A DNA stretch of 44,183 bases from Escherichia phage Psq-1. The stretch lies in sequence record PQ595991.1. The stretch is one strand, 5' to 3'. The position numbers and the translations under genes were made by a program. Below the pieces are notes generated by a model. That model searched no databases. It had not been told where the DNA came from and saw only the letters and a list, made by a program, of their open reading frames with translations. This document shows, in pieces, positions 1 to 44,183 of the stretch (position 1 is the first letter of the stretch; the number at the start of each line of letters is the position of its first letter).

Positions 1-555
1 ATGAAATTACTATTCCGCCGCAAGCATGACGGGTGCATCCTTAAGCCAATACAGACCCTGGATTCATACGTCCGCTTACAAAACGCGGCGGGCAATCGCG
101 TCTGGTGGGCGAAGAAAGACAAGCTGCCGGAAAACTTCGACGTACTCACACACGATATCGAGCGCGGCGATGTGCTGCGTGATATTCGCGACGGGCAACT
201 GTGGGTCGTGGAGCACACCCACCAGCACGGCTTGCGGTTGAAGTCCGGCATCTTGTTGAAGGGAATGACTTACTTCGGGCTAATCCACTACGAGCGCGTG
301 GGGCGCAAGTACAGCCTCCGAGATCGCCAGCAGCATGAGCGCGTTGAGTTCCGCAAGTCACAGCCAGCCTATGCCACCTACGACGTGAGCAAAGTTATGG
401 ACCCGATCCGCCAGGCGACGCATGAGATTATTAATCGCTTCGATGCCGTGACGAACGCACAGCGCCAGGCGCGGGAATACGGCGTGGGATTCATCCGTGT
501 CGAACCAGACGGCAGCATGAACGCCATTGACCCGCGCTCGGTGATTCTGAAATGA
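1..555 (+). CDS. hypothetical early protein (184 aa)
   Basis: Track ORF opening with ATG at window position 1; no motif I recognise. The ORF running off the window end (43918..) would stop in an ATGA overlap with this ATG if the genome is circular. Confidence 0.4.
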   Translation: MKLLFRRKHDGCILKPIQTLDSYVRLQNAAGNRVWWAKKDKLPENFDVLTHDIERGDVLRDIRDGQLWVVEHTHQHGLRLKSGILLKGMTYFGLIHYERVGRKYSLRDRQQHERVEFRKSQPAYATYDVSKVMDPIRQATHEIINRFDAVTNAQRQAREYGVGFIRVEPDGSMNAIDPRSVILK

Positions 556-676
556 GTGCGGCTATCCGTGATATGCTGATGCACAACCGCTTTGAGATAG
601 GCGGTAGGGTATTTCGCAATTACTTCGTGGCGCGTGCATGGGCGCGCCATATTGGCAAACCGGAAGGGGCAATACG

Positions 677-964
677 ATGCTACACGATGTGATTTATCGG
701 TTTGGTTTGATCTGCGGGCTGTGCCTGCTTACCGCGGTGCTGTTGGGCGTCCTGATGTTCGTAGTATGGCCTGCCGTGGAAGCCGCCAGTATTACCCGCA
801 TGACGTTCGAGATCTACAAGCGCCGTGGAATCACGGAGCACCCGACCAGGTTGCGCATGTGGTGGCTGTGGTATCGGGATATGATAGGCGGTCGAACATT
901 CGAAGCCGTCCGATCATCCGGGTGGGAGTGGAAAGGCGTCGGCAAGTGGTCCATTTTCGATTAA
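677..964 (+). CDS. small membrane protein (95 aa)
   Basis: Internal ATG of track ORF 638..964, preceded by GGAAGGGG; hydrophobic stretch FGLICGLCLLTAVLLGVLMFVVW predicts one TM helix. Confidence 0.35.
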   Translation: MLHDVIYRFGLICGLCLLTAVLLGVLMFVVWPAVEAASITRMTFEIYKRRGITEHPTRLRMWWLWYRDMIGGRTFEAVRSSGWEWKGVGKWSIFD

Positions 965-981
965 TTATGCAAGCGTGATAT

Positions 982-1016
982 AGTCCCAGTGAGATAAAAC
1001 TTACTGGGACTTTTTT
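982..1016 (+). terminator. rho-independent terminator
   Basis: Perfect 9-bp stem AGTCCCAGT / ACTGGGACT (982-990, 1003-1011) followed by TTTTTT (1011-1016). Confidence 0.6.
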
Positions 1017-1307
1017 ATGGATAAGCTAAACGAGTGGTTATTCGCCCTGGCATGTCTGGCGGGTGGCTTCGTAGGCGCACGCATTCATGGTGAGGCTACG
1101 AAGGGGCCACTAAACTTCGTTTTGTATGTTGTAGTTGGCTTCTTGTGTGCCATATTTGGCGCACCGGCTATCGCTGAGTGGGCTGGTTTGTCGGGTGAGC
1201 GCACTGTCGCCGGTTTGGGCTTCGTAACCGCAATCTTCTGGATGCCAATCGCCGACCGGATCAGGGAGACTATTGCGTCGTTCCGACTTCCGGGGGGTGC
1301 AAAATGA
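1017..1307 (+). CDS. putative holin (96 aa)
   Basis: Small protein with hydrophobic TM segments (LFALACLAGGFVGA, FVLYVVVGFLCAIFGAPAI, GLGFVTAIFWMPI) just upstream of the lysozyme gene. No Shine-Dalgarno; ATG directly follows the terminator T-run. Confidence 0.5.
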   Translation: MDKLNEWLFALACLAGGFVGARIHGEATKGPLNFVLYVVVGFLCAIFGAPAIAEWAGLSGERTVAGLGFVTAIFWMPIADRIRETIASFRLPGGAK

Positions 1308-1549
1308 TTATCTCCGTCCTGTTGTTTGTTATCATCGGGGCTTCGTCCCTGTTTAACGTGTATGCGCCGTCCGTCCGGGATGGCATTTTCGGTCGGGTGC
1401 TGTATCTGCTAACGGCAATGATCTGTATTATCGGACTGTTGCAAACAGGAGACGTATCCGATACCACCTGGACCGCGTTAATCTGGCTGTTTGCATTGCG
1501 CACCCTGCGTAATGCTGTTTTGAATGGGGTAAAACATGCGATTCAGTGA
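1304..1549 (+). CDS. small membrane protein, possible second holin/antiholin component (81 aa)
   Basis: Two hydrophobic helices (ISVLLFVIIGASSLF, LYLLTAMICIIGLL); sits between holin and endolysin with overlapping stop/start. Confidence 0.4.
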   Translation: MIISVLLFVIIGASSLFNVYAPSVRDGIFGRVLYLLTAMICIIGLLQTGDVSDTTWTALIWLFALRTLRNAVLNGVKHAIQ

Positions 1550-2027
1550 CAACGGTCTACGATTTACGGCAGCATGGGAGGCTTTCAGCCCGGTGCCGTA
1601 TTTCGCGACCAAGAAAGAGCAGGCCCGCGGCCTGTACACCTGGGGTTATGGTCATACAGGCACTAATCCGCCTCGAAGCATTACCCGCGAGGAAGCGCTG
1701 GCACTGCTCAAGCGCGATGTGGCGTATGCCGAGGATTGGGTGAACAAATACGCGCATAAGAGCATTAACCAGGCGCAATTCGACGCGCTGGTGGATCTGG
1801 TAATCAATGCCGGTCCGGGTCCGATCGTACCGGATGATGTTGCGAATGATTTCGATGACGCGGTGCGGTTGGGTGACTGGGCGAAGGTCCGTGCTACTCT
1901 GCCGCAGTTCCGAAAACAAGGCGGTGAAGTGCTTAAGGGTCTGGTACGCCGTGCAATCGGCAGACAGGCGTTGTTTGATGGTAAGCAGTGGGACGTTGCC
2001 GAGCGAATCGGTCGTAACGCTGCATAA
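1536..2027 (+). CDS. endolysin, phage lysozyme (GH24-like)
   Basis: Motifs matching P22/T4-type lysozymes as I remember them: catalytic-region WEAF, TWGYGHTG (cf. TIGVGHTG), NQAQFDALVDLVINAG (cf. NQYDALCSLIFNIG), GRQALF. Confidence 0.85.
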   Translation: MRFSDNGLRFTAAWEAFSPVPYFATKKEQARGLYTWGYGHTGTNPPRSITREEALALLKRDVAYAEDWVNKYAHKSINQAQFDALVDLVINAGPGPIVPDDVANDFDDAVRLGDWAKVRATLPQFRKQGGEVLKGLVRRAIGRQALFDGKQWDVAERIGRNAA

Positions 2028-2043
2028 TACGAGGTGACACAAA

Positions 2044-2445
2044 ATGTTAGATTCGATCTTGCGACGTAAAGAACGCATTATCAAGACTCTGCCCGCAGTG
2101 CAGAACCCAGAAGCGCGCCGCATCCTGGCGGGGGATATGAATGTATCAGGCGTCTTCGACAAGGCCGTGCCTGAAGGGACGCCGGTGGCGAGCGCTACCG
2201 TTACCATCACGCCAGCTACCGCCGCAGTTGGTGAGACAGCCGCCGCGACTGTTGCCATCCTGCCATCCGGCGCGACCAACAAGGCCGGGTCGTGGGTGTC
2301 GGCTAACCCTAACCGCGCCTCAATCAATCCGACTACCGGCGAAATCACAGCGAAAGCAGCGGGTAACGTCCGCATCGTTTGGGTGGCGTCCGACGGTAGC
2401 GGGGTGCAGGCTGACGCAGGCTTCACAGTAACGGCAGCAGAGTAA
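2044..2445 (+). CDS. Ig-like (Big_2-type) domain protein (133 aa)
   Basis: C-terminal ~80 aa has the Big_2 pattern (VTITPATAAV...SWVSANPNRASINPTTGEITAKAAGNVRIVWVASDGSGVQADAGFTV). Confidence 0.45.
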   Translation: MLDSILRRKERIIKTLPAVQNPEARRILAGDMNVSGVFDKAVPEGTPVASATVTITPATAAVGETAAATVAILPSGATNKAGSWVSANPNRASINPTTGEITAKAAGNVRIVWVASDGSGVQADAGFTVTAAE

Positions 2446-2451
2446 ACCAAC

Positions 2452-2479
2452 AAGCCTGGTTAATTCCGGGCTTTTTATT
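2452..2479 (+). terminator. rho-independent terminator
   Basis: Stem AAGCCTGG / CCGGGCTT (one G-U pair), loop TTAATT, then TTTTTATT. Confidence 0.45.
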
Positions 2480-2682
2480 GCTTGACTTGCAACCAACATA
2501 GAGGCCATACTGCAACCAACCAATAAGAGGAGTAATCAAGATGGCACGTAACGATATTTGGGTATTAGCGATCTGGACCACCGCGGCTTTTATCGGCATG
2601 GTTATTTGCGAATTGATATAACCCGCCGCCATACGGACCGTGATATATTGTCCACGGTCCACTAATCAGGAATTAATTAAAT

Positions 2683-3825
2683 ATGCACCCGCAAACTAAA
2701 ATTACCGACGAGCAATTGACCGCAGAAATTCAGGCAGGGACTACGGTTAAAGAGATTGCGAAGGAATACGGCATTGCACTTCGTAACGTCTACATGCGCA
2801 AAGCCCGCCTGTCGAAAAAGGGGATTGGTCACGGCAATGATGCCGTGATCCGTAAGCGCGTTGCCGATGGTTTTGGGGTTAAGCGCGTATCGGCCCTGGT
2901 GCGCGGCAATGGCGAAGAGGTCATGTCGTGGGTCATCACTGAGCAGGACAAGGAGCGCCAACTCGAAGCCATGCGCGCTGTTGTCGAGGGTATGAACAGC
3001 GAAATCACACCGGCAGCGCCAGTAAACGCCCCGCCAGTCCCGATCCAGGCGCTCGACTTGCTCAACCTGTACACAGTGTCCGACTTCCACTTGGGAATGC
3101 TGGCATGGGGCGAGGAGACTGGCGAAGATTGGGATATGGCGATTGCTGAAGACCTGTTCTACCGCTGGTTTGTCGAAGCCTTCGCCCGCGCACCGGACGC
3201 AGGCACTGCCGTTATCAATATCCTCGGAGATATGGCCCACTTTGACAGCCTCGACGCCGTCACACCCGCCAGCGGTCACGTACTGGACGCGGATACCCGC
3301 TACCAGAAACTGGTCCGCTATATGATTCGCATGGTGCGCAACGTGGTTGACCTGGCGCTGCAAAAACACCACAAAGTAAAACTGCTAATCGTTCAGGGTA
3401 ATCATGACGAATCGGGTATGATTTGGCTTGCTGAGATGTTCAATACCCTGTATGAGAACGAGCCGCGCGTCGATGTGGACACGTCCCCGGACGTCTACAA
3501 AATGGTGCAGCACGGTAAGACCACGCTATTTTTCCACCACGGGCACAAAGCGCGATTCGATGTTATCGAGCAGGTTATGATCTCTAAATTCAGACAGGCG
3601 TTCGGGTCGAGCGAATACAGCTACGCGCACGTAGGCCATTTGCACCACCAGAAGATTGTCGAGTCTCGCAACATGATTGTTGAACAGCACCGGACGCTCG
3701 CAGCGAAAGACGCCTACGCCAGTCGTGGCGGTTGGATGTCCGGTCGCAGCGCCAACGTCATTACCTACAGCGCCAACTACGGCGAAGTAGCGCGCTTAAC
3801 CATTAGCCCGGAAATGTTGAAATGA
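2683..3825 (+). CDS. HTH domain fused to calcineurin-like metallophosphoesterase (380 aa)
   Basis: N-terminal ~110 aa with HTH-like TVKEIAKEYGIALRNVYMRKARL. C-terminal domain has all five metallophosphoesterase motifs: DFHLG (DxH), ILGDMAHFD (GDxxD), VQGNHDE (GNHD/E), FFHHGH, HVGHLHH (GHxH). Confidence 0.6.
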   Translation: MHPQTKITDEQLTAEIQAGTTVKEIAKEYGIALRNVYMRKARLSKKGIGHGNDAVIRKRVADGFGVKRVSALVRGNGEEVMSWVITEQDKERQLEAMRAVVEGMNSEITPAAPVNAPPVPIQALDLLNLYTVSDFHLGMLAWGEETGEDWDMAIAEDLFYRWFVEAFARAPDAGTAVINILGDMAHFDSLDAVTPASGHVLDADTRYQKLVRYMIRMVRNVVDLALQKHHKVKLLIVQGNHDESGMIWLAEMFNTLYENEPRVDVDTSPDVYKMVQHGKTTLFFHHGHKARFDVIEQVMISKFRQAFGSSEYSYAHVGHLHHQKIVESRNMIVEQHRTLAAKDAYASRGGWMSGRSANVITYSANYGEVARLTISPEMLK

Positions 3826-4034
3826 TCAGACAAGTATTCATGAGCACGCAGGCCACCCGCCTGGAAGAGCTACGCAAGCAACTAGAAGGCTTGCGCCGAT
3901 TTGAACGAACGGCAGCGGCAGTCGGAATGTCGATGGACGAGAGGATCGAAATACTGTCGCAAATACGCTACACAGAAGGAGCGATAAGAGAAGTACAAAG
4001 CATGTTAACCCGATACTACGGGCGCGACGTTTAA
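3822..4034 (+). CDS. hypothetical protein (70 aa)
   Basis: Track ORF with ATGA overlap to the upstream gene; helical composition, no motif recognised. Confidence 0.35.
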   Translation: MIRQVFMSTQATRLEELRKQLEGLRRFERTAAAVGMSMDERIEILSQIRYTEGAIREVQSMLTRYYGRDV

Positions 4035-4052
4035 ACCGCATAGCCTGCCGAT

Positions 4053-4081
4053 TTGGTGGGCTTTTTTGTGCCTGTTATAAT
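4053..4081 (+). promoter_or_regulatory. candidate sigma70 promoter with extended -10 (TGtTATAAT)
   Basis: TATAAT at 4076-4081 preceded by TGT; weak -35 TTGGTG at 4053-4058 with 17-bp spacer; upstream of the packaging genes. Confidence 0.35.
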
Positions 4082-4130
4082 CCCCCTTAGATGGCAGGGC
4101 CGTCTCCTATGTTGCCGATGGTCGGCGCAT

Positions 4131-4703
4131 ATGAACAAAAGGGCTTATATCATGGCAGAAATCAAAGTTAAGGGCCGACGCGCCAAACTGGACGGGCGAG
4201 TAGCAGTAACCCCGCGTCGTAAACCAGGCGAGCAAACAGAGCATACCAATCTCGGACCGGAAATCGAATACGGAAAGCGCCGTAAAGGCGGCAAATGTGG
4301 ACGACCTACTGACTACCGATCCGTTTACTGCGACCAGCTTCGCCGCTATTTTGCCGACGCCGACGCATGGCAGGTCAACTACTCCGATAAAGGCGCTGCG
4401 CAAGTAATCCCTCGCAACAAAATGCCGACCTTCGGTCGATTTGCCGCTGAAATCGGCGTAGGCGTAGCTTGCCTGTATCGCTGGGCGCGTGCGCATGAGG
4501 AGTTTGCCGAGGCGATGGCGGACGCAATGGAACTGCAGAAAACTTTCCTGATGGAAGCCGGTGGTGTGACCATCGCGGCAGGCTTCGCTACATTCCTGCT
4601 TAAAGCAAACCACGGCGTCCGCGACGATGTACCGCTGGATGACGACGAAGATGATAACGGCGACGTAGTTGTCGAACCTTCCGGCAAAGGCCAGGGTGAA
4701 TAA
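4131..4703 (+). CDS. terminase small subunit (putative)
   Basis: Position immediately upstream of TerL with TAATG overlap; HTH-like PTFGRFAAEIGVGVACLYRWARAHEEFAEA; acidic C-terminus. Start chosen at internal ATG 4131; track ORF opens at 4053. Confidence 0.6.
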   Translation: MNKRAYIMAEIKVKGRRAKLDGRVAVTPRRKPGEQTEHTNLGPEIEYGKRRKGGKCGRPTDYRSVYCDQLRRYFADADAWQVNYSDKGAAQVIPRNKMPTFGRFAAEIGVGVACLYRWARAHEEFAEAMADAMELQKTFLMEAGGVTIAAGFATFLLKANHGVRDDVPLDDDEDDNGDVVVEPSGKGQGE

Positions 4704-6088
4704 TGCGTAACTATGCGGCAGAACACCGCGCACTGGAACGCGCGATCGCAAAGCGCAACAGACCACCACGCCCGACACGCGTTGCGCAGGCGGTGCGTCT
4801 TTACCAGCCTGATTGCTTGCCGCACCAGGTTGAACTATTGCGCGACACAAAGACTAAAATCCTCGGCCTGTGCTCTGGCTTCGGCGGCGGCAAGTCATGG
4901 GTCGCAGCCCGTAAGGTAATCCAGCTTTTAACCCTGAACCCTGGTCATGATGGCATCGTTACAGAGCCGACTATTCCACTCCTGGTTAAGATCATGTACC
5001 CGGAACTGGAGAAGGCATTCGACGAGGCTGGCTTCCGGTGGAAGTTCAATAAGCAGGACAAGATCTACAATGTGCTGGTGAAAGGCAAATGGACTCGCGT
5101 TATCTGTGAGTCAATGGAGAACTATACCCGCCTGATCGGTATCAACGCCGCGTGGATTGTTGCCGACGAGTTCGACACCACGAAGCAAGACGTCGCAATG
5201 GCGGCATACCACAAACTTCTCGGTCGTCTGCGTGCAGGCGTAGTCCGCCAGTTTGTCATAGTGTCCACGCCGGAAGGATTCCGGGCGATGTATCAAATTT
5301 TCGAGGTGGAGAAAGATAGCCAGAAACGCTTGATCCGGGCGAAGACCACGGACAACCACCATTTACCGGCAGACTTTATAGACACGCTTCGCAGTCAGTA
5401 CCCGGCTAACCTGATTGATGCGTACCTGAACGGCATGTTTGTTAACCTTACGTCGGGCGCGGTGTACAAGATGTTCAACCGCGAGGAGAACGCCAGCACC
5501 GAAGAAGTGCAGCCGGACGACACGCTGATTATCGGTATGGACTTTAACGTCACGAAAATGGCGGCGGTCGTGTATGTAAGACGGCAGCGTACCACCGAGA
5601 ACAAGGAGTTCCGCGACGAGATTCACGCGGTGGATGAATTTGTGGACCTGTTTGACACCCCGGCTATGATTGAGGCGATCGAGGAGCGCTACCCAGAACA
5701 TTGCGCCGCCGGTCGTGTTGTCGTTTACCCGGATAGCAGCGGCAAATCACGCAAGACGGTCAACGCGTCGTCGTCCGATATCGCACAACTGGAAGACGCG
5801 GGCTTCGATGTGGAATATGACAGCGTTAACCCGCCAGTGAAAGACCGATTGATCGCGATGAATACGATGATGTGCAACTCGAAGGGCGTTCGCCAGTATT
5901 TTGTCAACCTGGATAAATGCCCTACACTAGCGAAATGTCTGGAACAGCAGGTTTACGACCTGAAGAAAGGCGAGCCGGATAAAACCGCCGGTGTAGACCA
6001 CATGAACGATGCCGCGGGCTACCCTATTGCGCACTTGTTCCCTGTGATTCGTCCGATCGCCGTTGTTCCAACTGTAGACTTCTACTAA
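4703..6088 (+). CDS. terminase large subunit
   Basis: Walker A GFGGGKS, Walker B-like WIVADEFD, C-terminal nuclease-like region; 461 aa. Confidence 0.85.
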   Translation: MRNYAAEHRALERAIAKRNRPPRPTRVAQAVRLYQPDCLPHQVELLRDTKTKILGLCSGFGGGKSWVAARKVIQLLTLNPGHDGIVTEPTIPLLVKIMYPELEKAFDEAGFRWKFNKQDKIYNVLVKGKWTRVICESMENYTRLIGINAAWIVADEFDTTKQDVAMAAYHKLLGRLRAGVVRQFVIVSTPEGFRAMYQIFEVEKDSQKRLIRAKTTDNHHLPADFIDTLRSQYPANLIDAYLNGMFVNLTSGAVYKMFNREENASTEEVQPDDTLIIGMDFNVTKMAAVVYVRRQRTTENKEFRDEIHAVDEFVDLFDTPAMIEAIEERYPEHCAAGRVVVYPDSSGKSRKTVNASSSDIAQLEDAGFDVEYDSVNPPVKDRLIAMNTMMCNSKGVRQYFVNLDKCPTLAKCLEQQVYDLKKGEPDKTAGVDHMNDAAGYPIAHLFPVIRPIAVVPTVDFY

Positions 6089-6099
6089 GGAAACCGACC

Positions 6100-7620
6100 A
6101 TGACCGTTAACGTTGACAACCAGCACCCGCTCTATGCGCGCATCGCGCCAGAGTGGAAAATGATCCGTGACTGCGTAGCAGGGGAGCGCGCCGTGAAGGC
6201 GTGCGGGCCATTGTACCTGCCGCACCCCGCAAGCGGCGACACCACCGACCCGAAATCACGGGCACGCTATAAGGCATATAAGCAACGTGCTGTCTTCCTG
6301 AACGCCACCGCCCGCACACTGAATGCACTGTTAGGCGTCGCCTTCGCCAAACCGGTGAGTATGGACCTTTCCGGGGCAATGGCTGACCTGATCGAAGACG
6401 TAGACGGCAGCGGGATGCCCCTGGCACAACTCCTGCGCGGCGCTATGTCGGAAGTGCTGCAATCAGGCCGTGCCGGGTTTATGGTCGACTACGACCGCCA
6501 GGCGCATTTTGACGAACTAGGTAACGTAGTACCGCAGACCGCCGCTGAGATGGCAGCACACCGCCCGCTTATCCGCCTGTATACGGCTGAACAGATCATC
6601 AACTGGCGGCAGACCCACGGCGTCGATACGCTAATAGTGCTGAAGGAGACGGACGAAATCAGCACCGAAGACCCGGACGACTTCGCAAACCACGAAGTAA
6701 CGATCTGGACCGAGCTTCGCATGATTGCAGGTAAGGCCCACGCCCGCCGCTGGTTTTACAACGCTGACACGTCCGAGGTGCAGATGGACTTGCCGCGAGG
6801 CTTCACCCGCACCGACCTAGTACCATTGGTGGATGCCTCCGGTAATGCGCTAACTCAACTGCCATTTTGCTGGTGTGGCGCGGTGGACAACAACGCGACA
6901 CCGGACGCCGCACCGCTGGCGGATATTGCGTCCATCAACATTAAGCACTACAACGCCGAAGCGGACGTCGCCGAGATTGCGCACATCGTGGGGCAACCTA
7001 CCCTCATTGCGACTGGTCTTACCCAATCATGGGCTGATAAAAACCTGAAGGGCGGCATCGCACTAGGCGCTACTAAGGGCGTTATCCTGGGCCAGAACAT
7101 GGACGCCAAACTGCTTCAGGCGGAGGAGCGCAACTTGTCTGTTGCGCTGTGTGAGCGACGCGAGTTGCAAATGGCTAAACTGGGCGCGGCCCTGGTCGAG
7201 AAGGGGACCGCACCTAAGACGGCAACCGAAGCGGCCTACGATGCGCAGACTGATAACAGTATCCTGTCACTGATTGCCGGTAACGTCGAGAAGGCTTTCA
7301 ACCGGGCGCTGCAAATCGTCAAGCTGTTCACGGGCGACACCGCAGATCAACGCGTAACGCTGAATAAGTTCTACACCGAAATCACGGTTGACGCACAGCT
7401 TATGACCGCAATGATGGCGGGTGTGCAGACCGGTACGGTCCGGCTGGCGGACTTTATCAAGTGGATGATGGCCCAGGGCGTCATTGATGACTCGCAAACC
7501 GTCGAGCAGGTGGAAGACGAACTGCGAAATCAGAATCCATTGCCTCAAATGTCCCCTGATGCGGTAGAATCTACCGAAGAAGACCCGGACAAGGTAGCTG
7601 ACAATGGCGAAGACAATTAA
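6100..7620 (+). CDS. portal protein (506 aa)
   Basis: Size and position between TerL and the head-morphogenesis gene; acidic C-terminus. No specific motif verified. Confidence 0.7.
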   Translation: MTVNVDNQHPLYARIAPEWKMIRDCVAGERAVKACGPLYLPHPASGDTTDPKSRARYKAYKQRAVFLNATARTLNALLGVAFAKPVSMDLSGAMADLIEDVDGSGMPLAQLLRGAMSEVLQSGRAGFMVDYDRQAHFDELGNVVPQTAAEMAAHRPLIRLYTAEQIINWRQTHGVDTLIVLKETDEISTEDPDDFANHEVTIWTELRMIAGKAHARRWFYNADTSEVQMDLPRGFTRTDLVPLVDASGNALTQLPFCWCGAVDNNATPDAAPLADIASINIKHYNAEADVAEIAHIVGQPTLIATGLTQSWADKNLKGGIALGATKGVILGQNMDAKLLQAEERNLSVALCERRELQMAKLGAALVEKGTAPKTATEAAYDAQTDNSILSLIAGNVEKAFNRALQIVKLFTGDTADQRVTLNKFYTEITVDAQLMTAMMAGVQTGTVRLADFIKWMMAQGVIDDSQTVEQVEDELRNQNPLPQMSPDAVESTEEDPDKVADNGEDN

Positions 7621-8707
7621 TCAATATATGGCGGATCGAATGATTCGCCGTCACATATTCACCCAGCGCCTGAGCAATGACCAGGCGCGGAGGGTGCTGG
7701 CTATGTGGGAGAAGTTCCGCCCCTCGTTACTTGGTAAGCTGACCGAGTTACTTGATGGCAAAAAGTCCATGAATAACAAGGCACTGTCCACGCTGTTGAC
7801 GCAACTCGACAAGACAGTTAAAGCAGAATTGCGCACCGAGTTTAAGGCGTTGGCTGAAAGCCTTCAGGAGTTTGCCGACACGGAGGCTGATTATCTCGCC
7901 GACACATTAACGGCAGCGATCCAGCCGGTGGTCGCCGTACGTGCGGTTGAGGTGGTTGGCGTAGTGACCGGTGCGCAGATCGCAGCGACGGCTATGAAAA
8001 ACCCGTTCCAGGGTAATACGATGATGCAATGGCCTGACTCACTTTCTGAGTGGACCAGAACGCAGATCGGCAATCAGGTGCGCGCCGGATTCATCCAGGG
8101 CAAGCCGACTATGGAAATTATAGCGGACGTGAGGCGCGCGCTCGGCGGTCGTAGTGCGCAAGCTATCTCAAGCGTTGTTAAGTCGGCAGTCAACCACTAT
8201 GCGGCTACCGCCCGCGAACTAATGGTAAAAGCAAATGACGATATTCTCGAAGGTCGCCAATGGTTATCTACATTGGACACGCATACTTCTCCCATGTGCC
8301 AGCTACGCGATCGCCTGTTTTATCCGGTTGATGTTACTCCCGACACCAAAGGAAAGCGCGGCGGGGAAGTGGTGGCTGGGTCACAATATGGCGCTGGTCC
8401 GGGCAAGTTGCATTATTGTTGCCGGTCGACGGAGACGTGGAAGGTTAAAGGCATGGAAGATTGGCCCAGTGGTAAGCGTCCGGCACTGAAGGCTGACGCG
8501 GGTCGATTGCTGAGTGAGCAGGTCGACGCGCAGACTGATTTCTTCTCATGGGTGCAGCGCCAGCCGCGCCATATCCTGGAAGAATTATATGGGGTGCAGC
8601 GCGCCGACCAGATTATGCGCGGCGTGAAAGTGCCGAAGATGTTCACCGATTCAGGTGAACTGATGACTATCGCACAGCTTAAAAACCGGGGGTTATGGCG
8701 TGATTAA
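7604..8707 (+). CDS. head morphogenesis protein (MuF / SPP1 gp7-like)
   Basis: 367-aa ORF overlapping the portal stop, in the position of MuF-like minor head proteins. Confidence 0.55.
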   Translation: MAKTINQYMADRMIRRHIFTQRLSNDQARRVLAMWEKFRPSLLGKLTELLDGKKSMNNKALSTLLTQLDKTVKAELRTEFKALAESLQEFADTEADYLADTLTAAIQPVVAVRAVEVVGVVTGAQIAATAMKNPFQGNTMMQWPDSLSEWTRTQIGNQVRAGFIQGKPTMEIIADVRRALGGRSAQAISSVVKSAVNHYAATARELMVKANDDILEGRQWLSTLDTHTSPMCQLRDRLFYPVDVTPDTKGKRGGEVVAGSQYGAGPGKLHYCCRSTETWKVKGMEDWPSGKRPALKADAGRLLSEQVDAQTDFFSWVQRQPRHILEELYGVQRADQIMRGVKVPKMFTDSGELMTIAQLKNRGLWRD

Positions 8708-9029
8708 GTATGCAGCGATTGGACTGGTTATCGGTCTGGCGGTAGGATTCTGGTTAGGCGACTCCTATCGCGCTGGCGTAGTGGCGGAGGCGGCGCAAGA
8801 AGCGCAAGCCGAAGCCCAACGGCAGCAAACTAAAGTAATTGAGCGCTCCGTGCAGGCAGAACAAGCCCGCGACGTGGAATACCGGACTATCACAAAAGAG
8901 GTTGTTAAATATGTTACGCGCCCTAACCGCCCTGATTGTAGTTTTGATGCTGAGCGCGTGCGGATCAAGCAACGCGCCGTTGATGCCGCTAACGGAGTCG
9001 GCACTGCGACCGCCGTGCAAGTTCGATAG
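8700..9029 (+). CDS. i-spanin (Rz-like)
   Basis: N-terminal TM anchor IKYAAIGLVIGLAVGFWLG followed by an A/E/Q-rich coiled-coil segment; the o-spanin-like ORF is embedded in the +1 frame. Confidence 0.5.
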   Translation: MIKYAAIGLVIGLAVGFWLGDSYRAGVVAEAAQEAQAEAQRQQTKVIERSVQAEQARDVEYRTITKEVVKYVTRPNRPDCSFDAERVRIKQRAVDAANGVGTATAVQVR

Positions 9030-9141
9030 CCCGTCCGCAGACCCCGACGAGGATTTGATGATTGACGTGAAAAATATGGAATGCGGGGCGAAGCTAAGGG
9101 CGCAGGTGCTGGAGTTGCAGCAAATAATTAAGGGGCCGTAA
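8911..9141 (+). CDS. o-spanin (Rz1-like outer-membrane lipoprotein)
   Basis: ATG 8911 preceded by AAGAGG; signal peptide MLRALTALIVVLMLSAC with lipobox LSAC; Pro-rich mature part with extra Cys; overlaps and extends past the i-spanin frame. Confidence 0.55.
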   Translation: MLRALTALIVVLMLSACGSSNAPLMPLTESALRPPCKFDSPSADPDEDLMIDVKNMECGAKLRAQVLELQQIIKGP

Positions 9142-9153
9142 TGGCCCCTTTTT
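9131..9153. terminator. bidirectional rho-independent terminator between convergent genes
   Basis: AGGGGCC-GTAAT-GGCCCCT hairpin with TTTTT on the plus side and A-run on the other. Confidence 0.6.
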
Positions 9154-9155
9154 CG

Positions 9156-9920
9156 TTAGCGAGGAATGCCGCAAATCTCGTTGAGTGTTTTCACGTCCAG
9201 CGCCACTGCCGTGGATTTGGGCTTGTCCGTGTATGGGATGAATTGCTCGACTTCAGGCCATGCCTTAATCAGCTTCTTGTCTGTATTGTGCAGGTCCAGT
9301 ACACCGGTAACGGTGAGTTTGAACGCATCATACTTCGCGCGCAACTCGCGACGGGCTTTGTCGTTGCGGTCCAGGCGTTTGCAGAAATAATGATCTGCCG
9401 GGTAGTCTACGCGACCGCGAGGAAGATATATCGGCAACGCTTTCCCGTCCTCGTCCACTTCGCACACTGACGCTAACATAATTTCCTCATACCCAGGTAC
9501 GATATCACCGAGATCGGGCGAGAGATTATTCATATATTTCTCTTCCCAGTACCCGCGATGTATGCGGTGTTGGCGACCGTCGCCGCTCAATGACAAGGTG
9601 CGAACATTGCCGCCTGCGTTGATTTCAAAGGTGGCGTTATAGACGCTGCCGATACCCTTCGGGCGGTCGGAGTTATAACTATACGTCGCCTTGTTGGTGT
9701 ATACGCTGACGCCGTACATCTGCGACTGGTCATCGCGGATTAACAGGATATGCTCGCGTAGCGCGGCGAATGTGCGAATGCCGTCCGGCATACAGTCCAG
9801 CGTGATTGCGTACGCCAGGTCGCGAGAGTCCATCATGATTTGTTTGGCTTCGGTTGCGATTTCGTGGTCGCGCAGGATGTTAGCTAGGATCTGATTTTTA
9901 ATGTCTTTTGTCAGTCTCAT
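9156..9920 (-). CDS. hypothetical protein encoded antisense to the head module (254 aa)
   Basis: Start set at internal ATG 9920 with GAGGA 8 nt upstream; own upstream region with ATTGGTTGCA boxes and own terminator; no motif recognised. Confidence 0.5.
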   Translation of the reverse strand: MRLTKDIKNQILANILRDHEIATEAKQIMMDSRDLAYAITLDCMPDGIRTFAALREHILLIRDDQSQMYGVSVYTNKATYSYNSDRPKGIGSVYNATFEINAGGNVRTLSLSGDGRQHRIHRGYWEEKYMNNLSPDLGDIVPGYEEIMLASVCEVDEDGKALPIYLPRGRVDYPADHYFCKRLDRNDKARRELRAKYDAFKLTVTGVLDLHNTDKKLIKAWPEVEQFIPYTDKPKSTAVALDVKTLNEICGIPR

Positions 9921-10069
9921 TTTTGTGTCCTCATTGTTGGTGTGCAACCAATATAGCGCAACCAAGACAAGGATTGCAAGCTAATTTTGCGATTATTTTT
10001 ATCGCTGATAATATTAGAAGCGTGAAGTCGAGCGGGTGGCCTGCTCTGCCACAATCCCAGGGGGATAGC

Positions 10070-10774
10070 ATGAAACTTACTAAAGCAGAATATGACGCGT
10101 TGCCGGAAGGTATGAAGGCGCTTTTTGTTGCCGATGGTGACGGGTATAAATCAACGTTCATGACCGCCGAAGAAGTACAGGCGGAGATCAAGGGTCTGAA
10201 AGACAACAACGCGAAGCTGGTTAGCGAGAAGAAAGCAGAAGCCGAACGCCGCGCCGAAGCCGAGCGCCTTGCGAAAGAGAAAGAGGAAGCCGCCGCGCGC
10301 AAAAATGGCGACCTCGAAGCGATCGACAAGTCCTGGAAAGATAAGTTTGCAAAACACGAAGCAGACACATCGGGAAAAATCGAAGCCTACCGCAAGCAGA
10401 TCCACGATCTAACCATCGGCAGCGCTGCCAAAGATCTGGCGTCGAAGCTGTTCGGTAAGAATGCCGGAATCATGCAACGCCACGTTATGGACCGCCTCAC
10501 GCTGGAAGACGGCGAAGACGGCAGCTTAAAAGTGCGTGTCTTGCAGGATGGCAAACCGTCCGCGCTGACTATGGAAGAGCTTGAAAAAGAGTTCCGTAAT
10601 AACGCCGATTTTGCATCCGTCCTGGCTGGCACTCCAGCAGGCGGCGCTCCTAGCAAACCGACGCAGGTTGTCGAAGATGTGAAGTCAAAAATCACTATGG
10701 GCCATAGCTTCGGTATCACTGACTTGACGAAACAGGCCGGGGATATCATCGCTAAAATGGGCGACGACGAGTAA
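10070..10774 (+). CDS. head scaffolding protein (putative)
   Basis: ATG 10070 preceded by AGGGGGA; charged K/E/A-rich coiled-coil composition; immediately upstream of the major capsid gene. Confidence 0.6.
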   Translation: MKLTKAEYDALPEGMKALFVADGDGYKSTFMTAEEVQAEIKGLKDNNAKLVSEKKAEAERRAEAERLAKEKEEAAARKNGDLEAIDKSWKDKFAKHEADTSGKIEAYRKQIHDLTIGSAAKDLASKLFGKNAGIMQRHVMDRLTLEDGEDGSLKVRVLQDGKPSALTMEELEKEFRNNADFASVLAGTPAGGAPSKPTQVVEDVKSKITMGHSFGITDLTKQAGDIIAKMGDDE

Positions 10775-10778
10775 GCAG

Positions 10779-10804
10779 ATCGCCCGCGAAAGCGGGCGAT
10801 TTTG
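10779..10804 (+). terminator. weak terminator or RNA-stability hairpin
   Basis: Stem ATCGCCCGC / GCGGGCGAT with GAAA loop, followed by only TTTG. Confidence 0.35.
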
Positions 10805-10871
10805 CGAGCGCGTAAATCTAAGGTAACATTAACGACACTGAGCGAATGCTCACAACTCAAAGGATTCTAAT

Positions 10872-11972
10872 ATGTCTTTAACAGTGTTCCAGCGTAAACT
10901 CGTCACCGCGGTTACGCAAATGATCCCCGATAACCTGAACGTGTTCAACGCTGCCGCTAACGGCGCTGTTGTTCTCGGCACGGGTGAAGTGCTGAAGGAC
11001 GTTGTAGAAAAAATGTCCGTAGGCTTGATCGCCAACCTCGTTACCGACCGTAACGCATACGCCCCTGTCGGTACTCCAGCGACCGCAAAAGTGCTGGCGC
11101 GTATGCTGACCAACTCGGTTAACCTTTCCGCGAAAGTGGGTCCGGTAGCAATCACTAAGGCCATGATGGCTAAGATCGAAACCAACGTTAACAGCGTTGC
11201 GGCTGAGATTGCGGCACAGGCTACTCAAGCGATTATGCTGCATTACCTCAAAGCTGGTATCGGTGCGGGCAAAGCCGCTATTGAAAGCAACACAGCGGCA
11301 AACTACACCCAACCGGCGCGCGTTGACGGCGTTGGCGGTCGTACCTTCCCGACCCTGGCAGACTTCCCGCTGGCAGCTTCCAAGTTCGGCGATCAGGCGT
11401 CTTTGATTAAATCCTGGTTTATGGACGGCGTTACCTGGGCAAACTTCATCGCATACCAGGCGCTCCCATCTGCCGAGCAGGTATTCGCGATCGGCGATCT
11501 GCAGGTAATGGGCGACGGCCTGGGTCGCCGTTTCATTATCTCCGATGCCGCGGCTGACGCGATGGGCGCGGGTAAAATGCTGGGCCTGGTCCCTGGCGCG
11601 GTTGCAGTTACCACCAACGGCCTTGATATGCTGGCGCAGGAAAAAGGCGGTAACGAGAACATTGAGCGCTGGTGGCAGGGCGAGTTCGACTTCAACGTGG
11701 CTGTTAAAGGCTATCGACTGAAGGCGTCCGCTCGCACCCAGATCGAAGGTGTACGCTCGTTCAAACTGGACGATATCACCACTAAGGATAACTGGGAACT
11801 GGACCAGGGCCAGGTAGACAACGCACCGGCAACCGTTCAAGATGTTGGCGCGGTTGGTGACGGCGATACTAAAGGCCGTCGTAAAACCCAGGCTGCGCAG
11901 GCAGTGCCTACCCGTCACATCAAGGAAACGGCGGGCGTACTGGTTACGCTGACTGCGACTACCGCGTCTTAA
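10872..11972 (+). CDS. major capsid protein (putative)
   Basis: 366-aa ORF after the scaffold gene, followed by a strong terminator; call is by synteny. Confidence 0.7.
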   Translation: MSLTVFQRKLVTAVTQMIPDNLNVFNAAANGAVVLGTGEVLKDVVEKMSVGLIANLVTDRNAYAPVGTPATAKVLARMLTNSVNLSAKVGPVAITKAMMAKIETNVNSVAAEIAAQATQAIMLHYLKAGIGAGKAAIESNTAANYTQPARVDGVGGRTFPTLADFPLAASKFGDQASLIKSWFMDGVTWANFIAYQALPSAEQVFAIGDLQVMGDGLGRRFIISDAAADAMGAGKMLGLVPGAVAVTTNGLDMLAQEKGGNENIERWWQGEFDFNVAVKGYRLKASARTQIEGVRSFKLDDITTKDNWELDQGQVDNAPATVQDVGAVGDGDTKGRRKTQAAQAVPTRHIKETAGVLVTLTATTAS

Positions 11973-11991
11973 CGGGCGCACATCCCAAATG

Positions 11992-12016
11992 GGCGGGCTT
12001 ATGCCCGCCTTTTTTA
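11992..12016 (+). terminator. rho-independent terminator
   Basis: GGGCGGGC-TTAT-GCCCGCC hairpin followed by TTTTTT. Confidence 0.6.
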
Positions 12017-12030
12017 TAGGAGTGAATGAA

Positions 12031-12531
12031 ATGTATGGCGACCCGCAAACATTTGTCGATTATGCCGCGGCGCGAGGCGTTGAAGTCACGCTGAGCGATG
12101 CAACGCGACACCTTACCGTAGTTAATGACTTCCTTAACGGCATCAACTGGATCGGAGAACCCGCAGACCAGACCGGAATCGACGCATGGCCCCGCATAAA
12201 TTACCCATCGGACGGTAAGCCGGTGCGCGACACGCTCACTGAAGTTGTGGCAGTAGTGCCTGCAGGGCAGATCGTAGATTTTGCATCAATCCCCATTGCC
12301 GTCGAGCAAGCCGTTTACAGGTTGGCGATGTTGGTGGCGGACGAGGTCGATATTTCTCCTGTTGGCAGTGGTAAGGAGACTATCCGCGAAACTGTTGGCC
12401 CGATCACGATGGAATATGACCCTGCGACGATTGGTAGCGGTGTCTCGTTCCCGTGGTGGGATGGCTTGCTGGGCCACTGGATTGACTCCAACGGCAACGC
12501 AGCGGGTAATTTTGACGTATTCCGGGGGTGA
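12031..12531 (+). CDS. head-tail adaptor or head completion protein (putative)
   Basis: ATG 12031 preceded by AGGAGTG; position after the capsid gene. Product by synteny only. Confidence 0.4.
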   Translation: MYGDPQTFVDYAAARGVEVTLSDATRHLTVVNDFLNGINWIGEPADQTGIDAWPRINYPSDGKPVRDTLTEVVAVVPAGQIVDFASIPIAVEQAVYRLAMLVADEVDISPVGSGKETIRETVGPITMEYDPATIGSGVSFPWWDGLLGHWIDSNGNAAGNFDVFRG

Positions 12532-12629
12532 TATGAATCCTGCATTACTGGCGGCTATTATCGCCGCAAATACTAAACGCCAACCAGAACCGGAGCCAGC
12601 ACCAGAACCAGAACCACCGGTACCGGAGG

Positions 12630-12989
12630 ATGATAATGGCGGGCTTTAATTACGCAGGATTAAAGCGGAAAGTGAATCCGCTGATTAAAAAATTCGGCAT
12701 GACCGTTACGGTTACGCGTCCGGGGTCGGTTGACCGCGTAGACGGCGACGAAGTGGTAATCCCGCCAACGTCGTTCGACGTCATAGGTCTTCGCGAGGAG
12801 TACAAGCCTAGCGAGATCGACGGAACGCGTATCGTTGCTGGTGATGTGAAGTTTTTATGTCGGGCGGTTGAGCAATTGCGGGTGGGCGACATTGTTAGCC
12901 TGAACGGCACTGACTACCGGGTCGTCAACCCTAACCCACTGCAACCGGCTGGGACGACCATGCTGTTTCAACTACAGCTAAGGGGCTAA
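12630..12989 (+). CDS. head-tail joining protein (putative, 119 aa)
   Basis: Position in the connector gene block. Confidence 0.4.
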   Translation: MIMAGFNYAGLKRKVNPLIKKFGMTVTVTRPGSVDRVDGDEVVIPPTSFDVIGLREEYKPSEIDGTRIVAGDVKFLCRAVEQLRVGDIVSLNGTDYRVVNPNPLQPAGTTMLFQLQLRG

Positions 12990-12990
12990 C

Positions 12991-13584
12991 GTGGCTGAAG
13001 TCTACTCATTCGCCGCCACTATTGCTACGTGGGTGGATAAGACGAAGGAGAACAACGATAAGGCGGTGCGGGCGTACGGAATGCAAATACTCGGACGCCT
13101 TATTGAGATCTCCCCGGTGGGCGACCCTCGCCGGTGGAAAATTAACAGGGCTTACGCGCTGGCCCGCCAGCACGCGAACAAGGTGAACGCCGCGCAGCGT
13201 CGCAAGAATGGCGGCAAACTGAAGCGCGGGCAGAAAAAGCACGCCAGCGTGCTGGTATCATTCAAGACTAAAAACGGCAACGTCACGTTCCGCCAGCGTG
13301 GCTGGGCTGCGAAGAATTACACCGGCGGACGCTTCCGGGGAAACTGGCAGGTTACGTTCGACCGACCGGCGGTTGGCGCTATCGACCGCGTGGACAAGGC
13401 CGGAACGGCAACATTAGCCGCTGGGCGTGAAGTGCTGGCGCATTACGATTCCGGTGAATACGGGTCGATCTGGTTTACTAACAACGTGCCATACGCGCAG
13501 CGACTTGAGTATGGCTGGAGTAAACAAGCGCCTGCGGGGATTGTTCGCGTCGTAGCGGCAGAAATTAATTCTAAGGTGAAATAA
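12991..13584 (+). CDS. neck/tail component (HK97 gp10-like position)
   Basis: GTG start after AAGGGGC; 197 aa; synteny. Confidence 0.4.
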   Translation: MAEVYSFAATIATWVDKTKENNDKAVRAYGMQILGRLIEISPVGDPRRWKINRAYALARQHANKVNAAQRRKNGGKLKRGQKKHASVLVSFKTKNGNVTFRQRGWAAKNYTGGRFRGNWQVTFDRPAVGAIDRVDKAGTATLAAGREVLAHYDSGEYGSIWFTNNVPYAQRLEYGWSKQAPAGIVRVVAAEINSKVK

Positions 13585-14006
13585 TGAGCAATACTCTAAT
13601 CCGCAAGGCGCTTAACCGCGTGGTTGAAGAATTAGCGGTTAGCCTGAGCACTAGCCAGCGTCCGATCCAGGTTAACTGGGAGAACGTGAGCGGCGACCAC
13701 GCTAACGGCAATGGTGTATACCTGGAGCCGTACTTGCTACCGGCCCCGACCCAGTTTGTTGGCTTTCAGCAGAAAGGCCGGATCTATGCAGGCGTTTATC
13801 AGGTTGCAGTAGTGTTTCCCGCGGGCACGGGGACACAGTACGCGAGCGAACTGGCGGACTCCATCGCCACGTCGGATAAGTGGCAGGCAGTCAAGATCGC
13901 TGGCGCAGCGTTCCAGCTTCAGGACGCGCCATACACCAGTTCCGTGATTGAGGATGTAGACCGCGCACGCATCGTGGTTACAGTCCCCTACACATGTTGC
14001 GCCTGA
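13584..14006 (+). CDS. tail completion protein (putative, 140 aa)
   Basis: ATGA-overlapped ORF immediately before the major tail gene. Confidence 0.4.
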   Translation: MSNTLIRKALNRVVEELAVSLSTSQRPIQVNWENVSGDHANGNGVYLEPYLLPAPTQFVGFQQKGRIYAGVYQVAVVFPAGTGTQYASELADSIATSDKWQAVKIAGAAFQLQDAPYTSSVIEDVDRARIVVTVPYTCCA

Positions 14007-14067
14007 TTTGGCGCTATTCTGCGCGTGCTGTATCATTGAACCGTATATCTAAACAGGAGCGTTCATT

Positions 14068-14793
14068 ATGGGTTATCAACTTCCTAACGGGTCCAGCGTC
14101 CAGATTGGGTCCGTACTGGGCAACGGTATCGCTGTTACGGCAGCTACCAACGCCGCCGCGTCGATCTCTGATCTTACGAAAGGGTGCGTTATCACCTGCG
14201 CGGCTTCTCATGGCTTGAAAGTTGGCGACGTGGTTATGTTCACTAAAACCCCGTGGGTCCGTGCGCTGAACCGCGCGTTCATCGTGGGTAAAGTGGCGAC
14301 TAACGACGTTACACTGGCGCGCTTCGATACTCAAGACGTCACCAAATATCCTGCCGGTGCTTTTGGGGCGGGAACCCCAGGCGAAGTGGTGAAAGTGTCG
14401 AATTTTATCGACTTCCCGTATATCACTAACGTTGCCGTGTCGGGTGGCGACCAGCAGACCACCACCTTCCAGCCGTTGCAGGTGAATACCGCGATCAGTC
14501 TGAACACCACGAAAAACCCGTTGGTACAGACCTACACATTCACCCACGACGAAGAAGACCCGATCCGCCCGATTCTGGAAGACCTGGACGACACACAGAA
14601 AACCACTGTGATTAAGTTCACTAACCCGGCAGCGGCAAGCGGCAAAGGTGAGATCCGCATTTACCCGGCTAAGGTGTCTTTCCAGAAGATTCCATCTGCT
14701 GAAGTAAACAACGTGGAGACAGTGGAGTCCACTCTGACCATGCAATCCGATATGGTTATTTACCGTAAGGACCTGGTTGAAGCGCTGTCGTAA
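14068..14793 (+). CDS. major tail protein
   Basis: 241-aa ORF with strong RBS (CAGGAG), directly upstream of the G/GT chaperone pair and followed by a terminator. Confidence 0.65.
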   Translation: MGYQLPNGSSVQIGSVLGNGIAVTAATNAAASISDLTKGCVITCAASHGLKVGDVVMFTKTPWVRALNRAFIVGKVATNDVTLARFDTQDVTKYPAGAFGAGTPGEVVKVSNFIDFPYITNVAVSGGDQQTTTFQPLQVNTAISLNTTKNPLVQTYTFTHDEEDPIRPILEDLDDTQKTTVIKFTNPAAASGKGEIRIYPAKVSFQKIPSAEVNNVETVESTLTMQSDMVIYRKDLVEALS

Positions 14794-14823
14794 TTTGGTC
14801 GCTTAAATAGCGGGTGTTAATAT

Positions 14824-14846
14824 GGGGCCAGTACGGCCCCTTTTTT
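14824..14846 (+). terminator. rho-independent terminator
   Basis: GGGGCC-AGTA-CGGCCCC hairpin then TTTTTT. Confidence 0.6.
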
Positions 14847-14862
14847 ATTGGAGAATACTACA

Positions 14863-15225
14863 ATGGCAAAAGCACCACTCTTCACACTTGACCCTAAGCC
14901 GACCTTTAAGCTGCCGATTGAGATCCCGCGCCCCGGTGAAAACGAACCGGGGAAAATGACGTTTACCGTGCGCCACCGCCCGATCGACGAATTTTCGCAG
15001 ACCATGCAGGATACTGAGCGCAAGTTGTCGGAGTATGACGACAATGACCCTGACGGCTTTAACGTTATGGTCGAGGCCATCATGCACGTCGCAGAAGGCT
15101 GGAATCTACCAGACGAATTTAACGCGGAGAACGTCCGCCGCCTGGTGGTCAACTATCCGCGCGCGTTCGGCGTGTTCCACACTTCGTACTATCTCGAACT
15201 GATGGGATTGCGTGAAAAAAACTAA
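14863..15225 (+). CDS. tail assembly chaperone (lambda G-like)
   Basis: 121-aa ORF between the major tail and tape-measure genes, ending in the slippery heptamer A_AAA_AAC. Start at ATG 14863 (GGAG upstream). Confidence 0.65.
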   Translation: MAKAPLFTLDPKPTFKLPIEIPRPGENEPGKMTFTVRHRPIDEFSQTMQDTERKLSEYDDNDPDGFNVMVEAIMHVAEGWNLPDEFNAENVRRLVVNYPRAFGVFHTSYYLELMGLREKN

Positions 15226-15539
15226 TTGAGGCGGCGCGACGCTTTTATGGCCCGCCGCCACCATCCGAAGATTTAGCCGCGAGTTTATGGGGCGCGACCC
15301 CTGAAGACGTTTGCCCTCCGGTTGCACTATGGCCTGACAATGCGAAGGTAGTCGCAGTCTTCACAGATTGCTCCACGCAATGGCGTACCGGATTCGGTGG
15401 CGCATACGGCATCGACTACGGCGTACTGGAATGGTTATTTAATATGCACGGCATCGAAAACGCGCAACGTGCGTTTAAAGATATCAAGCTAATGGAACGC
15501 GTTGCGCTGGATGAAATGGCGCGGCAGAACCCCGCATAA
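14863..15539 (+). CDS. tail assembly chaperone frameshift product (lambda GT-like), -1 shift at 15216-15222
   Basis: The -1 frame is open, without an ATG, from the slippery site to TAA 15537-15539 and encodes ...AYGIDYGVLEWLFNMHGIENAQRAFKDIKLMERVALDEMARQNPA. A 7-bp GC stem (15230-15236 / 15253-15259) lies 7 nt downstream of the heptamer. Confidence 0.55.
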
Positions 15540-15540
15540 C

Positions 15541-15870
15541 GGAGCGGGACAGGCGGGACGTCCCGTTTTGTCACGCACCTCTAAAACTGCATATTTACTC
15601 ACCACAATTGCATAAACTAAAAGCGGGACAGGCGGGACGTCCCGTTTTGTCCCACCCCCAAAATGTGAATGTCTATTCAGTTTTAGTGCATAAAGTAAGC
15701 GGGACAAAAAGCGGGACAAACCAGGGGCGGGACAAAGTGGGACAGCACCCCCGTCCCCGTCAGTGCTGCCGCGGGTTTTAGCCGATCGGGACAGGCGGGA
15801 CAAACCCCAGTCTTTCAGACTAGACGGGGGTCAGTTGGCCCCCTCGTCTGAGACTGAATAAGGTTTGTTT
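15541..15870. repeat. iteron-like repeat element, copy A
   Basis: About 12 GCGGGACA/GGGACA boxes, two 30-bp direct repeats (15543-15572, 15622-15651) each holding the palindrome CGGGACGTCCCG, TGCATAAA boxes, and a GC-rich inverted repeat (15808-15856). Segment 15687-15861 recurs at 43050-43222. Confidence 0.6.
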
Positions 15871-15924
15871 TAAATTCGCTGATACAATGACCGACGGCAA
15901 CTGCATAAAAAGGGGGACTGCATA

Positions 15925-18567
15925 ATGGCAGATCAGGCAGCGGGCATCACGCTCAAGGCGGACGTCGCGCAAATTAAAACGGCTAATACTGTGCTGGACA
16001 CATTTGCGCAGAAATCCGAGAACACAGAACAGAAAGTAAAGAAATTAAACGACACACTCGGCAAGTCGAAAAAGGTTACTGGCGACGCCGCTGGCGGAAT
16101 GGAAAAGTTAGCGACTGAATCGCAGCGCGCCGCCGACGGCATGACGAAACAGGAGCGACTCGCCAGCCGATTAGGCATGTCGACCAAAAACCTGGGATTT
16201 GCATCGCGTAACGCCGCATTCCAGTTACAGGATATCGCGGTTACGCTTGAGATGGGTATGCCGGTGCACCGCGTCATGCTTCAGCAGCTACCACAGCTAA
16301 CCGGCGCATTTGGCGGACTGGGTAACACGCTGCGTTATGTTGCAGGATTCCTCGGCCCAGTAGGGATCGGACTTGCTGCCGTAACGGCGACGTTAGGCGT
16401 GGGCGTGGCAATTACGTCACGGGCAGAGAACCAGGTAGCCGCGCTTAATAAGACGCTGGCGCTGTCCGGTAATATCTCCGGCCTCACAGCTAACCAGATC
16501 CTGGTGCTGTCCGAGAACGCTGAGCGAATGGGCGGGTCATTTCGCAAGACGCGTGACACAATCCAGGCGCTGGCGGCGGCGGGTGTGAAAGCGGGTGGTG
16601 ACTTCGGCGCATTGGCTAAGGTAGTTAATGACTTTGCGAAGGTGTCCAGCCAGCCGATCGAGGATGTGGTGGCGGCGGTGGCGAAGCTGTCAACCGACCC
16701 CGTTGGCGGACTGCGTGCGCTGGCGGATAAGTATCACGTCGTAAACGAAGCGCAGATCCAGCAGGTACAGTCGCTCGTTGATGCGGGTCGTGAGACAGAC
16801 GCAGTTGCGCTGGCTAACAAAACAGCCGCTGCGTCGTTCACCAGCATGACCAATGAGATCAAGGCGAACATGGGTACGCTTGAGCGATCTATGAACGTCG
16901 TCACATCGGCAGCCAAATCAATGTGGGATGCCATCCTGGATGTGGGCCGCGCGCAGTCCTCCAATGAATCCGAGATGAAAGCGCGCGAATCACTGCAGCG
17001 GCTGACCACAGCTTACTATGCCGAGATGAAAGCGGTAAACGCTGCCGGTGGGGTAATGACTGAAGCGCAGAAAGCACGTATTAACATGCTTTACAGCGAA
17101 CTGGTCGCCCAGGAAAAAGTGGTGGCGTCGCTCACCCTTCGTAACCGTGCTGAGCGAGACAACGCCCGCGCCGCAGACGAATCCGCAAAGGCGAACGAGG
17201 AGGCCAACCGCACTGCCCGTGACCGCGCCGCGTTCGAGAAGGAATACGCCACCAACGCTAAGAAGCGCGCCGACGAGATCGCCCGCCTCAATTTGCTGAA
17301 TAAGCGTGGTGTTATTGACGAGAAAGAGCTTGCCGAGGCGGTGAAGCAGGTAAACGAGCGTTACAAAGACCCCGCCCCGAAGAAGGCCGCGGCTGTTCGC
17401 GTGGATGCCGGTATGAAAATGCTGGAAGTCGCACGGAGCGAACTGGCCCAGCTTCGAGAATCCGGCAAGCAGATCGAAGCCAACGCGTCTACGCAGACCC
17501 GCACGCAACGCGCTCAAGCGGCCTTAAACAAGCTGATCGCCGATAATGAGCAGTTAATCGCTGCGAGCAAAGAAAGAGCGCTAACGGCAGCAGAAAAGCA
17601 GCAATTAGTTGAGTTCGGGCGCGTGAAGGAAGTCCGCGAGCAGATCGTCGAAGAAGCCAAATTGCTGGATGCGAAAGAGCAGCAGGTTAAGGCGCACGCG
17701 CAGATCGATGCCTTCGTTAAGAACCAGAACGCCGAACTAAAAGCCACCGCCGCGGGGTATGCGCTTTCCACTCGCGAAGCGGCAAACCTGCGCGAAGAAT
17801 TGCAGCTAATTGACCGCCTGAAGCGGGTTGGCGCTAACGATACCGATATTGACAAGGCGGTGTCTAAGCTGCGAGAAGTGCAGGAAGCACAGACCGGCGC
17901 TAACGCCTCGTTATGGGATGGATTCAGTCGCGGGCTTAAGGATAGCGTGGATGAGATGGGTAACGGATATACGCAGATGGCGTCTCTCACGAAATTCACA
18001 TTCAGCGCTATGCAGGACACGATGAACGAGTTTTTCGAGACTGGCAAGCTGAACGCAAAGGATATGGTTAAGTCCATCCTGCGCGAATTAATCAAGCTGG
18101 CTACCTCGCAGGCGTTCAAGTCCATCGTTAGCGCTTTCGGTGGTGACGGCGGCAAAAACGGATTGTTCGGCGCTATCTTCTCTGGCCTTACTAAGAATGC
18201 GGACGGCGGAGCGTACGCAGGAGGCAATCTCGCGGCCTATTCGGGGAAAGTGGTAAGCCAGCCTACCTTTTTCAGTTATGGCGTCCAGGCGTTCGCTAAG
18301 GGCGCTGGGTTGATGGGTGAGGCTGGACCCGAGGCCATCATGCCACTGAAGCGCGGGCCGGACGGGAAACTGGGCGTTGCCGCGTCTGGCGCAGGCGGTG
18401 GTATGGTCGTGACGACTAACGTTTACACGGGGACCGGTAAGACGGATACCAGTGTGAGCGGACCGGACCCACGCACCGCGCAGGCGTTCGGAAAGCAAAT
18501 CACCGAGTCGGTCAAGGCCGAGATTGTGAAGGCGACGAAACCGGGTGGTGTACTTTACAAACGATGA
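15925..18567 (+). CDS. tail tape measure protein (880 aa)
   Basis: Long alpha-helical, A/E/K/Q-rich ORF with Gly-rich C-terminal region, downstream of the G/GT chaperone. Confidence 0.85.
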   Translation: MADQAAGITLKADVAQIKTANTVLDTFAQKSENTEQKVKKLNDTLGKSKKVTGDAAGGMEKLATESQRAADGMTKQERLASRLGMSTKNLGFASRNAAFQLQDIAVTLEMGMPVHRVMLQQLPQLTGAFGGLGNTLRYVAGFLGPVGIGLAAVTATLGVGVAITSRAENQVAALNKTLALSGNISGLTANQILVLSENAERMGGSFRKTRDTIQALAAAGVKAGGDFGALAKVVNDFAKVSSQPIEDVVAAVAKLSTDPVGGLRALADKYHVVNEAQIQQVQSLVDAGRETDAVALANKTAAASFTSMTNEIKANMGTLERSMNVVTSAAKSMWDAILDVGRAQSSNESEMKARESLQRLTTAYYAEMKAVNAAGGVMTEAQKARINMLYSELVAQEKVVASLTLRNRAERDNARAADESAKANEEANRTARDRAAFEKEYATNAKKRADEIARLNLLNKRGVIDEKELAEAVKQVNERYKDPAPKKAAAVRVDAGMKMLEVARSELAQLRESGKQIEANASTQTRTQRAQAALNKLIADNEQLIAASKERALTAAEKQQLVEFGRVKEVREQIVEEAKLLDAKEQQVKAHAQIDAFVKNQNAELKATAAGYALSTREAANLREELQLIDRLKRVGANDTDIDKAVSKLREVQEAQTGANASLWDGFSRGLKDSVDEMGNGYTQMASLTKFTFSAMQDTMNEFFETGKLNAKDMVKSILRELIKLATSQAFKSIVSAFGGDGGKNGLFGAIFSGLTKNADGGAYAGGNLAAYSGKVVSQPTFFSYGVQAFAKGAGLMGEAGPEAIMPLKRGPDGKLGVAASGAGGGMVVTTNVYTGTGKTDTSVSGPDPRTAQAFGKQITESVKAEIVKATKPGGVLYKR

Positions 18568-18575
18568 TAAAATGG

Positions 18576-18602
18576 CCCTCACTACAACGTGGGGGCTTTT
18601 TT
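18576..18602 (+). terminator. rho-independent terminator or attenuator
   Basis: CCCTCAC-TACAAC-GTGGGGG hairpin (one G-U pair) followed by CTTTTTT; abuts the next start codon. Confidence 0.45.
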
Positions 18603-19202
18603 ATGTCACAAGGCACAATCACTCTAACGAACGGAAGTAAGACCGTCACGGGCGCGGGAACGGCGTTCCTGAGCGAGATCGGGAAGGTCCGCGTATTTAC
18701 CCGCATCGACGGCAACGACTACACCGGAAAAATTGCGGCATTCAACTCTGACACTGTCATCACCCTGGCTGATAACTGGGCAGGCCCGACAAAAGCCGGT
18801 GCGGCTTATGAGCTAATCGAAGCGCACGACCCGCGGTCAAGCGAATGGCCTTATTACTGGCACATGCAATTGCAAGGCGGCGGAGACGTGCAGTTGGCTT
18901 TCCGGTCCGAGGAATTGCAGTTTGGTAACGGTTACGGTCAGAACATCGCGGACGGCCCGAACGCCGAAACGAAACAGTTCCCCGTGCAATTCGTCGGGCT
19001 GACTACTGACAAATGGTGCGACCCTAAGCTGGTTTACAACTTCCTTCGCGGGCACTTTGTAAAACCGTTCATCGTCACCGCGCCGGATGGCGAGACAGGT
19101 TTATTCGTGGTCGAGCGTTCGAGCTTGTCGTACACTGACAACGGGCACTACACGGCAACGGTATCCGCCACCCTTAAAACAGCTATTGGATTCGTAAGAT
19201 GA
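18603..19202 (+). CDS. minor tail protein (lambda M position, 199 aa)
   Basis: First gene after the tape measure. N-terminus MSQGTITLTNGSKTVTGAGTAF resembles the N-terminus of the tail fibre at 26079. Confidence 0.5.
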   Translation: MSQGTITLTNGSKTVTGAGTAFLSEIGKVRVFTRIDGNDYTGKIAAFNSDTVITLADNWAGPTKAGAAYELIEAHDPRSSEWPYYWHMQLQGGGDVQLAFRSEELQFGNGYGQNIADGPNAETKQFPVQFVGLTTDKWCDPKLVYNFLRGHFVKPFIVTAPDGETGLFVVERSSLSYTDNGHYTATVSATLKTAIGFVR

Positions 19203-19987
19203 ATAAACTTTATCGCGAGGCGACACGCTTCGACCCATCGGGCCGCGTTCGCCTGATTCACATTGACGCGCAGGACGTGGAACCGGGCGACGGCGCGATC
19301 GGCGCGGGCCACCACTATTTTCACTATTGCTTTATTCCGCACACTGCCGAGGATATTGCCGCGGCTGGTGGTGACGAGGACAAGCTAAAACCTAAATCCA
19401 TCTTCTTCGGCGGGCAGGAGTTCGAATTTTGGCCCTTCGATTTGTCCGGCCTTAACTTCTCCACATCAACGGCAGCAGAACCGCAGCTGACCATCGTCGA
19501 TATTGGTGGCATTATCACCAGGCTATCGCTGAATCATGACCAGCTACTGGGCGCGAAGGTTGAAATAATCGACACGTTTGCTAAGTTCCTGGATAACGGG
19601 GCGGATCCAGACCCGACGCAAAAACGTGTCCAGGAGTATTACATCGACTCACAGGTCGGGCGCAATCCCGGCAAGCAAATAACCTTCGCGCTATCCTCCC
19701 CCGCGGATATGGAGGGGCAAGTAGTTCCACGCCGCCAGATCATGAACATGTGCGAATGGGCGCTCAATGGGAAGTATGCCAGCGGTGACGGTTGCACATG
19801 GAACCTTGCGCAGCCCGGAATCAAGTATTACGACGAGCGCGGAAATGAAGTCATCTCGATGAATATGGACCGATGCGGCGGATGCTTGTCGGACTGCTAT
19901 CTTCGTTTTGGACAAGGTCTTGCGGACCCAAAAGCGGCGGTGCTGGACTTCGGCGGTTTTCCAGGGTCCAAATTAATTAAGGGGTAG
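19199..19987 (+). CDS. minor tail protein (lambda L-like)
   Basis: 262 aa with C-terminal Cys cluster (CEWALNGKYASGDGCTWN...DRCGGCLSDC), as in gpL-type proteins; synteny. Confidence 0.7.
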   Translation: MNKLYREATRFDPSGRVRLIHIDAQDVEPGDGAIGAGHHYFHYCFIPHTAEDIAAAGGDEDKLKPKSIFFGGQEFEFWPFDLSGLNFSTSTAAEPQLTIVDIGGIITRLSLNHDQLLGAKVEIIDTFAKFLDNGADPDPTQKRVQEYYIDSQVGRNPGKQITFALSSPADMEGQVVPRRQIMNMCEWALNGKYASGDGCTWNLAQPGIKYYDERGNEVISMNMDRCGGCLSDCYLRFGQGLADPKAAVLDFGGFPGSKLIKG

Positions 19988-19989
19988 TC

Positions 19990-20730
19990 ATGTTGACGAA
20001 AAAGGTTAAAAGTGATATCGCCGCACACGTTGCGGCATGTCTGCCGGAAGAAGCCTGCGGCCTGGTTGTCATGGTGGGCCGCAAACAAGTTTTTATCCCG
20101 TGCCTTAACGTGTTCGAAGACCCCACCGGCGCGCGCTCTCGAAAGGACGCGTTTACAATTAGCGATATGGCCTGGATGGATGCCGAGGATATGGGCGACG
20201 TCGTGCGCGTAGTCCACTCGCACCCAGGTCAGCGCGAGTTAACCCCGTCGTTGGGCGACGTTAACGGATGCAACGGCAGCGGCGTCGTCTGGGCCATCAC
20301 TAACGAATATGGCGACTTTATCGAGATCGACCCTGAAGATCCTCCGCTGGTGGGGCGTCGATTTGTTCTCGGAATTACGGATTGTTACGGCCTCGTCATG
20401 GACTGGCACAAAAAGCAGGGAGTAAACCTGCCAGACTTCCGCGTGCCATATAACTGGTGGGAGACAGGCGAGAATCTGTATATGGATAATTGGTACGGCG
20501 CGGGCTTCAGGGAGTGTGAGGAAAATACGCCGGGGGCAATGGTAATTATGAAAATCAGCGCGCCAGTACCTAACCATGCCGGGATATTCCTTCCAGGCAA
20601 CCAACTACTACACCATATCTACGGCAGTCTGTCGAGTGTGATACCCTTCCGGTCAGGATTTTTCCGCGACAATGTGGTTAAATGGGTACGTCATAAAGAC
20701 CTACCGGGGAATATAACAGAATGGCAATGA
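19990..20730 (+). CDS. tail assembly protein (lambda K-like; JAB/MPN plus NlpC/P60)
   Basis: JAB motif VHSHPGQ and NlpC/P60-like Cys in GITDCYGLV. Confidence 0.75.
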   Translation: MLTKKVKSDIAAHVAACLPEEACGLVVMVGRKQVFIPCLNVFEDPTGARSRKDAFTISDMAWMDAEDMGDVVRVVHSHPGQRELTPSLGDVNGCNGSGVVWAITNEYGDFIEIDPEDPPLVGRRFVLGITDCYGLVMDWHKKQGVNLPDFRVPYNWWETGENLYMDNWYGAGFRECEENTPGAMVIMKISAPVPNHAGIFLPGNQLLHHIYGSLSSVIPFRSGFFRDNVVKWVRHKDLPGNITEWQ

Positions 20731-21338
20731 CCACATTTAAATTATACGGCGTTTTAGGACGTCGATTCGGTAAAGTGCATAAGCTGGATTGCTTCACTCC
20801 TGGCGAGGGTATCACCGGCCTGTGCGTGAAGTTACCCGGCTTACAGGACTTTCTAATGTCGGCACACCTGGACAATATAATGTTCAAGGTGCGCAAAGGC
20901 GACCACACGATGACCGGCTATGATGAGTTGGGCGAGTTCCACGGCAACCGCGTAGTTACCATCGCTCCGGTTATGACGGGCGCAAAAAGAGGTCTGGGCC
21001 AATTGCTGGCGGGTGTGGCAATAGTGGTGGCGTCGTTCTATACCGGCGGACTTGCTACCGCCGCTTTTGGGGCTTCGGCTGCAACCGCTGCCGCTATCGG
21101 AACGGCGACGTTTTCGTTCGGGATGTCGATGGCGCTGGGTGGCGTTATGCAATTGCTATCGCCACAGCCGAAAGGATTGCAGACACGGCAGGACGTGGAT
21201 AACAAAGCGTCGTATGCGTTCGGCGGACCGGTAAACACGACCGCACAAGGTACGGCACTTGGTGTATTATGGGGCGAGCGTGAGATCGGCGGCGCTATTA
21301 TTTCAGCCGGAATCGTAACCGAGGACTTGAACGAATGA
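20721..21338 (+). CDS. tail assembly protein (lambda I-like)
   Basis: 205 aa with Gly/Ala-rich hydrophobic core; position between K-like and J-like genes. Confidence 0.65.
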   Translation: MAMTTFKLYGVLGRRFGKVHKLDCFTPGEGITGLCVKLPGLQDFLMSAHLDNIMFKVRKGDHTMTGYDELGEFHGNRVVTIAPVMTGAKRGLGQLLAGVAIVVASFYTGGLATAAFGASAATAAAIGTATFSFGMSMALGGVMQLLSPQPKGLQTRQDVDNKASYAFGGPVNTTAQGTALGVLWGEREIGGAIISAGIVTEDLNE

Positions 21339-24300
21339 CGATTGTATACGACGTCACAGGCCATAAAGGCGGCGGAGGCAAACAGCACACCCCACAGGAG
21401 ACGCCAGATAGCCTGCATTCGCTGGCTAAAATCCGCATCTTGCTGGCGCTGGGTGAAGGGGAATTCGAAAGTATTACCAGCGCCAGCGAATTGCGGCAGC
21501 GTGTATATCTGGACGGAACACCGATCCAGAATGCTGACCTGTCCGAAAACTTCCCCGGCGCTCGTGTGGAGTTCCGCCCCGGAACCCAGCACCAGGATGT
21601 GATCCACGGATTTTCGGCGGTGGAAAGTGAGCAATCCGTAGGTGTAAAACTGGAAAACGGTACGCCGTGGGTGCGCCAGATTAACGACACCAGTCTTGAC
21701 GCCGTGCGCGTTCGCATCGGCATTCCTGCCCTGTACACTAGCGAAGATAATGGCGACCTGGTGGGCGGGCGCATCGACTATAAGATCGTTGTGTATACGG
21801 ATAACGCCGACCCGCGTGAGTTTACCTTCGCTGCCGTTGGTAAAACAATGTCGTTATACGAGCGCGATCACCGCATCGAGCTACCGCCGAACGTTAACAC
21901 CGGCTGGCGCGTGGAGGTGCACCGCATAACGGCAGACTCCACATCGGCAAAAGTGGTTAACGATATCCAGGTGCAATCTATTACTGAGATTATCGACGCC
22001 CGTCTTCGCTACCCGCTAACCGCGCTGTTGTTCGTGGAGTTCGACGCTAAAGCGTTCCAGAATATCCCGCGCGTGTCCATTAAGTGCAAAGGCCGCAAAG
22101 TTCTAATACCGAACAACTATGACCCGATTACTCATACCTATTCGGGGGACTGGGACGGCACGTTTAGACGCGCATGGACGGATAACCCTGCGTGGCACTG
22201 GTACGATATTTGTATTACGGAACGCTTCGGCCTCGGGCGCCGGATCAAACCGCAAATGCTGAACCGATACGCGCTCTACCAGATTGCGCAGCGCTGCGAT
22301 CAACTGGTCAGCGACGGCAACGGTGGTCGAGAAATCCGCTTTAAGAATGATATGTACATTCAGTCACAGACGGATGCCTGGACCGTGCTTAAGGATTTGG
22401 CTGCCATCTTCGCCGGGATGACTTGGTGGGGCAACCAGATGTTGAATATCGTCAGTGACCAACCGGTCGCAGCAGTGTCGCACACTATCACCAACGCCTC
22501 GGTAATTGATGGTAGATTCGACTACGCATCTGGCAGCCAGAAAACGCGGTACTCCACTTTCGCGGTGGCCTACGGCAACCCGAAAAACCACTATGATGAC
22601 GCTATCGCAACGGGCCAGCGCGTCGAACTGGTGCGCCGCCATAAGATTAACCGTCTTGATATCACGGCGATCGGCTGTACGCGCGAGTCAGAAGCGCAAC
22701 GCCGTGGGCACTGGGCGCTAATATCCAACCAGCTTGACCAGCAGGTCAGCTTCAAGGTTGGCATGGAAGGTCTATTCTTCATTCCGGGTAGCGTAGTCGC
22801 GATCGCAGATACTAATATTTCTGGCGGATTCGAGACTCGCGGCGGTCGCCTATTGTCAGACCCTGGCACGCGTACCGTGCTGAACACAGACAGCGAAATC
22901 ACATTCCGCCCTGGTGATAAGTTCCTGGTGCGCACCGATAGCGGAAATGTGGAGACTCGCGAGATCGCCAGCGTCAACGGCAACAAGGTCACGCTAAAAA
23001 CCGCACTGGATGCCGACCCGATTCCAGACCAACCGTTTTGCGTTGATGGCGATGATATCCAGTTGCAAAAATTCCGCATCACCGACCTTGAGTATGACGA
23101 CTCTACCAGCACTTTCTCGGTGCGCGGGATTGAGTACAACGATAGCAAGTATGATGCCGTTGATAATGGCGCTCGCCTTGATCCTGGCATCTTTACGCAA
23201 GTGCCTGACGGCGTAATGAAGGGGCCGGAGTCTGTGACCATCACACCGTCGCAGATCTCATCGCAAGGCCAGCTAATCACCAACGTGGATATTGTTTTCC
23301 CGCCGGTGAAGGATGCCGTGGTGTATGAAATCCAGTGGCGGCGTACAAGCCTGCAGAATATGGCGGTCCAGTGGGGTAACGACTGGGTGAATATCCCCCG
23401 CACGGCATCGAACGGCGCTCACATCCCTAACGTGTTCTCCGGTAACTACCAGGCGCGCGTCCGCGCGATCGGTATGGGCGAGATTTCATCCCCGTGGGTA
23501 TCGTCCGCTATCACGCCGGTGGAAGGTCGCCTCGGCGGGCTTAACGCACCAATCATCACCATCGCGATTTCGGGTCTGCATCAAATTCTATGGAAGTGGA
23601 ACCACAACAACGCCGCTACGGATATTTCTTACACCGAGCTTGAAGTCCGCAAGACGGGCGAAACGGAATGGAAGTTCTTAACAAACGTCCCGTATCCTGG
23701 CGCGGAGTACGCGCAAACGTCGCTGGAGTTCGGAATTTACCAGCAGTTGCGCGCCCGTGTAGCGGATAAAATTGGCAACCTGTCGGACTGGTCGGCCCCG
23801 TTTGAAGGGCAGGTGAGTGACAAAGTTGACGAGTACATGAAGGGGCTTGATGACGAGTTCTTGACTTCCGAGGATGGTAAACACTTCCAGGAAGCAATCG
23901 ACACCATTCCTCAAGGCATTTATGAGTCTATGCTAACGGACGCACAGCAATTGATTAACGCCCGCTCCGAGTATCAAGGGATTTATGCGGAAATCAAGGT
24001 GGCGTATAACGTTGCCACGGACGCCCACAAGGCAGTAGCGCAACTGGAAACGTTGATCGGCACACGACTTGATGATGCGGAGGCGTCAATCCACACGTTG
24101 CAGACAGCGCAAAGCACGCACGAACAAGCGTTCGCCCAGTACCAACAAACTGTCGCCGCTAAGTTTGGGGAACAGGAAGCCGCCATCCAGCAGGTACAAA
24201 CGGCAACGGCAGACGTAGCTGGCGCACTGGCGGAGTACAAGACCCAGGTCGCGGCACAGTTCGGTCAGCAGTCCGCCGCTATTGAGCAGAAGATGACGTC

Positions 24301-24781
24301 CACGTTTAACCATGCGGGTGGTAGCGCCACTTATAGCCTTAAGGCTGGCGTGACGTATAACGGGGCTTACTATGATGCCGGTATGCAGCTTTCAGTTGTT
24401 GCGGAAGGTGGCGCGGTTAAATCCCGCATCGCGTTCAAGGCGGACCAGTTCTACATCATGCACCCATCTAATGGGTCGCTTTCGTCCGCGTTTATCGTTG
24501 ACGGCGGTCAGGTGTACATTGACACCGCACGCATCAAGAACGCGTCTATCAACTTCGCGCAGATCACGGACACGCTGCAGTCGAATAACTGGAATCCAGG
24601 CAACAGTGGCTGGCGTATCGCGAAGGATGGCGGGGCGGAGTTCAACAACGTAACGGTACGAGGCAACTTGTTCGCTACTACTGGTAACTTCGGATTCTCT
24701 GGAGGGTCGGTACAGATCGACGCCACCGGCATTAACGTGCCGTTACCTGGCGGGGGTAGGGTGAAAGTGGGGACGTGGTAA
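21335..24781 (+). CDS. central tail fibre / host specificity protein (lambda J-like, 1148 aa)
   Basis: Size, position after the I-like gene, and N-terminal region typical of J-family tip proteins. Confidence 0.85.
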   Translation: MTIVYDVTGHKGGGGKQHTPQETPDSLHSLAKIRILLALGEGEFESITSASELRQRVYLDGTPIQNADLSENFPGARVEFRPGTQHQDVIHGFSAVESEQSVGVKLENGTPWVRQINDTSLDAVRVRIGIPALYTSEDNGDLVGGRIDYKIVVYTDNADPREFTFAAVGKTMSLYERDHRIELPPNVNTGWRVEVHRITADSTSAKVVNDIQVQSITEIIDARLRYPLTALLFVEFDAKAFQNIPRVSIKCKGRKVLIPNNYDPITHTYSGDWDGTFRRAWTDNPAWHWYDICITERFGLGRRIKPQMLNRYALYQIAQRCDQLVSDGNGGREIRFKNDMYIQSQTDAWTVLKDLAAIFAGMTWWGNQMLNIVSDQPVAAVSHTITNASVIDGRFDYASGSQKTRYSTFAVAYGNPKNHYDDAIATGQRVELVRRHKINRLDITAIGCTRESEAQRRGHWALISNQLDQQVSFKVGMEGLFFIPGSVVAIADTNISGGFETRGGRLLSDPGTRTVLNTDSEITFRPGDKFLVRTDSGNVETREIASVNGNKVTLKTALDADPIPDQPFCVDGDDIQLQKFRITDLEYDDSTSTFSVRGIEYNDSKYDAVDNGARLDPGIFTQVPDGVMKGPESVTITPSQISSQGQLITNVDIVFPPVKDAVVYEIQWRRTSLQNMAVQWGNDWVNIPRTASNGAHIPNVFSGNYQARVRAIGMGEISSPWVSSAITPVEGRLGGLNAPIITIAISGLHQILWKWNHNNAATDISYTELEVRKTGETEWKFLTNVPYPGAEYAQTSLEFGIYQQLRARVADKIGNLSDWSAPFEGQVSDKVDEYMKGLDDEFLTSEDGKHFQEAIDTIPQGIYESMLTDAQQLINARSEYQGIYAEIKVAYNVATDAHKAVAQLETLIGTRLDDAEASIHTLQTAQSTHEQAFAQYQQTVAAKFGEQEAAIQQVQTATADVAGALAEYKTQVAAQFGQQSAAIEQKMTSTFNHAGGSATYSLKAGVTYNGAYYDAGMQLSVVAEGGAVKSRIAFKADQFYIMHPSNGSLSSAFIVDGGQVYIDTARIKNASINFAQITDTLQSNNWNPGNSGWRIAKDGGAEFNNVTVRGNLFATTGNFGFSGGSVQIDATGINVPLPGGGRVKVGTW

Positions 24782-24788
24782 AGGAGAA

Positions 24789-24810
24789 GGGGCCATCCGG
24801 CCCCTTTTTT
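24789..24810. terminator. bidirectional rho-independent terminator
   Basis: GGGGCC-ATCC-GGCCCC hairpin with TTTTTT downstream on plus and an A-run on the other side, between convergent genes. Confidence 0.6.
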
Positions 24811-25774
24811 AATAGATGTTAGGAATTACGAGTAACGGGGTGGGTACTGCAATATTTTTACCCGGCATTTGGAATTGCTGCCGTGAATAGTTGCCGATTA
24901 CCCGGTTTTTGGCAATGCGCACATTACCGCCTGCCATTCGAATCCCGTTCATTCGAACGTGATTGTAGCCGCCGTTGTTCTCAATGAGCGCGCCGGTATA
25001 CGAAAGCTGGACCAGGCTATTGCCTATGTACTGATCGCCGCCGCCGATATAGATAAGGCGGTCATAAACAAATGGCTTATTCACTGTTGAGAACGTGACC
25101 TGACCCTGGTTGTTTGTCATGGTTATGCCGTTTCCAGGGGTGGGTGGCGTATTGTTGAATATAACCAGGTCCATTTCAACGGCAGCGCCTACGTCGTCAA
25201 TCCCACCATAGGACGCATTACGGACGATAATACTTCCGCCATCGAAGCCGACCGACACGTTTCCGTCGTCCCAGCGCGCGAATGGGACACCACCTACAGG
25301 TAACGGCATACTTCCGTTCACCCACACGCGCTGCGCATATTGGCAGGTCATTAGCCTGGATACATTTGATATGGCGGTGAAGTCCGTCGAGTTCGCCACC
25401 AGTAACCCTGCGTTGCGCGAACCCACCGGCAACACTTCCATGATCACCCCGCCCCATGTTGGAAGCCCGCTATATGCGCCATATGCGTCTTCACCTCGCA
25501 AGGTGATTCCGCCATCCCCGTTACGTTGTACTGAGGTGACGTAGAAAGGGTCGGGCAAGACCAGTGTCTGGTCGAATACTTCTATAACTTCAACGGGGCT
25601 TGTGAGCGCGACGACCAGATCTGACCCTGGCGTTAGCTGAGTGTTAATAGTAAGCGTCTTATCAGACTGGCAGCGCTGATAGAATGAGGTACAGAATGAC
25701 GGAGCGCGAAGTCCGGCTGTTATCTCCATCACCGGCCTTCCGTCGTTGTAGTCTATAAGTATTCCAGCGCCCAT
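24809..25774 (-). CDS. hypothetical Gly/Asn-rich protein, possible receptor-binding protein (321 aa)
   Basis: ATG 25774 with GGGAG upstream, overlapping the stop of the lipoprotein gene; beta-rich composition (GGGDQYIGNS, NNGGYNH); antisense between J and the tail fibre. Product assignment is by analogy only. Confidence 0.4.
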   Translation of the reverse strand: MGAGILIDYNDGRPVMEITAGLRAPSFCTSFYQRCQSDKTLTINTQLTPGSDLVVALTSPVEVIEVFDQTLVLPDPFYVTSVQRNGDGGITLRGEDAYGAYSGLPTWGGVIMEVLPVGSRNAGLLVANSTDFTAISNVSRLMTCQYAQRVWVNGSMPLPVGGVPFARWDDGNVSVGFDGGSIIVRNASYGGIDDVGAAVEMDLVIFNNTPPTPGNGITMTNNQGQVTFSTVNKPFVYDRLIYIGGGDQYIGNSLVQLSYTGALIENNGGYNHVRMNGIRMAGGNVRIAKNRVIGNYSRQQFQMPGKNIAVPTPLLVIPNIY

Positions 25775-25776
25775 AA

Positions 25777-25998
25777 TTACCACTCCCGAGATTTAACTGA
25801 TACCGTACCAGAGAAGTTGCCGTCACTATCCGCGGACAGGCCGGTGAAGCGCATGTCGACCTCCCCAGCAGGGACTTTTTGCCCGTCAACGTAGCGCAAC
25901 ATGCAGCTTCCGTAAGCTACCGTAATGCAATCGCCGTTGTTACGCTCTACCGCGCAGCCGGACAGAAGAACCGCACAAATCACAATTAATGTTTTCAT
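25777..25998 (-). CDS. small lipoprotein, Llp/Cor-like superinfection-exclusion candidate (73 aa)
   Basis: ATG 25998 with AGGGGA upstream; signal peptide MKTLIVICAVLLSGC with lipobox LSGC; four further Cys in the mature part. Confidence 0.6.
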   Translation of the reverse strand: MKTLIVICAVLLSGCAVERNNGDCITVAYGSCMLRYVDGQKVPAGEVDMRFTGLSADSDGNFSGTVSVKSREW

Positions 25999-26078
25999 GG
26001 TATCATCCCCTATATTTGGTTGAGTTTTAGTATTGCACCGCTCAACCAAGAATGCAACCAATTTATGAGGATTCAGCT

Positions 26079-27719
26079 ATGGCAGCGGGTACACTATCCG
26101 TAACGAATAACAGCAAGGCGGTTGTCGGGGTAGGCACGACGTTTACCACGTTTACCGCTGGCGACTTCTTAACTCTGGTGGTGGGGCAAGTGCCTTACAC
26201 TGTTGCTATCGCGTCCGTCGAAAGCGACACCGCGATTACGCTTGTGCTTCCGTTCGACGGCCCCACGGCAACCGGCCTCGCGTGGGATGGCGTTAAGCGC
26301 GATACCATGTCGCTGGCAACGATGGGCGTAACAGTACAGGCACAGAAAGCGTTGCGCTTGATGATCGCTGACGAAAACAACTGGCGTGCAATCTTCGGAG
26401 ACGAAGAAGAAGTCACGGTAACGCTGCCGAACGGGCAAGTTATGCAAGGTATGGCATGGGGCTACCTGTCACAATTGATGAGGCAGATCGACCCCGTTGA
26501 AATGCGCAACCTGCAACAACAAGCCGCGGCATCTGAAGCAGCAGCGCAAGGATTTCGCAATGAGGCCGAAGGCTTCAAGACTGAGACGGCGGGGATCCGC
26601 GACGCCACCAACCAGATTAAGGCGGATACGCAGGCTATCCGCGACGCCACCAACCAGATTAAGGCGGATACGCAGGCTATCCACGACGCCACCAATACCA
26701 TCAAGACGCAGACGGCCCAGATTAAGACTGACACCGGCGTTATTCGCGATGAGGCCAATGCCGCGAAGGCTGAAGCGCAATCCGCCCGAGATGCCGCGCT
26801 GGGATATCGGAACGAGGCCGAACAATTCAAGAATGAGATTGACCCGTCTAACTTTCTGGCAAAGGGTGGCAACCTGGCTGGGTTAACTGACTTGTCCGAG
26901 TCGCGGGATAACTTGGGTTTAGGAGCGTTGGCGACTAAAGATTCGGCGGCGCTAAACTCCACAGATACGACCGGTATTCTGCCCTTAGATAAGGGCGGTT
27001 TAGGCGCTGGTACCATCCCTGGCGCACGGGAGACGATGCATATTTATGGTCATGACGCTACGTTCGGGACCATAAATAATATCCTCACATACTTCAACAA
27101 TATTGCGGGTAACGGCGGACTCTTCTCGTTTCGAGATGGTGCCGTTGACGCCACTAACACCTACAAATTCGGCTCAGCAATACTGTTTCGCTCAGCCGAC
27201 ACCTACGGACTGTTAAGTGTTGACCACAACAACGGAAACGTTAGAGCATCCGGTGGTGTAGTTTCTGGTGGGATCGCGGCCACAGCATACATCAACAACC
27301 TGTGGGGTACGCGTAACACCACCGTAGACGGTAACGGGTTTATTAAAACCGCGTCGCCCATCGTCAAGATCTTCAGTGACGGTGCCGCGGAGACTAACGA
27401 CGAGGCCGAAGGCGTTACGGTGACTCGCATATCTGCGGGGGTGTATGTTGTGGAGGGGTGTCTAGGCCTCAACTCAGACCCATCCTGGGGCGGGCCTGAC
27501 GGCGGGATTGAGATTCCGACGGACGTGAACAAGCAGCCTCGTTTATGGGTTGATTATAAAGTGCGCGCTGACGGCTCTGTGGAGGTACGCACATACCACC
27601 GAACACACCCACACGCTCCAGCATTCGCAAGAAATGAGATAGAAGGTGTGGCGGAAGGGGACCCGGTTGATATACCGCGTGGCACGTTCATATCTGTTCG
27701 GGTTAATATGCCTGAGTAA
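26079..27719 (+). CDS. tail fibre protein (546 aa)
   Basis: ATG 26079 with GAGGA upstream; coiled-coil shaft with 14-aa repeats (IRDATNQIKADTQA), Gly-rich C-terminal domain. Confidence 0.7.
   Translation: MAAGTLSVTNNSKAVVGVGTTFTTFTAGDFLTLVVGQVPYTVAIASVESDTAITLVLPFDGPTATGLAWDGVKRDTMSLATMGVTVQAQKALRLMIADENNWRAIFGDEEEVTVTLPNGQVMQGMAWGYLSQLMRQIDPVEMRNLQQQAAASEAAAQGFRNEAEGFKTETAGIRDATNQIKADTQAIRDATNQIKADTQAIHDATNTIKTQTAQIKTDTGVIRDEANAAKAEAQSARDAALGYRNEAEQFKNEIDPSNFLAKGGNLAGLTDLSESRDNLGLGALATKDSAALNSTDTTGILPLDKGGLGAGTIPGARETMHIYGHDATFGTINNILTYFNNIAGNGGLFSFRDGAVDATNTYKFGSAILFRSADTYGLLSVDHNNGNVRASGGVVSGGIAATAYINNLWGTRNTTVDGNGFIKTASPIVKIFSDGAAETNDEAEGVTVTRISAGVYVVEGCLGLNSDPSWGGPDGGIEIPTDVNKQPRLWVDYKVRADGSVEVRTYHRTHPHAPAFARNEIEGVAEGDPVDIPRGTFISVRVNMPE
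26595..26678 (+). repeat. perfect 42-bp tandem duplication inside the tail fibre gene
   Basis: ATCCGCGACGCCACCAACCAGATTAAGGCGGATACGCAGGCT twice (26595-26636, 26637-26678), followed by a degenerate third unit. Confidence 0.85.
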
Positions 27720-27731
27720 AGCATAATGCGA

Positions 27732-27753
27732 AGGGGCCATTCGGCCCCTTTTT
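27732..27753. terminator. bidirectional rho-independent terminator
   Basis: AGGGGCC-ATTC-GGCCCCT hairpin followed by TTTTT, between convergent genes. Confidence 0.6.
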
Positions 27754-28327
27754 AATTTGAGTTTTCCCAGTCCATTTTGCGCCGCACAAGCGGGCTTTCG
27801 TAGTATTCCTTACCTTCCACTTCCACTAAATGCCAGTCATTCACAATCACGTATGGCTCTGCTATATCCTCAATCACGCCGTGCGCGCTATGCTGCCCGA
27901 ACGACACGCCAACCAGAATAACTCCGGCAACCCGACGGGAAAGATACTCGCGGGCACAACGGGCCTCAACCAGACCGCGACGGATGCCGCTGGTGGCTTT
28001 GACCTCATATGTCCAGACGGCATCAATCATGTGCTCTTTGTAGTCGGGACCGGATTTTACCTTGCGCTTGCCGACCATGATAATATCGCCGCGGTCAATG
28101 GTATTGGCGCTAAACAGGCCGGTACGCATGAGCAAGCCTTGAGGGATACAACTGCGCCCGCCTGCTTGCCCTTCCAGGTACATGCCCGCAAACATCTCGC
28201 CCAGCACACCGACCAGTCGGCTTTGCTTGCACGCGTCAGACTTTAAGCGCCATTGGTCAAACTCGATGCTTGCTATCATTGCCGCCAGGTGGAATTGTTT
28301 ACCAGATATTTCATATTCGCCGTACAT
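27752..28327 (-). CDS. hypothetical protein with PD-(D/E)XK-like signature (191 aa)
   Basis: RGDIIMVGKRK...GPDYKEHMIDAVWTYEVK resembles the D...(D/E)xK core seen in the VRR-NUC protein of this genome (PDLIIIINGKIVFVEVK). Weak. Confidence 0.35.
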   Translation of the reverse strand: MYGEYEISGKQFHLAAMIASIEFDQWRLKSDACKQSRLVGVLGEMFAGMYLEGQAGGRSCIPQGLLMRTGLFSANTIDRGDIIMVGKRKVKSGPDYKEHMIDAVWTYEVKATSGIRRGLVEARCAREYLSRRVAGVILVGVSFGQHSAHGVIEDIAEPYVIVNDWHLVEVEGKEYYESPLVRRKMDWENSN

Positions 28328-28369
28328 CGTGCGGTCCTCATTGATGCGGGCCGAAGCCCGCGATTAGAA

Positions 28370-28891
28370 TTATTTCAGTGCGCCAGTCACCAGTGTTTTT
28401 TCCATGTTGCGGAAGTCTTCCGGCGTCATGAGGATTTTGGACCCATCCTCGCCGGTGAGCACGACCATAGGCTGGACGTATTGCTCTGCGATGCCGAAAT
28501 TAGCGGCTTTAACCGTCTTGCCTGCCGATGACGAAGGATGCCACGCCCCCGCGGTGGCGATGGGCCAACCTTTAAGGCTGTCGTATTGCGCTGCCGTTGT
28601 ATCAACCTGAATCTCGTCGTGTACGGTCATGTACGACTCGCCCAGCAAAGCCGCATACGCTACCAGGTCGACGATATTGTCCTCCTGGTGCTTACGGTGC
28701 TGGCGTACCAGCTTCAGGCAGATCAAGAAGGTCCAGGCTTCTTGCTCGGTCAGGTCTCGACCGGTAAGCGCGTTAAACACGGCAGCAATTTGTTTTGCGC
28801 TGCGTTCCTCTTTCGCGTTGTCATAGCCGTTTTCTTTTCCTCGCTGTTCCATAGTGGTGGCGGCGTTTTTGCAGTATTCGTATGCTTTCAT
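28370..28891 (-). CDS. hypothetical protein (173 aa)
   Basis: Track ORF with RBS AAAAAGGA and a sigma70-like promoter upstream; no motif assigned. Confidence 0.45.
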   Translation of the reverse strand: MKAYEYCKNAATTMEQRGKENGYDNAKEERSAKQIAAVFNALTGRDLTEQEAWTFLICLKLVRQHRKHQEDNIVDLVAYAALLGESYMTVHDEIQVDTTAAQYDSLKGWPIATAGAWHPSSSAGKTVKAANFGIAEQYVQPMVVLTGEDGSKILMTPEDFRNMEKTLVTGALK

Positions 28892-28932
28892 TATGTGGTC
28901 CTTTTTAGGGGCAATATTGCCCCGACGCGTTA

Positions 28933-28961
28933 ACTATAGTGCAACCAACTATTGGTTGCAA
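28933..28961 (-). promoter_or_regulatory. sigma70-like promoter overlapping an inverted ATTGGTTGCA pair
   Basis: Minus strand reads TTGCAA (-35), 17-bp spacer, TATAGT (-10). The inverted repeat TGCAACCAA-CTA-TTGGTTGCA (28940-28960) overlaps it. Confidence 0.4.
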
Positions 28962-29419
28962 GTAAATTTTGCAACATTTATTGCGTAAATTTTCGGAACC
29001 AGATCGCTGCACGCCCGACGAATTGCCGCGATGTTCTTCTCGCAATCTTCAATGATGACCAGTTCCGACACGTCTGCGTAGCAGACCATTTTGAACACGG
29101 CGCACGCCTTAAACTCTGGCGGCGGGGTATCGTCCAGCATGTGGCGCATAAACAACCGGCCTGTCGGGAATACTTCCAGTTGCTCGGCGGTAGTCTCCCA
29201 ACATTCGCGCTGCCGGTTGGTCAGATAAGCGATCTCGAAGCCTTGCTCTTTATACATGCGCAACAGCGGCAGCATATCCATGTTCAGATCTTCGCGGACG
29301 TGCGCTTTGTGCCACTTCGCCCAAAAGGTGGATTTTGTTTTTATGCCCGGAACAAGGTCGGCGCGTGCATCACTCGAACCATTAATAACGCCATCAAGAT
29401 CACAAATCAGTAGTTTCAT
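28949..29419 (-). CDS. HAD-superfamily phosphatase (156 aa)
   Basis: HAD motif I CDLDGV near the N-terminus, motif II-like LTNR, motif IV-like IIED. Confidence 0.6.
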   Translation of the reverse strand: MKLLICDLDGVINGSSDARADLVPGIKTKSTFWAKWHKAHVREDLNMDMLPLLRMYKEQGFEIAYLTNRQRECWETTAEQLEVFPTGRLFMRHMLDDTPPPEFKACAVFKMVCYADVSELVIIEDCEKNIAAIRRACSDLVPKIYAINVAKFTCNQ

Positions 29420-29640
29420 TTTAAGCTCTCAATAAGGGTGTGTCGGGCGCTGCGCGCGGTGAAGGAGTTGCATACGAAATGGCAACGCTGAGTCATGACA
29501 AGCCAACCGGTGAGGTCAAGGCCCAGGATGTATTCGGGGCGAGACGCGCGCACCACACGATCGCGGCGTGGGTCAATACCGTAGTCTTTTTGCATTTGGT
29601 ATACTACCGCGGGGTCGCGGTCAACGATTAAGATATTCAA
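29416..29640 (-). CDS. hypothetical protein (74 aa)
   Basis: Track ORF with overlapping stop/start coupling to its neighbours. Confidence 0.35.
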   Translation of the reverse strand: MNILIVDRDPAVVYQMQKDYGIDPRRDRVVRASRPEYILGLDLTGWLVMTQRCHFVCNSFTARSARHTLIESLK

Positions 29641-30106
29641 GGAGTTCTCCTTCGCTCATTATTTCAATTTGTGCGCTGCCGATGGGTGGCGCTTCGTCAA
29701 ATATTATCAATTGCTGGCACTTGTTATTGCTCGGCCCGACTTCGCCGGTGACGGCGTGAATGAATCTAATCCGCCAGTCCAGAAGAATTATCATATTGGC
29801 AGTCTTCCGGGCCAACTTCGCCCACTTCGTCGACGTGTCTTGATTCAGCAGCATGACAGTCCGGCGACCGTGCGCTGCGCATTCCACCCACGGCAGCGGG
29901 TCGGAATACGGCGGATTGCACCACTTCCACCCTTTCAACTCTGCCCAGTCCACATCAAGCGCGCTGTGTTCCGCCGTGAAGTAACGCGGGAGCAGGTGGT
30001 TTGCATCGCTTGCCGCCATATCGTAACGGAATCGGTACTTCCGACGAAGCGGTTTAAATAGAGCTGGCGGCGTGCGCCAGCTATCCTTTTGCTCATTCTT
30101 CGTCAT
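29621..30106 (-). CDS. phage Dam-like DNA N6-adenine methyltransferase (161 aa)
   Basis: Motif WCNPPYSD (NPPY catalytic motif) and overall size typical of small phage Dam-family methylases. Confidence 0.7.
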   Translation of the reverse strand: MTKNEQKDSWRTPPALFKPLRRKYRFRYDMAASDANHLLPRYFTAEHSALDVDWAELKGWKWCNPPYSDPLPWVECAAHGRRTVMLLNQDTSTKWAKLARKTANMIILLDWRIRFIHAVTGEVGPSNNKCQQLIIFDEAPPIGSAQIEIMSEGELLEYLNR

Positions 30107-30545
30107 GGTCGGGGGCTATCGCGTAAAGGGCAATTTTCTTATCACTGTTTAACATGCGTAGTATGCGCTTTGACACCCCGGCGCTAAGCGCATACCGGTG
30201 TAATTCTTCGCGGCCCAGCCACCCTACCGGAACCAGATCTTTCCGGTCGATCTTAGACTGGCGACCTTTGGGGCGCACGTACTCCTCAGCCCGTTTGCAA
30301 TGCTCACGCAGCGCGTCGGCAGTGATGCGGTTTAGTGCAACGCTGGTGGTGTATCCGGTGCGCTGCATAATCCCCATCAATTCGAATAGCAGTTCGAAGC
30401 GCTCCTCTAACTCCTGGCGCACTTTCTTCTCCCCCTCATATAGCGACTGGTTGGCGTCCGCCAACGCGTTCGCACGTTTGGCCTGTTCACGGGCTTCGAG
30501 GCATTGCGCGGCCCAGTAATCTTTTTCTTCTTGTAAAATTTTCAT
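30093..30545 (-). CDS. hypothetical coiled-coil protein (150 aa)
   Basis: ATG 30545 with GGAGA upstream; charged helical composition. Confidence 0.45.
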   Translation of the reverse strand: MKILQEEKDYWAAQCLEAREQAKRANALADANQSLYEGEKKVRQELEERFELLFELMGIMQRTGYTTSVALNRITADALREHCKRAEEYVRPKGRQSKIDRKDLVPVGWLGREELHRYALSAGVSKRILRMLNSDKKIALYAIAPDHDEE

Positions 30546-30562
30546 CGTGTTGTCTCCAGATA

Positions 30563-30590
30563 TTAAAAAGGGCGTCCAACCGGACACCCT
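30563..30590 (-). terminator. rho-independent terminator or attenuator on the minus strand
   Basis: Minus strand reads AGGGTGTCC-GGTT-GGACGCCCT (one G-U pair) then TTTTTAAT; sits between two boxes and the next RBS. Confidence 0.45.
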
Positions 30591-30625
30591 CAATATAATG
30601 CAACCAATCTAGTTACGCAACCAAT

Positions 30626-30949
30626 TTATGCGTAGAAGTTCGGGTCGCGTGCAACGTCTACCAAATAAAGATTGCTCATGCGGTTGCCGTAGTGCCCTGG
30701 TGTGCGCTGGCGGCACACAACGGCGAAGCCGGGAGGGATTATATTGCCCGTCTCAATAATCCACGCTACGCGCGCGCCAGATAGCGTCTTGCCGTTGTAT
30801 TCGATGCGTGTTCCGCCATCGGCAGTGTTAAGGTTGCCAATCTTGCAGCCTGTGGACTTCAGGCGAATGACGCCGGTCTTGCTGTCGTAGGAAAAAAGCT
30901 GATTGGTCATTGCCACTGAAAAGTCGATGGCGTCGAATGCAGTATTCAT
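30626..30949 (-). CDS. HNH_3-like (homing-endonuclease-like) domain protein, possibly degenerate (107 aa)
   Basis: ARVAWIIETGNIIPPGFAVVCRQRTPGHYGNRMSNLYLV resembles the HRLVW...G.IP.G..VDH.NG..DNR..NL pattern, but the usual catalytic His is replaced (VVCRQ). Confidence 0.35.
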   Translation of the reverse strand: MNTAFDAIDFSVAMTNQLFSYDSKTGVIRLKSTGCKIGNLNTADGGTRIEYNGKTLSGARVAWIIETGNIIPPGFAVVCRQRTPGHYGNRMSNLYLVDVARDPNFYA

Positions 30950-31641
30950 TTTAAATTTTCCTCGTTAACCGCTATCGCGAAGCCGCGCGGGGTGAGCGAC
31001 CTGATTAATTTGGTGCGGGCAGATTTGCCTCCGAGGCGACTATACTGCTTCGAGTACCCTTTTTCAACGAAAACAGGTTTCTTCTCTGGCATACGGAAGC
31101 CGTTGCCGGTCCATAAGCAGGTCATCTTCGGATATGAATCGCGGGCGTTGATGTATTCCGGGAAGAGCGGGTGTACGTCATCCTCCGGCAGATATCCGCC
31201 ATACTCCCACGGGTCAAACGAGTGGTCCGGCTTACGCCATTGAGTTGATAGCACGCTGCGCGGATTCTCAATCATATACGGCACTTCAAAGAAATCACCC
31301 AGGTAAGCGGCGATCTTCGCGGTGCGCACCGCCTTAAGCTGGAAGGCAGGGTCGCGGGCGCGTTTGCGCGGGAAAGCTGGCGCACCGCTAACCGCCAGGT
31401 CCGTACACGGCGGGAATGCATAAATGATATCCGGCGTACCGAAATCGCCATTCATCGCGCGGTCTACAAAGTCCAGATCGATAAACTCATTACGATAGCG
31501 GATACCGCGCCCATAAATCCGGTAGTCCAGGTACGACCCGTGATCGGCTTCGGAGTAGTTGAAGCAATAACATTTATGCCCCATCTCGGCAGCACGCTCA
31601 ATCATCAAGCCGCTGCCGTCAAACAATGACCAAATTATCAT
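30946..31641 (-). CDS. compact C5-cytosine DNA methyltransferase-like protein (231 aa)
   Basis: Motif I-like SLFDGSG, PC motif AFPPC, ENV-like IENP, possible motif X GFAIAVNE; far shorter than canonical C5 methylases. Confidence 0.45.
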   Translation of the reverse strand: MIIWSLFDGSGLMIERAAEMGHKCYCFNYSEADHGSYLDYRIYGRGIRYRNEFIDLDFVDRAMNGDFGTPDIIYAFPPCTDLAVSGAPAFPRKRARDPAFQLKAVRTAKIAAYLGDFFEVPYMIENPRSVLSTQWRKPDHSFDPWEYGGYLPEDDVHPLFPEYINARDSYPKMTCLWTGNGFRMPEKKPVFVEKGYSKQYSRLGGKSARTKLIRSLTPRGFAIAVNEENLK

Positions 31642-33062
31642 TTGCGCGCCTTTTTAGCTTTCATGTATTCCATCAGGTCATCCTGTATATCTCGCTTACT
31701 GTCGCGACGCTCTGCGACTAGCTCATCCAGTGTGCCGCGCGCCTGGATAATGTAGACGAATACCGGTCGAGGGTGTCCGGCCTGCATCTGGCGAACCGGC
31801 CCGATACGCTCCACAATCTGCGAAAAATGCTCATAGTTCCAGGTGTCGGAGAAGATGGCAAGGTGGTGTCCGCCGTCCTGCAAGTTAAGGCCGTGGCCTG
31901 CCGATGCCGGGTGTGCAAACATGATGGGGATCTCGCCCCTGTTCCACGCTTCCATATCCTTATTGCCCTGCTTACCCTTACCCAACGAGACGCCGTGGGG
32001 AAATTTCTTCTTAAGACGTGCCAGGTCATGCTTATACTGATACGCAACGAGCAACGGCGCGCCGTTCAACTCCTCCACGATACTTTCCAGCGCGTCCAGT
32101 TTGGCGTCGTGAATCTTCACCCACTCGTCGGTCCGTTCGCCGTCTTCGTCCACCTTATACACAGCGCCGGAAGCAAGCTGAAGGCACTTAATTGTCTTCG
32201 ATGCCGCGTTCGCCGCTTCCACAGTCCCGCTTTCCAGTTCGGCAAATAGCTCGCTTTCAAACTGGTCGTAAATCTTGCGGGCTTTCTTCGGCAGGTCCAC
32301 AACAACCGGCGTATAGATTGGCTTGTCGCACCCGAAGTATTCAGCCGCGTCAACGGTGAGGGATACGTCAGACAGGCGTTGTTGGATCTCCTTCTCGGAG
32401 TTCTTTAGCGGGGCGTGCTGCATAGTGAAGCTGCCAGGCTTAACAGGCTTGCTAATAAACCAGCGGTCTGTGAATGCCTTATAACTACTGCCGAGGCGTT
32501 CGCCACCGTCGACAAACCACGTCTGACCCCATAGGTCTTTCAGTCCGTTTGGTGCGGGTGTGCCGGTAAGGTTAATCCAGCGCTTGACGCGCTTATGTGC
32601 GATCGCCGCCAGGGCGCGGGCGCGCTTACTTCCCTGCTTGCTTCTATATCCTTTCAGCTTAGTGGATTCATCGGCAACAACTACCGTAAAGGGCCACTCG
32701 TCGCCGCAATACTCGACAAGCCACTCAACCACATCATAGTTAACACAAACCACGTTAGCGTCGCTCTCAAGCGCAGCGATGCGGTCCTTCTCCGACCCGG
32801 TGCCGTCTACTACCAGCAGGGCGGGGAAGCGCCATTTTTCTTGTTCCGGGGGCCATGTGCCCGATGCAACGCGCAGCGGGGCAAGCACCAGTACGCGGTC
32901 CTCCTGGTTGGACAGGATGCCGGTCTGGAACATTTTATTCAGCGCCCACATGGTCGCGCCGGTTTTACCCGACCCCATTGTCGCCCATATATTGCATCGC
33001 TTATGCTTGAGGATGAACGCGGTTATCAACTTCTGATATTCGCGACGTCGGAAACGTGCCAT
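31638..33062 (-). CDS. SNF2-family DEAD-like helicase
   Basis: ATG 33062; Walker A ATMGSGKT, DExx box VVVADEST, motif III LTGTPAPN. Confidence 0.8.
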   Translation of the reverse strand: MARFRRREYQKLITAFILKHKRCNIWATMGSGKTGATMWALNKMFQTGILSNQEDRVLVLAPLRVASGTWPPEQEKWRFPALLVVDGTGSEKDRIAALESDANVVCVNYDVVEWLVEYCGDEWPFTVVVADESTKLKGYRSKQGSKRARALAAIAHKRVKRWINLTGTPAPNGLKDLWGQTWFVDGGERLGSSYKAFTDRWFISKPVKPGSFTMQHAPLKNSEKEIQQRLSDVSLTVDAAEYFGCDKPIYTPVVVDLPKKARKIYDQFESELFAELESGTVEAANAASKTIKCLQLASGAVYKVDEDGERTDEWVKIHDAKLDALESIVEELNGAPLLVAYQYKHDLARLKKKFPHGVSLGKGKQGNKDMEAWNRGEIPIMFAHPASAGHGLNLQDGGHHLAIFSDTWNYEHFSQIVERIGPVRQMQAGHPRPVFVYIIQARGTLDELVAERRDSKRDIQDDLMEYMKAKKARK

Positions 33063-33066
33063 ATCT

Positions 33067-33291
33067 TTATTCCGCCTTTTTCCAGACTTCGGTTTCACTG
33101 TTCCAGTTCCTTTTTGTGGCGTCGTAGTTGGTGCGGTGCCCGATGTGCACACCCGTCGCCCGGAAGCTCTTAAATTTTTGCCAGCACACCGTCAACGGCA
33201 GCGGGTACTTCATGCCCGCGATAAACCATACGCGATCGCCTGGTTTGCATTCGCCCAGTGTGGTGAGTCGGTAGCGTTCTTTCATCGTCAT
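33067..33291 (-). CDS. hypothetical protein (74 aa)
   Basis: ATG 33291 with GGGAGA upstream; directly downstream of a minus-strand terminator. Confidence 0.35.
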   Translation of the reverse strand: MTMKERYRLTTLGECKPGDRVWFIAGMKYPLPLTVCWQKFKSFRATGVHIGHRTNYDATKRNWNSETEVWKKAE

Positions 33292-33298
33292 GTCTCCC

Positions 33299-33322
33299 AA
33301 AAAATGGCGGGACAAGCCCGCC
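33299..33322 (-). terminator. rho-independent terminator or attenuator on the minus strand
   Basis: Minus strand reads GGCGGG-CTTGT-CCCGCC then ATTTTTTGG; the stem contains a GCGGGACA box. Confidence 0.4.
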
Positions 33323-33329
33323 GTATTAA

Positions 33330-33503
33330 TTATTTTTGTTCTGCGCGGTAGCGGCGCTGCCGTTCGCGCTCTTTTTTATTGCGGCACGATTTGCACTCTG
33401 CCCGATACCCGTCCGGGCTTCGCGCAGTCTTACCGGTGTATTTGTGGAACTGGGATAGCGGTTTAACGCAGCCGCAATTACTGCAGCGTTTTTCTTCAAT
33501 CAT
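33330..33503 (-). CDS. small zinc-ribbon protein (57 aa)
   Basis: ATG 33503 with GAGGA upstream; CSNCGC ... CKSC four-Cys arrangement, basic C-terminus. Confidence 0.4.
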   Translation of the reverse strand: MIEEKRCSNCGCVKPLSQFHKYTGKTARSPDGYRAECKSCRNKKERERQRRYRAEQK

Positions 33504-33534
33504 TTCTAAAATCCTCGTTAGTGCTAACCTGCTC

Positions 33535-33563
33535 ACTATACTGTTAAGCGACCAATTCAGCAA
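33535..33563 (-). promoter_or_regulatory. candidate sigma70 promoter overlapping an ATTGGTTGC box
   Basis: Minus strand reads TTGCTG (-35, inside TTATTGGTTGCTG), 17-bp spacer, TATAGT (-10). Confidence 0.35.
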
Positions 33564-33822
33564 CCAATAAATCACAGTCGGCTATGTTGTCTATAACGCG
33601 AACGTCCGCACCGCGGCGGGCCATTCGCTCATGTTCTCGTACCTGGTGCGGCTTTGGTTTACCGCCTGGGCGCTTCACTTCGACGAAAACTATCTTGCCG
33701 TTGATGATGATTATCAGGTCGGGCGCTCCTGCGCGCCCCTCCCATGCCACTTTACGGCAGAATCCGCCGACGGCTTTCACCCTCTTCATAAGGTAACTTT
33801 GGATCTTGCCTTCTGGTGTCAT
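33544..33822 (-). CDS. VRR-NUC domain nuclease (92 aa)
   Basis: APDLIIIINGKIVFVEVKRPGGKPKPHQ matches the PD-(D/E)XK core of VRR-NUC proteins. Confidence 0.7.
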   Translation of the reverse strand: MTPEGKIQSYLMKRVKAVGGFCRKVAWEGRAGAPDLIIIINGKIVFVEVKRPGGKPKPHQVREHERMARRGADVRVIDNIADCDLLVAELVA

Positions 33823-36113
33823 TATTTTCTGTACCTGTACATAATGTCGCCTTCCGCGGCAAGCGGGAAGCCTTTCGCCCAAACAGGGAGGTCGCACATC
33901 AGCGCGCACAACTCCTCGGTTGTGTAGTCGTCAGTATCCGGCACTTCGGTTATCAGTTCATCGTGTACGGACAGTACGATCTCATATCCCGCAGATTCAA
34001 CGCCCGGCATGGACCATGCGAGGATATCGCGGCACAGAGCCTGCACGATGTTTTCCGTCAGTTTGCCGCCGTAGGTGTACTGGAATCCCCACTGGCGCGT
34101 CGTCTGATTCTCACCCTGATATTTAATGCGGGTGCTGGTGCGCTTCTTGCCGGTGTCTTCGTCGATCTCGGTCGTGACAGACAGCGCGATGCCCGGATAA
34201 CTCATGATGCGCCCCGACGGCAACTCGATTTTCAACCACCACCCCGCGGCGTTCGGGTCGTCGCGCTCCTCGTCGAAGGTGGGGTCGTGCTTCGCCTTCG
34301 TGCGGACTATCTTGAGCGCTTTCTTGCCATCAGGGCGAACGTTCGCGCCAGCCCAGTACGCTTTGCCCGGATTGCGGATCGCGCAGAGCACCGCGTCTTC
34401 CAGTTCAGCCCAAAATGCTACCGTCTTCGGGTGCGACTCGCGCCACATACGTTTGATCGCATCACACGTCAACCATACGTTTTTCGGCAGTATATAAGTT
34501 GGGCGCTCGTCCTTCTTGCCAGGCTTCGGCGGGCGCTTCGCTTCGTTAATGCGGGCATATTCATAACCACGTTTCGCCGCAGCCCAAATATGATCGGGGA
34601 ATGTACCCTTCATGACGTCCGCCATCGCATACAGGTCTAGACCCAGGTTTTTAGCGAACTGCAAGAACGCCGCAACGCCGCCGCCATAGCCTAGTCCCAA
34701 TTCGCACGCCTTACCGATCTGGCGTAAGTCTTTGCGGTTGGCTTTAATGTATTCCGGGTCGAGGCCAAACATCTTACCGGCAGTTTCACAATAAATATCG
34801 CGACCGGCCTTAAACACCATTAGCGCGGTTTTCTCGCCAGCGACCCAGGCAAGCCCGCGTCCTTCCACGTTGGAATAGTCCGCTACGACAAACTTCTTGC
34901 CCTTCGCCGGAATAATGCACCCGCGAACGGTCGAGGCCGTTAGCTTCGATATGTCATACGCCCAGTGCGCTGTCCCGCGTAACAGGGAATTGATGCCGTT
35001 GGTAAGCATGTGCGACCGGACCCAAAAAGAAACGTCGCTCTCGCCTTCACGGCGTTTAATCTTCCCTTCGTGGTCGTCGCTATACTCGCCGCGTGCCAGG
35101 TTTTGAGGTTGAAAGCCTTTACCGGCCCAGCGTAGCGTGCGCTTTGCCCCACCATACTGAAGACAACCACGGCGGCGACCATCGGCGGACAGGCCATTGA
35201 CAAGCGGATTGTATTTAGTAGATGCCGTTGATGACGCACCGAGGCGCATTTCGATAAGCGCTTTGCCTTCGTCGGGGAAATCCGGGTCTTCCAGCAGGTC
35301 GTTAAGCGTGGATTTCTGCGCGTTGTGGATTGTGAACGCAGGCGCGAGGTCGCGCAGCGCTGGCAGGAAGTCATTGCCGGTCAGCTTACCACCGAAGCGC
35401 TCCCAGGCTTCTTCCTTCAACTCTTCCTTATGCGCCTGCACCGCTTTGATCGCAGCGCGCGCCAGGTCAACGTCCACGTAGAAGCCGCGGTCGTTAATCA
35501 ATTGGTCGATAAGCAGGATTTCGTCTTCCTTCGGCGTATTACCCCAGTCCGGTATGCGCCAATAGACTTCCCTCATCGCGATGATGTCCAGCGCGGCATA
35601 GCGCAGGAATTTAGCCCACTCCTCGGGGTGCGTCTTGCGCGTGTAGCGGCGGATTTTGTAGGTCTTAGGGGTAGGCTTACAGAATCGTTTAATCAGCGCC
35701 TTGCCTGCCTTATCCTTCGCGTGTTCTGCGTCAACACCCAACACCTGGCATTGCATATCGAGGCTACCCGGCAGCGCGTGTCGAAAGGCCATAATCATGG
35801 TATCTTCGATCTGGCACACTGGCAGATCTATACCCCACTTTTCGCGAATAACCAGGCGGTCAAACAGGAGGCCGTTAGCCATCACTATTTTTGCTTTCTT
35901 GCGGGATACACGGCGGAGCGCCTTGCGCAGTTCGCGCGGCATCGTAGGGGATTCGGTGCAATCCCAGGTCTGTACGCGGCCCTCGTCGATGGCGTAGGTG
36001 CAGATCATAATCTCGGTTGTCGGGTGCTCTGCGTAGGCGTATGCGCCAACTTTCTTCAGGTCTACCCCGCTAAATGTCTCGGTATCGAGAAACAGGCGTT
36101 TGAAGTCTTTCAT
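33822..36113 (-). CDS. DNA polymerase I-type (family A) with 3'-5' exonuclease domain
   Basis: ATG 36113 with GAGGA upstream; exo motif FLDTETFS near the N-terminus; 763 aa with a family A polymerase-like C-terminal half. Confidence 0.8.
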   Translation of the reverse strand: MKDFKRLFLDTETFSGVDLKKVGAYAYAEHPTTEIMICTYAIDEGRVQTWDCTESPTMPRELRKALRRVSRKKAKIVMANGLLFDRLVIREKWGIDLPVCQIEDTMIMAFRHALPGSLDMQCQVLGVDAEHAKDKAGKALIKRFCKPTPKTYKIRRYTRKTHPEEWAKFLRYAALDIIAMREVYWRIPDWGNTPKEDEILLIDQLINDRGFYVDVDLARAAIKAVQAHKEELKEEAWERFGGKLTGNDFLPALRDLAPAFTIHNAQKSTLNDLLEDPDFPDEGKALIEMRLGASSTASTKYNPLVNGLSADGRRRGCLQYGGAKRTLRWAGKGFQPQNLARGEYSDDHEGKIKRREGESDVSFWVRSHMLTNGINSLLRGTAHWAYDISKLTASTVRGCIIPAKGKKFVVADYSNVEGRGLAWVAGEKTALMVFKAGRDIYCETAGKMFGLDPEYIKANRKDLRQIGKACELGLGYGGGVAAFLQFAKNLGLDLYAMADVMKGTFPDHIWAAAKRGYEYARINEAKRPPKPGKKDERPTYILPKNVWLTCDAIKRMWRESHPKTVAFWAELEDAVLCAIRNPGKAYWAGANVRPDGKKALKIVRTKAKHDPTFDEERDDPNAAGWWLKIELPSGRIMSYPGIALSVTTEIDEDTGKKRTSTRIKYQGENQTTRQWGFQYTYGGKLTENIVQALCRDILAWSMPGVESAGYEIVLSVHDELITEVPDTDDYTTEELCALMCDLPVWAKGFPLAAEGDIMYRYRK

Positions 36114-36339
36114 TGCTGGATCCTCACTACGGCGTCGGCGCTGCCGATCATGGAGAAGATACCGTCGGAAAGGGTTATCTCCTCGCCGTTGTTGCGAATC
36201 TCGGCAACGGTGAAATATTCCCCCAGTAACTTGGACCATACTCGCATTCCGACTTTTACTTCGCTGGCTTTAATGCGCATTTTTCATTGTCCTATTAAAA
36301 AAGCCCGCATTAAGCGGGCTTGAATAGTGGGCTTTGCCC

Positions 36340-37068
36340 TTAACGGCGGCGACGTTTACGTGGTGCTTCGTCTTCGTCGTCGTCCTCATCTTCGTCATCG
36401 CGTGGCTTACGACGTTTACGAGGTTTCTCGTCTTCATCTTCGTCGTCGTCATCGCGGCGCTTGGATTTTTTGGACTTGCGCGGGCTTTCATCTTCGTCAT
36501 CGTTGTCCAGGTCTTCGTCGGAGCAAGAAGCCCCGCCACCACCGAAGGATTCACCATCATCGCGGAAGCGAAGACCCAGCAGGCCGGCCCCGAGGCCTTT
36601 ACCGTTGGTATTGTTCCATGCCCAAATATCCAGGGACACGTTGCAATAACAACCGGAGTAGATCTCCCGGCCTTCGATCTCGTCGCCTTCTACGGTCAGA
36701 CCTTGTTCCGTCTGCTTCTCGCCGAGTGACGTTTGAATGTTTGGTTGTTTGAACGATTTGGTGTTGATATACAACATGCCTTCGAATTCTTCGGTTACTT
36801 CGTCGCGCTCGTCACCGTCGCGAACAGCGCATTCCTTAGAATCCTGGGCGTAGTGGCGCTCCATCCACTTATCGGCGTTCTTCTCGGATTTCAGCTTATC
36901 GGTGAGCACTGCGCGCGCTGCCGCTTCCACTTTGTCCACCTGCGGATCTTCTTTATCCAGAAGAATCACGGCACGGTATGCCGGTTTCTGGCCATCCTTT
37001 TTAGGGGTATCGCGCTCCCAAATATTAAGGAAACATACACGCACATTTTTCAGGTTGACTTTAGCCAT
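36340..37068 (-). CDS. DUF2815-like ssDNA-binding-type protein with charged low-complexity tail
   Basis: N-terminus MAKVNLKNVRVCF typical of this family; C-terminal 80 aa alternate acidic runs with KRRK/PRKRRRR blocks. Confidence 0.55.
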   Translation of the reverse strand: MAKVNLKNVRVCFLNIWERDTPKKDGQKPAYRAVILLDKEDPQVDKVEAAARAVLTDKLKSEKNADKWMERHYAQDSKECAVRDGDERDEVTEEFEGMLYINTKSFKQPNIQTSLGEKQTEQGLTVEGDEIEGREIYSGCYCNVSLDIWAWNNTNGKGLGAGLLGLRFRDDGESFGGGGASCSDEDLDNDDEDESPRKSKKSKRRDDDDEDEDEKPRKRRKPRDDEDEDDDEDEAPRKRRRR

Positions 37069-37158
37069 TTTCAAATTCCTCATTTTCACATGTATCGGGG
37101 TTATTGTGAGCCACCCCGTTCGGCTTGGTTGCTAATCTACTTGGTTGCGCCTAAGCGG

Positions 37159-37401
37159 TCAAGCACTTTCATTAAAAAGATTTCTGGTCACGTAGTTGGT
37201 GGCGTTCTCGATCCAGCTTAACGGCGGTCGGTCGATGTTCTTCTCCACCAAGTCGACGGCAGCGTCACTATATCCATCGTCCAGCCAGCGGGTCGGATGG
37301 CGAATCATCCAGGCCACCATTAACACGCCTTGCACGCAATGCAGGATAAAGCCCAGCGCGCCGAGCAAAAACATCAATAAGATTGCAAATACTTTATTCA
37401 T
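37159..37401 (-). CDS. small membrane protein (80 aa)
   Basis: Two hydrophobic segments (FAILLMFLLGALGFILHCV, GVLMVAWMI). Confidence 0.4.
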   Translation of the reverse strand: MNKVFAILLMFLLGALGFILHCVQGVLMVAWMIRHPTRWLDDGYSDAAVDLVEKNIDRPPLSWIENATNYVTRNLFNESA

Positions 37402-38824
37402 TGCTTAAGTCCTCGTCAGTAGCTTCAGACCACGTGGGGCGCGGGTCGTCGATTGGTGCTAACACCGGTTTTGCAGGTGCGCGTGTGATTTTAGCACACA
37501 GCTTCGCCCACACTTTCGGTTTTTCGTCCTTCAGCACCTTCTCGGCATCGGTAGGGCTGAGCAATGTTTCTTTGTACATCACATCGCGCTTAATCCGAGC
37601 CTTAGTGAATATTTCAATCACTTCGCTCTCGTCCGCCCACTTACGGATTCCTTCCTTACCGGCAACCATCTTGAGGCCCAGCGATTCGCCATCCCCAGCC
37701 ATTACCGCTTTGAATACCGCGGACTCGATAGCTTTGATGTGCTGGCGCATTGCGTCCAGGCCTTCATAAGCCTTGCGCAGTTCCGCCGCGCTCATAGCTC
37801 CTGGTGTGGATTCCTTCTTGCCTCGTTTAGCACGTCGGGCAGCCTTCCGGGCTTCGCGGGCCATATTGCGATTGTGGTTGGCGCATTCTTCCTCGGTCGC
37901 CACGCTCACGTCGTCGCCCAGGTCTTCGTCGGTTGCCGTTGGCGGGGTCATCGTGTCGATTGCGGCCTTCGCCCGGACGCTGCACTGATCCGCGAAGCGA
38001 CACCACTGGCACGCATCAACGCTCGGTCGGAAGTCGGCGCGGTTGAGTCCCTTTTTGCCGCGTTCGTACGCATCCAGTGCGATGACAGCGCGCTTGGACG
38101 CAAACTTCGCGAATATTTCCAGGGCTTCTACCGAAATATCCCACTCTGACGCCCCGCCGCAATACGGCTGGAAGATGACCAGGCGCACGGTCGTAATGTC
38201 GTACATGGTTTGCAGCTTGCGCAGCAGGCCGAGCGCGTACAACATAAGCTGTTTGTTTTCTTTCGCCTCGACCTTATGTCGACCAGTCTTCAGGTCGCCA
38301 ACAATCAGCATGTACGTGCCGTCGGTCTTCTTCATGACCATGACCATATCGGCAGTGCCGAACGTTTTAACCTTGTTACCGTCGATCTCGACGCCGGGGT
38401 GGAGAACGCGGGTGAGATCGGAGCGCATCTCAAGCTGGACAAACTCCGCCACTTCAAGGAGCGGTCGCCAGTGGTCGATGTACGCATCGCACTGCTTCAC
38501 CATATCGTCGTTGACCAGTACGCCGCCTTTCGGTGCTTTTGGGTGGGCCTTTACCGGTCCCTTGCCTTCGTTCTCGACGTAACATCCTTTATACGTCTTC
38601 GCGGTTATTTTCTTCTCACCGGCGATAATGCGGTTTAGCACCACTTCAGATACTGTGTGCATACTCGTACCGTTAATCGCTGCCTGCCCGGATTCGTTCG
38701 GGATATCTTTTTCTACCACCAGGGCGGCGGGACACCCCATCCATTTTTTAGCACCGGATGGTCCGAGTAATGAGTGCTCCGTATTGCTACCGGATTGCGT
38801 CTTACGTTTTGGTTTAATCGCCAT
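37394..38824 (-). CDS. DUF2800-like PD-(D/E)XK (Cas4-like) nuclease
   Basis: 476 aa; nuclease-core-like LIVGDLKTGRHKVEAK; C-terminal Cys cluster CQWCRFADQC consistent with an Fe-S site. Confidence 0.6.
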   Translation of the reverse strand: MAIKPKRKTQSGSNTEHSLLGPSGAKKWMGCPAALVVEKDIPNESGQAAINGTSMHTVSEVVLNRIIAGEKKITAKTYKGCYVENEGKGPVKAHPKAPKGGVLVNDDMVKQCDAYIDHWRPLLEVAEFVQLEMRSDLTRVLHPGVEIDGNKVKTFGTADMVMVMKKTDGTYMLIVGDLKTGRHKVEAKENKQLMLYALGLLRKLQTMYDITTVRLVIFQPYCGGASEWDISVEALEIFAKFASKRAVIALDAYERGKKGLNRADFRPSVDACQWCRFADQCSVRAKAAIDTMTPPTATDEDLGDDVSVATEEECANHNRNMAREARKAARRAKRGKKESTPGAMSAAELRKAYEGLDAMRQHIKAIESAVFKAVMAGDGESLGLKMVAGKEGIRKWADESEVIEIFTKARIKRDVMYKETLLSPTDAEKVLKDEKPKVWAKLCAKITRAPAKPVLAPIDDPRPTWSEATDEDLSNE

Positions 38825-39012
38825 TATTCCACCCTTGAAAACTGAGCAATGTAATAGTCATGTTTAACACCGGCCCGCTTCGCGGCTTCGTTCATGGTAG
38901 CCGCCAAACCTCTGGCTTGAGTCCAGCAGCAATTCCAGTTCTGATTCATAACGATTTCTGGTTGCTCATCGCCGGTAATACGGCAGCGAAATAAAACGAA
39001 AAATATAGCCAT
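38824..39012 (-). CDS. hypothetical protein (62 aa)
   Basis: Track ORF in an operon gap; low confidence. Confidence 0.3.
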   Translation of the reverse strand: MAIFFVLFRCRITGDEQPEIVMNQNWNCCWTQARGLAATMNEAAKRAGVKHDYYIAQFSRVE

Positions 39013-39264
39013 TTATTTTGTCTCCCAGCGGTCAATTGTTTTTGCTTCGGATGCAACGGCGAAACGAACATATTCCAGATTTGAATCAGCCCAAATATAA
39101 AAGTCGGGATTAGTAAAGGTGGCGCGCTTAATTTGCGCGGGTGTGTTGCGGCGTTTATCAATTACGGCAACGCGCGATTGAAAGCTGCCGATGCGTTCGA
39201 ATAGCCAATAGTACGGGCGCTGGTCGCGGGAATCCACCGCCTCGATTAGCGTGAAGCGTGCCAT
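39013..39264 (-). CDS. hypothetical protein (83 aa)
   Basis: Track ORF with GAGGA-type RBS. Confidence 0.4.
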   Translation of the reverse strand: MARFTLIEAVDSRDQRPYYWLFERIGSFQSRVAVIDKRRNTPAQIKRATFTNPDFYIWADSNLEYVRFAVASEAKTIDRWETK

Positions 39265-39277
39265 TGTCTCGTCCTCT

Positions 39278-39304
39278 AAAAATAGGCCCGCAGATTAGCG
39301 GGCC
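39278..39304 (-). terminator. rho-independent terminator or attenuator on the minus strand
   Basis: Stem GGCCCGC / GCGGGCC with 6-nt loop, followed on the minus strand by TATTTTTA. Confidence 0.4.
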
Positions 39305-39312
39305 GGATAATA

Positions 39313-39822
39313 TTAGTCTTCCAGTTCGAAATAGGTTTCGACGATTTCTTTCAGATCTTTGTGGAAGTCTTCGACGTCGTCATCTTCCAGTTTAGCGATT
39401 GATTTGATCTCGAACGATTCCAGCAGGTCGTCAAATTCGTCGTTGGCGTCGTCGTCATCACCACCGGCGATAATCGCGGCATACTGTTTGATTTCGTCGC
39501 GCATCTCTGCCAGCGGATCGGCATCTTTCTTACCTTTGCCTTTCGCCGTGGCTTTTTTACCTTTCGCCGGTTTTTCGTCTTCGGCTTCATCGTCGTCATC
39601 TTCTACGACTTCTTTTTTGGCCTTACCTTTCGCCGGTGCTTTTTTGGTTTTCGCCGGTGCTTCGTCTTCAGCGTCGTCATCTTCTACGACTTCTTTTTTC
39701 GCCTTAGACGGCTTCTTGTCTTCCTGCGTACCAACGGCAGCGCCAACGGTTTCATAATGTTTAGCGATTGTTTCCAGTGCTACTACGCCGCGAGTAATCA
39801 GGTTTACGATTTGTTCAAACAT
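39313..39822 (-). CDS. highly charged tandem-repeat protein (169 aa)
   Basis: ATG 39822 with GGAGA upstream; two 26-27-aa repeats KKEVVEDDD-EDE-PAK-KKA-AKGK-KK plus acidic D/E runs; nucleotide-level tandem repeat at about 39540-39720. Confidence 0.5.
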   Translation of the reverse strand: MFEQIVNLITRGVVALETIAKHYETVGAAVGTQEDKKPSKAKKEVVEDDDAEDEAPAKTKKAPAKGKAKKEVVEDDDDEAEDEKPAKGKKATAKGKGKKDADPLAEMRDEIKQYAAIIAGGDDDDANDEFDDLLESFEIKSIAKLEDDDVEDFHKDLKEIVETYFELED

Positions 39823-40018
39823 GGTATATCTCCGATTGGTTAAGTTTAGGTGTCGACCATTAACTTCGTCGGTGGCCTTAACATATTGCCAGGTTACGCG
39901 TTCTCCCGTTCGGGTAGTGGACCTGGTTATATAATCACGGTTGGGAATCCTGACACTTCGATCCGGCCCCTGCGTTGCCCCTCTCCAGTTTGCGTCCTGC
40001 ATCCTGTCGACGAGGTGA

Positions 40019-40047
40019 ATATTAGATTGGTTGCATGAGGGAGTCAA
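40019..40047 (-). promoter_or_regulatory. sigma70-like promoter for the minus-strand early/replication operon
   Basis: Minus strand reads TTGACT (-35), 17-bp spacer containing TGCAACCAA, TAATAT (-10). Confidence 0.4.
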
Positions 40048-40059
40048 CAACTAATTTCA

Positions 40060-40115
40060 AAAAAAAAGCGCCGAAGCAAAATGCGACGGCGCTAACCAAT
40101 AAGAGACAATGAGAC
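40060..40115 (-). ncRNA. candidate small RNA (~56 nt)
   Basis: Minus-strand promoter TTGAAA-17-AATAAT (40122-40150) followed about 55 nt later by terminator hairpin GCGCCG...CGGCGC and a 9-U tract (plus 40059-40092); no ORF. Confidence 0.25.
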
Positions 40116-40163
40116 GGGGGTATTATTACACGCGTGCGCGCCCGTTTCAATATTCCAAAGGAG

Positions 40164-40192
40164 TTGACACCCTGCGGTTTTAGGTGTAGTTT
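40164..40192 (+). promoter_or_regulatory. sigma70-like promoter for the HTH and primase genes
   Basis: Perfect -35 TTGACA (40164-40169), 17-bp spacer, weak -10 TAGTTT (40187-40192). Confidence 0.4.
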
Positions 40193-40223
40193 CGTTGGTC
40201 ATTAACCAACCGGAGACAGAACA

Positions 40224-40553
40224 ATGAATATCGACGACGCAATCGAAATGTTAACTAAGACTGTTTGCAGTGAGACTAGCCGGTCTTGGGCATATACAGA
40301 TGCCGTTGGGGCGGTGCTATTTGAAATCGAACGTCTGCGACTTACCGAAAAAGAATTGCGCGCGAAGCTGGAATTACTCAACGGTACGGCAGCCAGCAAG
40401 CTGCAAAAGCACAATGAAGAAATGGAAGAATACAAAAAACAGGTTATCCGTTTGCGCGATGAGGGGAAGTCATGGGCGATGATCGCCGAGTTGACAGGAA
40501 TTAATCAGAGCACCGTGCGCTCCTGGGTACGCAATAACAAAACTTCGAAATAA
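40224..40553 (+). CDS. HTH domain protein, putative regulator (109 aa)
   Basis: C-terminal HTH GKSWAMIAELTGINQSTVRSWVRNNK; coiled-coil middle; first gene of the plus-strand early unit. Confidence 0.5.
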   Translation: MNIDDAIEMLTKTVCSETSRSWAYTDAVGAVLFEIERLRLTEKELRAKLELLNGTAASKLQKHNEEMEEYKKQVIRLRDEGKSWAMIAELTGINQSTVRSWVRNNKTSK

Positions 40554-40723
40554 GGCAACGGCAATGAGCTTAATTAAATTCGCTGTAACAAGACCCTCAT
40601 GGGCGATGATCGCCGAGTTGACAGGAATTAATCAGAGCACCGTGCGCTCCTGGGTACGCAATAACAAAACTTCGAAATAAGGCAACGGCAATGAGCTTAA
40701 TTAAATTCGCTGTAACAAGACCC
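40470..40723. repeat. exact 127-bp tandem duplication (40470-40596 and 40597-40723)
   Basis: Both copies read identically by eye; they span the last 28 codons of the HTH gene and the first 11 codons of the primase gene. Confidence 0.9.
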
Positions 40724-42955
40724 GCTAAAAAAGGCGAAAAAGCCAGGGCGGAAAACTTCCAGATGACAACTGATGAATTTTTCGAATTTATCAATGACGC
40801 GAAAGAAATCTCATCGGTGCACATCAACAAGACCGAGGATAAAGCTGAGTATGCGCGCCGCAAGCGCAAGGCCGATGGCATCGTGGCATATACCAGTGAC
40901 GGCCTACGCCGTAAGACCAGCGCGGTGGACCGCTCGATCCTGTTCTTTGATATTGACCGCACCGACACTCGCACCTTGCGCCGCTGCCGTAAGGCGTTCA
41001 TTGACGCGGGTCTGGAACACGTATTCCACACAACCACCGGCGATCGCCACCCGCTGAAAGGCGGCACGCGTTGCGCCCGTTTCCTTGTGCTCACAGATAA
41101 ACCAGTACCGGCGGAAGACCTGGGCCGCGTCCAGTACGCGCTGTTAGACCAACTTGGTCTGTCAGATGTGGACTTCGACGATTGTACGAAGGACACAAAC
41201 CGTCTTATGTACCTGCCACACCAGCAGTCTGTCATTAAGTGCCACCACGGCAAACGTGCCAATGTGCGGCGTCTGCTACGCCTGGCGGATAAGCTGGGAG
41301 TGGAGAAAGAGGAAGTACGCCGCGAGCTTACCCAGGGCGACGACGCAGTGGCGGACGGGATTCTGGACTGGTGCTTCCAGGCAGGATTCGAGGAGTTATC
41401 TTCCGGTCGCGGTTATGAAGTTCCGTGCCCGAACGAACATCTGCACAGCGGCGAAGGGTCGACGGCTATCATGGTCAAGGATGGCGAGATCCGTTTCAAG
41501 TGTATGCACACCGGCAACGAGTGTTGCTCGGAGCTAAATAGACACCAGCACCTTGCGCTACGTCTCATCGGGATACCGGACCACCTGAACGTCGAGCCGC
41601 ACAACATGTCACGTAAGCAAATCGCCGCCATCCTGCCAGGTCTGGACGACGAGGAAGTCGAATCCTTATATGACCACATTGTTGATGCGGTTGGCGACGG
41701 CGAAGAATATGGCGTGTGCACCGATGCGGATCTTGATAACGAGCCGGTTGCGCTGTTCAGTAAGCACGACCCGATCATCGAGGGGTTGATTAACTTTAAA
41801 TCGACCTGGTACATGGCGGGTGAGTCGAATATCGGTAAGTCTTTCTATGTGCTGGGGCAGATGGGCGCGGTTGCCGCCGGTATTCCGTTTGGCGGTGCGA
41901 AGGTCGTCCAGTCGCATTGCTTCTATTTCGATGCGGAAGGCGGCGAAGCCTCCAACCAGCGCAAAGAAGCATTGCAGATTAAATATGAGCACGACCTGGA
42001 CAAGCTGCACATTATAGACCTGCAGTCACGCGGCTGGGATATCACCAGCAAGTCCGGTTTGCGCGAAGTTATCAGCTTTATCAACCGCACCGCTAACGGC
42101 GAACCGGTTGGCCTGGTGGCGTTCGACTCACTTAACCAGACTGTTGCGCTGCGGTCCGCCGATGCTAAACCGTTTGACGAGAACAACGCCAGCGATATGG
42201 GAGAAGTGGTCAAAGCGCTGAAAGCCATTGCGGAAAATACAGGTGGCAGTGCGGGCGTCATCCACCACCCGGCGAAAGGTGCAAACGGCAGCAGAACCCC
42301 ACGCGGATCCGGCGCACTGCATGGTGCTGTCGATTCAGCTTTCTTCCTGGAACAGCCGGACGACAACCAGCCAGGACAACTCAACCTGTATCACGAAAAA
42401 TCACGTAATGGCATCAAGCAAGCGCCGCGTGGCTTCGTCCTGCTCAAGTGCAAGGTGGAGGTGGATCTCCGCAAGTCAGAAGCGTTCGCGTCGCACCAGT
42501 CCACCAGCACCGGGCCGGACTTCGGAGACGTCGTTGCCGGTTGGGACGTCAAACCAATTGCGTCCACCCCGCGCGACGAGACTCTGTACCTCGTACCAGT
42601 AGCCCTGGCACCGTTCGCTATAGAACAGGCAAAGGCCGCTGGCAAAGCCGCAGTTAAGGAAGAAAACGCCGCCGGTCCGCGCAACGAAAAAGAGAAAGTG
42701 CTTTATGCGGCCCTGGAAAAACTGATGGAAGATAACCCTAACCATACTGGATTCAGTAAATCGGCAATTGTCCGCCAGGCGGGACTCGCGAAGGGTGGTA
42801 CTTCGACGAAAGCAATCGACGATATGGTGGAGCGTGGCGTGATTGGTTTTTATACAGATCCGCACACCGGGGCCATATATGGGTCGTCGAATTTAGTCAT
42901 CAAATCGGATATTCCCATAACGCTTTCGGCGACCGACGACGACCTGAAGGATTAA
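40691..42955 (+). CDS. DNA primase/helicase-type replication protein (754 aa)
   Basis: Zn-binding-like HLHSGEGS...FKCMHTGNECC; P-loop GESNIGKS and Walker B-like LVAFDSLNQ in the C-terminal half. Confidence 0.6.
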   Translation: MSLIKFAVTRPAKKGEKARAENFQMTTDEFFEFINDAKEISSVHINKTEDKAEYARRKRKADGIVAYTSDGLRRKTSAVDRSILFFDIDRTDTRTLRRCRKAFIDAGLEHVFHTTTGDRHPLKGGTRCARFLVLTDKPVPAEDLGRVQYALLDQLGLSDVDFDDCTKDTNRLMYLPHQQSVIKCHHGKRANVRRLLRLADKLGVEKEEVRRELTQGDDAVADGILDWCFQAGFEELSSGRGYEVPCPNEHLHSGEGSTAIMVKDGEIRFKCMHTGNECCSELNRHQHLALRLIGIPDHLNVEPHNMSRKQIAAILPGLDDEEVESLYDHIVDAVGDGEEYGVCTDADLDNEPVALFSKHDPIIEGLINFKSTWYMAGESNIGKSFYVLGQMGAVAAGIPFGGAKVVQSHCFYFDAEGGEASNQRKEALQIKYEHDLDKLHIIDLQSRGWDITSKSGLREVISFINRTANGEPVGLVAFDSLNQTVALRSADAKPFDENNASDMGEVVKALKAIAENTGGSAGVIHHPAKGANGSRTPRGSGALHGAVDSAFFLEQPDDNQPGQLNLYHEKSRNGIKQAPRGFVLLKCKVEVDLRKSEAFASHQSTSTGPDFGDVVAGWDVKPIASTPRDETLYLVPVALAPFAIEQAKAAGKAAVKEENAAGPRNEKEKVLYAALEKLMEDNPNHTGFSKSAIVRQAGLAKGGTSTKAIDDMVERGVIGFYTDPHTGAIYGSSNLVIKSDIPITLSATDDDLKD

Positions 42956-43049
42956 ATTTTGCGCGCATTGGTTGCCATTTTGAGTGTTTTTAGCTGGTCG
43001 CATTGGTTGCCGTGTAGTGTAAAAATATTGAATAGTTATGCAATAAAAC

Positions 43050-43222
43050 TGCATAAAGTAAGCGGGACAAAAAGCGGGACAGACCAGGGGCGGGACAAAG
43101 CGGGACAGCACCCCCGTCCCGCCCCGGATGACGCGGCCTGGCGAGGAGCGGGACAGGCGGGACAACTACCAGTCTTTCAGACTAGACGGGGGTCAACGGC
43201 CCCCCTCGTCTGAGACTGCATA
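43050..43222. repeat. iteron-like repeat element, copy B
   Basis: Six GCGGGACA boxes, a TGCATAAA box, inverted GTCCCGC...GCGGGAC, and the same GC-rich inverted repeat as copy A (43170-43217). AT-rich stretch at 43021-43050. Confidence 0.6.
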
Positions 43223-43370
43223 AAATCCGGGATTGCAAAATACACGGCAGCACATTGTAAATTGCGGTCGTCGCGGAACTAGGCAACCAATGCGGGATGC
43301 AGAACGTGGTGTGAAAAATGCAGTCACAGCAGATAGCGATCAACTTTTTCATACGCGTGATTAATATTGG

Positions 43371-43399
43371 TTGCATTCACCTCGGCGCCTTGCTATATT
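43371..43399 (+). promoter_or_regulatory. sigma70-like promoter built from two ATTGGTTGCA boxes
   Basis: -35 TTGCAT (43371-43376), 17-bp spacer, -10 TATATT (43394-43399). Confidence 0.4.
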
Positions 43400-43426
43400 G
43401 GTTGCACACCAACAGGAGGGCGGAAC

Positions 43427-43606
43427 ATGAAAACCGAAATGGTTGATAAGCACGAAATCAAGATCGGCGATACGGTAGTCCACAACGGGGGGCTTCGCAC
43501 TGTGTGCAAGCGAGCGTTTAGCATCGATGAATTTATGGGACTGCTACTTTGGGGCGACAGCTATCGTTTAGGGTATAAACTGGTTGAGAGGGTTACGGAA
43601 CGATGA
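43427..43606 (+). CDS. hypothetical early protein (59 aa)
   Basis: ATG 43427 preceded by AACAGGAGGG. Confidence 0.45.
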   Translation: MKTEMVDKHEIKIGDTVVHNGGLRTVCKRAFSIDEFMGLLLWGDSYRLGYKLVERVTER

Positions 43607-43908
43607 GAGCACTAATCTGGAATTACACAATGGCGGTGGCAAAGCTGTACGAAGCAAAACACACAAACGGCAACGCAGACGACGCGCGCCAGGTTGTCGT
43701 CCTGGCCCAGCAGGGAATCATGGACGCGTTCGACGATATGTTTGTCCGCCTGGACGAACTTGAACCGCTGCGCGTGGCAATCTGCGAATATGCGATGGCA
43801 TTTGCCCGTGAACGCCTGGCGTATCGCTTCGGGATCGGCGAGACGGCAGTGACAAACGTCGCCCGGATTAAAGCCCAGCGTGAACTATTCGCCCAGCTTG
43901 CGAAATAA
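43603..43908 (+). CDS. hypothetical early protein (101 aa)
   Basis: ATGA overlap with the upstream gene. Confidence 0.45.
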   Translation: MRALIWNYTMAVAKLYEAKHTNGNADDARQVVVLAQQGIMDAFDDMFVRLDELEPLRVAICEYAMAFARERLAYRFGIGETAVTNVARIKAQRELFAQLAK

Positions 43909-43917
43909 GAGGCCAAA

Positions 43918-44183
43918 ATGCGCCGTAGACGAGCCAAACAGCTTTCGTGGCATATTCCACTGCATTGCATACGAATATGGGCTGAGAATGCGACTGAGGG
44001 CGAATCTGTATTCTGGTGCTATCGCGACGACGTAAAGCCGTTGACGCAGACTCGCTACTTGCACCAGTTCGCAGCACAACACGATTTCAGGGTGCGGACT
44101 TCCTTGCAACAAATGGGGATCCGAATTACATTACGCCGGAAGCCCGCAGTCGAGCGGGTAGGCAAACACTGGAGACTGAGCAA
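43918..44183 (+). CDS. hypothetical early protein, open at window end
   Basis: ATG 43918 preceded by AAGAGG; no stop before the window end. Confidence 0.4.
   Translation, partial: MRRRRAKQLSWHIPLHCIRIWAENATEGESVFWCYRDDVKPLTQTRYLHQFAAQHDFRVRTSLQQMGIRITLRRKPAVERVGKHWRLS

Follow-up and report, generated by a model that had tools for sequence, protein, structure and literature searches.

Alternating acidic and basic segments of variable repeat number in two replication-module proteins of Escherichia phage Psq-1

Introduction

The tail of the textbook SSB (single-stranded-DNA-binding protein) is acidic and disordered, and its conserved acidic and aromatic tip organises the replisome. Among the closest described relatives of the SSB treated here, T7 gp2.5 and Enc34 ORF6, the tail consists of ∼25 to 30 purely acidic residues, and the last residue of its acidic end is hydrophobic or aromatic. 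In the Enc34 protein, Trp150 provides aromatic stacking on the 5' bases and Asn154 is a polar contact residue. The E. coli SSB, which belongs to an unrelated fold family, is built from a core, a variable-length low-complexity disordered spacer, and a short conserved tip (SSB-Ct); the spacer is rich in G, Q, and P and the tip is acidic. The literature associates this disordered linker with cooperative behaviour and with phase separation.

Here, we describe two charged segments encoded by Escherichia phage Psq-1 (PQ595991.1), a Dhillonvirus coliphage of the HK578/SSL-2009a-like type. The window, which is the whole stretch of DNA that was analysed, comprises 44,183 nt. Its replication/recombination module consists of a primase-helicase gene that is divergent from the genes for a 169-aa protein, a DUF2800 exonuclease, the SSB, and PolA; all module coordinates given below refer to features on the minus strand. 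An original prediction, made from the sequence of this DNA, held that two proteins of this module carry charge-blocked low-complexity segments, which is the case for the 169-aa protein and the SSB: none of 2000 shuffled sequences was as segregated in charge. Both segments are real, non-random alternating acidic/basic stretches, and the number of repeats in them differs among related phages. In a six-frame translation of the window, their charge density is matched by one other segment only (10226..10345). The literature that we searched on Dhillonvirus early genes, the MB78 "late protein," Retron-Eco8, and SSBs yielded nothing on these segments, and no description of an SSB tail with a variable number of acidic/basic blocks and an Arg-rich tip was found among the papers that were searched.

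Results

The gene located at 36340..37068 is preceded by a GAGG RBS and encodes a protein of 242 aa. The protein matches PF10991 with 108.7 bits (E = 3.5e-31; curated cut-off, 26 bits), with aa 3-193 aligned to profile positions 2-173 of 176, and it matches phrog_112 with E = 3e-54. Matches to solved structures were obtained for 4klk (E = 3.5e-12), 4jg2 (E = 8.5e-11), and 5odj, which is Enc34 ORF6 (E = 3.7e-10). By these profile and structure matches, the product of 37068..36340 is a PF10991/Enc34-type (T7 gp2.5-like) SSB. The significant matches to solved members point to the same OB-fold core as in T7 gp2.5 and Enc34 ORF6, and the Pfam and PDB alignments over aa 3-193 place this core at aa 1-181 (36526..37068). 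In the alignment, W149 and N153 of the Psq-1 protein stand opposite W150 and N154, which contact DNA in Enc34, and the Enc34 stacking residue Tyr156 corresponds to Asn155. The gene context is also similar, as the SSB gene of Enc34 lies beside those of a family-A polymerase and an exonuclease.

The C-terminal tail of the SSB (aa 182-242; 36343..36525) starts directly after the sequence ...FGGGGAS and consists of three acidic/basic diblocks that end in PRKRRRR. It is 82% charged, and the segregation of its three acidic and three basic blocks (kappa ∼0.62, z = 9.9) was reached in 0/2000 shuffles. The DUF2815-like protein with a charged tail running to PRKRRRR, as originally predicted, is therefore present; the length of ∼80 aa ascribed to the tail is not, since we measured ∼60 aa. 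Tails of ∼80 aa with four diblocks are found in the SSBs of most relatives. Among Dhillonvirus loci the number of diblocks ranges from two to four, while the PRKRRRR tip is unchanged in all 15 complete loci.

Alternating tails with two to nine diblocks are common across the PF10991 family. At least two basic blocks were present in 57 of the 105 classifiable homologues, with up to nine diblocks and tails of up to 173 aa, a share that is inflated because the search favours sequences that have words in common with the query, and the query includes the tail. Another 41 of the 105 have a plain acidic tail of 19 to 39 aa. In these plain-tailed members, as in the Psq-1 SSB, the C-terminal tail starts with an acidic stretch (D/E-L-D..DDEDE). 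The Psq-1 tail differs from the purely acidic family tail with its hydrophobic or aromatic last residue; however, the alternating tail is a form shared across a clade and is therefore regarded as a tail variant, which gives no ground for excluding the protein from the fold family. The tail is thus the one that belongs to the PF10991 family, expanded into an alternating form that many members have, and is not special to Psq-1.

The second protein is encoded by an ORF at 39822..39313 (gene, 39313..39822) that has an ATG start with GGAG located 8 nt upstream. It matches phrog_3127, a phage protein family with unassigned function in PHROGs, over its full length (E = 2.9e-53; aa 1-169 on profile positions 1-178 of 178). 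Neither NCBIfam nor Pfam gave a match; for Pfam, this also held when the N and C domains were searched separately with E values of up to 10 allowed. We collected 109 homologues with the same N- and C-terminal modules. Of 40 loci, 39 have the family upstream of DUF2800, and it is still first in the operon in phages that share only 34 to 46% identity. From 1.84 billion proteins, the family profile recovered no more than 70 representatives; no informative fusions to foreign domains were present among these 70, and three proteins contain a duplicated C-domain. The gene was predicted to head the minus-strand operon, and this first-gene position is seen in the window; expression of the operon is presumably early.

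A sigma70-like promoter (TTGACT-17-TAATAT), also proposed originally, is located at 40019..40047. It is a 9/12 consensus match, and each of the 17 Dhillonvirus loci retains its two hexamers. The putative 5' untranslated leader is about 190 nt (39823..40012). In an alignment of upstream regions, about 150 nt of it are an indel among relatives and are absent in four of them (L007, L010, L012, and L019). The leader folds no better than shuffled sequences (z = +0.7) and has no Rfam match, which gives no indication of a structured RNA. Hairpins resembling intrinsic terminators, called by consensus as was the promoter, are found directly 3' of both genes. The first (39285..39304) follows the gene for the 169-aa protein and consists of seven G-C pairs and a T-run; it is conserved in 15/17 relatives, and in some of these it is its own reverse complement with the stem preserved. 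The second (36301..36321) follows the SSB gene and has an eight-pair stem and a T-run. The conserved promoter and the hairpin after each gene suggest that the 169-aa protein and the SSB are made in larger amounts than the downstream enzymes.

For the 169-aa protein, two AF2 runs gave a helix, a disordered stretch of about 75 residues, and a three-helix bundle predicted with confidence. The N-terminal amphipathic helix (aa 1-26; 39745..39822) is predicted at residues 2-26 with a pLDDT of about 60. It contains the invariant residues L8, R11, V13, A15, E17, and A20, and its hydrophobic moment of 0.52 was equalled by 7/5000 shuffles. The acidic C-domain (aa 103-169; 39316..39516) is predicted to form helices at 103-120, 124-136, and 147-165 with pLDDT values above 90. 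It has a net charge of -19 in 67 aa, as compared to -22 for the whole protein, and a fold search with it gave no informative match. Packing of the N-terminal helix on the C-domain was not supported when AF2 was given a deeper alignment and the shortest of the natural variants (N-helix pLDDT ∼50, pTM 0.51). Both ends are nearly invariant among homologues, whereas the linker is variable.

This linker (aa 27-102; 39517..39744) is a polyampholyte in which basic blocks made of K alternate with D/E. Its pLDDT is below 50, and disorder is predicted for both the linker and the SSB tail. Over aa 32-102 it is 59% charged with a net charge of -2, and its charge segregation (kappa ∼0.46, z = 5.9) is above all 2000 shuffles. 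The linker contains two protein repeat units, aa 42-68 and aa 69-96 (KKEVVEDDD...PAK..KKA.AKGK), whose DNA is identical at 68/88 positions. As predicted, these 27/28-aa units are encoded by a nucleotide tandem repeat, which TRF reports as an 81-bp unit present 2.0 times (39539..39706; 83% matches, score 226). The claim that the protein is built from the repeats is accurate for the presence of two units and overstated in extent, as ∼55/169 residues are repeat and the rest includes the conserved helix and C-domain.

The comparison of repeat copy number across related phages that accompanied the original prediction as a check gave zero to two units for the 169-aa protein, alongside the variation in SSB diblocks given above. 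Linker length ranges from 20 to 84 aa across 100 clusters of close homologues, and zero, one, or two units are present in 12, 42, and 46 clusters, respectively, with many partial indels. Because of this range, the 81-bp repeat appears dispensable, and the comparison argues against the repeats as the functional core of the protein. Acidic and basic counts rise together over the 100 clusters (r = 0.87; median net charge, +1), and the K:R ratio is 1721:8. Three natural variants (P0088, P0089, and P0097) on genome-length (44-kb) contigs are without any acidic blocks; short-linker variants are metagenome assemblies whose viability is assumed. A short run of basic character, GKGKK, ahead of the C-domain is kept even in the shortest variants. 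Distant homologues keep the polyampholyte composition of the linker and neither its DNA nor its protein sequence, and therefore the linker may have a role beyond that of a spacer.

Genes with a similar position are found in other DUF2800-DUF2815-PolA modules (Enc34 ORF3, L042_6408, L043_6308, and L044_4050), where they head the operon or, in L042, are second. Like the 169-aa gene, they follow divergent primase or regulator genes and encode proteins of 112 to 175 aa. They share a layout of an N-terminal helix, a K/E/P/A-rich linker, and a C-terminal helical domain, with the pattern ..LL..F(G/E)hK.h..L.....h..F... Homology of Enc34 ORF3 to the 169-aa family was rejected on sequence, as ORF3 alone matched the family profile with a probability of 0.8%; a profile-profile match of 98.6% depends on members that the profile itself had brought in. 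The family HMM gave no score to L042_6408, L043_6308, or L044_4050.

Discussion

Our current hypothesis, to which we assign a probability of roughly 60%, is that the two segments are polyampholyte spacers or tails prone to slippage and that function lies in the conserved ends of the proteins. In the SSB, the acidic blocks would be the ancestral tail, alternating with basic blocks of the (K/A/S)PRK(R/S)K type. By analogy with T7 gp2.5 and Enc34 ORF6, whose tail functions have been described (PMC5686142), the acidic blocks could bend back onto the cleft for ssDNA and bring in partners. Their charge could be neutralised by the basic blocks, which could also contribute contacts to DNA or to the protein itself. 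Diblock number would then be an adjustable spacer, and the invariant Arg-rich tip would be the best candidate for a partner-binding motif. The order of DNA-binding core, disordered low-complexity spacer of varying length, and short conserved tip is shared with E. coli SSB. Compared to E. coli SSB, the Psq-1 spacer is a strong block polyampholyte and the tip, with its putative partner-binding role, has the opposite charge. The 169-aa protein would consist of two modules, the N-terminal helix and the acidic three-helix C-domain, which carry a conserved function within the replication module, such as tethering or the binding of an adaptor kind; its architecture and synteny are consistent with an adaptor role. 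The linker would be an expendable, near-neutral flexible tether between these modules, in which slippage or unequal recombination adds and removes 81-bp units.

A more speculative extension, which we regard as doubtful, is that the SSB tip and the acidic C-domain form a partner pair of inverted polarity, with the spacers setting reach and valency and possibly with an ssDNA replication condensate as the result. Such a pair would mirror the classical arrangement, in which an acidic SSB tip binds basic pockets. The charges of the tip and the C-domain were correlated across clades at first (r = -0.80), but the correlation fell to -0.57/-0.62 with a new clade and was equally strong for a control protein.

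An alternative is that the charge blocks are themselves the functional part, either through H1-like K/P/A DNA binding or because both polyampholytes phase-separate into a replication compartment. The PAK.KKAPAKGK blocks resemble the K/A/P repeats of H1-like bacterial proteins, charge segregation is high in both segments (kappa 0.46 and 0.62), and both genes seem set for high expression. The polyampholyte composition is kept in distant homologues and in positional analogues, for example L043_6308, and by comparison with E. coli SSB, the Psq-1 SSB may form condensates. However, a net-neutral linker in a strongly negative protein (-22) is poorly suited to DNA binding or a histone-like role. H1-like proteins have a strongly basic repeat region, and the linker, with its net charge of -2 and the median of +1 over the clusters, does not. 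In addition, there are natural variants without the acidic blocks or with hardly any linker, and linker and SSB tail lengths do not co-vary (r = 0.22, n = 16). We consider this alternative unlikely.

It is also improbable, in our estimation, that the 169-aa protein is a DNA mimic with an anti-restriction or other anti-defence role, made first after infection, whose acidic surfaces block host nucleases or DNA-binding proteins. Known mimics (Ocr, ArdA, T7 Gp5.9, and lambda Gam) are likewise small, helical, and very acidic, probably with an early host-type promoter, and the 169-aa protein is encoded by the first gene behind such a promoter. A charge density of the kind found in the whole protein and its C-domain is typical of known DNA mimics, though this trait is not specific to them, and Pfam, PHROGs, and NCBIfam offer no other function. 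Against this, anti-defence genes are usually variable accessory genes, whereas the 169-aa gene is a conserved core-module gene that holds a strict replication-operon position across distant phages, upstream of DUF2800 as noted above. The acidic repeat blocks are dispensable, the separate N-terminal helix and long linker set the protein apart from the mimics, and no fold or sequence similarity to known mimics (Ocr, ArdA, Gam, Gp5.9, and others) was found.

The 81-bp repeat could instead be a cis-acting element, such as origin iterons within the gene, with the protein repeat as a by-product. In lambda, the ori-lambda repeats lie inside gene O and encode a flexible linker between two domains that tolerates in-frame deletions; these repeats are conserved iterons bound by O. 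Between the primase-helicase operon and the polymerase operon lies a divergent promoter region, and the Psq-1 repeat is ∼300 bp away from it, which is a plausible origin site. A required cis element would be conserved, and the reading is therefore disfavoured by a repeat that, unlike the lambda iterons, is not conserved and can be absent. Among phages that are otherwise 90 to 95% identical it occurs in zero to two copies with many partial indels and substitutions, rather than in constant sequence and number, and distant homologues share the linker's composition without its DNA or protein sequence. We hold this reading to be very improbable. Finally, a virion internal or prohead core protein, the name given to the orthologue in one GenBank record (phage vB_EcoS-UDS3lw), can be set aside almost entirely, as the gene is in the replication operon rather than the structural module, PHROGs leaves its function unassigned, and all other records read "hypothetical"; we rejected this annotation, which probably stems from a low-complexity match.

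Taken together, the observation made originally is partly confirmed, and its interpretation, which invoked DNA mimics, histone-like proteins, and condensate-forming replication factors, is partly supported. A large branch of T7/Enc34-type SSBs has turned the acidic tail into an acidic/basic repeat of variable number, with an Arg-rich tip in the Dhillonviruses and their neighbours. If the tip is a partner-binding motif, the electrostatics of replisome recruitment would be reversed in these phages, an idea open to direct test in E. coli phages that have been studied well, the BASEL Dhillonviruses among them. The natural linkers with zero, one, or two units and the tails with two, three, or four diblocks provide a ready set of variants for the question of disordered length in vivo. 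The replication module that includes the 169-aa family as a conserved, unnamed member occurs widely among siphoviruses, and naming the partner of this protein would annotate a recurrent "hypothetical" gene.

Gene organization of the replication module

A nucleotide search with the region 36000-40200 matched 176 phage records at 80-95% identity, nearly all of which are Escherichia Dhillonvirus phages (SSL-2009a, EK99P-1, BASEL Bas84, and others). The first match, GenBank MG065648, is deposited as 'Campylobacter phage A144' with the host Campylobacter jejuni and covers 100% of the query at 93.9% identity, which suggests that the host was mis-assigned or that the sequence is a contaminant. The gene for the 169-aa protein (39822..39313, minus strand) comes first in the minus-strand order, with an ATG start and GGAG 8 nt upstream. 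It is followed, on the same strand, by genes for an 83-aa and a 62-aa protein, a DUF2800/PD-(D/E)XK exonuclease (38824..37394), an 80-aa protein, the SSB (37068..36340), a 56-aa protein, and a family-A DNA polymerase. Transcription in the divergent direction covers genes for an HTH protein and an AAA_25 primase-helicase. The divergent 109-aa gene (40224..40553, plus strand) has Pfam matches to helix-turn-helix families only; relatives label it 'DNA recombination nuclease inhibitor gamma' or 'transposase', both of which are probably mis-annotations.

Among DUF2800-centred IMG/VR loci and contig look-ups, a member of the 169-aa family lies just upstream in 39 of 40 loci, the remaining locus being cut by a contig end. 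In distant phages, the family again heads a DUF2800-SSB-PolA operon and is divergent from the HTH gene and the AAA_25 primase-helicase. More distant modules, including Enc34 ORF3 and the metagenomic loci L042-L044, place a small gene that lacks annotation at the operon head or close to it. The products of these head genes share the helix/charged-linker/helical-domain layout of the 169-aa protein, and sequence homology between them and the 169-aa family was not demonstrable.

The 169-aa protein has two conserved ends and a variable linker

Tandem Repeats Finder detected 2.0 copies of an 81-bp unit at 39539..39706 (83% matches, score 226), corresponding to KKEVVE-type protein units at residues 42-68 and 69-96 whose DNA is identical at 68 of 88 positions. 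These units lie in a linker (residues 32-102) that is 59% charged with a net charge of -2, and in which charge segregation exceeds that of every one of 2000 shuffles (z=5.9, kappa ~0.46). The original prediction described the protein as built from these repeats plus long D/E runs. AlphaFold2 modeling with the family alignment instead predicted a helix at residues 2-26, ~75 residues with pLDDT <50, and a three-helix bundle at 103-165 with pLDDT >90. The D/E runs beyond the repeats fall inside this folded C-terminal domain, which carries a net charge of -19 in 67 residues. The N-terminal helix is amphipathic, with a hydrophobic moment of 0.52 that 7 of 5000 shuffles reached. Packing of this helix onto the C-terminal domain was not seen in a second AlphaFold2 run, on the shortest variant, so that the protein appears to consist of two independent end modules.

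Among 109 homologues recovered from 5.8 billion proteins, the N-terminal 30 and C-terminal 65 residues are near-invariant, with a middle region broken up by many indels. Across 100 Dhillonvirus-type clusters, linker length ranges from 20 to 84 residues with a bimodal distribution, and zero, one, or two KKEVVE-type units are present in 12, 42, and 46 clusters, respectively. This variation contradicts a cis-acting origin repeat. Acidic and basic residue counts in the linker increase together (r=0.87; median net charge +1), and the basic residues are nearly all Lys (1721 Lys vs 8 Arg). Three natural variants, P0088 (122 aa, 44,774-bp contig), P0089 (124 aa, 44,295-bp contig), and P0097 (115 aa, 3.7-kb contig), are essentially devoid of the acidic block, which makes the repeat appear dispensable in nature. 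Judged from these alignments, selection seems to act at the conserved ends. At 34-46% identity, distant homologues still have a polyampholyte linker, although its sequence is unrelated. A family profile searched against 1.84 billion representatives recovered only 70 proteins, all small, and none of the 70 is fused to a foreign domain. The distant members P0230, P0236, and P0243 (208-212 aa) contain the acidic helical domain in two tandem copies, which suggests that it is a module with changeable valency.

The SSB carries an alternating-charge tail with a fixed tip

The 242-aa SSB scores 108.7 bits with PF10991 (Enc34 ssDNA-binding, formerly DUF2815; cut-off 26) and also matches solved members of this family, including Enc34 ORF6. 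W149 and N153 align with the DNA-contacting W150 and N154 of Enc34. The acidic/basic tail ending in PRKRRRR is present as described in the original prediction; however, it begins after ...FGGGGAS and spans ~60 rather than ~80 residues. It is 82% charged and consists of three acidic and three basic blocks in alternation (z=9.9, kappa ~0.62). The charge-blocked segments of both proteins are real, exceed shuffles, and recur across relatives. In a six-frame translation of the whole window, this level of mixed-charge density was reached only by these two segments and by 10226..10345 (plus strand), where a densely mixed-charge EKKAEAERRAEAERLAKEKEEAAARK... lies in a 290-aa reading frame. The latter is E/K/R/A-rich with helical character and differs from the P/G-containing linkers of the 169-aa protein and the SSB. 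The SSB entries P0114 (phage vB_EcoS-22664B1) and P0118 run through the repeat-coding DNA into another frame (..MTKMKHRARLRSPNVV..KGKAHYSSPL), which is that of a 96-aa ORF in the window (36270..36560, minus strand). Either a sequencing error or a genuine frameshift in the slippery repeat may explain this.

Alternating tails, with up to nine diblocks (one acidic plus one basic block each) and 173 residues, occur in 57 of 105 classifiable PF10991 homologues, a share that is biased upward because candidates were picked by words common with the query. Another 41 of the 105 have short, purely acidic tails with a hydrophobic or aromatic last residue, as do Enc34 and T7 gp2.5. Removal of the tail from the Enc34 protein allows it to bind dsDNA. 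Most alternating tails finish in an acidic-hydrophobic tip (DDDDVA, DDDLPF), and the Arg-rich tip belongs to the Dhillonvirus clade and its neighbours. Dhillonvirus SSBs contain two, three, or four diblocks (three in Psq-1), and PRKRRRR is identical in 15 of 15 complete loci. In L019 (IMGVR_UViG_3300045988_003101), the contig stops within the SSB frame at ..AVSYTHLRAHET, which we take to resemble translated sequencing-adaptor sequence, and this locus was therefore counted as truncated. The copy-number comparison proposed in the original prediction thus yields 0-2 units for the linker and 2-4 diblocks for the tail.

Possible charge relationship between the two proteins

Linker length does not co-vary with SSB tail length (r=0.22, n=16). 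In 26 locus pairs, the net charge of the 169-aa protein's C-terminal domain correlated with that of the last eight SSB residues (r=-0.80), a first hint that the basic SSB tip might be bound by the acidic domain. Within 61 further loci, a new clade pairs a +5 tip with a C-terminal domain of only -10; with this clade included, the cluster-level correlation drops to -0.57 (Spearman -0.62; 13 clusters, representing fewer independent clades), and the control exonuclease correlates just as strongly with the C-terminal domain.

Regulatory signals

The promoter-like site proposed for the 169-aa gene was recovered by scanning as TTGACT-17-TAATAT at 40047..40019 (minus strand) and is conserved in 17 of 17 Dhillonvirus loci. 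A G+C-rich hairpin with a T-run (39304..39285, minus strand) lies 3' of the stop codon and is conserved in 15 of 17 loci; in some it is the exact reverse complement, with the stem preserved. A similar hairpin (36321..36301, minus strand) lies 3' of the SSB gene. We infer that stepwise attenuation at these sites would yield the 169-aa protein and the SSB in excess of the downstream enzymes.

Another conserved promoter-like site, TTGAAA-17-TGTAATAAT (40150..40122, minus strand), precedes a strong terminator hairpin (GCGCCG..CGGCGC plus T9) by ~45 nt. Together they form a tiny transcription unit (40058..40150, minus strand) immediately before the promoter of the 169-aa gene. The unit is kept in 17 of 17 relatives, and its hairpin folding beats shuffles (z=-2.9). 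It may represent a small RNA, or a terminator that insulates the divergent operons; a 52-aa CDS is annotated there in Bas84. The leader of the 169-aa gene contains a ~150-nt stretch (about 39850..40000, minus strand) that occurs in 13 of 17 Dhillonvirus loci and is cleanly missing from the other four. Its folding is unremarkable (z=+0.7), it has no Rfam match, and in some GenBank records it is translated as extra N-terminal sequence of the protein.

Discussion

Based on architecture and synteny, the best-supported reading makes the 169-aa protein an adaptor or tether with two ends, which would serve the replication module and have a flexible, expendable linker. A DNA mimic, one of the comparisons drawn originally, fits in part: the charge and early position of the protein are as expected, but it has no similarity to any known mimic and its gene is held in strict synteny with the core module. 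Condensate formation by the block polyampholytes is possible. A virion core role derives from a single record that names the protein 'prohead core protein'; other GenBank records call it 'hypothetical'. The exonuclease, SSB, and polymerase are named uniformly across records. The histone-like comparison does not fit the net charge.

Taken together, the two proteins both belong to the replication module and have charge-blocked regions predicted to be disordered. The module, the charge blocks, and the promoter call stand as originally interpreted; the emphasis on repeats does not, since it is the ends that are conserved. The family of the 169-aa protein (phrog_3127) is catalogued yet uncharacterised. 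The Dhillonvirus SSB combines a variable spacer with a fixed tip, much as bacterial SSBs combine linker and tip, with the charge of the tip reversed. On comparative grounds, what matters would be less the repeats than the conserved ends of the 169-aa protein and the invariant SSB tip.

Follow-up and report, generated by a model that had tools for sequence, protein, structure and literature searches.

Within the 44,183-nucleotide window analysed here, which is the whole stretch of DNA in sequence record PQ595991.1 from Escherichia phage Psq-1, a promoter and a hairpin followed by a run of U residues lie close together on the minus strand between two divergent operons, and the question raised by this locus is whether they constitute the gene for a small RNA or serve the neighbouring promoters in some other way. 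The window covers all or nearly all of the genome of a Dhillonvirus (an HK578-like siphophage of E. coli, apparently virulent), and a 2.5-kb segment around the RNA unit shows 91–96% identity to Lzu_P3, B2, PC2, bob, SO-1 and about 170 other phages. When the annotation of phage bob was transferred onto the window as a gene map, the structural and lysis genes were placed rightward at about 1–27,700, the replication and recombination operon leftward between 39,822 and about 27,750, and a rightward operon from 40,224 on the plus strand, which encodes a 109-amino-acid HTH protein followed by a helicase–primase. The record of phage bob places a repeat region within the helicase–primase gene. A replication origin or primer RNA was considered for the interval of the unit and was rejected, as no iterons are present in it.

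The unit sits in the 401-bp gap (39823–40223) separating the two divergent operons, and this gap is the main early control region. The first leftward gene starts at an ATG at 39822 on the minus strand and the first rightward gene at an ATG at 40224 on the plus strand, their ribosome-binding site (RBS) regions being referred to as site A and site C, respectively; the product of the rightward gene is HTH_23 / sigma-70 region 4-like. The leftward operon promoter, TTGACT-17-TAATAT, occupies 40019–40047 on the minus strand (−35 hexamer at 40047–40042) and carries a ATTGGTTGC box in its spacer. The rightward operon promoter, TTGACA-17-TAGTTT (40164–40192, plus strand), was read from the sequence; its −10 hexamer matches the consensus at 3/6 positions and falls under the threshold of the scanner, and its hexamer regions are invariant among relatives. 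This promoter and that of the unit stand back to back, with 13 bp separating their −35 hexamers. The deletion of the HK578 OLD-escape mutant (esc2), which was reported without coordinates, lies in the gp45–gp46 promoter region, which is this intergenic region (bioRxiv 10.64898/2026.07.10.737580).

The promoter of the unit was compared across 50 Dhillonvirus loci that were gathered from metagenomes, IMG/VR and phages in GenBank and amount to 31 unique sequences; 12 of these loci are further metagenome contigs that were retrieved through an anchor outside the RNA, on the neighbouring promoter, and that carry the same RNA. On the minus strand, the −35 hexamer TTGAAA (40145–40150) is separated from the −10 hexamer AATAAT (40122–40127) by a 17-bp G+C-rich spacer, CGGGCGCGCACGCGTGT (40128–40144), which ends in the TG (40130–40129) of an extended −10 element. 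The promoter TTGAAA-17-AATAAT that the earlier note had placed at 40150–40122 is therefore present as described, with 10/12 consensus matches and the TG ahead of its −10 hexamer. In a genome-wide scan, two sites reached at least 10/12 matches and this promoter was the sole one with the TG; shuffled genomes gave a mean of 3.1 such sites against the two observed, so that the promoter match by itself is within chance. What lies beyond chance is the combination, namely a promoter about 50 nt from a covarying hairpin, in the control region, at 50 of 50 loci. Across all relatives the −10 hexamer AATAAT is invariant, and TTGAAA is kept in 29 of the 31 unique relatives, with TTGAAC and TTGAAT as the exceptions. 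The spacer is also nearly invariant, beyond the needs of a promoter, and holds the palindrome CACGCGTG; to judge from this sequence, it could double as a protein site. In silico, the predicted RNA thus has its own promoter directly upstream, as a terminator-ended trans-acting small RNA should.

The other end of the unit is a terminator hairpin (40067–40093, minus strand) consisting of a 6–7-bp outer helix, a 2×2 internal loop and a 3-bp inner helix, in which the outer stem GCGCCG/CGGCGC is formed by 40068–40073 and 40087–40092. It is followed by a U-tract of nine U (40059–40067, minus strand; 8–14 in relatives), and the claim of an intrinsic terminator with a nine-U tract at this position is borne out by a minimum free energy of −16.2 kcal/mol (z = −3.55), which was equalled by none of 200 shuffles. 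The hairpin was missed by a pattern scan for hairpins because the loop limit of that scan was only 8 nt; in the record of phage WF5505 it is annotated as a terminator. A GC-rich stem and a tract of at least seven U, as expected of the intrinsic terminator of a trans-acting small RNA, are both present. Standard pairs are found in 100% of the cells of the hairpin across relatives, and in one clade (L014/L017) two pairs are changed on both sides (G–C to U–A and G–C to C–G), in addition to a change of A–U to G–U; since this covariation is limited to one clade, it represents few independent events. The comparison still shows that the helix itself is selected, and not merely its sequence.

As had been noted, the terminator also lies just upstream of the leftward operon promoter, the −35 hexamer of which (TTGACT) begins 11 nt beyond the U-tract. 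The U-tract falls at about −48 to −56 of that promoter, which is the position of an UP element, and may be a candidate for one. The alternative that the terminator merely insulates the leftward promoter, which was raised together with the small RNA, accounts for the hairpin and the U-tract but not for the strong promoter and the invariant 25-nt body that precede them. In the map transferred from bob, no minus-strand gene lies upstream of the terminator of the unit, and everything from 40224 onward is on the plus strand; with such genes absent, the promoter about 50 nt upstream is the sole obvious client of the terminator. A purely insulating terminator does not fit this arrangement, which has no upstream unit the read-through of which would need to be blocked and in which the only minus-strand source is the promoter of the unit itself.

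Between the promoter and the hairpin lies a 25-nt 5′ body, GUCUCAUUGUCUCUUAUUGGUUAGC (GTCTCATTGTCTCTTATTGGTTAGC), at 40091–40115 on the minus strand, which is predicted to be single-stranded and is unpaired in both the minimum-free-energy and the centroid folds. From the spacing to the −10 hexamer, we infer that the RNA starts near G40115. The unit is present in 50 of the 50 Dhillonvirus loci examined, and the 25-nt body is identical in 25 of 27 haplotypes. In the adjacent HTH gene the invariant columns amount to 68%, 86% and 26% at codon positions 1, 2 and 3, respectively, and the longest invariant run is 13 nt, so that the conservation of the body exceeds that of the second codon positions of its neighbour. 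Variation in the unit is concentrated in three places, namely the start-site zone, the loop of the hairpin and the length of the U-tract, the 6–10 nt from the −10 hexamer to the conserved GTCTC (the start-site zone) being the most variable positions of the region. Phage Opt212, which is viable, has a 5-nt duplication in the arm that leaves the 3′ seed intact. This pattern points to a strong sequence-specific constraint on the arm, for which neither a terminator that only insulates nor a promoter for which any transcript would do gives a need.

The constraint does not appear to be that of a protein. Two frames were considered, a 42-amino-acid minus-strand ORF (40022–40150), to which a CDS annotated in CHD5UKE2 corresponds, and a 24-amino-acid plus-strand ORF starting at the ATG at 40109, which is preceded by AAGAGA. 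The former starts with a TTG in the −35 hexamer, has no RBS and crosses the U-tract, the variable length of which (8–14) leaves its frame unconserved and rules it out. The latter has a gap of only 2 nt from the Shine–Dalgarno-like bases to the ATG, crosses the indel-rich zone between the −10 hexamer and GTCTC, where it is frameshifted among relatives, and has no plus-strand promoter upstream in the promoter scan. Coding readings of both strands were accordingly rejected, their frames being broken by length variation among relatives, and a small protein from this interval seems to us scarcely conceivable. The statement that no ORF fits the unit therefore holds, as the sole listed ORF across it (the 42-amino-acid frame at 40022–40150) is the one that is broken in relatives. 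Existing records show at this locus nothing, a lone 'terminator' or a spurious 47-amino-acid CDS, and none of them annotates an RNA.

The presence of a hairpin between two promoters, with the leftward operon beyond it, also allows the unit to be read as a leader or attenuator of that operon, in which transcripts from the upstream promoter would as a rule end at the hairpin, a phage or host factor would permit read-through that adds to leftward transcription, and the boxA-like CUCUUA together with the hairpin would serve as a nut-like site for passing the internal terminators. The lambda boxA consensus is CGCUCUU(U)A, and GUCUCUUA, with the hairpin 7 nt further on, has CUCUUA in common with the lambda boxA CGCUCUUA; antitermination would moreover be useful here, as intrinsic terminators lie between genes of the leftward operon, for example at 39304–39285. 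The boxA match is, however, 6/8 and was spotted post hoc, no alternative antiterminator fold was found, the 5′ arm being unpaired in both predicted folds, and nine U after a hairpin of −16 kcal/mol predict efficient termination. In addition, the leftward operon has its own separate, conserved promoter immediately downstream, the rightward leader contains no matching element and no N-like or Q-like protein was identified. An attenuator of this kind is considered to be very unlikely.

Searches for homologues confined the unit to Dhillonvirus. Rfam gave no matches over the whole window at gathering thresholds, and in the control region, at E values up to 10, the best matches were of 14–22 bits against thresholds of 39–79 and were driven by the terminator; no tRNA or tmRNA genes were found. 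An exact 16-mer was found in IMG/VR in Dhillonvirus contigs only, apart from chance matches in unrelated contexts, and a 21-mer of the unit had no match in 185,579 bacterial and archaeal species genomes. In Cornellvirus VSiA, the helicase–primase of which is 43% identical, a different minus-strand promoter–terminator unit lies between the HTH and primase genes; its complementarity to neighbouring sites is limited to 7-mers, and it was not counted as a homologue. The literature searched yielded neither a transcriptome nor a small RNA of a Dhillonvirus, and the single 'transcriptome' paper concerns the host only.

As to what the arm may recognize, the UAUUGGUUAGC stretch seen by the earlier note in the predicted RNA is found at 40094–40104 on the minus strand. 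Its proposed likeness to the ATTGGTTGC box stands insofar as ATTGGTT is enriched in the genome, but the link needs refining, the motif TAACCAA-N3-GAGA(C) at the flanking RBSs being more informative. TAACCAA has three copies in the 44-kb genome, counting both strands, all of which are inside this 400-bp region, and TAACCAA-N3-GAGA was observed three times against 0.02 expected. As a motif of 14–16 nt, TAACCAA-N3-GAGA(C) is found at the RBSs of both flanking first genes, in site A, UAACCAAUCGGAGA (UUAACCAAUCGGAGAUAUACCAUG), at the RBS of the first leftward gene (39829–39842, minus strand), and in site C, UAACCAACCGGAGACA (UUAACCAACCGGAGACAGAACAAUG), at the RBS of the HTH gene (40203–40218, plus strand), and the RNA body is complementary to site B, TAACCAATAAGAGACA (40093–40108, plus strand). 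The same relationships were returned unprompted by a repeat finder (B and C, 16 nt, 81%; A and C, 22 nt, 82%; A and B, 14 nt, 86%). From the strands on which the three sites lie, it follows that the RNA is complementary to both flanking mRNAs, with UUGGUUA facing UAACCAA, (U)GUCUC facing the Shine–Dalgarno sequence GAGAC(A) and, at site C, CAU facing AUG.

The predicted RNA duplexes have energies of −19.2 kcal/mol at site C and −18.3 kcal/mol at site A, and the observed summed duplex energy was reached by none of 300 shuffled arms. The main clade shows no variation in site A, a G–U pair is retained in one locus (L001) where an A of site C has become G, and two site C substitutions in WF5505 give 17 contiguous pairs and −24.1 kcal/mol. 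The unpaired seed is thus complementary to the RBSs of its candidate targets, as in trans-acting small RNAs, with duplexes of −18 to −24 kcal/mol and a moderate specificity. Elsewhere in the genome, the longest perfect complement, the 12-nt AACCAAUAAGAG (2518–2529, plus strand; −19.8 kcal/mol), lies at the RBS of a 26-amino-acid ORF (2541–2621) that is hydrophobic and unannotated, and GAGACAAUG (39262–39270, minus strand; gene 39264, −16.1 kcal/mol), a 9-nt perfect complement to the 5′ end of the RNA, covers, in the second leftward gene, the start codon together with the Shine–Dalgarno-proximal bases. By duplex energy the flanking sites rank fourth and fifth among 51 initiation regions, and a genome-wide scan for duplexes gave several intragenic sites that score the same as or better than them; the flanking sites match well but are not alone in doing so, and the energy ranking alone is no proof of targeting.

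The behaviour of the sites among relatives bears on whether these phage genes are the main targets. At a sizeable minority of the listed loci, other Shine–Dalgarno variants stand in place of the GAGAC half of site C, and in CHD5UKE2 (L018) and L037 the rightward leader is a different one that lacks site C, whereas the RNA is unchanged. No seed–target covariation was seen among the relatives compared, and in the L014/L017 clade the seed is one base shorter and site A has diverged, with clear compensation absent. One possibility is that the RNA is real and acts chiefly on transcripts or small RNAs of the host, as do lambda PreS and the anti-sRNAs of Stx phages, the likeness to the phage RBSs being secondary. 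The architecture of a trans-acting small RNA would suit such a role, the invariance of the arm even where the phage site C is missing or altered is what a conserved host target would produce, and there is precedent in documented phage small RNAs with targets in the host (PMC12197685). Set against this, the motif occurs three times in the 400 bp around the RNA gene, which favours local targets, and we regard it as quite improbable that the main targets are those of the host.

The main rival to the small-RNA reading is of a different kind and holds that the conserved sequence acts mainly as DNA. TTGGTT(A/G) would then be the site of a phage regulator, for example the HTH protein of gene 40224; site B, the leftward spacer box and the rightward palindrome would form an operator set; and the hairpin and T-tract would stop stray transcription and supply an UP element, with the short RNA as a by-product. 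ATTGGTT is enriched in the genome (17 copies against 5.2 expected), mainly within ATTGGTTGC(A) boxes in intergenic promoters, in either orientation relative to the genes, and ATTGGTTGC itself is repeated about 20 times across the genome in intergenic regions and promoters; no mention of the box sequence was found in the phage literature searched. Boxes occupy an equal spacer position within the leftward promoter and within a TTGACC-17-TAGATT site near 37148. Palindromes of the form TTGGT-N5-ACCAA number three against 0.11 expected, each directly past a −10 hexamer, and one of them (40195–40209, plus strand), a candidate DNA operator, lies over the rightward start site and overlaps site C, the AACCAA of which is its right half. 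Site B is in inverted orientation to the box in the leftward spacer, with which it makes a pair at a distance of about 66 bp, and the spacer of the small-RNA promoter is, as described above, conserved past the promoter requirement. The palindromes, the boxes in promoter spacers and the HTH gene make this reading a serious and credible one, and its probability is judged to be low yet appreciable. It does not account, however, for the compensatory hairpin changes, for GTCTCATTGTCTC being invariant beyond the box or for the match of site B to the Shine–Dalgarno and AUG parts of the flanking sites, nor for the fact that the genome's best sigma-70 promoter is directed into the element. Moreover, sites A and B are single half-sites and not palindromes, and Opt212 tolerates a 5-bp insertion between two GTCTC copies. 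The small-RNA and DNA-operator readings are not mutually exclusive.

The reading that is best supported by the comparative evidence, namely the conserved hexamers, the compensatory stem and the body, is the small RNA that was first suggested for the locus; this amounts to support, not proof, and its expression remains predicted. The unit would be a free-standing non-coding RNA gene specific to Dhillonvirus, at which the host sigma-70 RNA polymerase would fire at about 40115 from the strongest consensus promoter of the genome, transcribe the 25-nt unstructured arm and stop at the intrinsic terminator, giving an RNA of about 50–57 nt. That a discrete RNA is made from the unit is, to judge from its sequence, probable. 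The arm would be an antisense image of the translation-initiation region carried by the first gene of each divergent early operon, and an RNA stable enough to accumulate in infection, possibly with the help of a chaperone such as Hfq, would pair across the RBSs of the leftward gene at 39822 and the HTH gene at 40224 and lower the translation of both. That all three copies of the motif lie so close to the RNA gene, within 400 bp, points to local targets of this kind; possible further targets would be other early genes with GGAGAC-type sites and the 26-amino-acid ORF at 2541. The statement as a whole, a small-RNA gene that acts against ribosome-binding sites, is put forward tentatively, with somewhat less than even confidence.

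A broader and more speculative form of this proposal can also be given. The RNA of about 55 nt may have originated when an early translation-initiation region was copied in antisense orientation, and it may time the early programme of a virulent siphophage, shutting the first cistrons of both operons at once and reaching other GGAGAC-type early genes and the membrane-peptide gene of the lysis region as well, beside or in place of a protein repressor, with the motif being read as both DNA and RNA. In all of its parts together, we consider this scenario unlikely.

To our knowledge, regulatory RNAs are well documented in temperate phages and prophages (OOP, sar, DicF, PreS and VpdS) and hardly so in virulent coliphages, and a candidate small RNA with a testable target hypothesis is new for Dhillonvirus, a genus with about 190 sequenced isolates, many of which belong to the BASEL collection or are under consideration for therapy. 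If the proposal is true, it offers a compact handle on early gene control, with one 25-nt arm predicted to pair at the first gene of each early operon; it would also correct the annotation of the locus and help to interpret mutants of the region, the OLD-escape deletion of HK578 among them. As a small, well insulated promoter–terminator cassette, the unit might in addition be of use in phage engineering.

Among known systems, the stoperators of the cluster A mycobacteriophages, which are asymmetric repressor sites, resemble the boxes of this genome and not the RNA unit, in that about 20 copies of one short asymmetric motif (ATTGGTTGC) are spread over the genome; in contrast to stoperators, the Dhillonvirus boxes occur in both orientations and as palindromes, the phage is apparently virulent and the binding protein is putative. 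The nut sites of lambda and leader attenuators share with the unit the CUCUUA, the short spacer, the hairpin, an early promoter upstream and internal terminators in the operon, whereas the Dhillonvirus hairpin precedes nine U as a canonical terminator and has a loop unlike boxB; no nut partner element was recognised in the rightward leader and no N-like gene among the flanking genes.

Closer in setting are sar of P22 and OOP of lambda, short phage antisense RNAs of 68–77 nt with their own promoter and terminator in a regulatory region (PMC12197685). They are alike in the dedicated promoter, the terminator end, the site in a control region and the predicted occlusion of an RBS or destabilization of an early regulatory mRNA. 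Both are cis-antisense RNAs, however, and are fully complementary to an overlapping mRNA, whereas the Dhillonvirus RNA would pair in trans and imperfectly. Neither over 40059–40115 nor ahead of it did the plus strand show a gene, a conserved ORF or a site resembling a promoter, and with nothing transcribed opposite across the unit, the RNA is not cis-antisense.

DicF (53 nt, from Qin), PreS of lambda and VpdS of VP882 are base-pairing small RNAs encoded by phages or prophages (PMC12197685). With these members of the enterobacterial Hfq-type trans-acting small RNAs, which end in a Rho-independent terminator, the Dhillonvirus unit shares an unstructured seed, a GC hairpin, a long U tail and the lack of an ORF, as well as a seed complementary to RBS regions elsewhere through limited pairing of 7–17 bp. 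It differs from them in having no sequence or Rfam kinship to them, in belonging to a virulent siphophage and not to a temperate phage or prophage, and in that its candidate targets are the phage's own early genes flanking the RNA gene. In architecture and predicted action the unit is thus closest to the Hfq-type trans-acting small RNAs, and in location and purpose it is closest to sar and OOP.

Matches to the sigma-70 consensus of at least 10/12 occur at only two positions in the whole window, 31067 and 40150, both on the minus strand and the latter being the promoter of the predicted small RNA (~55 nt, 40059–40115, minus strand), against a mean of 3.1 in shuffled sequences, and by this count strong host-type promoters seem to be rare in the Psq-1 genome. 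A recurrent motif, the ATTGGTTGC(A) box, is present in about 20 intergenic copies, which are often paired, lie in either orientation and are also found at promoters, with sites at 2489–2524, 9937–9965, 26023–26062, 28941–28959, 30600–30625, 33560–33568, 37125–37148, 40026–40034, 42967–43010, 43283–43291 and 43366–43412. The heptamer ATTGGTT is counted 17 times in the window compared with 5.2 expected, and the palindrome TTGGT-N5-ACCAA three times compared with 0.11 expected; all three palindromes (9937–9951, 40195–40209 and 43398–43412) are situated directly 3' of a -10 hexamer. The boxes and palindromes probably constitute the operator system of a phage regulator. A Shine–Dalgarno sequence of the GGAGAC/GAGAC type, no more than 20 nt away from the start codon, is found at four of the 51 mapped gene starts (33285, 30545 and 39264 on the minus strand and 40224 on the plus strand), all of which belong to early operons, with none at structural or late genes, although these numbers are small.

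The leftward operon, which carries the replication and recombination genes on the minus strand, has a variable 5' leader, in which a segment of ~148 bp (39855–40002) is missing in some Dhillonviruses, namely the compared loci L002, L005, L008, L015, L018 (phage CHD5UKE2) and L019. The core of this segment (39935–39986, minus strand; 52–55 nt, GGAGAGGGGCAACGCAGGGGCCGGATCGAAGTGTCAGGATTCCCAACCGTGA) shows 92–94% identity to intergenic sequence of the T1-like Drexlerviridae swan01, tunus, slyngel and XY3, where it lies between genes on the sense strand, as it does in the window. The segment or its core may be a mobile non-coding element. An Rfam search gave no match for the segment, and the folding of the entire leftward leader was not better than that of shuffled sequences. 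The first gene of the operon contains two copies, 83% identical, of an 81-bp tandem repeat (39539–39706), and its product, an acidic, highly charged protein of 169 amino acids rich in lysine, glutamate and aspartate, corresponds to phrog_3127, a protein of unknown function. Terminator-like hairpins with T-runs lie between the genes of this operon on the minus strand, directly after the first gene (39285–39304) and upstream of the gene starts at 36280, 33285, 30545, 28891 and 28327, and therefore imply partial termination, internal promoters or some antitermination.

On the rightward side, a perfect 127-bp tandem duplication (40470–40723; 2.0 copies, 100% identical) reaches from the 3'-terminal part of the HTH gene into the 5'-terminal part of the helicase–primase gene and produces a chimeric 38-amino-acid ORF (40564–40680) composed of the helicase–primase start and the C-terminus of the HTH gene. 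Because the gap between the two genes is only 10 bp in relatives, the duplication looks recent or could be an artefact of the assembly.

The lysis cassette closes with a plus-strand ORF (2541–2621), not annotated in the Dhillonvirus bob, that encodes a hydrophobic peptide of 26 amino acids, MARNDIWVLAIWTTAAFIGMVICELI, for which a PHROG search returned no match. It is preceded by a strong AAGAGGAG ribosome-binding site, which contains the small RNA's best 12-nt complement.

A distinct promoter-plus-terminator unit is found in Salmonella virus VSiA (L053), a Cornellvirus, on the minus strand at 2360–2486, where TTGACT-18-TATACT is followed after ~90 nt by AAGCCCCG...CGGGGCTT and a T-run. This unit lies antisense between a Cro-like HTH gene and the helicase–primase gene. 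Both it and the Psq-1 small-RNA unit combine a promoter with a terminator, but that of VSiA is a different unit; it may be an analogue of the small RNA in the neighbouring genus, although its complementarity to the local ribosome-binding sites is limited to 7-mers.

Follow-up and report, generated by a model that had tools for sequence, protein, structure and literature searches.

The stretch of DNA analysed here (the window, 44,183 nt) is a complete genome of a Dhillonvirus, an HK578/EP23/SO-1-like siphophage of E. coli and Shigella. It carries one exact tandem repeat of 127 bp, which is very probably an untrimmed k=127 assembly overlap that became internal when a circular contig was re-opened, and hence an artefact of assembly and curation and not a piece of phage biology. 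The first-pass annotation had read the duplication as a probable assembly artefact, and this reading is now supported by the exact length of 127 nt, the rotation of the record, the single copy present in relatives, the absence of the repeat junction from sequence collections, and the headful packaging of the genus.

The repeat had been described as two identical, adjacent 127-bp copies, and TRF, a repeat finder and a direct comparison of strings agree with this description. The letters at 40470–40596 and 40597–40723 are identical at 127 of 127 positions and the copies abut directly. The TRF row for the repeat has a period of 127, 2.0 copies, 100% matches and a score of 508. The array occupies exactly 254 nt, or 2.000 copies, and neither of its borders can be extended by a single base. 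The elements of the repeat are as follows.

40470–40596, + strand: repeat copy 1, the putative 3'-terminal 127-mer of the original linear contig.
40597–40723, + strand: repeat copy 2, the putative 5'-terminal 127-mer of the original linear contig.
40590–40603, unstranded: novel junction …AAGACCC/TCATGGG…, the join presumably made by the re-opening of the contig.

With slashes marking the borders, the array reads …GGGGAAG/TCATGG…AAGACCC/GCTAAA…, and the letters at the 40596/40597 junction are …GTAACAAGACCC/TCATGGGCGATG…. Across the 44,183 nt of the window, the second-longest exact direct repeat measures 46 nt. The longest exact direct repeats of natural relatives range from 20 to 70 nt, and the tandem ones among them have in-frame periods. 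Judged against these two values, the 127-nt repeat lies far beyond chance.

The duplication falls across the junction of two genes that are transcribed in the same direction, and a short third reading frame appears between them.

40224–40553, + strand: intact and genuine gene of a 109-aa helix-turn-helix (HTH) protein, the homologue of EP23p45 (Pfam HTH_23/HTH_28/Sigma70_r4_2).
40691–42955, + strand: intact and genuine gene of the replicative primase/helicase, 754 aa, the homologue of EP23p46 (Pfam AAA_25).
40564–40680, + strand: spurious 38-aa 'fusion ORF', which arises solely through the duplication.

The translations of the open reading frames bear out this layout, which had been given in the first-pass annotation as an HTH gene, a primase gene and, at 40564–40680, a fusion of 11 primase residues with the C-terminus of the HTH protein. 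The 38-aa ORF consists of MSLIKFAVTRP (residues 1–11 of the primase) followed in frame by SWAMIAELTGINQSTVRSWVRNNKTSK (residues 83–109, the last 27, of the HTH protein). A search of an index of 153 billion genes found no gene on record for this fusion product, and Pfam returned only sub-threshold HTH fragments for it. The distance from the HTH stop codon to the primase start is 137 nt in the window, that is, 10 + 127.

The labels attached to the 109-aa protein (40224–40553) in GenBank relatives are 'transposase', 'resolvase', 'DNA recombination nuclease inhibitor gamma' and 'hypothetical'. Since Pfam supports just a C-terminal helix-turn-helix in this protein, the names that imply a function seem to be mis-annotations passed on from record to record.

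One repeat unit comprises the last 28 codons of the HTH gene with its stop codon, a spacer of 10 nt that holds the ribosome-binding region of the primase, and 11 codons from the start of the primase gene. It starts within one coding sequence and stops within the other, and its period is not divisible by 3. No promoter- or terminator-like sites were found on the + strand of the unit, and its folding was no better than that of shuffled controls (z = 0.28). In these properties the unit resembles an arbitrary break point and not a functional element. The search for Rfam families, which was extended over the whole window, found none.

A different origin of the same structure would be a genuine and very recent tandem duplication of 127 bp in the replication operon, caused by illegitimate recombination or replication slippage. 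Such a duplication would be viable, because the HTH and primase genes are both intact, with the 38-aa fusion in frame, and because a phage with headful packaging tolerates an extra 127 bp. It would also have consequences: a translated 38-aa peptide would carry the recognition-helix half of the HTH protein, the primase would gain a second ribosome-binding site, and the function of the HTH protein or the translational coupling of primase/helicase expression could be perturbed. We nevertheless consider this origin very unlikely. A real duplication could have any length, but this one equals the maximum k of SPAdes to the base and shows zero mismatches between its copies. The 38-aa product, as mentioned, is not on record. 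The comparison of the borders revealed 0 nt of shared sequence on either side, although the lack of microhomology is weak evidence when taken alone, as about 56% of random joins are expected to have none.

The copy number in other sequences was examined as well. For this, a 508-nt query centred on the repeat was compared with GenBank phage records. In each of the best 60 rows (60/60), the query aligned in two overlapping pieces that together covered only 377–381 nt of the record. A subject cover of this size equals the query minus 127 nt, and these records therefore hold a single copy. A second sample of 60 rows, spread across the ranking of all 146 matching phage records, gave the same result, with PQ843332, which carries a different artefact, as the sole exception; the single-copy statement for GenBank thus covers the inspected rows, namely the best 60 and the 60-row spread of the 146.

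The Logan/ENA contigs gave a concordant picture. Ten independent contigs encode an identical 109-aa HTH protein, and the primase gene always follows 10 nt later. Four contigs share an identical exonuclease, and three of them cover the repeat region while the fourth stops short. In all 13 contigs that cover the region (13/13), a gap of 10 nt separates the HTH stop codon from the gene of the 754-aa primase. The BLAST alignments of the window to these 13 contigs and to EP23 end at 40596 and resume at 40597, with an overlap of 127 nt in the subject. The 14 contigs that share the identical HTH or exonuclease protein belong to different strains with an identity of 89–97%. This weighs somewhat against the artefact reading, as the closest sequences differ from the window to this extent and the junction is thus judged through other strains.

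The novel junction itself was searched for in IMG/VR, in JGI metagenome contigs and in GTDB genomes. An exact 33-mer spanning it had 0 matches in these collections, and so did a degenerate 37-mer that tolerates the polymorphisms found among relatives. As a positive control, an analogous pattern for the normal junction between the unit and the primase gene matched nine IMG/VR contigs, which hold a single copy. A strain-specific 53-mer from the repeat unit also had 0 matches in all three collections, so that this search yielded no un-rotated contig carrying the 127-mer at each of its ends. The exact-protein look-ups of the primase and of the ORF at 1–555 found no identical protein on record. The comparison with related genomes that had been suggested earlier was hereby carried out, and the duplication, absent from the inspected GenBank rows, the 13 Logan/ENA contigs and the nine IMG/VR contigs alike, is unique to this sequence among those inspected. 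The absence of both the duplication and its junction from these sources argues against a genuine duplication in the replication operon.

The repeat also coincides with independent signs of the re-opening of a contig, which again speaks against a genuine duplication. Among GenBank phages, megablast gave 171 matches to the repeat region. Of these, Shigella phage EP23 ranks first with an identity of about 95%, and none of the 171 reaches 99%. In the whole-genome comparison, the window follows EP23 colinearly over its entire length, as a circularly permuted version of it: position 1 of EP23 corresponds to position 4076 of the window, position 44183 of the window to position 40150 of EP23, and position 1 of the window to position 40151 of EP23. 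The window opens with the following gene.

1–555, + strand: first CDS of the window, the homologue of EP23p50 and of AV129 gp52, whose start codon begins at base 1.

Position 40151 of EP23, which aligns with base 1 of the window, is the first base of the CDS EP23p50, and in AV129 the CDS gp52 is annotated with its start exactly at the base aligning with base 1. A 1,400-nt query joining the last 700 nt of the window to its first 700 nt is contiguous in at least 64 GenBank records. The comparison of the window ends revealed no residual overlap between them. The earlier claim that the window is rotated and circularly closed is therefore confirmed on each point: the ends join in relatives, base 1 is the start of a CDS, and no terminal overlap is left. 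The window is thus a closed circle that was deliberately re-opened at the ATG of a gene, because its first base is the first base of a CDS and the junction of its end with its start is seamless in relatives. One point counts against the artefact reading here: the start at the EP23p50 homologue is not the convention of the genus, since most relatives open near the terminase genes and the TH11 record alone begins no more than 16 nt away from this CDS.

Among the phage records that matched the HTH/primase region, two bear unexpected host names. MG065648.1 ('Campylobacter phage A144', 35,197 bp) and OQ221563.1 ('Acinetobacter phage NJ01') are 92–93% identical to this coliphage genus across this region. 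The hosts named in these records are doubtful, and the records are probably contaminated or mislabelled.

The length of the repeat had been noted earlier to match an assembler k of 127. This match is exact, and 127-bp overlaps left by SPAdes are documented in the literature: when a phage genome is circular or permuted, its SPAdes contig carries an artificial end overlap of 127 bp, an artefact for removal (PMC5923482), and in the announcement of a coliphage the 'terminal repeats of 127 bp' were removed and the genome was then re-opened to match a reference (PMC8104045). Genomes of Dhillonvirus members were 'assembled into circles', and the packaging mode that PhageTerm predicts for these phages is headful (pac) (PMC9022532, PMC13348001).

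The following course of events would account for the repeat. Since the phage is circularly permuted and packaged by the headful mode, as a Dhillonvirus, its reads would form a cycle in the de Bruijn graph. With k raised to 127, SPAdes would output this cycle as a linear contig that has the same 127 nt at its start and at its end. The original contig would run from 40597 of the window to 44183 and then from 1 to 40596, with a length of 44,056 + 127 = 44,183 nt. The start of the CDS at 1–555 lies 3,587 nt downstream of this putative contig start at 40597. The first 3,587 nt would then have been moved to the end, so that the contig opens at the ATG of the EP23p50 homologue, and the overlap copy would have been left undeleted. 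Rotation without trimming would set the terminal 127-mers head to tail and leave them as an internal tandem repeat at 40470–40723. In this account, we infer which assembler was used and in what order the steps were taken; the repeat with its exact length and its uniqueness, the rotation, the closure of the circle and the packaging mode of the genus are shown.

The same head-to-tail structure would result if a linear genome with a direct terminal repeat (DTR) at both ends were rotated in the record. A genuine 127-bp DTR of the T7-like kind, with fixed ends, would leave both flanking genes intact on the linear molecule. We regard this origin as extremely improbable. PhageTerm points to headful (pac) packaging and the assemblies are circular in the genus members (PMC9022532, PMC13348001), which is not the pattern of fixed ends; the supposed ends would fall within the coding sequences of two genes in one operon and not in a non-coding terminal region; and the length would once again equal an assembler constant. 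Moreover, the relatives with readable record starts open elsewhere, mostly, as noted above, near the terminase genes. A short DTR was rejected on the packaging mode of the genus and the coding location.

Another computational route would not involve the rotation of a whole circle: a graph loop may have been mis-resolved, or contigs or scaffolds may have been joined with the k=127 overlap kept. At this single site the resulting structure would be indistinguishable, and the record PQ843332.1, described below, shows that graph segments with untrimmed k-length overlaps have been concatenated in this genus. However, just one such duplication is present in the window, which closes perfectly at the start of a CDS, and we give this route hardly any credence. 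It is less parsimonious than the rotation of a single circle without trimming, which is preferred because this one step explains both the single duplication and the perfect closure.

With the artefact reading, the repeat is a matter of data quality only. The true genome is 44,056 bp long and has a single copy of the 127-bp unit, with 10 nt between the HTH stop codon and the primase ATG, as in relatives. The corrected length compares with 44,077 bp in EP23. The record can be put right by deleting one copy (e.g., 40597–40723), which brings it to 44,056 bp and returns the HTH–primase spacing to the 10 nt of relatives. The 38-aa fusion ORF is spurious and should stay unannotated. As an automatic flag of this kind of error, it is useful to look for exact tandem repeats of 55, 77, 99 or 127 nt inside phage or plasmid genomes that have been re-oriented.

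Two further families of repeated elements were observed in the window. A module of approximately 200 nt occurs twice, at 15666–15861 and 43029–43223, with a half-module at 15543–15658; the two copies are 27.4 kb apart and the identity is 78–88%. One of them occupies an intergenic gap that precedes the tape-measure gene, and the other lies a short way downstream of the gene for the primase/helicase. Within the module there are several GCGGGACA boxes and one TGCATAAAGTAAGCGGGACA motif, and its end is formed by a strong, conserved hairpin (−29.3 and −26.2 kcal/mol; z = −3.9 and −4.2). Both copies are kept in EP23 (12208–12382 and 39164–39337), with a 70-nt exact stretch in common. The module has no match in Rfam. 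It may possibly be a regulatory, promoter or origin element. The second family is a GGGCC-N-GGCCCC hairpin followed by a T-run, which is present in four copies (9133–9161, 14825–14853, 24789–24817 and 27733–27761). These look like ordinary intrinsic terminators at the boundaries of + strand modules.

The exceptional record among the relatives, PQ843332.1 (Escherichia phage P-GXEC-L2P5, same genus), is an 88,607-bp 'complete genome', twice the size typical of the genus (~44 kb). In its first 45 kb, TRF gave 46 rows with a period of 77, and 65 exact repeats are spaced by 77 nt. At least five further duplications of period 77 lie within 4.8 kb of its second half (51123–55950). The duplications fragment or pad genes, e.g., the primase gene, and their copies are 94–100% identical. 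One 77-nt duplication is located at the same HTH/primase junction, where the spacing of the genes is 87 nt (10 + 77). The value 77 is another default k of SPAdes. The record looks like a series of assembly-graph segments that were concatenated with untrimmed k=77 overlaps. Because the copies range from 94 to 100% in identity, it may have been built from two co-assembled variants. PQ843332.1 illustrates that such artefacts reach public databases, where they give rise to false ORFs, false 'repeats' and inflated genome sizes.

The window resembles PQ843332.1 in having an exact or near-exact tandem duplication whose period equals a SPAdes k and which is placed at an arbitrary site, the HTH/primase junction being one of those affected in both. 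The two differ in that PQ843332.1 is a doubled record with dozens of 77-nt duplications, whereas in the window there is just one duplication, of 127 nt, and the remainder is clean and colinear with EP23.

The direct tandem repeats that occur naturally in Dhillonvirus offer a second comparison, and two of them are present in the window.

39539–39706, within the minus-strand ORF 39313–40050: repeat in the gene of an acidic protein rich in Lys, Asp and Glu, an 81-nt (27-aa) in-frame repeat.
26577–26777: repeat of an apparent tail-fibre region, a 42-nt (14-aa) in-frame repeat in about four copies.

Both are direct tandem repeats of the same genome, as the 127-nt repeat is, but the likeness ends there. 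The periods of the natural repeats are multiples of 3 (42 and 81 nt; in relatives, the period in the acidic protein gene is 54, 78, 81, 87 or 90 nt), their copies are 61–98% identical, each lies within one ORF, and they occur in relatives with variation in length. None of this applies to the 127-nt repeat.

The terminal overlaps of SPAdes contigs, in contrast, share with the repeat a length of exactly 127 nt, 100% identity, circular closure and a genus with headful packaging. The difference is that the copies in the window are internal and stand head to tail, whereas SPAdes overlaps stand at the ends of the sequence.

Follow-up and report, generated by a model that had tools for sequence, protein, structure and literature searches.

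A candidate replication origin and its predicted winged-helix reader in Dhillonvirus and related siphoviruses

Background

In phage P4, octamer iterons are located at two separate sites, ori and crr, both of which are needed in cis. The P4 alpha protein unites primase and helicase in one polypeptide with a winged helix at its C-terminus, through which the origin repeats are bound (PMC2777425, PMC4234260). In the SaPIs, the C-terminal winged-helix domain of Rep or PriRep5 reads six to twelve short iterons (5–6 nucleotides) that lie directly downstream of rep, and there is no separate loader (PMC9371898). The PICIs of E. coli have pri-rep-ori modules (PMC6092414). Proteins that combine an AEP prim-pol, a helicase and a C-terminal winged helix are encoded by pRN1 (ORF904) and by Bordetella BIP-1/BPP-1, where an essential large stem-loop is positioned just 3' of the gene (PMC4234260), and the iterons of RSF1010 precede its ssi hairpins (PMC4234260). 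The 44-kb lytic siphovirus SPP1 has two sites of similar organization, oriL and oriR, each combining direct repeats with an AT-rich stretch and both served by the same initiator (PMC6316719, PMC3485210). Initiator bound at oriR has been proposed to stall the replication fork and thereby trigger the switch from theta replication to concatemer formation (PMC6316719, PMC3485210).

We analysed the sequence of Escherichia phage Psq-1 (record PQ595991.1), a window of 44,183 nucleotides that belongs to Dhillonvirus, the HK578/SO-1/JL1-like E. coli siphoviruses. Two copies of a non-coding repeat are present in this window: copy B immediately follows the primase-helicase gene and copy A lies in the late structural region. 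The repeat itself has already been noticed. In its repeat annotation, the GenBank record of Sodalis phage SO-1 lists a 'region A' and a 'region B' of 'direct, inverted and palindromic repeat sequences' that are similar to each other. Beyond this GenBank note, a literature search on Dhillonvirus and Guernseyvirinae returned no paper analysing the repeat and no described origin. The comparisons presented below suggest that the element is an iteron array for the C-terminal winged-helix domain of the primase-helicase and, most likely, a replication origin, because among related phages a different repeat word goes along with a different form of this DNA-binding tail.

Results

Structure of the repeat element downstream of the primase-helicase gene

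A preliminary description of this locus proposed that positions 43050–43222 repeat positions 15687–15861, with two mismatches in the first 69 nucleotides and a diverged linker of about 30 nucleotides. Both points are borne out. BLAST aligns 43050–43223 with 15687–15861 at 85.7% identity over 175 nucleotides, and the reach of the repeat is stretched to 43029–43223 and 15666–15861 by a repeat finder (families D5 and D6). The first block (69 nucleotides from TGCATAAAG) has exactly 2 mismatches between the copies and the second block (76 nucleotides) has 9, while the linker of about 29 nucleotides between them is unrelated in sequence.

The most prominent component of the element is the box GCGGGACA. 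There are 15 exact matches in the window, compared with 1.95 +/- 1.55 expected, and none of 100 shuffles reaches 15. Twelve of the matches lie inside the two repeat regions, and an unbiased scan of the 44-kb window for clustered 6-mers returned strong clusters in these two regions only. Copy B contains six direct boxes and one inverted box in non-coding DNA. The first box begins 107 nucleotides past the stop codon of the primase-helicase gene (ORF end at 42955), in agreement with the placement given in the preliminary description, as is the AT-rich DNA ahead of the boxes. This AT-rich leader (43010–43061) is a candidate DNA-unwinding element. Its first part, 43010–43055, is 73–77% A+T compared with about 46% for the genome, although the AT-rich stretch is only about 45 base pairs long. 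Two short sequences within the leader are TGAATAGTTATGCA (43029–43042) and TGCATAAA (43050–43057).

Four direct boxes follow on the plus strand between 43062 and 43107, with starts at 43062, 43074, 43090 and 43100 and therefore spacings of 12, 16 and 10 nucleotides. An inverted box, GTCCCGC, occupies 43116–43122 and merges into a GC-rich linker that extends to 43147 and differs between copies A and B. The central linker (43119–43147) is about 80% G+C, and the AT-rich DNA sits 5' of the first box. Two further direct boxes are found on the plus strand at 43148–43164 (starts 43148 and 43157). The linker of copy B is thus flanked by an inverted pair, GTCCCGC at 43116–43122 and GCGGGAC at 43148–43154, as had been proposed. 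The box spacings of 12, 16, 10 and 9 nucleotides are irregular and out of helical phase.

The element ends in a long imperfect hairpin of about 50 nucleotides (43170–43218), the apical stem of which consists of a G-run and a C-run. It is a candidate single-strand priming or assembly signal. Folded as DNA, this hairpin gives z-scores of -3.3 (plus strand) and -3.4 (minus strand), and it continues directly into CATAAAATCC. Just 3' of the element is a box, CACGGCAGCA (43243–43252, plus strand), that is conserved in all lineages.

Other interpretations of individual sequences in this region were considered and set aside. The leader contains TTATGCA, which resembles TTATNCACA, but neither element includes a consensus DnaA box. 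Two ORFs overlap copy B, one on the plus strand (42959–43213) and one on the minus strand (42893–43165). We do not regard them as genes because about half of the B copies carry 1-nucleotide indels and the ORFs are missing from Guernseyvirinae.

Domains of the primase-helicase

The gene preceding copy B (40691–42955, plus strand) encodes a primase-helicase of 754 amino acids. Its N-terminal domain (about nucleotides 40691–41290) is AEP/prim-pol-like, and fold comparison places it close to RSF1010 RepB'. A Cys/His cluster (about 41426–41545) comes next, followed by an AAA_25 RecA-type helicase core (41759–42283), which is the only Pfam match in the protein and belongs to a RecA/RepA-like family. 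Both members of the feature pair of IncQ replication, a RepA-type helicase and a RepB'-type primase, are consequently present.

The last 100 or so residues are confidently predicted to form a winged helix, as judged from structure prediction and fold matches. This domain (residues ~666–737, nucleotides 42686–42901, plus strand) is the proposed reader of the GCGGGACA boxes. No PDB chain matched the primase-helicase by sequence, and the P4 winged-helix structure (1ka8) was missing from the top 60 fold matches of the C-terminal domain. A protein search with the C-terminal 239 residues alone returned nothing, whereas the full-length query gave matches.

Distribution of the module in related phages

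We gathered relatives, including IMG/VR contigs, in a search anchored on the primase that reached proteins of only 40% identity, and compared four complete Guernseyvirinae genomes (Pantoea phage AH01, Enterobacter phage phiEap-2, Salmonella phage VSiP and Hafnia phage TS33). In most lineages the module lies directly 3' of the primase-helicase stop codon. This holds for Dhillonvirus, AH01, phiEap-2, VSiP, TS33 and for IMG/VR contigs whose primases are only 40–50% identical. The order of the parts is also shared: the AT-rich leader comes first, direct and then inverted boxes follow, and after the linker there are another two boxes and the long hairpin. There is one such cluster per genome in Guernseyvirinae, in every case just past the primase-helicase stop, and there are two in Dhillonvirus.

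The sequence of the box, in contrast to its placement, is specific to the lineage. It is GCGGGACA in Dhillonvirus, CGGACAA in AH01, phiEap-2 and others, CCGACA in L027, L226 and L262, GGGGGAGA in VSiP and L222, GGGATAA / AGGGATA / GGGGATGA in L028, TS33 and L031, and CTCGCAA in L238–L244. The types are not always sharply distinct, as CGGACA and CCGACA are one base apart and L226 carries both. Within a lineage every box has the word of that lineage, even boxes without a complementary partner, and the two boxes after the linker are kept in all lineages. This joint change of all boxes, including the unpaired ones, is as expected from a changed protein specificity.

Other parts of the module vary in different ways. 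One or two copies of the TGAATAGTTATGCA motif are usually conserved 5' of the boxes in most lineages, even though their primases are only 40–50% identical, but the motif is missing from the lineage with CTCGCAA boxes. Equivalent hairpins of unrelated sequence were found in eight lineages, with DNA-fold z-scores from -2.3 to -5.0, and the hairpin apex often contains an inverted box-like word. In six of the eight lineages the minus strand folds equally well or slightly better, by small margins.

One lineage (L021–L026 and L265) keeps the winged-helix domain, yet a search that reached 10 kb upstream of the gene and about 4 kb downstream of it found no cluster of boxes; GenBank contained no close genome for this group. 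A search of IMG/VR with a degenerate TCCGACA-pair pattern produced mostly chance matches.

Co-variation of box word and winged helix

Among 18 representative lineages, each family of C-terminal recognition helices pairs with one box word. Three independent pairs of lineages are especially informative, as their boxes differ while the N-terminal parts of their primase-helicases are nearly identical. The N-terminal and C-terminal identities are 99% and 47% for L226 and L234, 96% and 47% for L222 and L224, and 96% and 48% for L227 and AH01. The limits of such an exchange can be followed in detail in L027 and AH01, whose proteins are 96% identical over residues 1–640 and 48% identical over residues 660–754. 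Their DNA is about 91% identical through the primase gene up to a point some 100 codons short of the stop. From there on, across the C-terminus and the element, no similarity is detectable, and identity is 99% directly after the element.

The left breakpoint of all three swaps is about 300 nucleotides before the stop codon. In two of the three, similarity is clearly back about 250–300 nucleotides after the stop, while the right boundary in L222 and L224 is less clear. The median ratio of C-terminal to N-terminal identity is 0.89 for pairs with the same box and 0.63 for pairs with different boxes (p=1.3e-7), with the qualification that the pairs are not independent. Because the swaps share this left limit, and in two of them similarity clearly resumes after the element, the winged-helix domain and the element appear to be one exchangeable cassette. 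Physical linkage might by itself be enough for the 3' end of the gene to be transferred along with the element, but a left breakpoint that falls at the domain boundary in all three swaps makes this less likely.

These exchanges also bear on which protein reads the boxes. A small HTH protein (40224–40553) was considered for this role and set aside, since the swaps leave the region upstream of the winged-helix domain 96–99% identical while the boxes change. The likely reader is the primase-helicase itself.

A second copy of the module in Dhillonvirus

Both copies of the element are carried by all 158 related GenBank records. Copy A (15666–15861, plus strand) repeats the complete module: its AT-rich leader is followed by four direct boxes and one inverted box, then by a linker of different sequence, two boxes and a hairpin (15808–15856). 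It is part of region A (15539–15924), which lies between the stop codon of the tail-chaperone gene and the start of the tape-measure gene and contains two mini-units in addition to the full copy. The mini-units (15543–15579 and 15622–15658, within 15543–15658 on the plus strand; family D15) are 92% identical. Each consists of two direct boxes followed by inverted copies, of which exact GTCCC occurs once in the first and twice in the second. A terminator scan gave one match in region A, on the minus strand in a mini-unit. In the densest 400-nucleotide window there are 11 occurrences of CGGGAC for copy A and 7 for copy B.

Within Dhillonvirus we compared 18 B copies and 17 A copies. No variation was seen in the CGGGACA cores, and the spacers vary in sequence while their length is constant. 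The stems of the hairpins are likewise invariant and the loop is variable. The pairing between box and inverted box is not kept up in copy A, which speaks against a structured RNA.

The preliminary description took two copies to imply either selection or a recent duplication, and it called copy B the second copy. The copies of a given genome are more similar to each other (88.3%) than copies A and B taken across genomes (84.9%; permutation p=0.0002), and since A is closer to the B of its own genome than to other Bs, the two copies evolve in concert. Together with the presence of both copies in all 158 records, this concerted evolution indicates that the duplication is old and maintained. The first of the two suggestions thus retains its force, and the second does not. 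The designation of copy B as second is to be reversed. Copy A is not present in Guernseyvirinae genomes, where the one cluster corresponds to copy B, and Dhillonvirus has two. For this reason copy B is taken as ancestral and copy A as a Dhillonvirus-specific addition.

A separate motif around the element and upstream of operons

The element was also described as flanked by ATTGGTTGC boxes. Boxes of this kind are indeed present, at 42967, 43002, 43283 (minus strand), 43366 and 43397. However, the two upstream boxes (42967–43010, plus strand) read ATTGGTTGCC rather than ending in GCA; they occupy the interval from the primase stop codon to the element and do not belong to the repeat. The other three accompany a promoter-like or leader region (43283–43405) of the small-gene operon, the ATG of which is at 43427. 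The motif is also not specific to the element, for it occurs at 12 sites genome-wide compared with 0.47 expected, and the remaining sites are mostly paired and located 5' of operon starts on both strands. In a relative, L019, the ATTGGTTGCC boxes are inverted relative to the element. The ATTGGTTGC boxes therefore look like a genome-wide operator or promoter motif that is distinct from the element. The 23 nucleotides at 43392–43414 have a perfect copy at 9935–9957, ahead of a minus-strand gene.

Discussion

Comparison with described replication systems

Iteron origins served by self-loading initiator-helicases are well known; what is novel here is the combination of domains, the added hairpin and the fixed second copy. 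The SaPI and PICI modules share with this locus a C-terminal winged-helix domain, boxes directly after the gene (seven in copy B) and words that are specific to the element or lineage. Their helicases are, however, of the AAA+ SF3 or SF6 type (in SaPI5 fused to the primase), whereas the core here is an AAA_25 RecA-type domain. Their origins have two opposite iteron sets around a central AT-rich region; here the centre is GC-rich, the AT-rich DNA is on the flank and a terminal hairpin is added. Moreover, the SaPIs and PICIs are satellites, while the module described here belongs to lytic phages and has a second copy in Dhillonvirus.

The P4 alpha protein has a DnaG/Toprim-type primase and an SF3 helicase, in contrast to the AEP-like primase and AAA_25 helicase found here. 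The two-site layout of P4 has a possible counterpart in the predicted winged-helix fold together with the two box clusters of Dhillonvirus, although Guernseyvirinae have one cluster. In RSF1010, RepA, RepB' and RepC are three proteins rather than one fused polypeptide. Its iterons are approximately 20-mers accompanied by paired ssiA and ssiB, whereas here there are irregularly spaced 8-mers and one long hairpin. The RSF1010 initiator RepC has no homologue here, and a winged helix would take that role. For each of the SaPI/PICI, P4 and IncQ families, at least one defining feature is thus missing here, and the locus is a variant rather than a member of any of them.

The helicases of pRN1 and BPP-1 are also of the SF3 type and no iterons were found in those systems. 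Here iterons dominate and the hairpin is shorter, at about 50 nucleotides. The distribution of sites in the genome resembles that of SPP1, with one site at the replication genes and the other in an intergenic gap of the late structural region. Nonetheless, SPP1 has its initiator (gp38) in a different protein from its helicase (gp40) and loader (gp39), relies on DnaG of the host for priming and carries oriL inside gene 38, and there is no sequence or protein homology between SPP1 and the Dhillonvirus system.

Model for initiation

The preliminary description recognized the layout of a replication origin at copy B, and the comparative evidence supports this view: the position is conserved in two phage groups, the box word and the winged helix co-vary, and the two are exchanged as a cassette. 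Activity as an origin is what these patterns suggest rather than what they record. Co-variation and cassette exchange with the element point indirectly to the predicted winged-helix domain as the cognate initiator. In the model that we propose, the hexameric primase-helicase would bind the GCGGGACA boxes through its winged-helix domains, as the co-variation implies. By analogy with the self-loading SaPI/PICI Rep and P4 alpha proteins, the enzyme would then melt the AT-rich leader (43010–43061) and load itself. Unwinding would expose the hairpin at 43170–43218, which might serve as an assembly or priming signal for the AEP-type primase domain. This step is the most speculative and is modelled on ssiA and ssiB, which serve RepB' in RSF1010, and on the stem-loop origin of pRN1. 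A phage polymerase of the Pol I type would subsequently take over. Copy B would be the ancestral site for these events and copy A (15543–15861, mini-units included) a second site bound by the same protein.

Several observations temper this model. One lineage (L021–L026 and L265) has the winged helix and no box cluster in the stretch covered, the box spacings are out of helical phase, and the box types are not always sharply distinct. The AT-rich stretch is short and is located on one side rather than between two iteron sets, which counts against an origin. In addition, cumulative GC skew, which had been suggested as a check, has its minimum near 40.0–40.2 kb and its maximum near 27.7 kb. Because these extremes coincide with switches in gene orientation, the skew says nothing for or against an origin at 43 kb.

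Alternative explanations

The element lies between two transcription units and beside operator-like ATTGGTTGC boxes and a promoter-like region, a setting that would also suit transcriptional control. In such a scheme the winged-helix domain or another phage protein would bind the boxes and so autoregulate or insulate transcription where the early operon ends and, at copy A, ahead of the tape-measure gene, with the hairpins acting as RNA terminators or attenuators. The GenBank record of CS16 does include a software-predicted 'terminator' inside the element, and several Guernseyvirinae hairpins run into a U-rich TTATTCATTTAT tract. In Dhillonvirus, however, neither the box hairpin nor the terminal hairpin runs into a T-run, and our terminator scan found no terminator in the region B element and none on the plus (transcribed) strand of region A, where late transcription must cross copy A to reach the tape-measure gene. 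Lineages that have ordinary terminators after the primase have no boxes. Furthermore, fusion of a DNA-binding domain to a replicative primase-helicase has a direct rationale in replication and documented precedents, and we consider transcriptional control unlikely. We give still less credence to a function in RNA, either as a two-copy non-coding RNA gene or as a cis-acting RNA, such as a put/nut-like antitermination site or a sponge whose GGGAC motifs attract an RNA-binding protein. Consistent with a transcript, both copies are oriented like the flanking genes, a conserved TTGAAT-N18-CATAAA arrangement can be read in the sequence upstream, and the 186-nucleotide region folds somewhat better than shuffled sequences (z from -2.2 to -2.5). 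Yet this modest fold score is the same on the opposite strand, the terminal hairpins show the slight minus-strand preference noted above, and no sigma-70 promoter in region B passed the scan. Rfam 15 gave no match at the gathering score in the whole window and none at E<=1 for 42900–43450. The unpaired boxes also change in concert with the paired ones, and their co-varying partner is the winged-helix domain of a DNA enzyme, two facts that an RNA gene leaves unexplained.

The occurrence of two copies per genome that evolve in concert would also fit a repeat with no role in replication, such as a packaging (pac) recognition site, a hotspot for recombination or a small mobile repeat inserted at two places. 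Several GenBank records begin or end near the element, as if at physical or assembly breakpoints, but assembly or annotation conventions would also put record ends near a 175-bp repeat. Such an explanation seems scarcely probable to us, given that the position after the primase-helicase gene is conserved across two phage groups, that the element co-varies with a domain of the primase and not with the terminase, that no target-site duplication was seen and Guernseyvirinae have one copy, and that the element was not found in 5,426 E. coli genomes and 72,556 plasmids. The more serious question concerns copy A, which could be a second origin, a cis-acting enhancer like the crr of P4, or a bound roadblock that aids the switch to concatemers as proposed for SPP1 oriR. 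It is quite possible that copy A acts purely as a control site, whether by stalling forks for the concatemer switch, by titrating or handcuffing the initiator, or by enhancing the copy B origin. Its greater number of boxes, its two additional mini-units with boxes in both orientations and its late-region location, which recalls SPP1 oriR, all agree with a control function, as does its origin within Dhillonvirus only, given that relatives manage with one copy. On the other hand, every part of the module is kept in copy A, including the AT-rich leader, the hairpin and the same invariant positions, so that it has the look of a complete origin.

A broader and more tentative proposal extends the reading of copy B as an origin to the phage as a whole. 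One phage polypeptide might run an entire IncQ-style pathway, in which a swappable winged helix recognizes the iterons, a RepA-like helicase loads itself and the hairpin directs priming by a RepB'-like AEP domain. The winged helix and the iteron-hairpin element would then be a portable cassette exchanged between lytic phages, and copy A of Dhillonvirus, rather than being a second origin, would serve with bound initiator as a programmed barrier or as a looping partner, and would thereby set the change from theta to concatemer replication. We regard this combination as doubtful, though worth stating. If the barrier or switch function of copy A were true, it would be without precedent among phages of Gram-negative bacteria.

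Implications for Dhillonvirus and Guernseyvirinae

Dhillonvirus and Guernseyvirinae (the Jersey-like Salmonella phages and their kin) are among the small siphoviruses isolated most often, and both phage therapy and biocontrol make use of them. For these phages, our analysis provides a precise and testable candidate origin and names the protein domain that is predicted to read it. Origin specificity would reside in a small exchangeable cassette of about 100 codons and about 250 base pairs. Such a cassette bears on the compatibility of replication during co-infection, on chimeric or rebooted phage genomes and on phage-dependent replicons. The fixed second copy in Dhillonvirus, in turn, offers a natural system for the role of a second initiator-binding site in a lytic phage.

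Sequences flanking the element

The box CACGGCA(G/A)CA, found 20–40 nucleotides past the iteron element that follows the primase-helicase gene, is kept in every lineage examined. It lies downstream of the element at 43243–43252 in the window and in the primase-anchored relatives L016, L019, L027, L028, L031, L218–L222, L224, L226 and L238, and is also present in lineages with a different iteron word.

The relatives L021–L026 and L265 (12340–16415 in L265) form one Guernseyvirinae-like lineage in which the C-terminal winged helix of the primase is retained. The primase gene is followed on its 3' side by ordinary terminators and then by opposite-strand genes. We found no box cluster in the 10 kb upstream or in the roughly 4 kb downstream; the initiator-binding sites of this lineage, if any, must sit elsewhere. 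The interval 13195–13340 in L265, and likewise about 4130–4330 in L026, contains a strong promoter-like sequence (TTGACT-N17-TATGCT/TATGAT). It is followed, ahead of the next gene, by a structured-looking, GC-rich stretch of about 130 nucleotides, possibly a leader or a non-coding RNA.

The element is also matched by the GenBank records PQ843332.1, OQ221563.1 and MG065648.1. The record for 'Escherichia phage P-GXEC-L2P5' is 88.6 kb long and matches the element in seven places, as though the assembly had been concatenated or doubled. The records titled 'Acinetobacter phage NJ01' and 'Campylobacter phage A144' share approximately 90% identity with the Dhillonvirus element of the window, and their host assignments thus look doubtful.

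Other repeats in the window

Four intrinsic-terminator-like hairpins (9129–9162, 14821–14854, 24781–24816 and 27725–27760; repeat families D10, D16 and D17) share a common GGGGCC...GGCCCC stem followed by a T-run, and all are located at the ends of transcription units. A coding tandem repeat at 26577–26777, with four copies of a 42-nucleotide period (61–100% identity), lies within a 555-amino-acid ORF (26052–27719), whose product is probably a fibre protein in which a unit of 14 residues recurs. At 40470–40723, a 127-nucleotide unit is present as two 100% identical tandem copies, which together run from the 3' end of the gene for the small HTH protein into the beginning of the primase-helicase gene. 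Both genes are intact despite the duplication, with the HTH gene ending in copy 1 and the primase gene starting in copy 2. The unit is single-copy in eight relatives, and the duplication is either very recent or an assembly artefact.

Boxes preceding operons

The window carries 12 ATTGGTTGC boxes (9944, 26054, 28951, 30600, 30617, 33560, 40026, 42967, 43002, 43283, 43366 and 43397), where 0.47 would be expected. Most of them lie in pairs directly ahead of the start of an operon, on one strand or the other, and they make up a palindrome at 28941–28959. An equivalent motif, ATGTTGGCTG, occupies the same kinds of place in Guernseyvirinae. In addition, the 23-nucleotide sequence GCTATATTGGTTGCACACCAACA occurs as a perfect inverted copy at 9935–9957 and 43392–43414. 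In each place it stands before a ribosome-binding site, in the structural region that of a minus-strand gene and past region B (with the element at 43050–43223) that of the first of the small genes, and is a promoter/leader common to these two genes. The ATTGGTTGC boxes probably serve as operator for a regulator encoded by the phage or belong to one class of its promoters, and the HTH protein (40224–40553) is a candidate for their reader.

Follow-up and report, generated by a model that had tools for sequence, protein, structure and literature searches.

The 44,183-nt record of Escherichia phage Psq-1 (PQ595991.1) begins on the A of a start codon and ends inside another gene. We asked what the two ends of this stretch, referred to here at its whole length as the window, represent: the physical ends of a DNA molecule, the edges of a slightly incomplete assembly, or the point at which a closed map was opened.

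Coding evidence across the record ends

The last open reading frame of the window opens at an ATG (43918-43920) and runs stop-free for 88 codons and two further bases, 266 nt in all, to the final position, as an earlier note on this DNA had described. Upstream of it lie an in-frame TAA (43906-43908) and an AAGAGG ribosome-binding site (43907-43912). When the end of the record is joined to its start, the last two bases (AA, 44182-44183) and base 1 (A) form the lysine codon AAA, which is followed by TGA at bases 2-4. The same note had proposed that the join reads AGC AAA TGA, with the stop overlapping the first ATG as ATGA, and the proteins bear this out. The joined product has 89 aa and matches the phrog_12533 profile over positions 1-89 of 89 (E 1.2e-56), and the ORF at 1-555 matches phrog_10243 over positions 1-184 of 184 (E 1.3e-97). 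No Pfam domain was found in either the joined gp51-like or the gp52-like protein. The gp51-like protein shares both its length and its C-terminus (...GKHWRLSK, then the stop) with gp51 of SO-1, AV129 and EP23; HK578 gp51 also has 89 aa, but ends in ...GEHWRLRK.

The boundary falls between a gene and its translation signals, and the first gene, judged by the GGAG motif at 44171-44174, has its ribosome-binding site among the last bases of the record. Further ATGA overlaps are found at 43603-43606 and 552-555, so that the boundary cuts a run of translationally coupled plus-strand genes (Table 1). Where the window has the ORF at 552-692, the AV129 and HK578 records annotate 141-nt ORFs.

Taken alone, the ATGA join is weak evidence. 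A chance join would fall in the right frame about one time in three and would present an ATG followed by A about one time in four (170 of the 673 ATGs in the window), giving a probability of roughly 8%. As this is only mildly improbable, the case rests on homology.

Table 1 Positions of the features discussed, in the numbering of the window
Feature	Position	Strand	Remarks
gp52-like gene	1-555	+	184 aa; phrog_10243; function not assigned; first gene of the record
ATGA overlap	1-4	+	Base 1 completes AAA, codon 89 of the gp51-like gene; 2-4 are its TGA; 1-3 are the gp52-like ATG
46-aa ORF	552-692	+	ATG overlaps the gp52-like stop as ATGA
Small terminase subunit	4053-4703	+	phrog_3064, E 6e-73; compare SO-1 gp1, 55-627
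Large terminase subunit	4703-6088	+	Terminase_6N and Terminase_6C above Pfam cut-offs; phrog_10250, phrog_2
Portal	6100-7620		Family matches
Tape measure, tail, DNA polymerase and lysis genes			Assigned by position and collinearity with annotated SO-1 genes
Duplicate, copy 1	40470-40596		Putative 3' end of the original assembler contig
Duplicate, copy 2	40597-40723		Putative 5' end of the original contig; contains the real helicase-primase start (40691)
Helicase-primase	40691-42955		Family matches; 2265 nt, as in SO-1
gp49-like gene	43427-43606	+	
gp50-like gene	43603-43908	+	101 aa; phrog_9839; ATG overlaps the gp49-like stop as ATGA
gp51-like gene, first 266 nt	43918-44183	+	89 aa; phrog_12533; function not assigned; completed by bases 1-4
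Shine-Dalgarno-like GGAG	44171-44174	+	9 nt upstream of the ATG at position 1

Genome identity and genus placement

A megablast search of 50,697 phage records matched the window to 145-158 of them at 80-96% identity, and none of the matching records was identical to it. The matches are nearly all Escherichia or Shigella phages, and many are classified as Dhillonvirus, including HK578, SSL-2009a, JL1, EP23, SO-1 and the BASEL phages. The ICTV genus threshold is about 70% intergenomic similarity, judged here by the identity of alignment blocks; those shared with SO-1, at 87-92% identity, span nearly the whole length of the window. Gene order was assessed from the ORF list, the family matches and collinearity with the 59 annotated genes of SO-1. 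It follows that of the genus, with small and large terminase subunits, portal, head, tail, tape measure, tail tip and tail fibre genes, and then replication genes in a minus-strand block, the helicase-primase gene, small genes and lysis genes. Around the junction, HK578 (JQ086375, the Dhillonvirus type species) and AV129 (OR352959) show the same order as the window, gp49, gp50, gp51, gp52 and lysis genes, at 88-93% identity. Scans of the whole window for tRNA genes and against Rfam gave no match.

The size of 44,183 bp, or 44,056 bp without the 127 bp of a duplicate described below, lies within the 43.1-45.9 kb of the genus records among those listed. The earlier note's arithmetic was right, and its view that either size suits a complete siphovirus genome agrees with this range. 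By these comparisons, the window is the entire genome of a virulent E. coli siphovirus, an ordinary HK578/SO-1-like Dhillonvirus.

One Dhillonvirus record, PQ843332.1 (Escherichia phage P-GXEC-L2P5), has 88,607 bp, about twice the genome size of the genus. It contains three to four matching places per probe and looks like a dimeric or concatenated assembly.

Contiguity of the join in related genomes

The closest view of the join comes from Sodalis phage SO-1 (GQ502199 / NC_013600), a circular record that is collinear with essentially the whole window at 87-92% identity. The stretch 40597-44183 of the window pairs with SO-1 37819-41402, and 1-2049 pairs with SO-1 41403-43422; where the window ends and begins again, SO-1 thus passes directly from 41402 to 41403, and no base is dropped or inserted. 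A construct of the junction aligned to SO-1 over 741 ungapped nt at 92% identity, with about 50 identical bases running across the join. In SO-1, gp51 (41137-41406, 270 nt) and gp52 (41403-41927) share the same 4-nt ATGA overlap, at 41403-41406, and as in the window no ORF intervenes. The SO-1 gp52 protein has 174 aa, against 184 aa for the gp52-like protein.

The exact 34-nt junction sequence is internal in SO-1, in Shigella phage EP23 (as a 44,077-bp IMG/VR contig) and in the metagenome contig ERZ1036441 NODE-224 (44,686 bp), and each of the three gives one alignment block across the join. A 755-nt junction probe was covered to at least 80%, in one place, by 83 phage records. An exact 44-mer across the join had no match in IMG/VR, and searches for proteins identical to gp52, gp50 or the tail fibre found no same-strain contig.

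The end and the start of the window are thus contiguous in independent genomes (SO-1, EP23 and NODE-224) and, as far as comparison shows, the join 44183/1 is ordinary contiguous DNA. The full profile matches and the uninterrupted relatives make the ATGA join decisive. The suggestion that the record is a complete genome opened at a start codon is therefore upheld, the codon being the gp52-like ATG.

Several differences from SO-1 lie away from the join. SO-1 has a gp7 moron, and the matching stretch fails to align to the window; nor do the C-terminal part of the tail fibre and a stretch at about 2.0-2.5 kb of the window align to SO-1. The SO-1 DNA polymerase gene carries a group I intron with an ORF, whereas the polymerase ORF of the window is uninterrupted. 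The intron stretch of about 0.9 kb (SO-1 31197-32090) is absent at about 34704-34706 of the window, within the minus-strand polymerase gene (33822-36239).

A variable slot between gp51 and gp52

Between gp51 and gp52, AV129 has an extra small ORF of 153 nt (1878-2030) and HK578 one of 93 nt (1919-2011), and many further relatives also have an ORF of 93-153 nt exactly at this point. The window, SO-1, EP23 and NODE-224 have no ORF in the slot. Similar GAGAC(T/A)GAGCAA(A)TGA coupling modules stand on either side of the insert and could act as short recombination boundaries for it.

An exact 127-bp tandem duplicate

The 127-bp duplicate to which the earlier note had drawn attention is real in the record, as an exact tandem at 40470-40596 and 40597-40723. 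The two copies are 100% identical and adjoin directly, with no microhomology at their edges; their junction reads ...AACAAGACCC / TCATGGGCGA... (GACCC/TCATGG). Each unit comprises 84 nt from the 3' end of an HTH gene (40224-40553), an intergenic spacer and 33 nt from the 5' end of the helicase-primase gene; both genes are intact despite the duplicate. A 38-aa chimeric ORF (40564-40680) is created by it, in which the first 11 codons of helicase-primase precede the last 27 of the HTH gene.

Relatives have a single copy. With an 801-nt query over the duplicate, 28 of the 30 matches listed showed a 674-nt span (801 − 674 = 127). One of the remaining two gave 672 nt for query 1-799, and the other was an 88.6-kb, apparently dimeric record with 751 nt in three pieces. 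A single stretch of SO-1, 37819-37945, aligns to both window copies. In eight of eight independent Logan/ENA contigs that encode an identical 109-aa HTH protein, helicase-primase starts 11 nt past the stop of that protein, and the copy-junction sequence is absent from all eight. A 33-mer over the copy junction had no match in IMG/VR.

The length of the unit points to an assembler. The largest k-mer used by SPAdes is 127, and a closed circular contig from a k-mer assembler has k identical bases at its two ends. The duplicate has the marks of such an overlap, being an exact repeat whose length equals the assembler's k and which is single-copy in the relatives examined. A direct precedent is phage U136B, for which a SPAdes contig carried a 127-bp terminal repeat that the authors trimmed (PMC8104045). 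U136B is a short-read assembly of a circularly permuted phage genome, as the window probably is too, and each has an exact 127-bp repeat. In U136B, however, each contig end bore one copy and trimming preceded the reopening, whereas the copies in the window are adjacent and internal, which would imply rotation without trimming. A pipeline of SPAdes followed by reordering with PhageTerm has been used for another Dhillonvirus, EE09 (PMC10673088).

The duplicate is thus most likely the end overlap of a circular contig, left untrimmed when the contig was afterwards rotated, a reading in which the assembler and the rotation step are deduced from the length of 127 and the perfect identity only. Short reads would have been assembled by a de Bruijn assembler of the SPAdes type with k = 127, and the contig would have closed on itself, leaving the same 127 bp at both ends. 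Rotation to a new start without trimming would then have set both copies side by side at 40470-40723. The original contig would have run from 40597 to 44183 and from 1 to 40596. With contig ends at 40596/40597, the join 44183/1 would be internal to that contig and the k-mer closure would lie at 40596/40597. An untrimmed overlap would mean that a circularising assembly was rotated afterwards, and would so provide an independent indication of closure. The true non-redundant unit would be 44,056 bp, and the 38-aa ORF, if the duplicate is an artefact, is almost certainly spurious.

Packaging and the physical form of the genome

The two ends of the window share no terminal overlap. Read-based studies of the genus bear on the form of the virion DNA. 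The assembly of Opt-212 was circular, with a headful call from PhageTerm (PMC9022532). UDS3lw (44,071 bp), assembled with SPAdes from 2x250 reads and then analysed with PhageTerm, was reported as headful with a preferred pac site (PMC13348001). BF9 was described as headful of the P1 type (PMC10059673). Among the bov phages, four of five were called circularly permuted and one, bov25_1D, was called 'fixed' (PMC8407724). The TerL of Dhillonvirus K19 groups with Jerseyvirus and P1 terminases (PMC10783031).

The report on EE09 (OR756193) differs, as PhageTerm gave a 10-nt 5' cos end, ATCTTAAGGG (PMC10673088). The 10-mer ATCTTAAGGG is absent from the window, where the sole near match has one mismatch and is at chance level. 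Judged by alignment coordinates, the first base of the EE09 record corresponds to a point within the replication genes, at about 30.5 kb of the window. The EE09 cos call conflicts with the other genus reports and looks doubtful.

The terminase proteins were also considered. TerL has Terminase_6N and Terminase_6C matches above Pfam cut-offs, domains that are not exclusive to headful phages, and showed no sequence match to any solved structure. TerS has weak matches, below Pfam cut-offs, to the P22 gp3 and Sf6 small terminase models. In the headful pac phages P1, P22 and SPP1, virion DNA is expected to be terminally redundant and permuted, and assemblies close into circles, as does that of the window. 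As for the terminases, any likeness of the window to these phages would lie in the Terminase_6N/6C domains of TerL and in the weak P22 gp3/Sf6 similarity of TerS.

The records of relatives, among those listed, open at many different places and on both strands, and such scattered openings are expected where fixed ends are lacking. On the four read-based reports (PMC9022532, PMC13348001, PMC10059673, PMC8407724), we consider the virion DNA of this phage most likely to be linear, terminally redundant and circularly permuted, in which case the circle would be an assembly map rather than a physical form. By analogy with the relatives, headful (pac) packaging from concatemers would generate such DNA. 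Permuted virion DNA of this kind would let reads assemble into a circle and would have no fixed ends at the window boundaries. The earlier proposal of a circular or permuted genome is therefore supported, and the relatives make permuted linear virion DNA with a circular map its most likely form.

Where the record opens

By convention, Dhillonvirus records open at the small terminase gene (PMC9022532). SO-1, HK578, EP23, Over9000 and others do so, SO-1 just upstream of the gene and HK578 near it, unlike the window, which opens at the gp52-like gene; the AV129 record likewise does not share the window's start. Because the record of the window opens exactly at the gp52-like ATG, the coupled gp51-like gene lacks its final 4 nt at the end of the record, and the gp52-like gene is parted from its ribosome-binding site. 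With about 65 gene starts in 44,056 positions, a terminus would fall on the A of a start codon by chance in about 0.15% of cases. This coincidence suggests that the position was chosen as a gene start, by hand or by software, and was not measured as a terminus. Position 1 was also considered as a terminus predicted by PhageTerm, which we judged unlikely on account of the same exact coincidence. The nearest parallel among 60 of the 156 records is that of TH11, with an opening 16 nt ahead of the homologous ATG. The split gene stems from the writing of the record and not from biology.

Weighing the explanations

We consider it highly probable that the window is a whole Dhillonvirus genome from a circularly closed assembly linearised at the gp52-like ATG, with the duplicate as an untrimmed overlap and with headful packaging. 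That the boundaries should instead be true ends of the virion DNA, whether cos or blunt and fixed, and the in-frame join a coincidence, appears extremely unlikely. Such ends would interrupt a coding gene at the last 4 nt of its reading frame and part the gp52-like ATG from its GGAG ribosome-binding site. They would also be some 4 kb upstream of the terminase genes, from which the lysis genes separate them. The joined protein covers its family profile in full, and the sequence is uninterrupted in three independent relatives. Fixed ends do have reports in their favour, namely the 10-nt 5' cos of EE09 and the 'fixed' call for one bov phage, and the ATGA join by itself carries the roughly 8% chance given above; yet the EE09 10-mer is missing from the window, the EE09 start maps to about 30.5 kb and not to the ends, and a terminus exactly on a start-codon A has the probability of about 0.15%. 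A different concern is completeness. Since the gp51/gp52 boundary is variable, synteny of the AV129/HK578 type would alone be compatible with a short missing piece, and AV129, HK578 and many relatives carry a small ORF at exactly the point where the record breaks. A linear, slightly incomplete record that lacks a short segment between its last and first bases, such as an ORF of 93-153 nt, is nonetheless very unlikely. The join matches SO-1, EP23 and NODE-224 base for base, with about 50 identical bases across it, and the record, having stopped two bases into the last sense codon, resumes with exactly the next homologous base, as a random break would not. The duplicate elsewhere in the window further indicates that the contig closed on itself.

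The duplicate itself might be biological, either as a recent duplication at the HTH/helicase-primase boundary or as a short direct terminal repeat whose copies were left adjacent by rotation. It would be tolerable, since both genes are intact (the HTH stop is at 40553, and helicase-primase keeps 94 nt upstream of 40691), and headful phages tolerate small changes of length. Its features are nevertheless those of an assembly product: exactly 127 bp, the largest SPAdes k-mer, 100% identity and no microhomology at the edges. SO-1, the listed relatives examined and eight of eight contigs lack it, and its junction 33-mer is absent from IMG/VR. In this genus, for which most reports are of headful packaging, there is no precedent for a terminal repeat that covers the start of a replication gene and lies about 8 kb away from the terminase genes. 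A biological origin is on this evidence unlikely. We likewise see only a small chance that the 127-bp duplicate is real or, as a second possibility, that small genes are swapped at the gp51/gp52 slot by way of the repeated coupling module.

Other sequence features

Two non-coding repeat blocks, 78-88% alike, were found at 15544-15802 and 43062-43164 (in wider limits, 15543-15861 and 43029-43223). The tape-measure gene has one of them on its upstream side; the other follows closely on the helicase-primase gene. The window has 15 GCGGGACA octamers against 1.95 expected, and 12 of the 15 fall in the two blocks, all 12 on the plus strand. The blocks correspond to the 'region A/B' repeat_regions of SO-1, which has the same arrays. 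As a guess, they may serve as arrays for regulator binding or as origin sites of the iteron type.

The tail fibre gene (26052-27719) contains four tandem 42-nt (14-aa) repeats at 26577-26777, with 61-100% identity; no alignment to SO-1 was obtained for the part of the gene downstream of these (window 26829-27729). A pair of similar hairpins, rich in G+C and each followed by a run of T (GGGGCCATCCGGCCCC TTTTT), occurs at 24781-24816 and 27725-27760. Both are placed where convergent genes meet, one on each side of the tail-fibre region, and they look like bidirectional intrinsic terminators.

Implications

What is added here is the reading of the internal 127-bp duplicate as, very probably, an untrimmed assembler overlap, which corroborates circular closure and flags an error to be corrected. 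One of the two copies should be removed unless reads prove both to be real, as its retention leaves a spurious 38-aa ORF and an inflated genome length. Annotation of the gp51-like gene has to span the origin, unless the record is given a new start, such as the small terminase gene (4053) customary in the genus. The biology is already known and the split gene brings no new biology; the value of the finding is practical, in that the record is to be treated as a 44,056-bp circular map.
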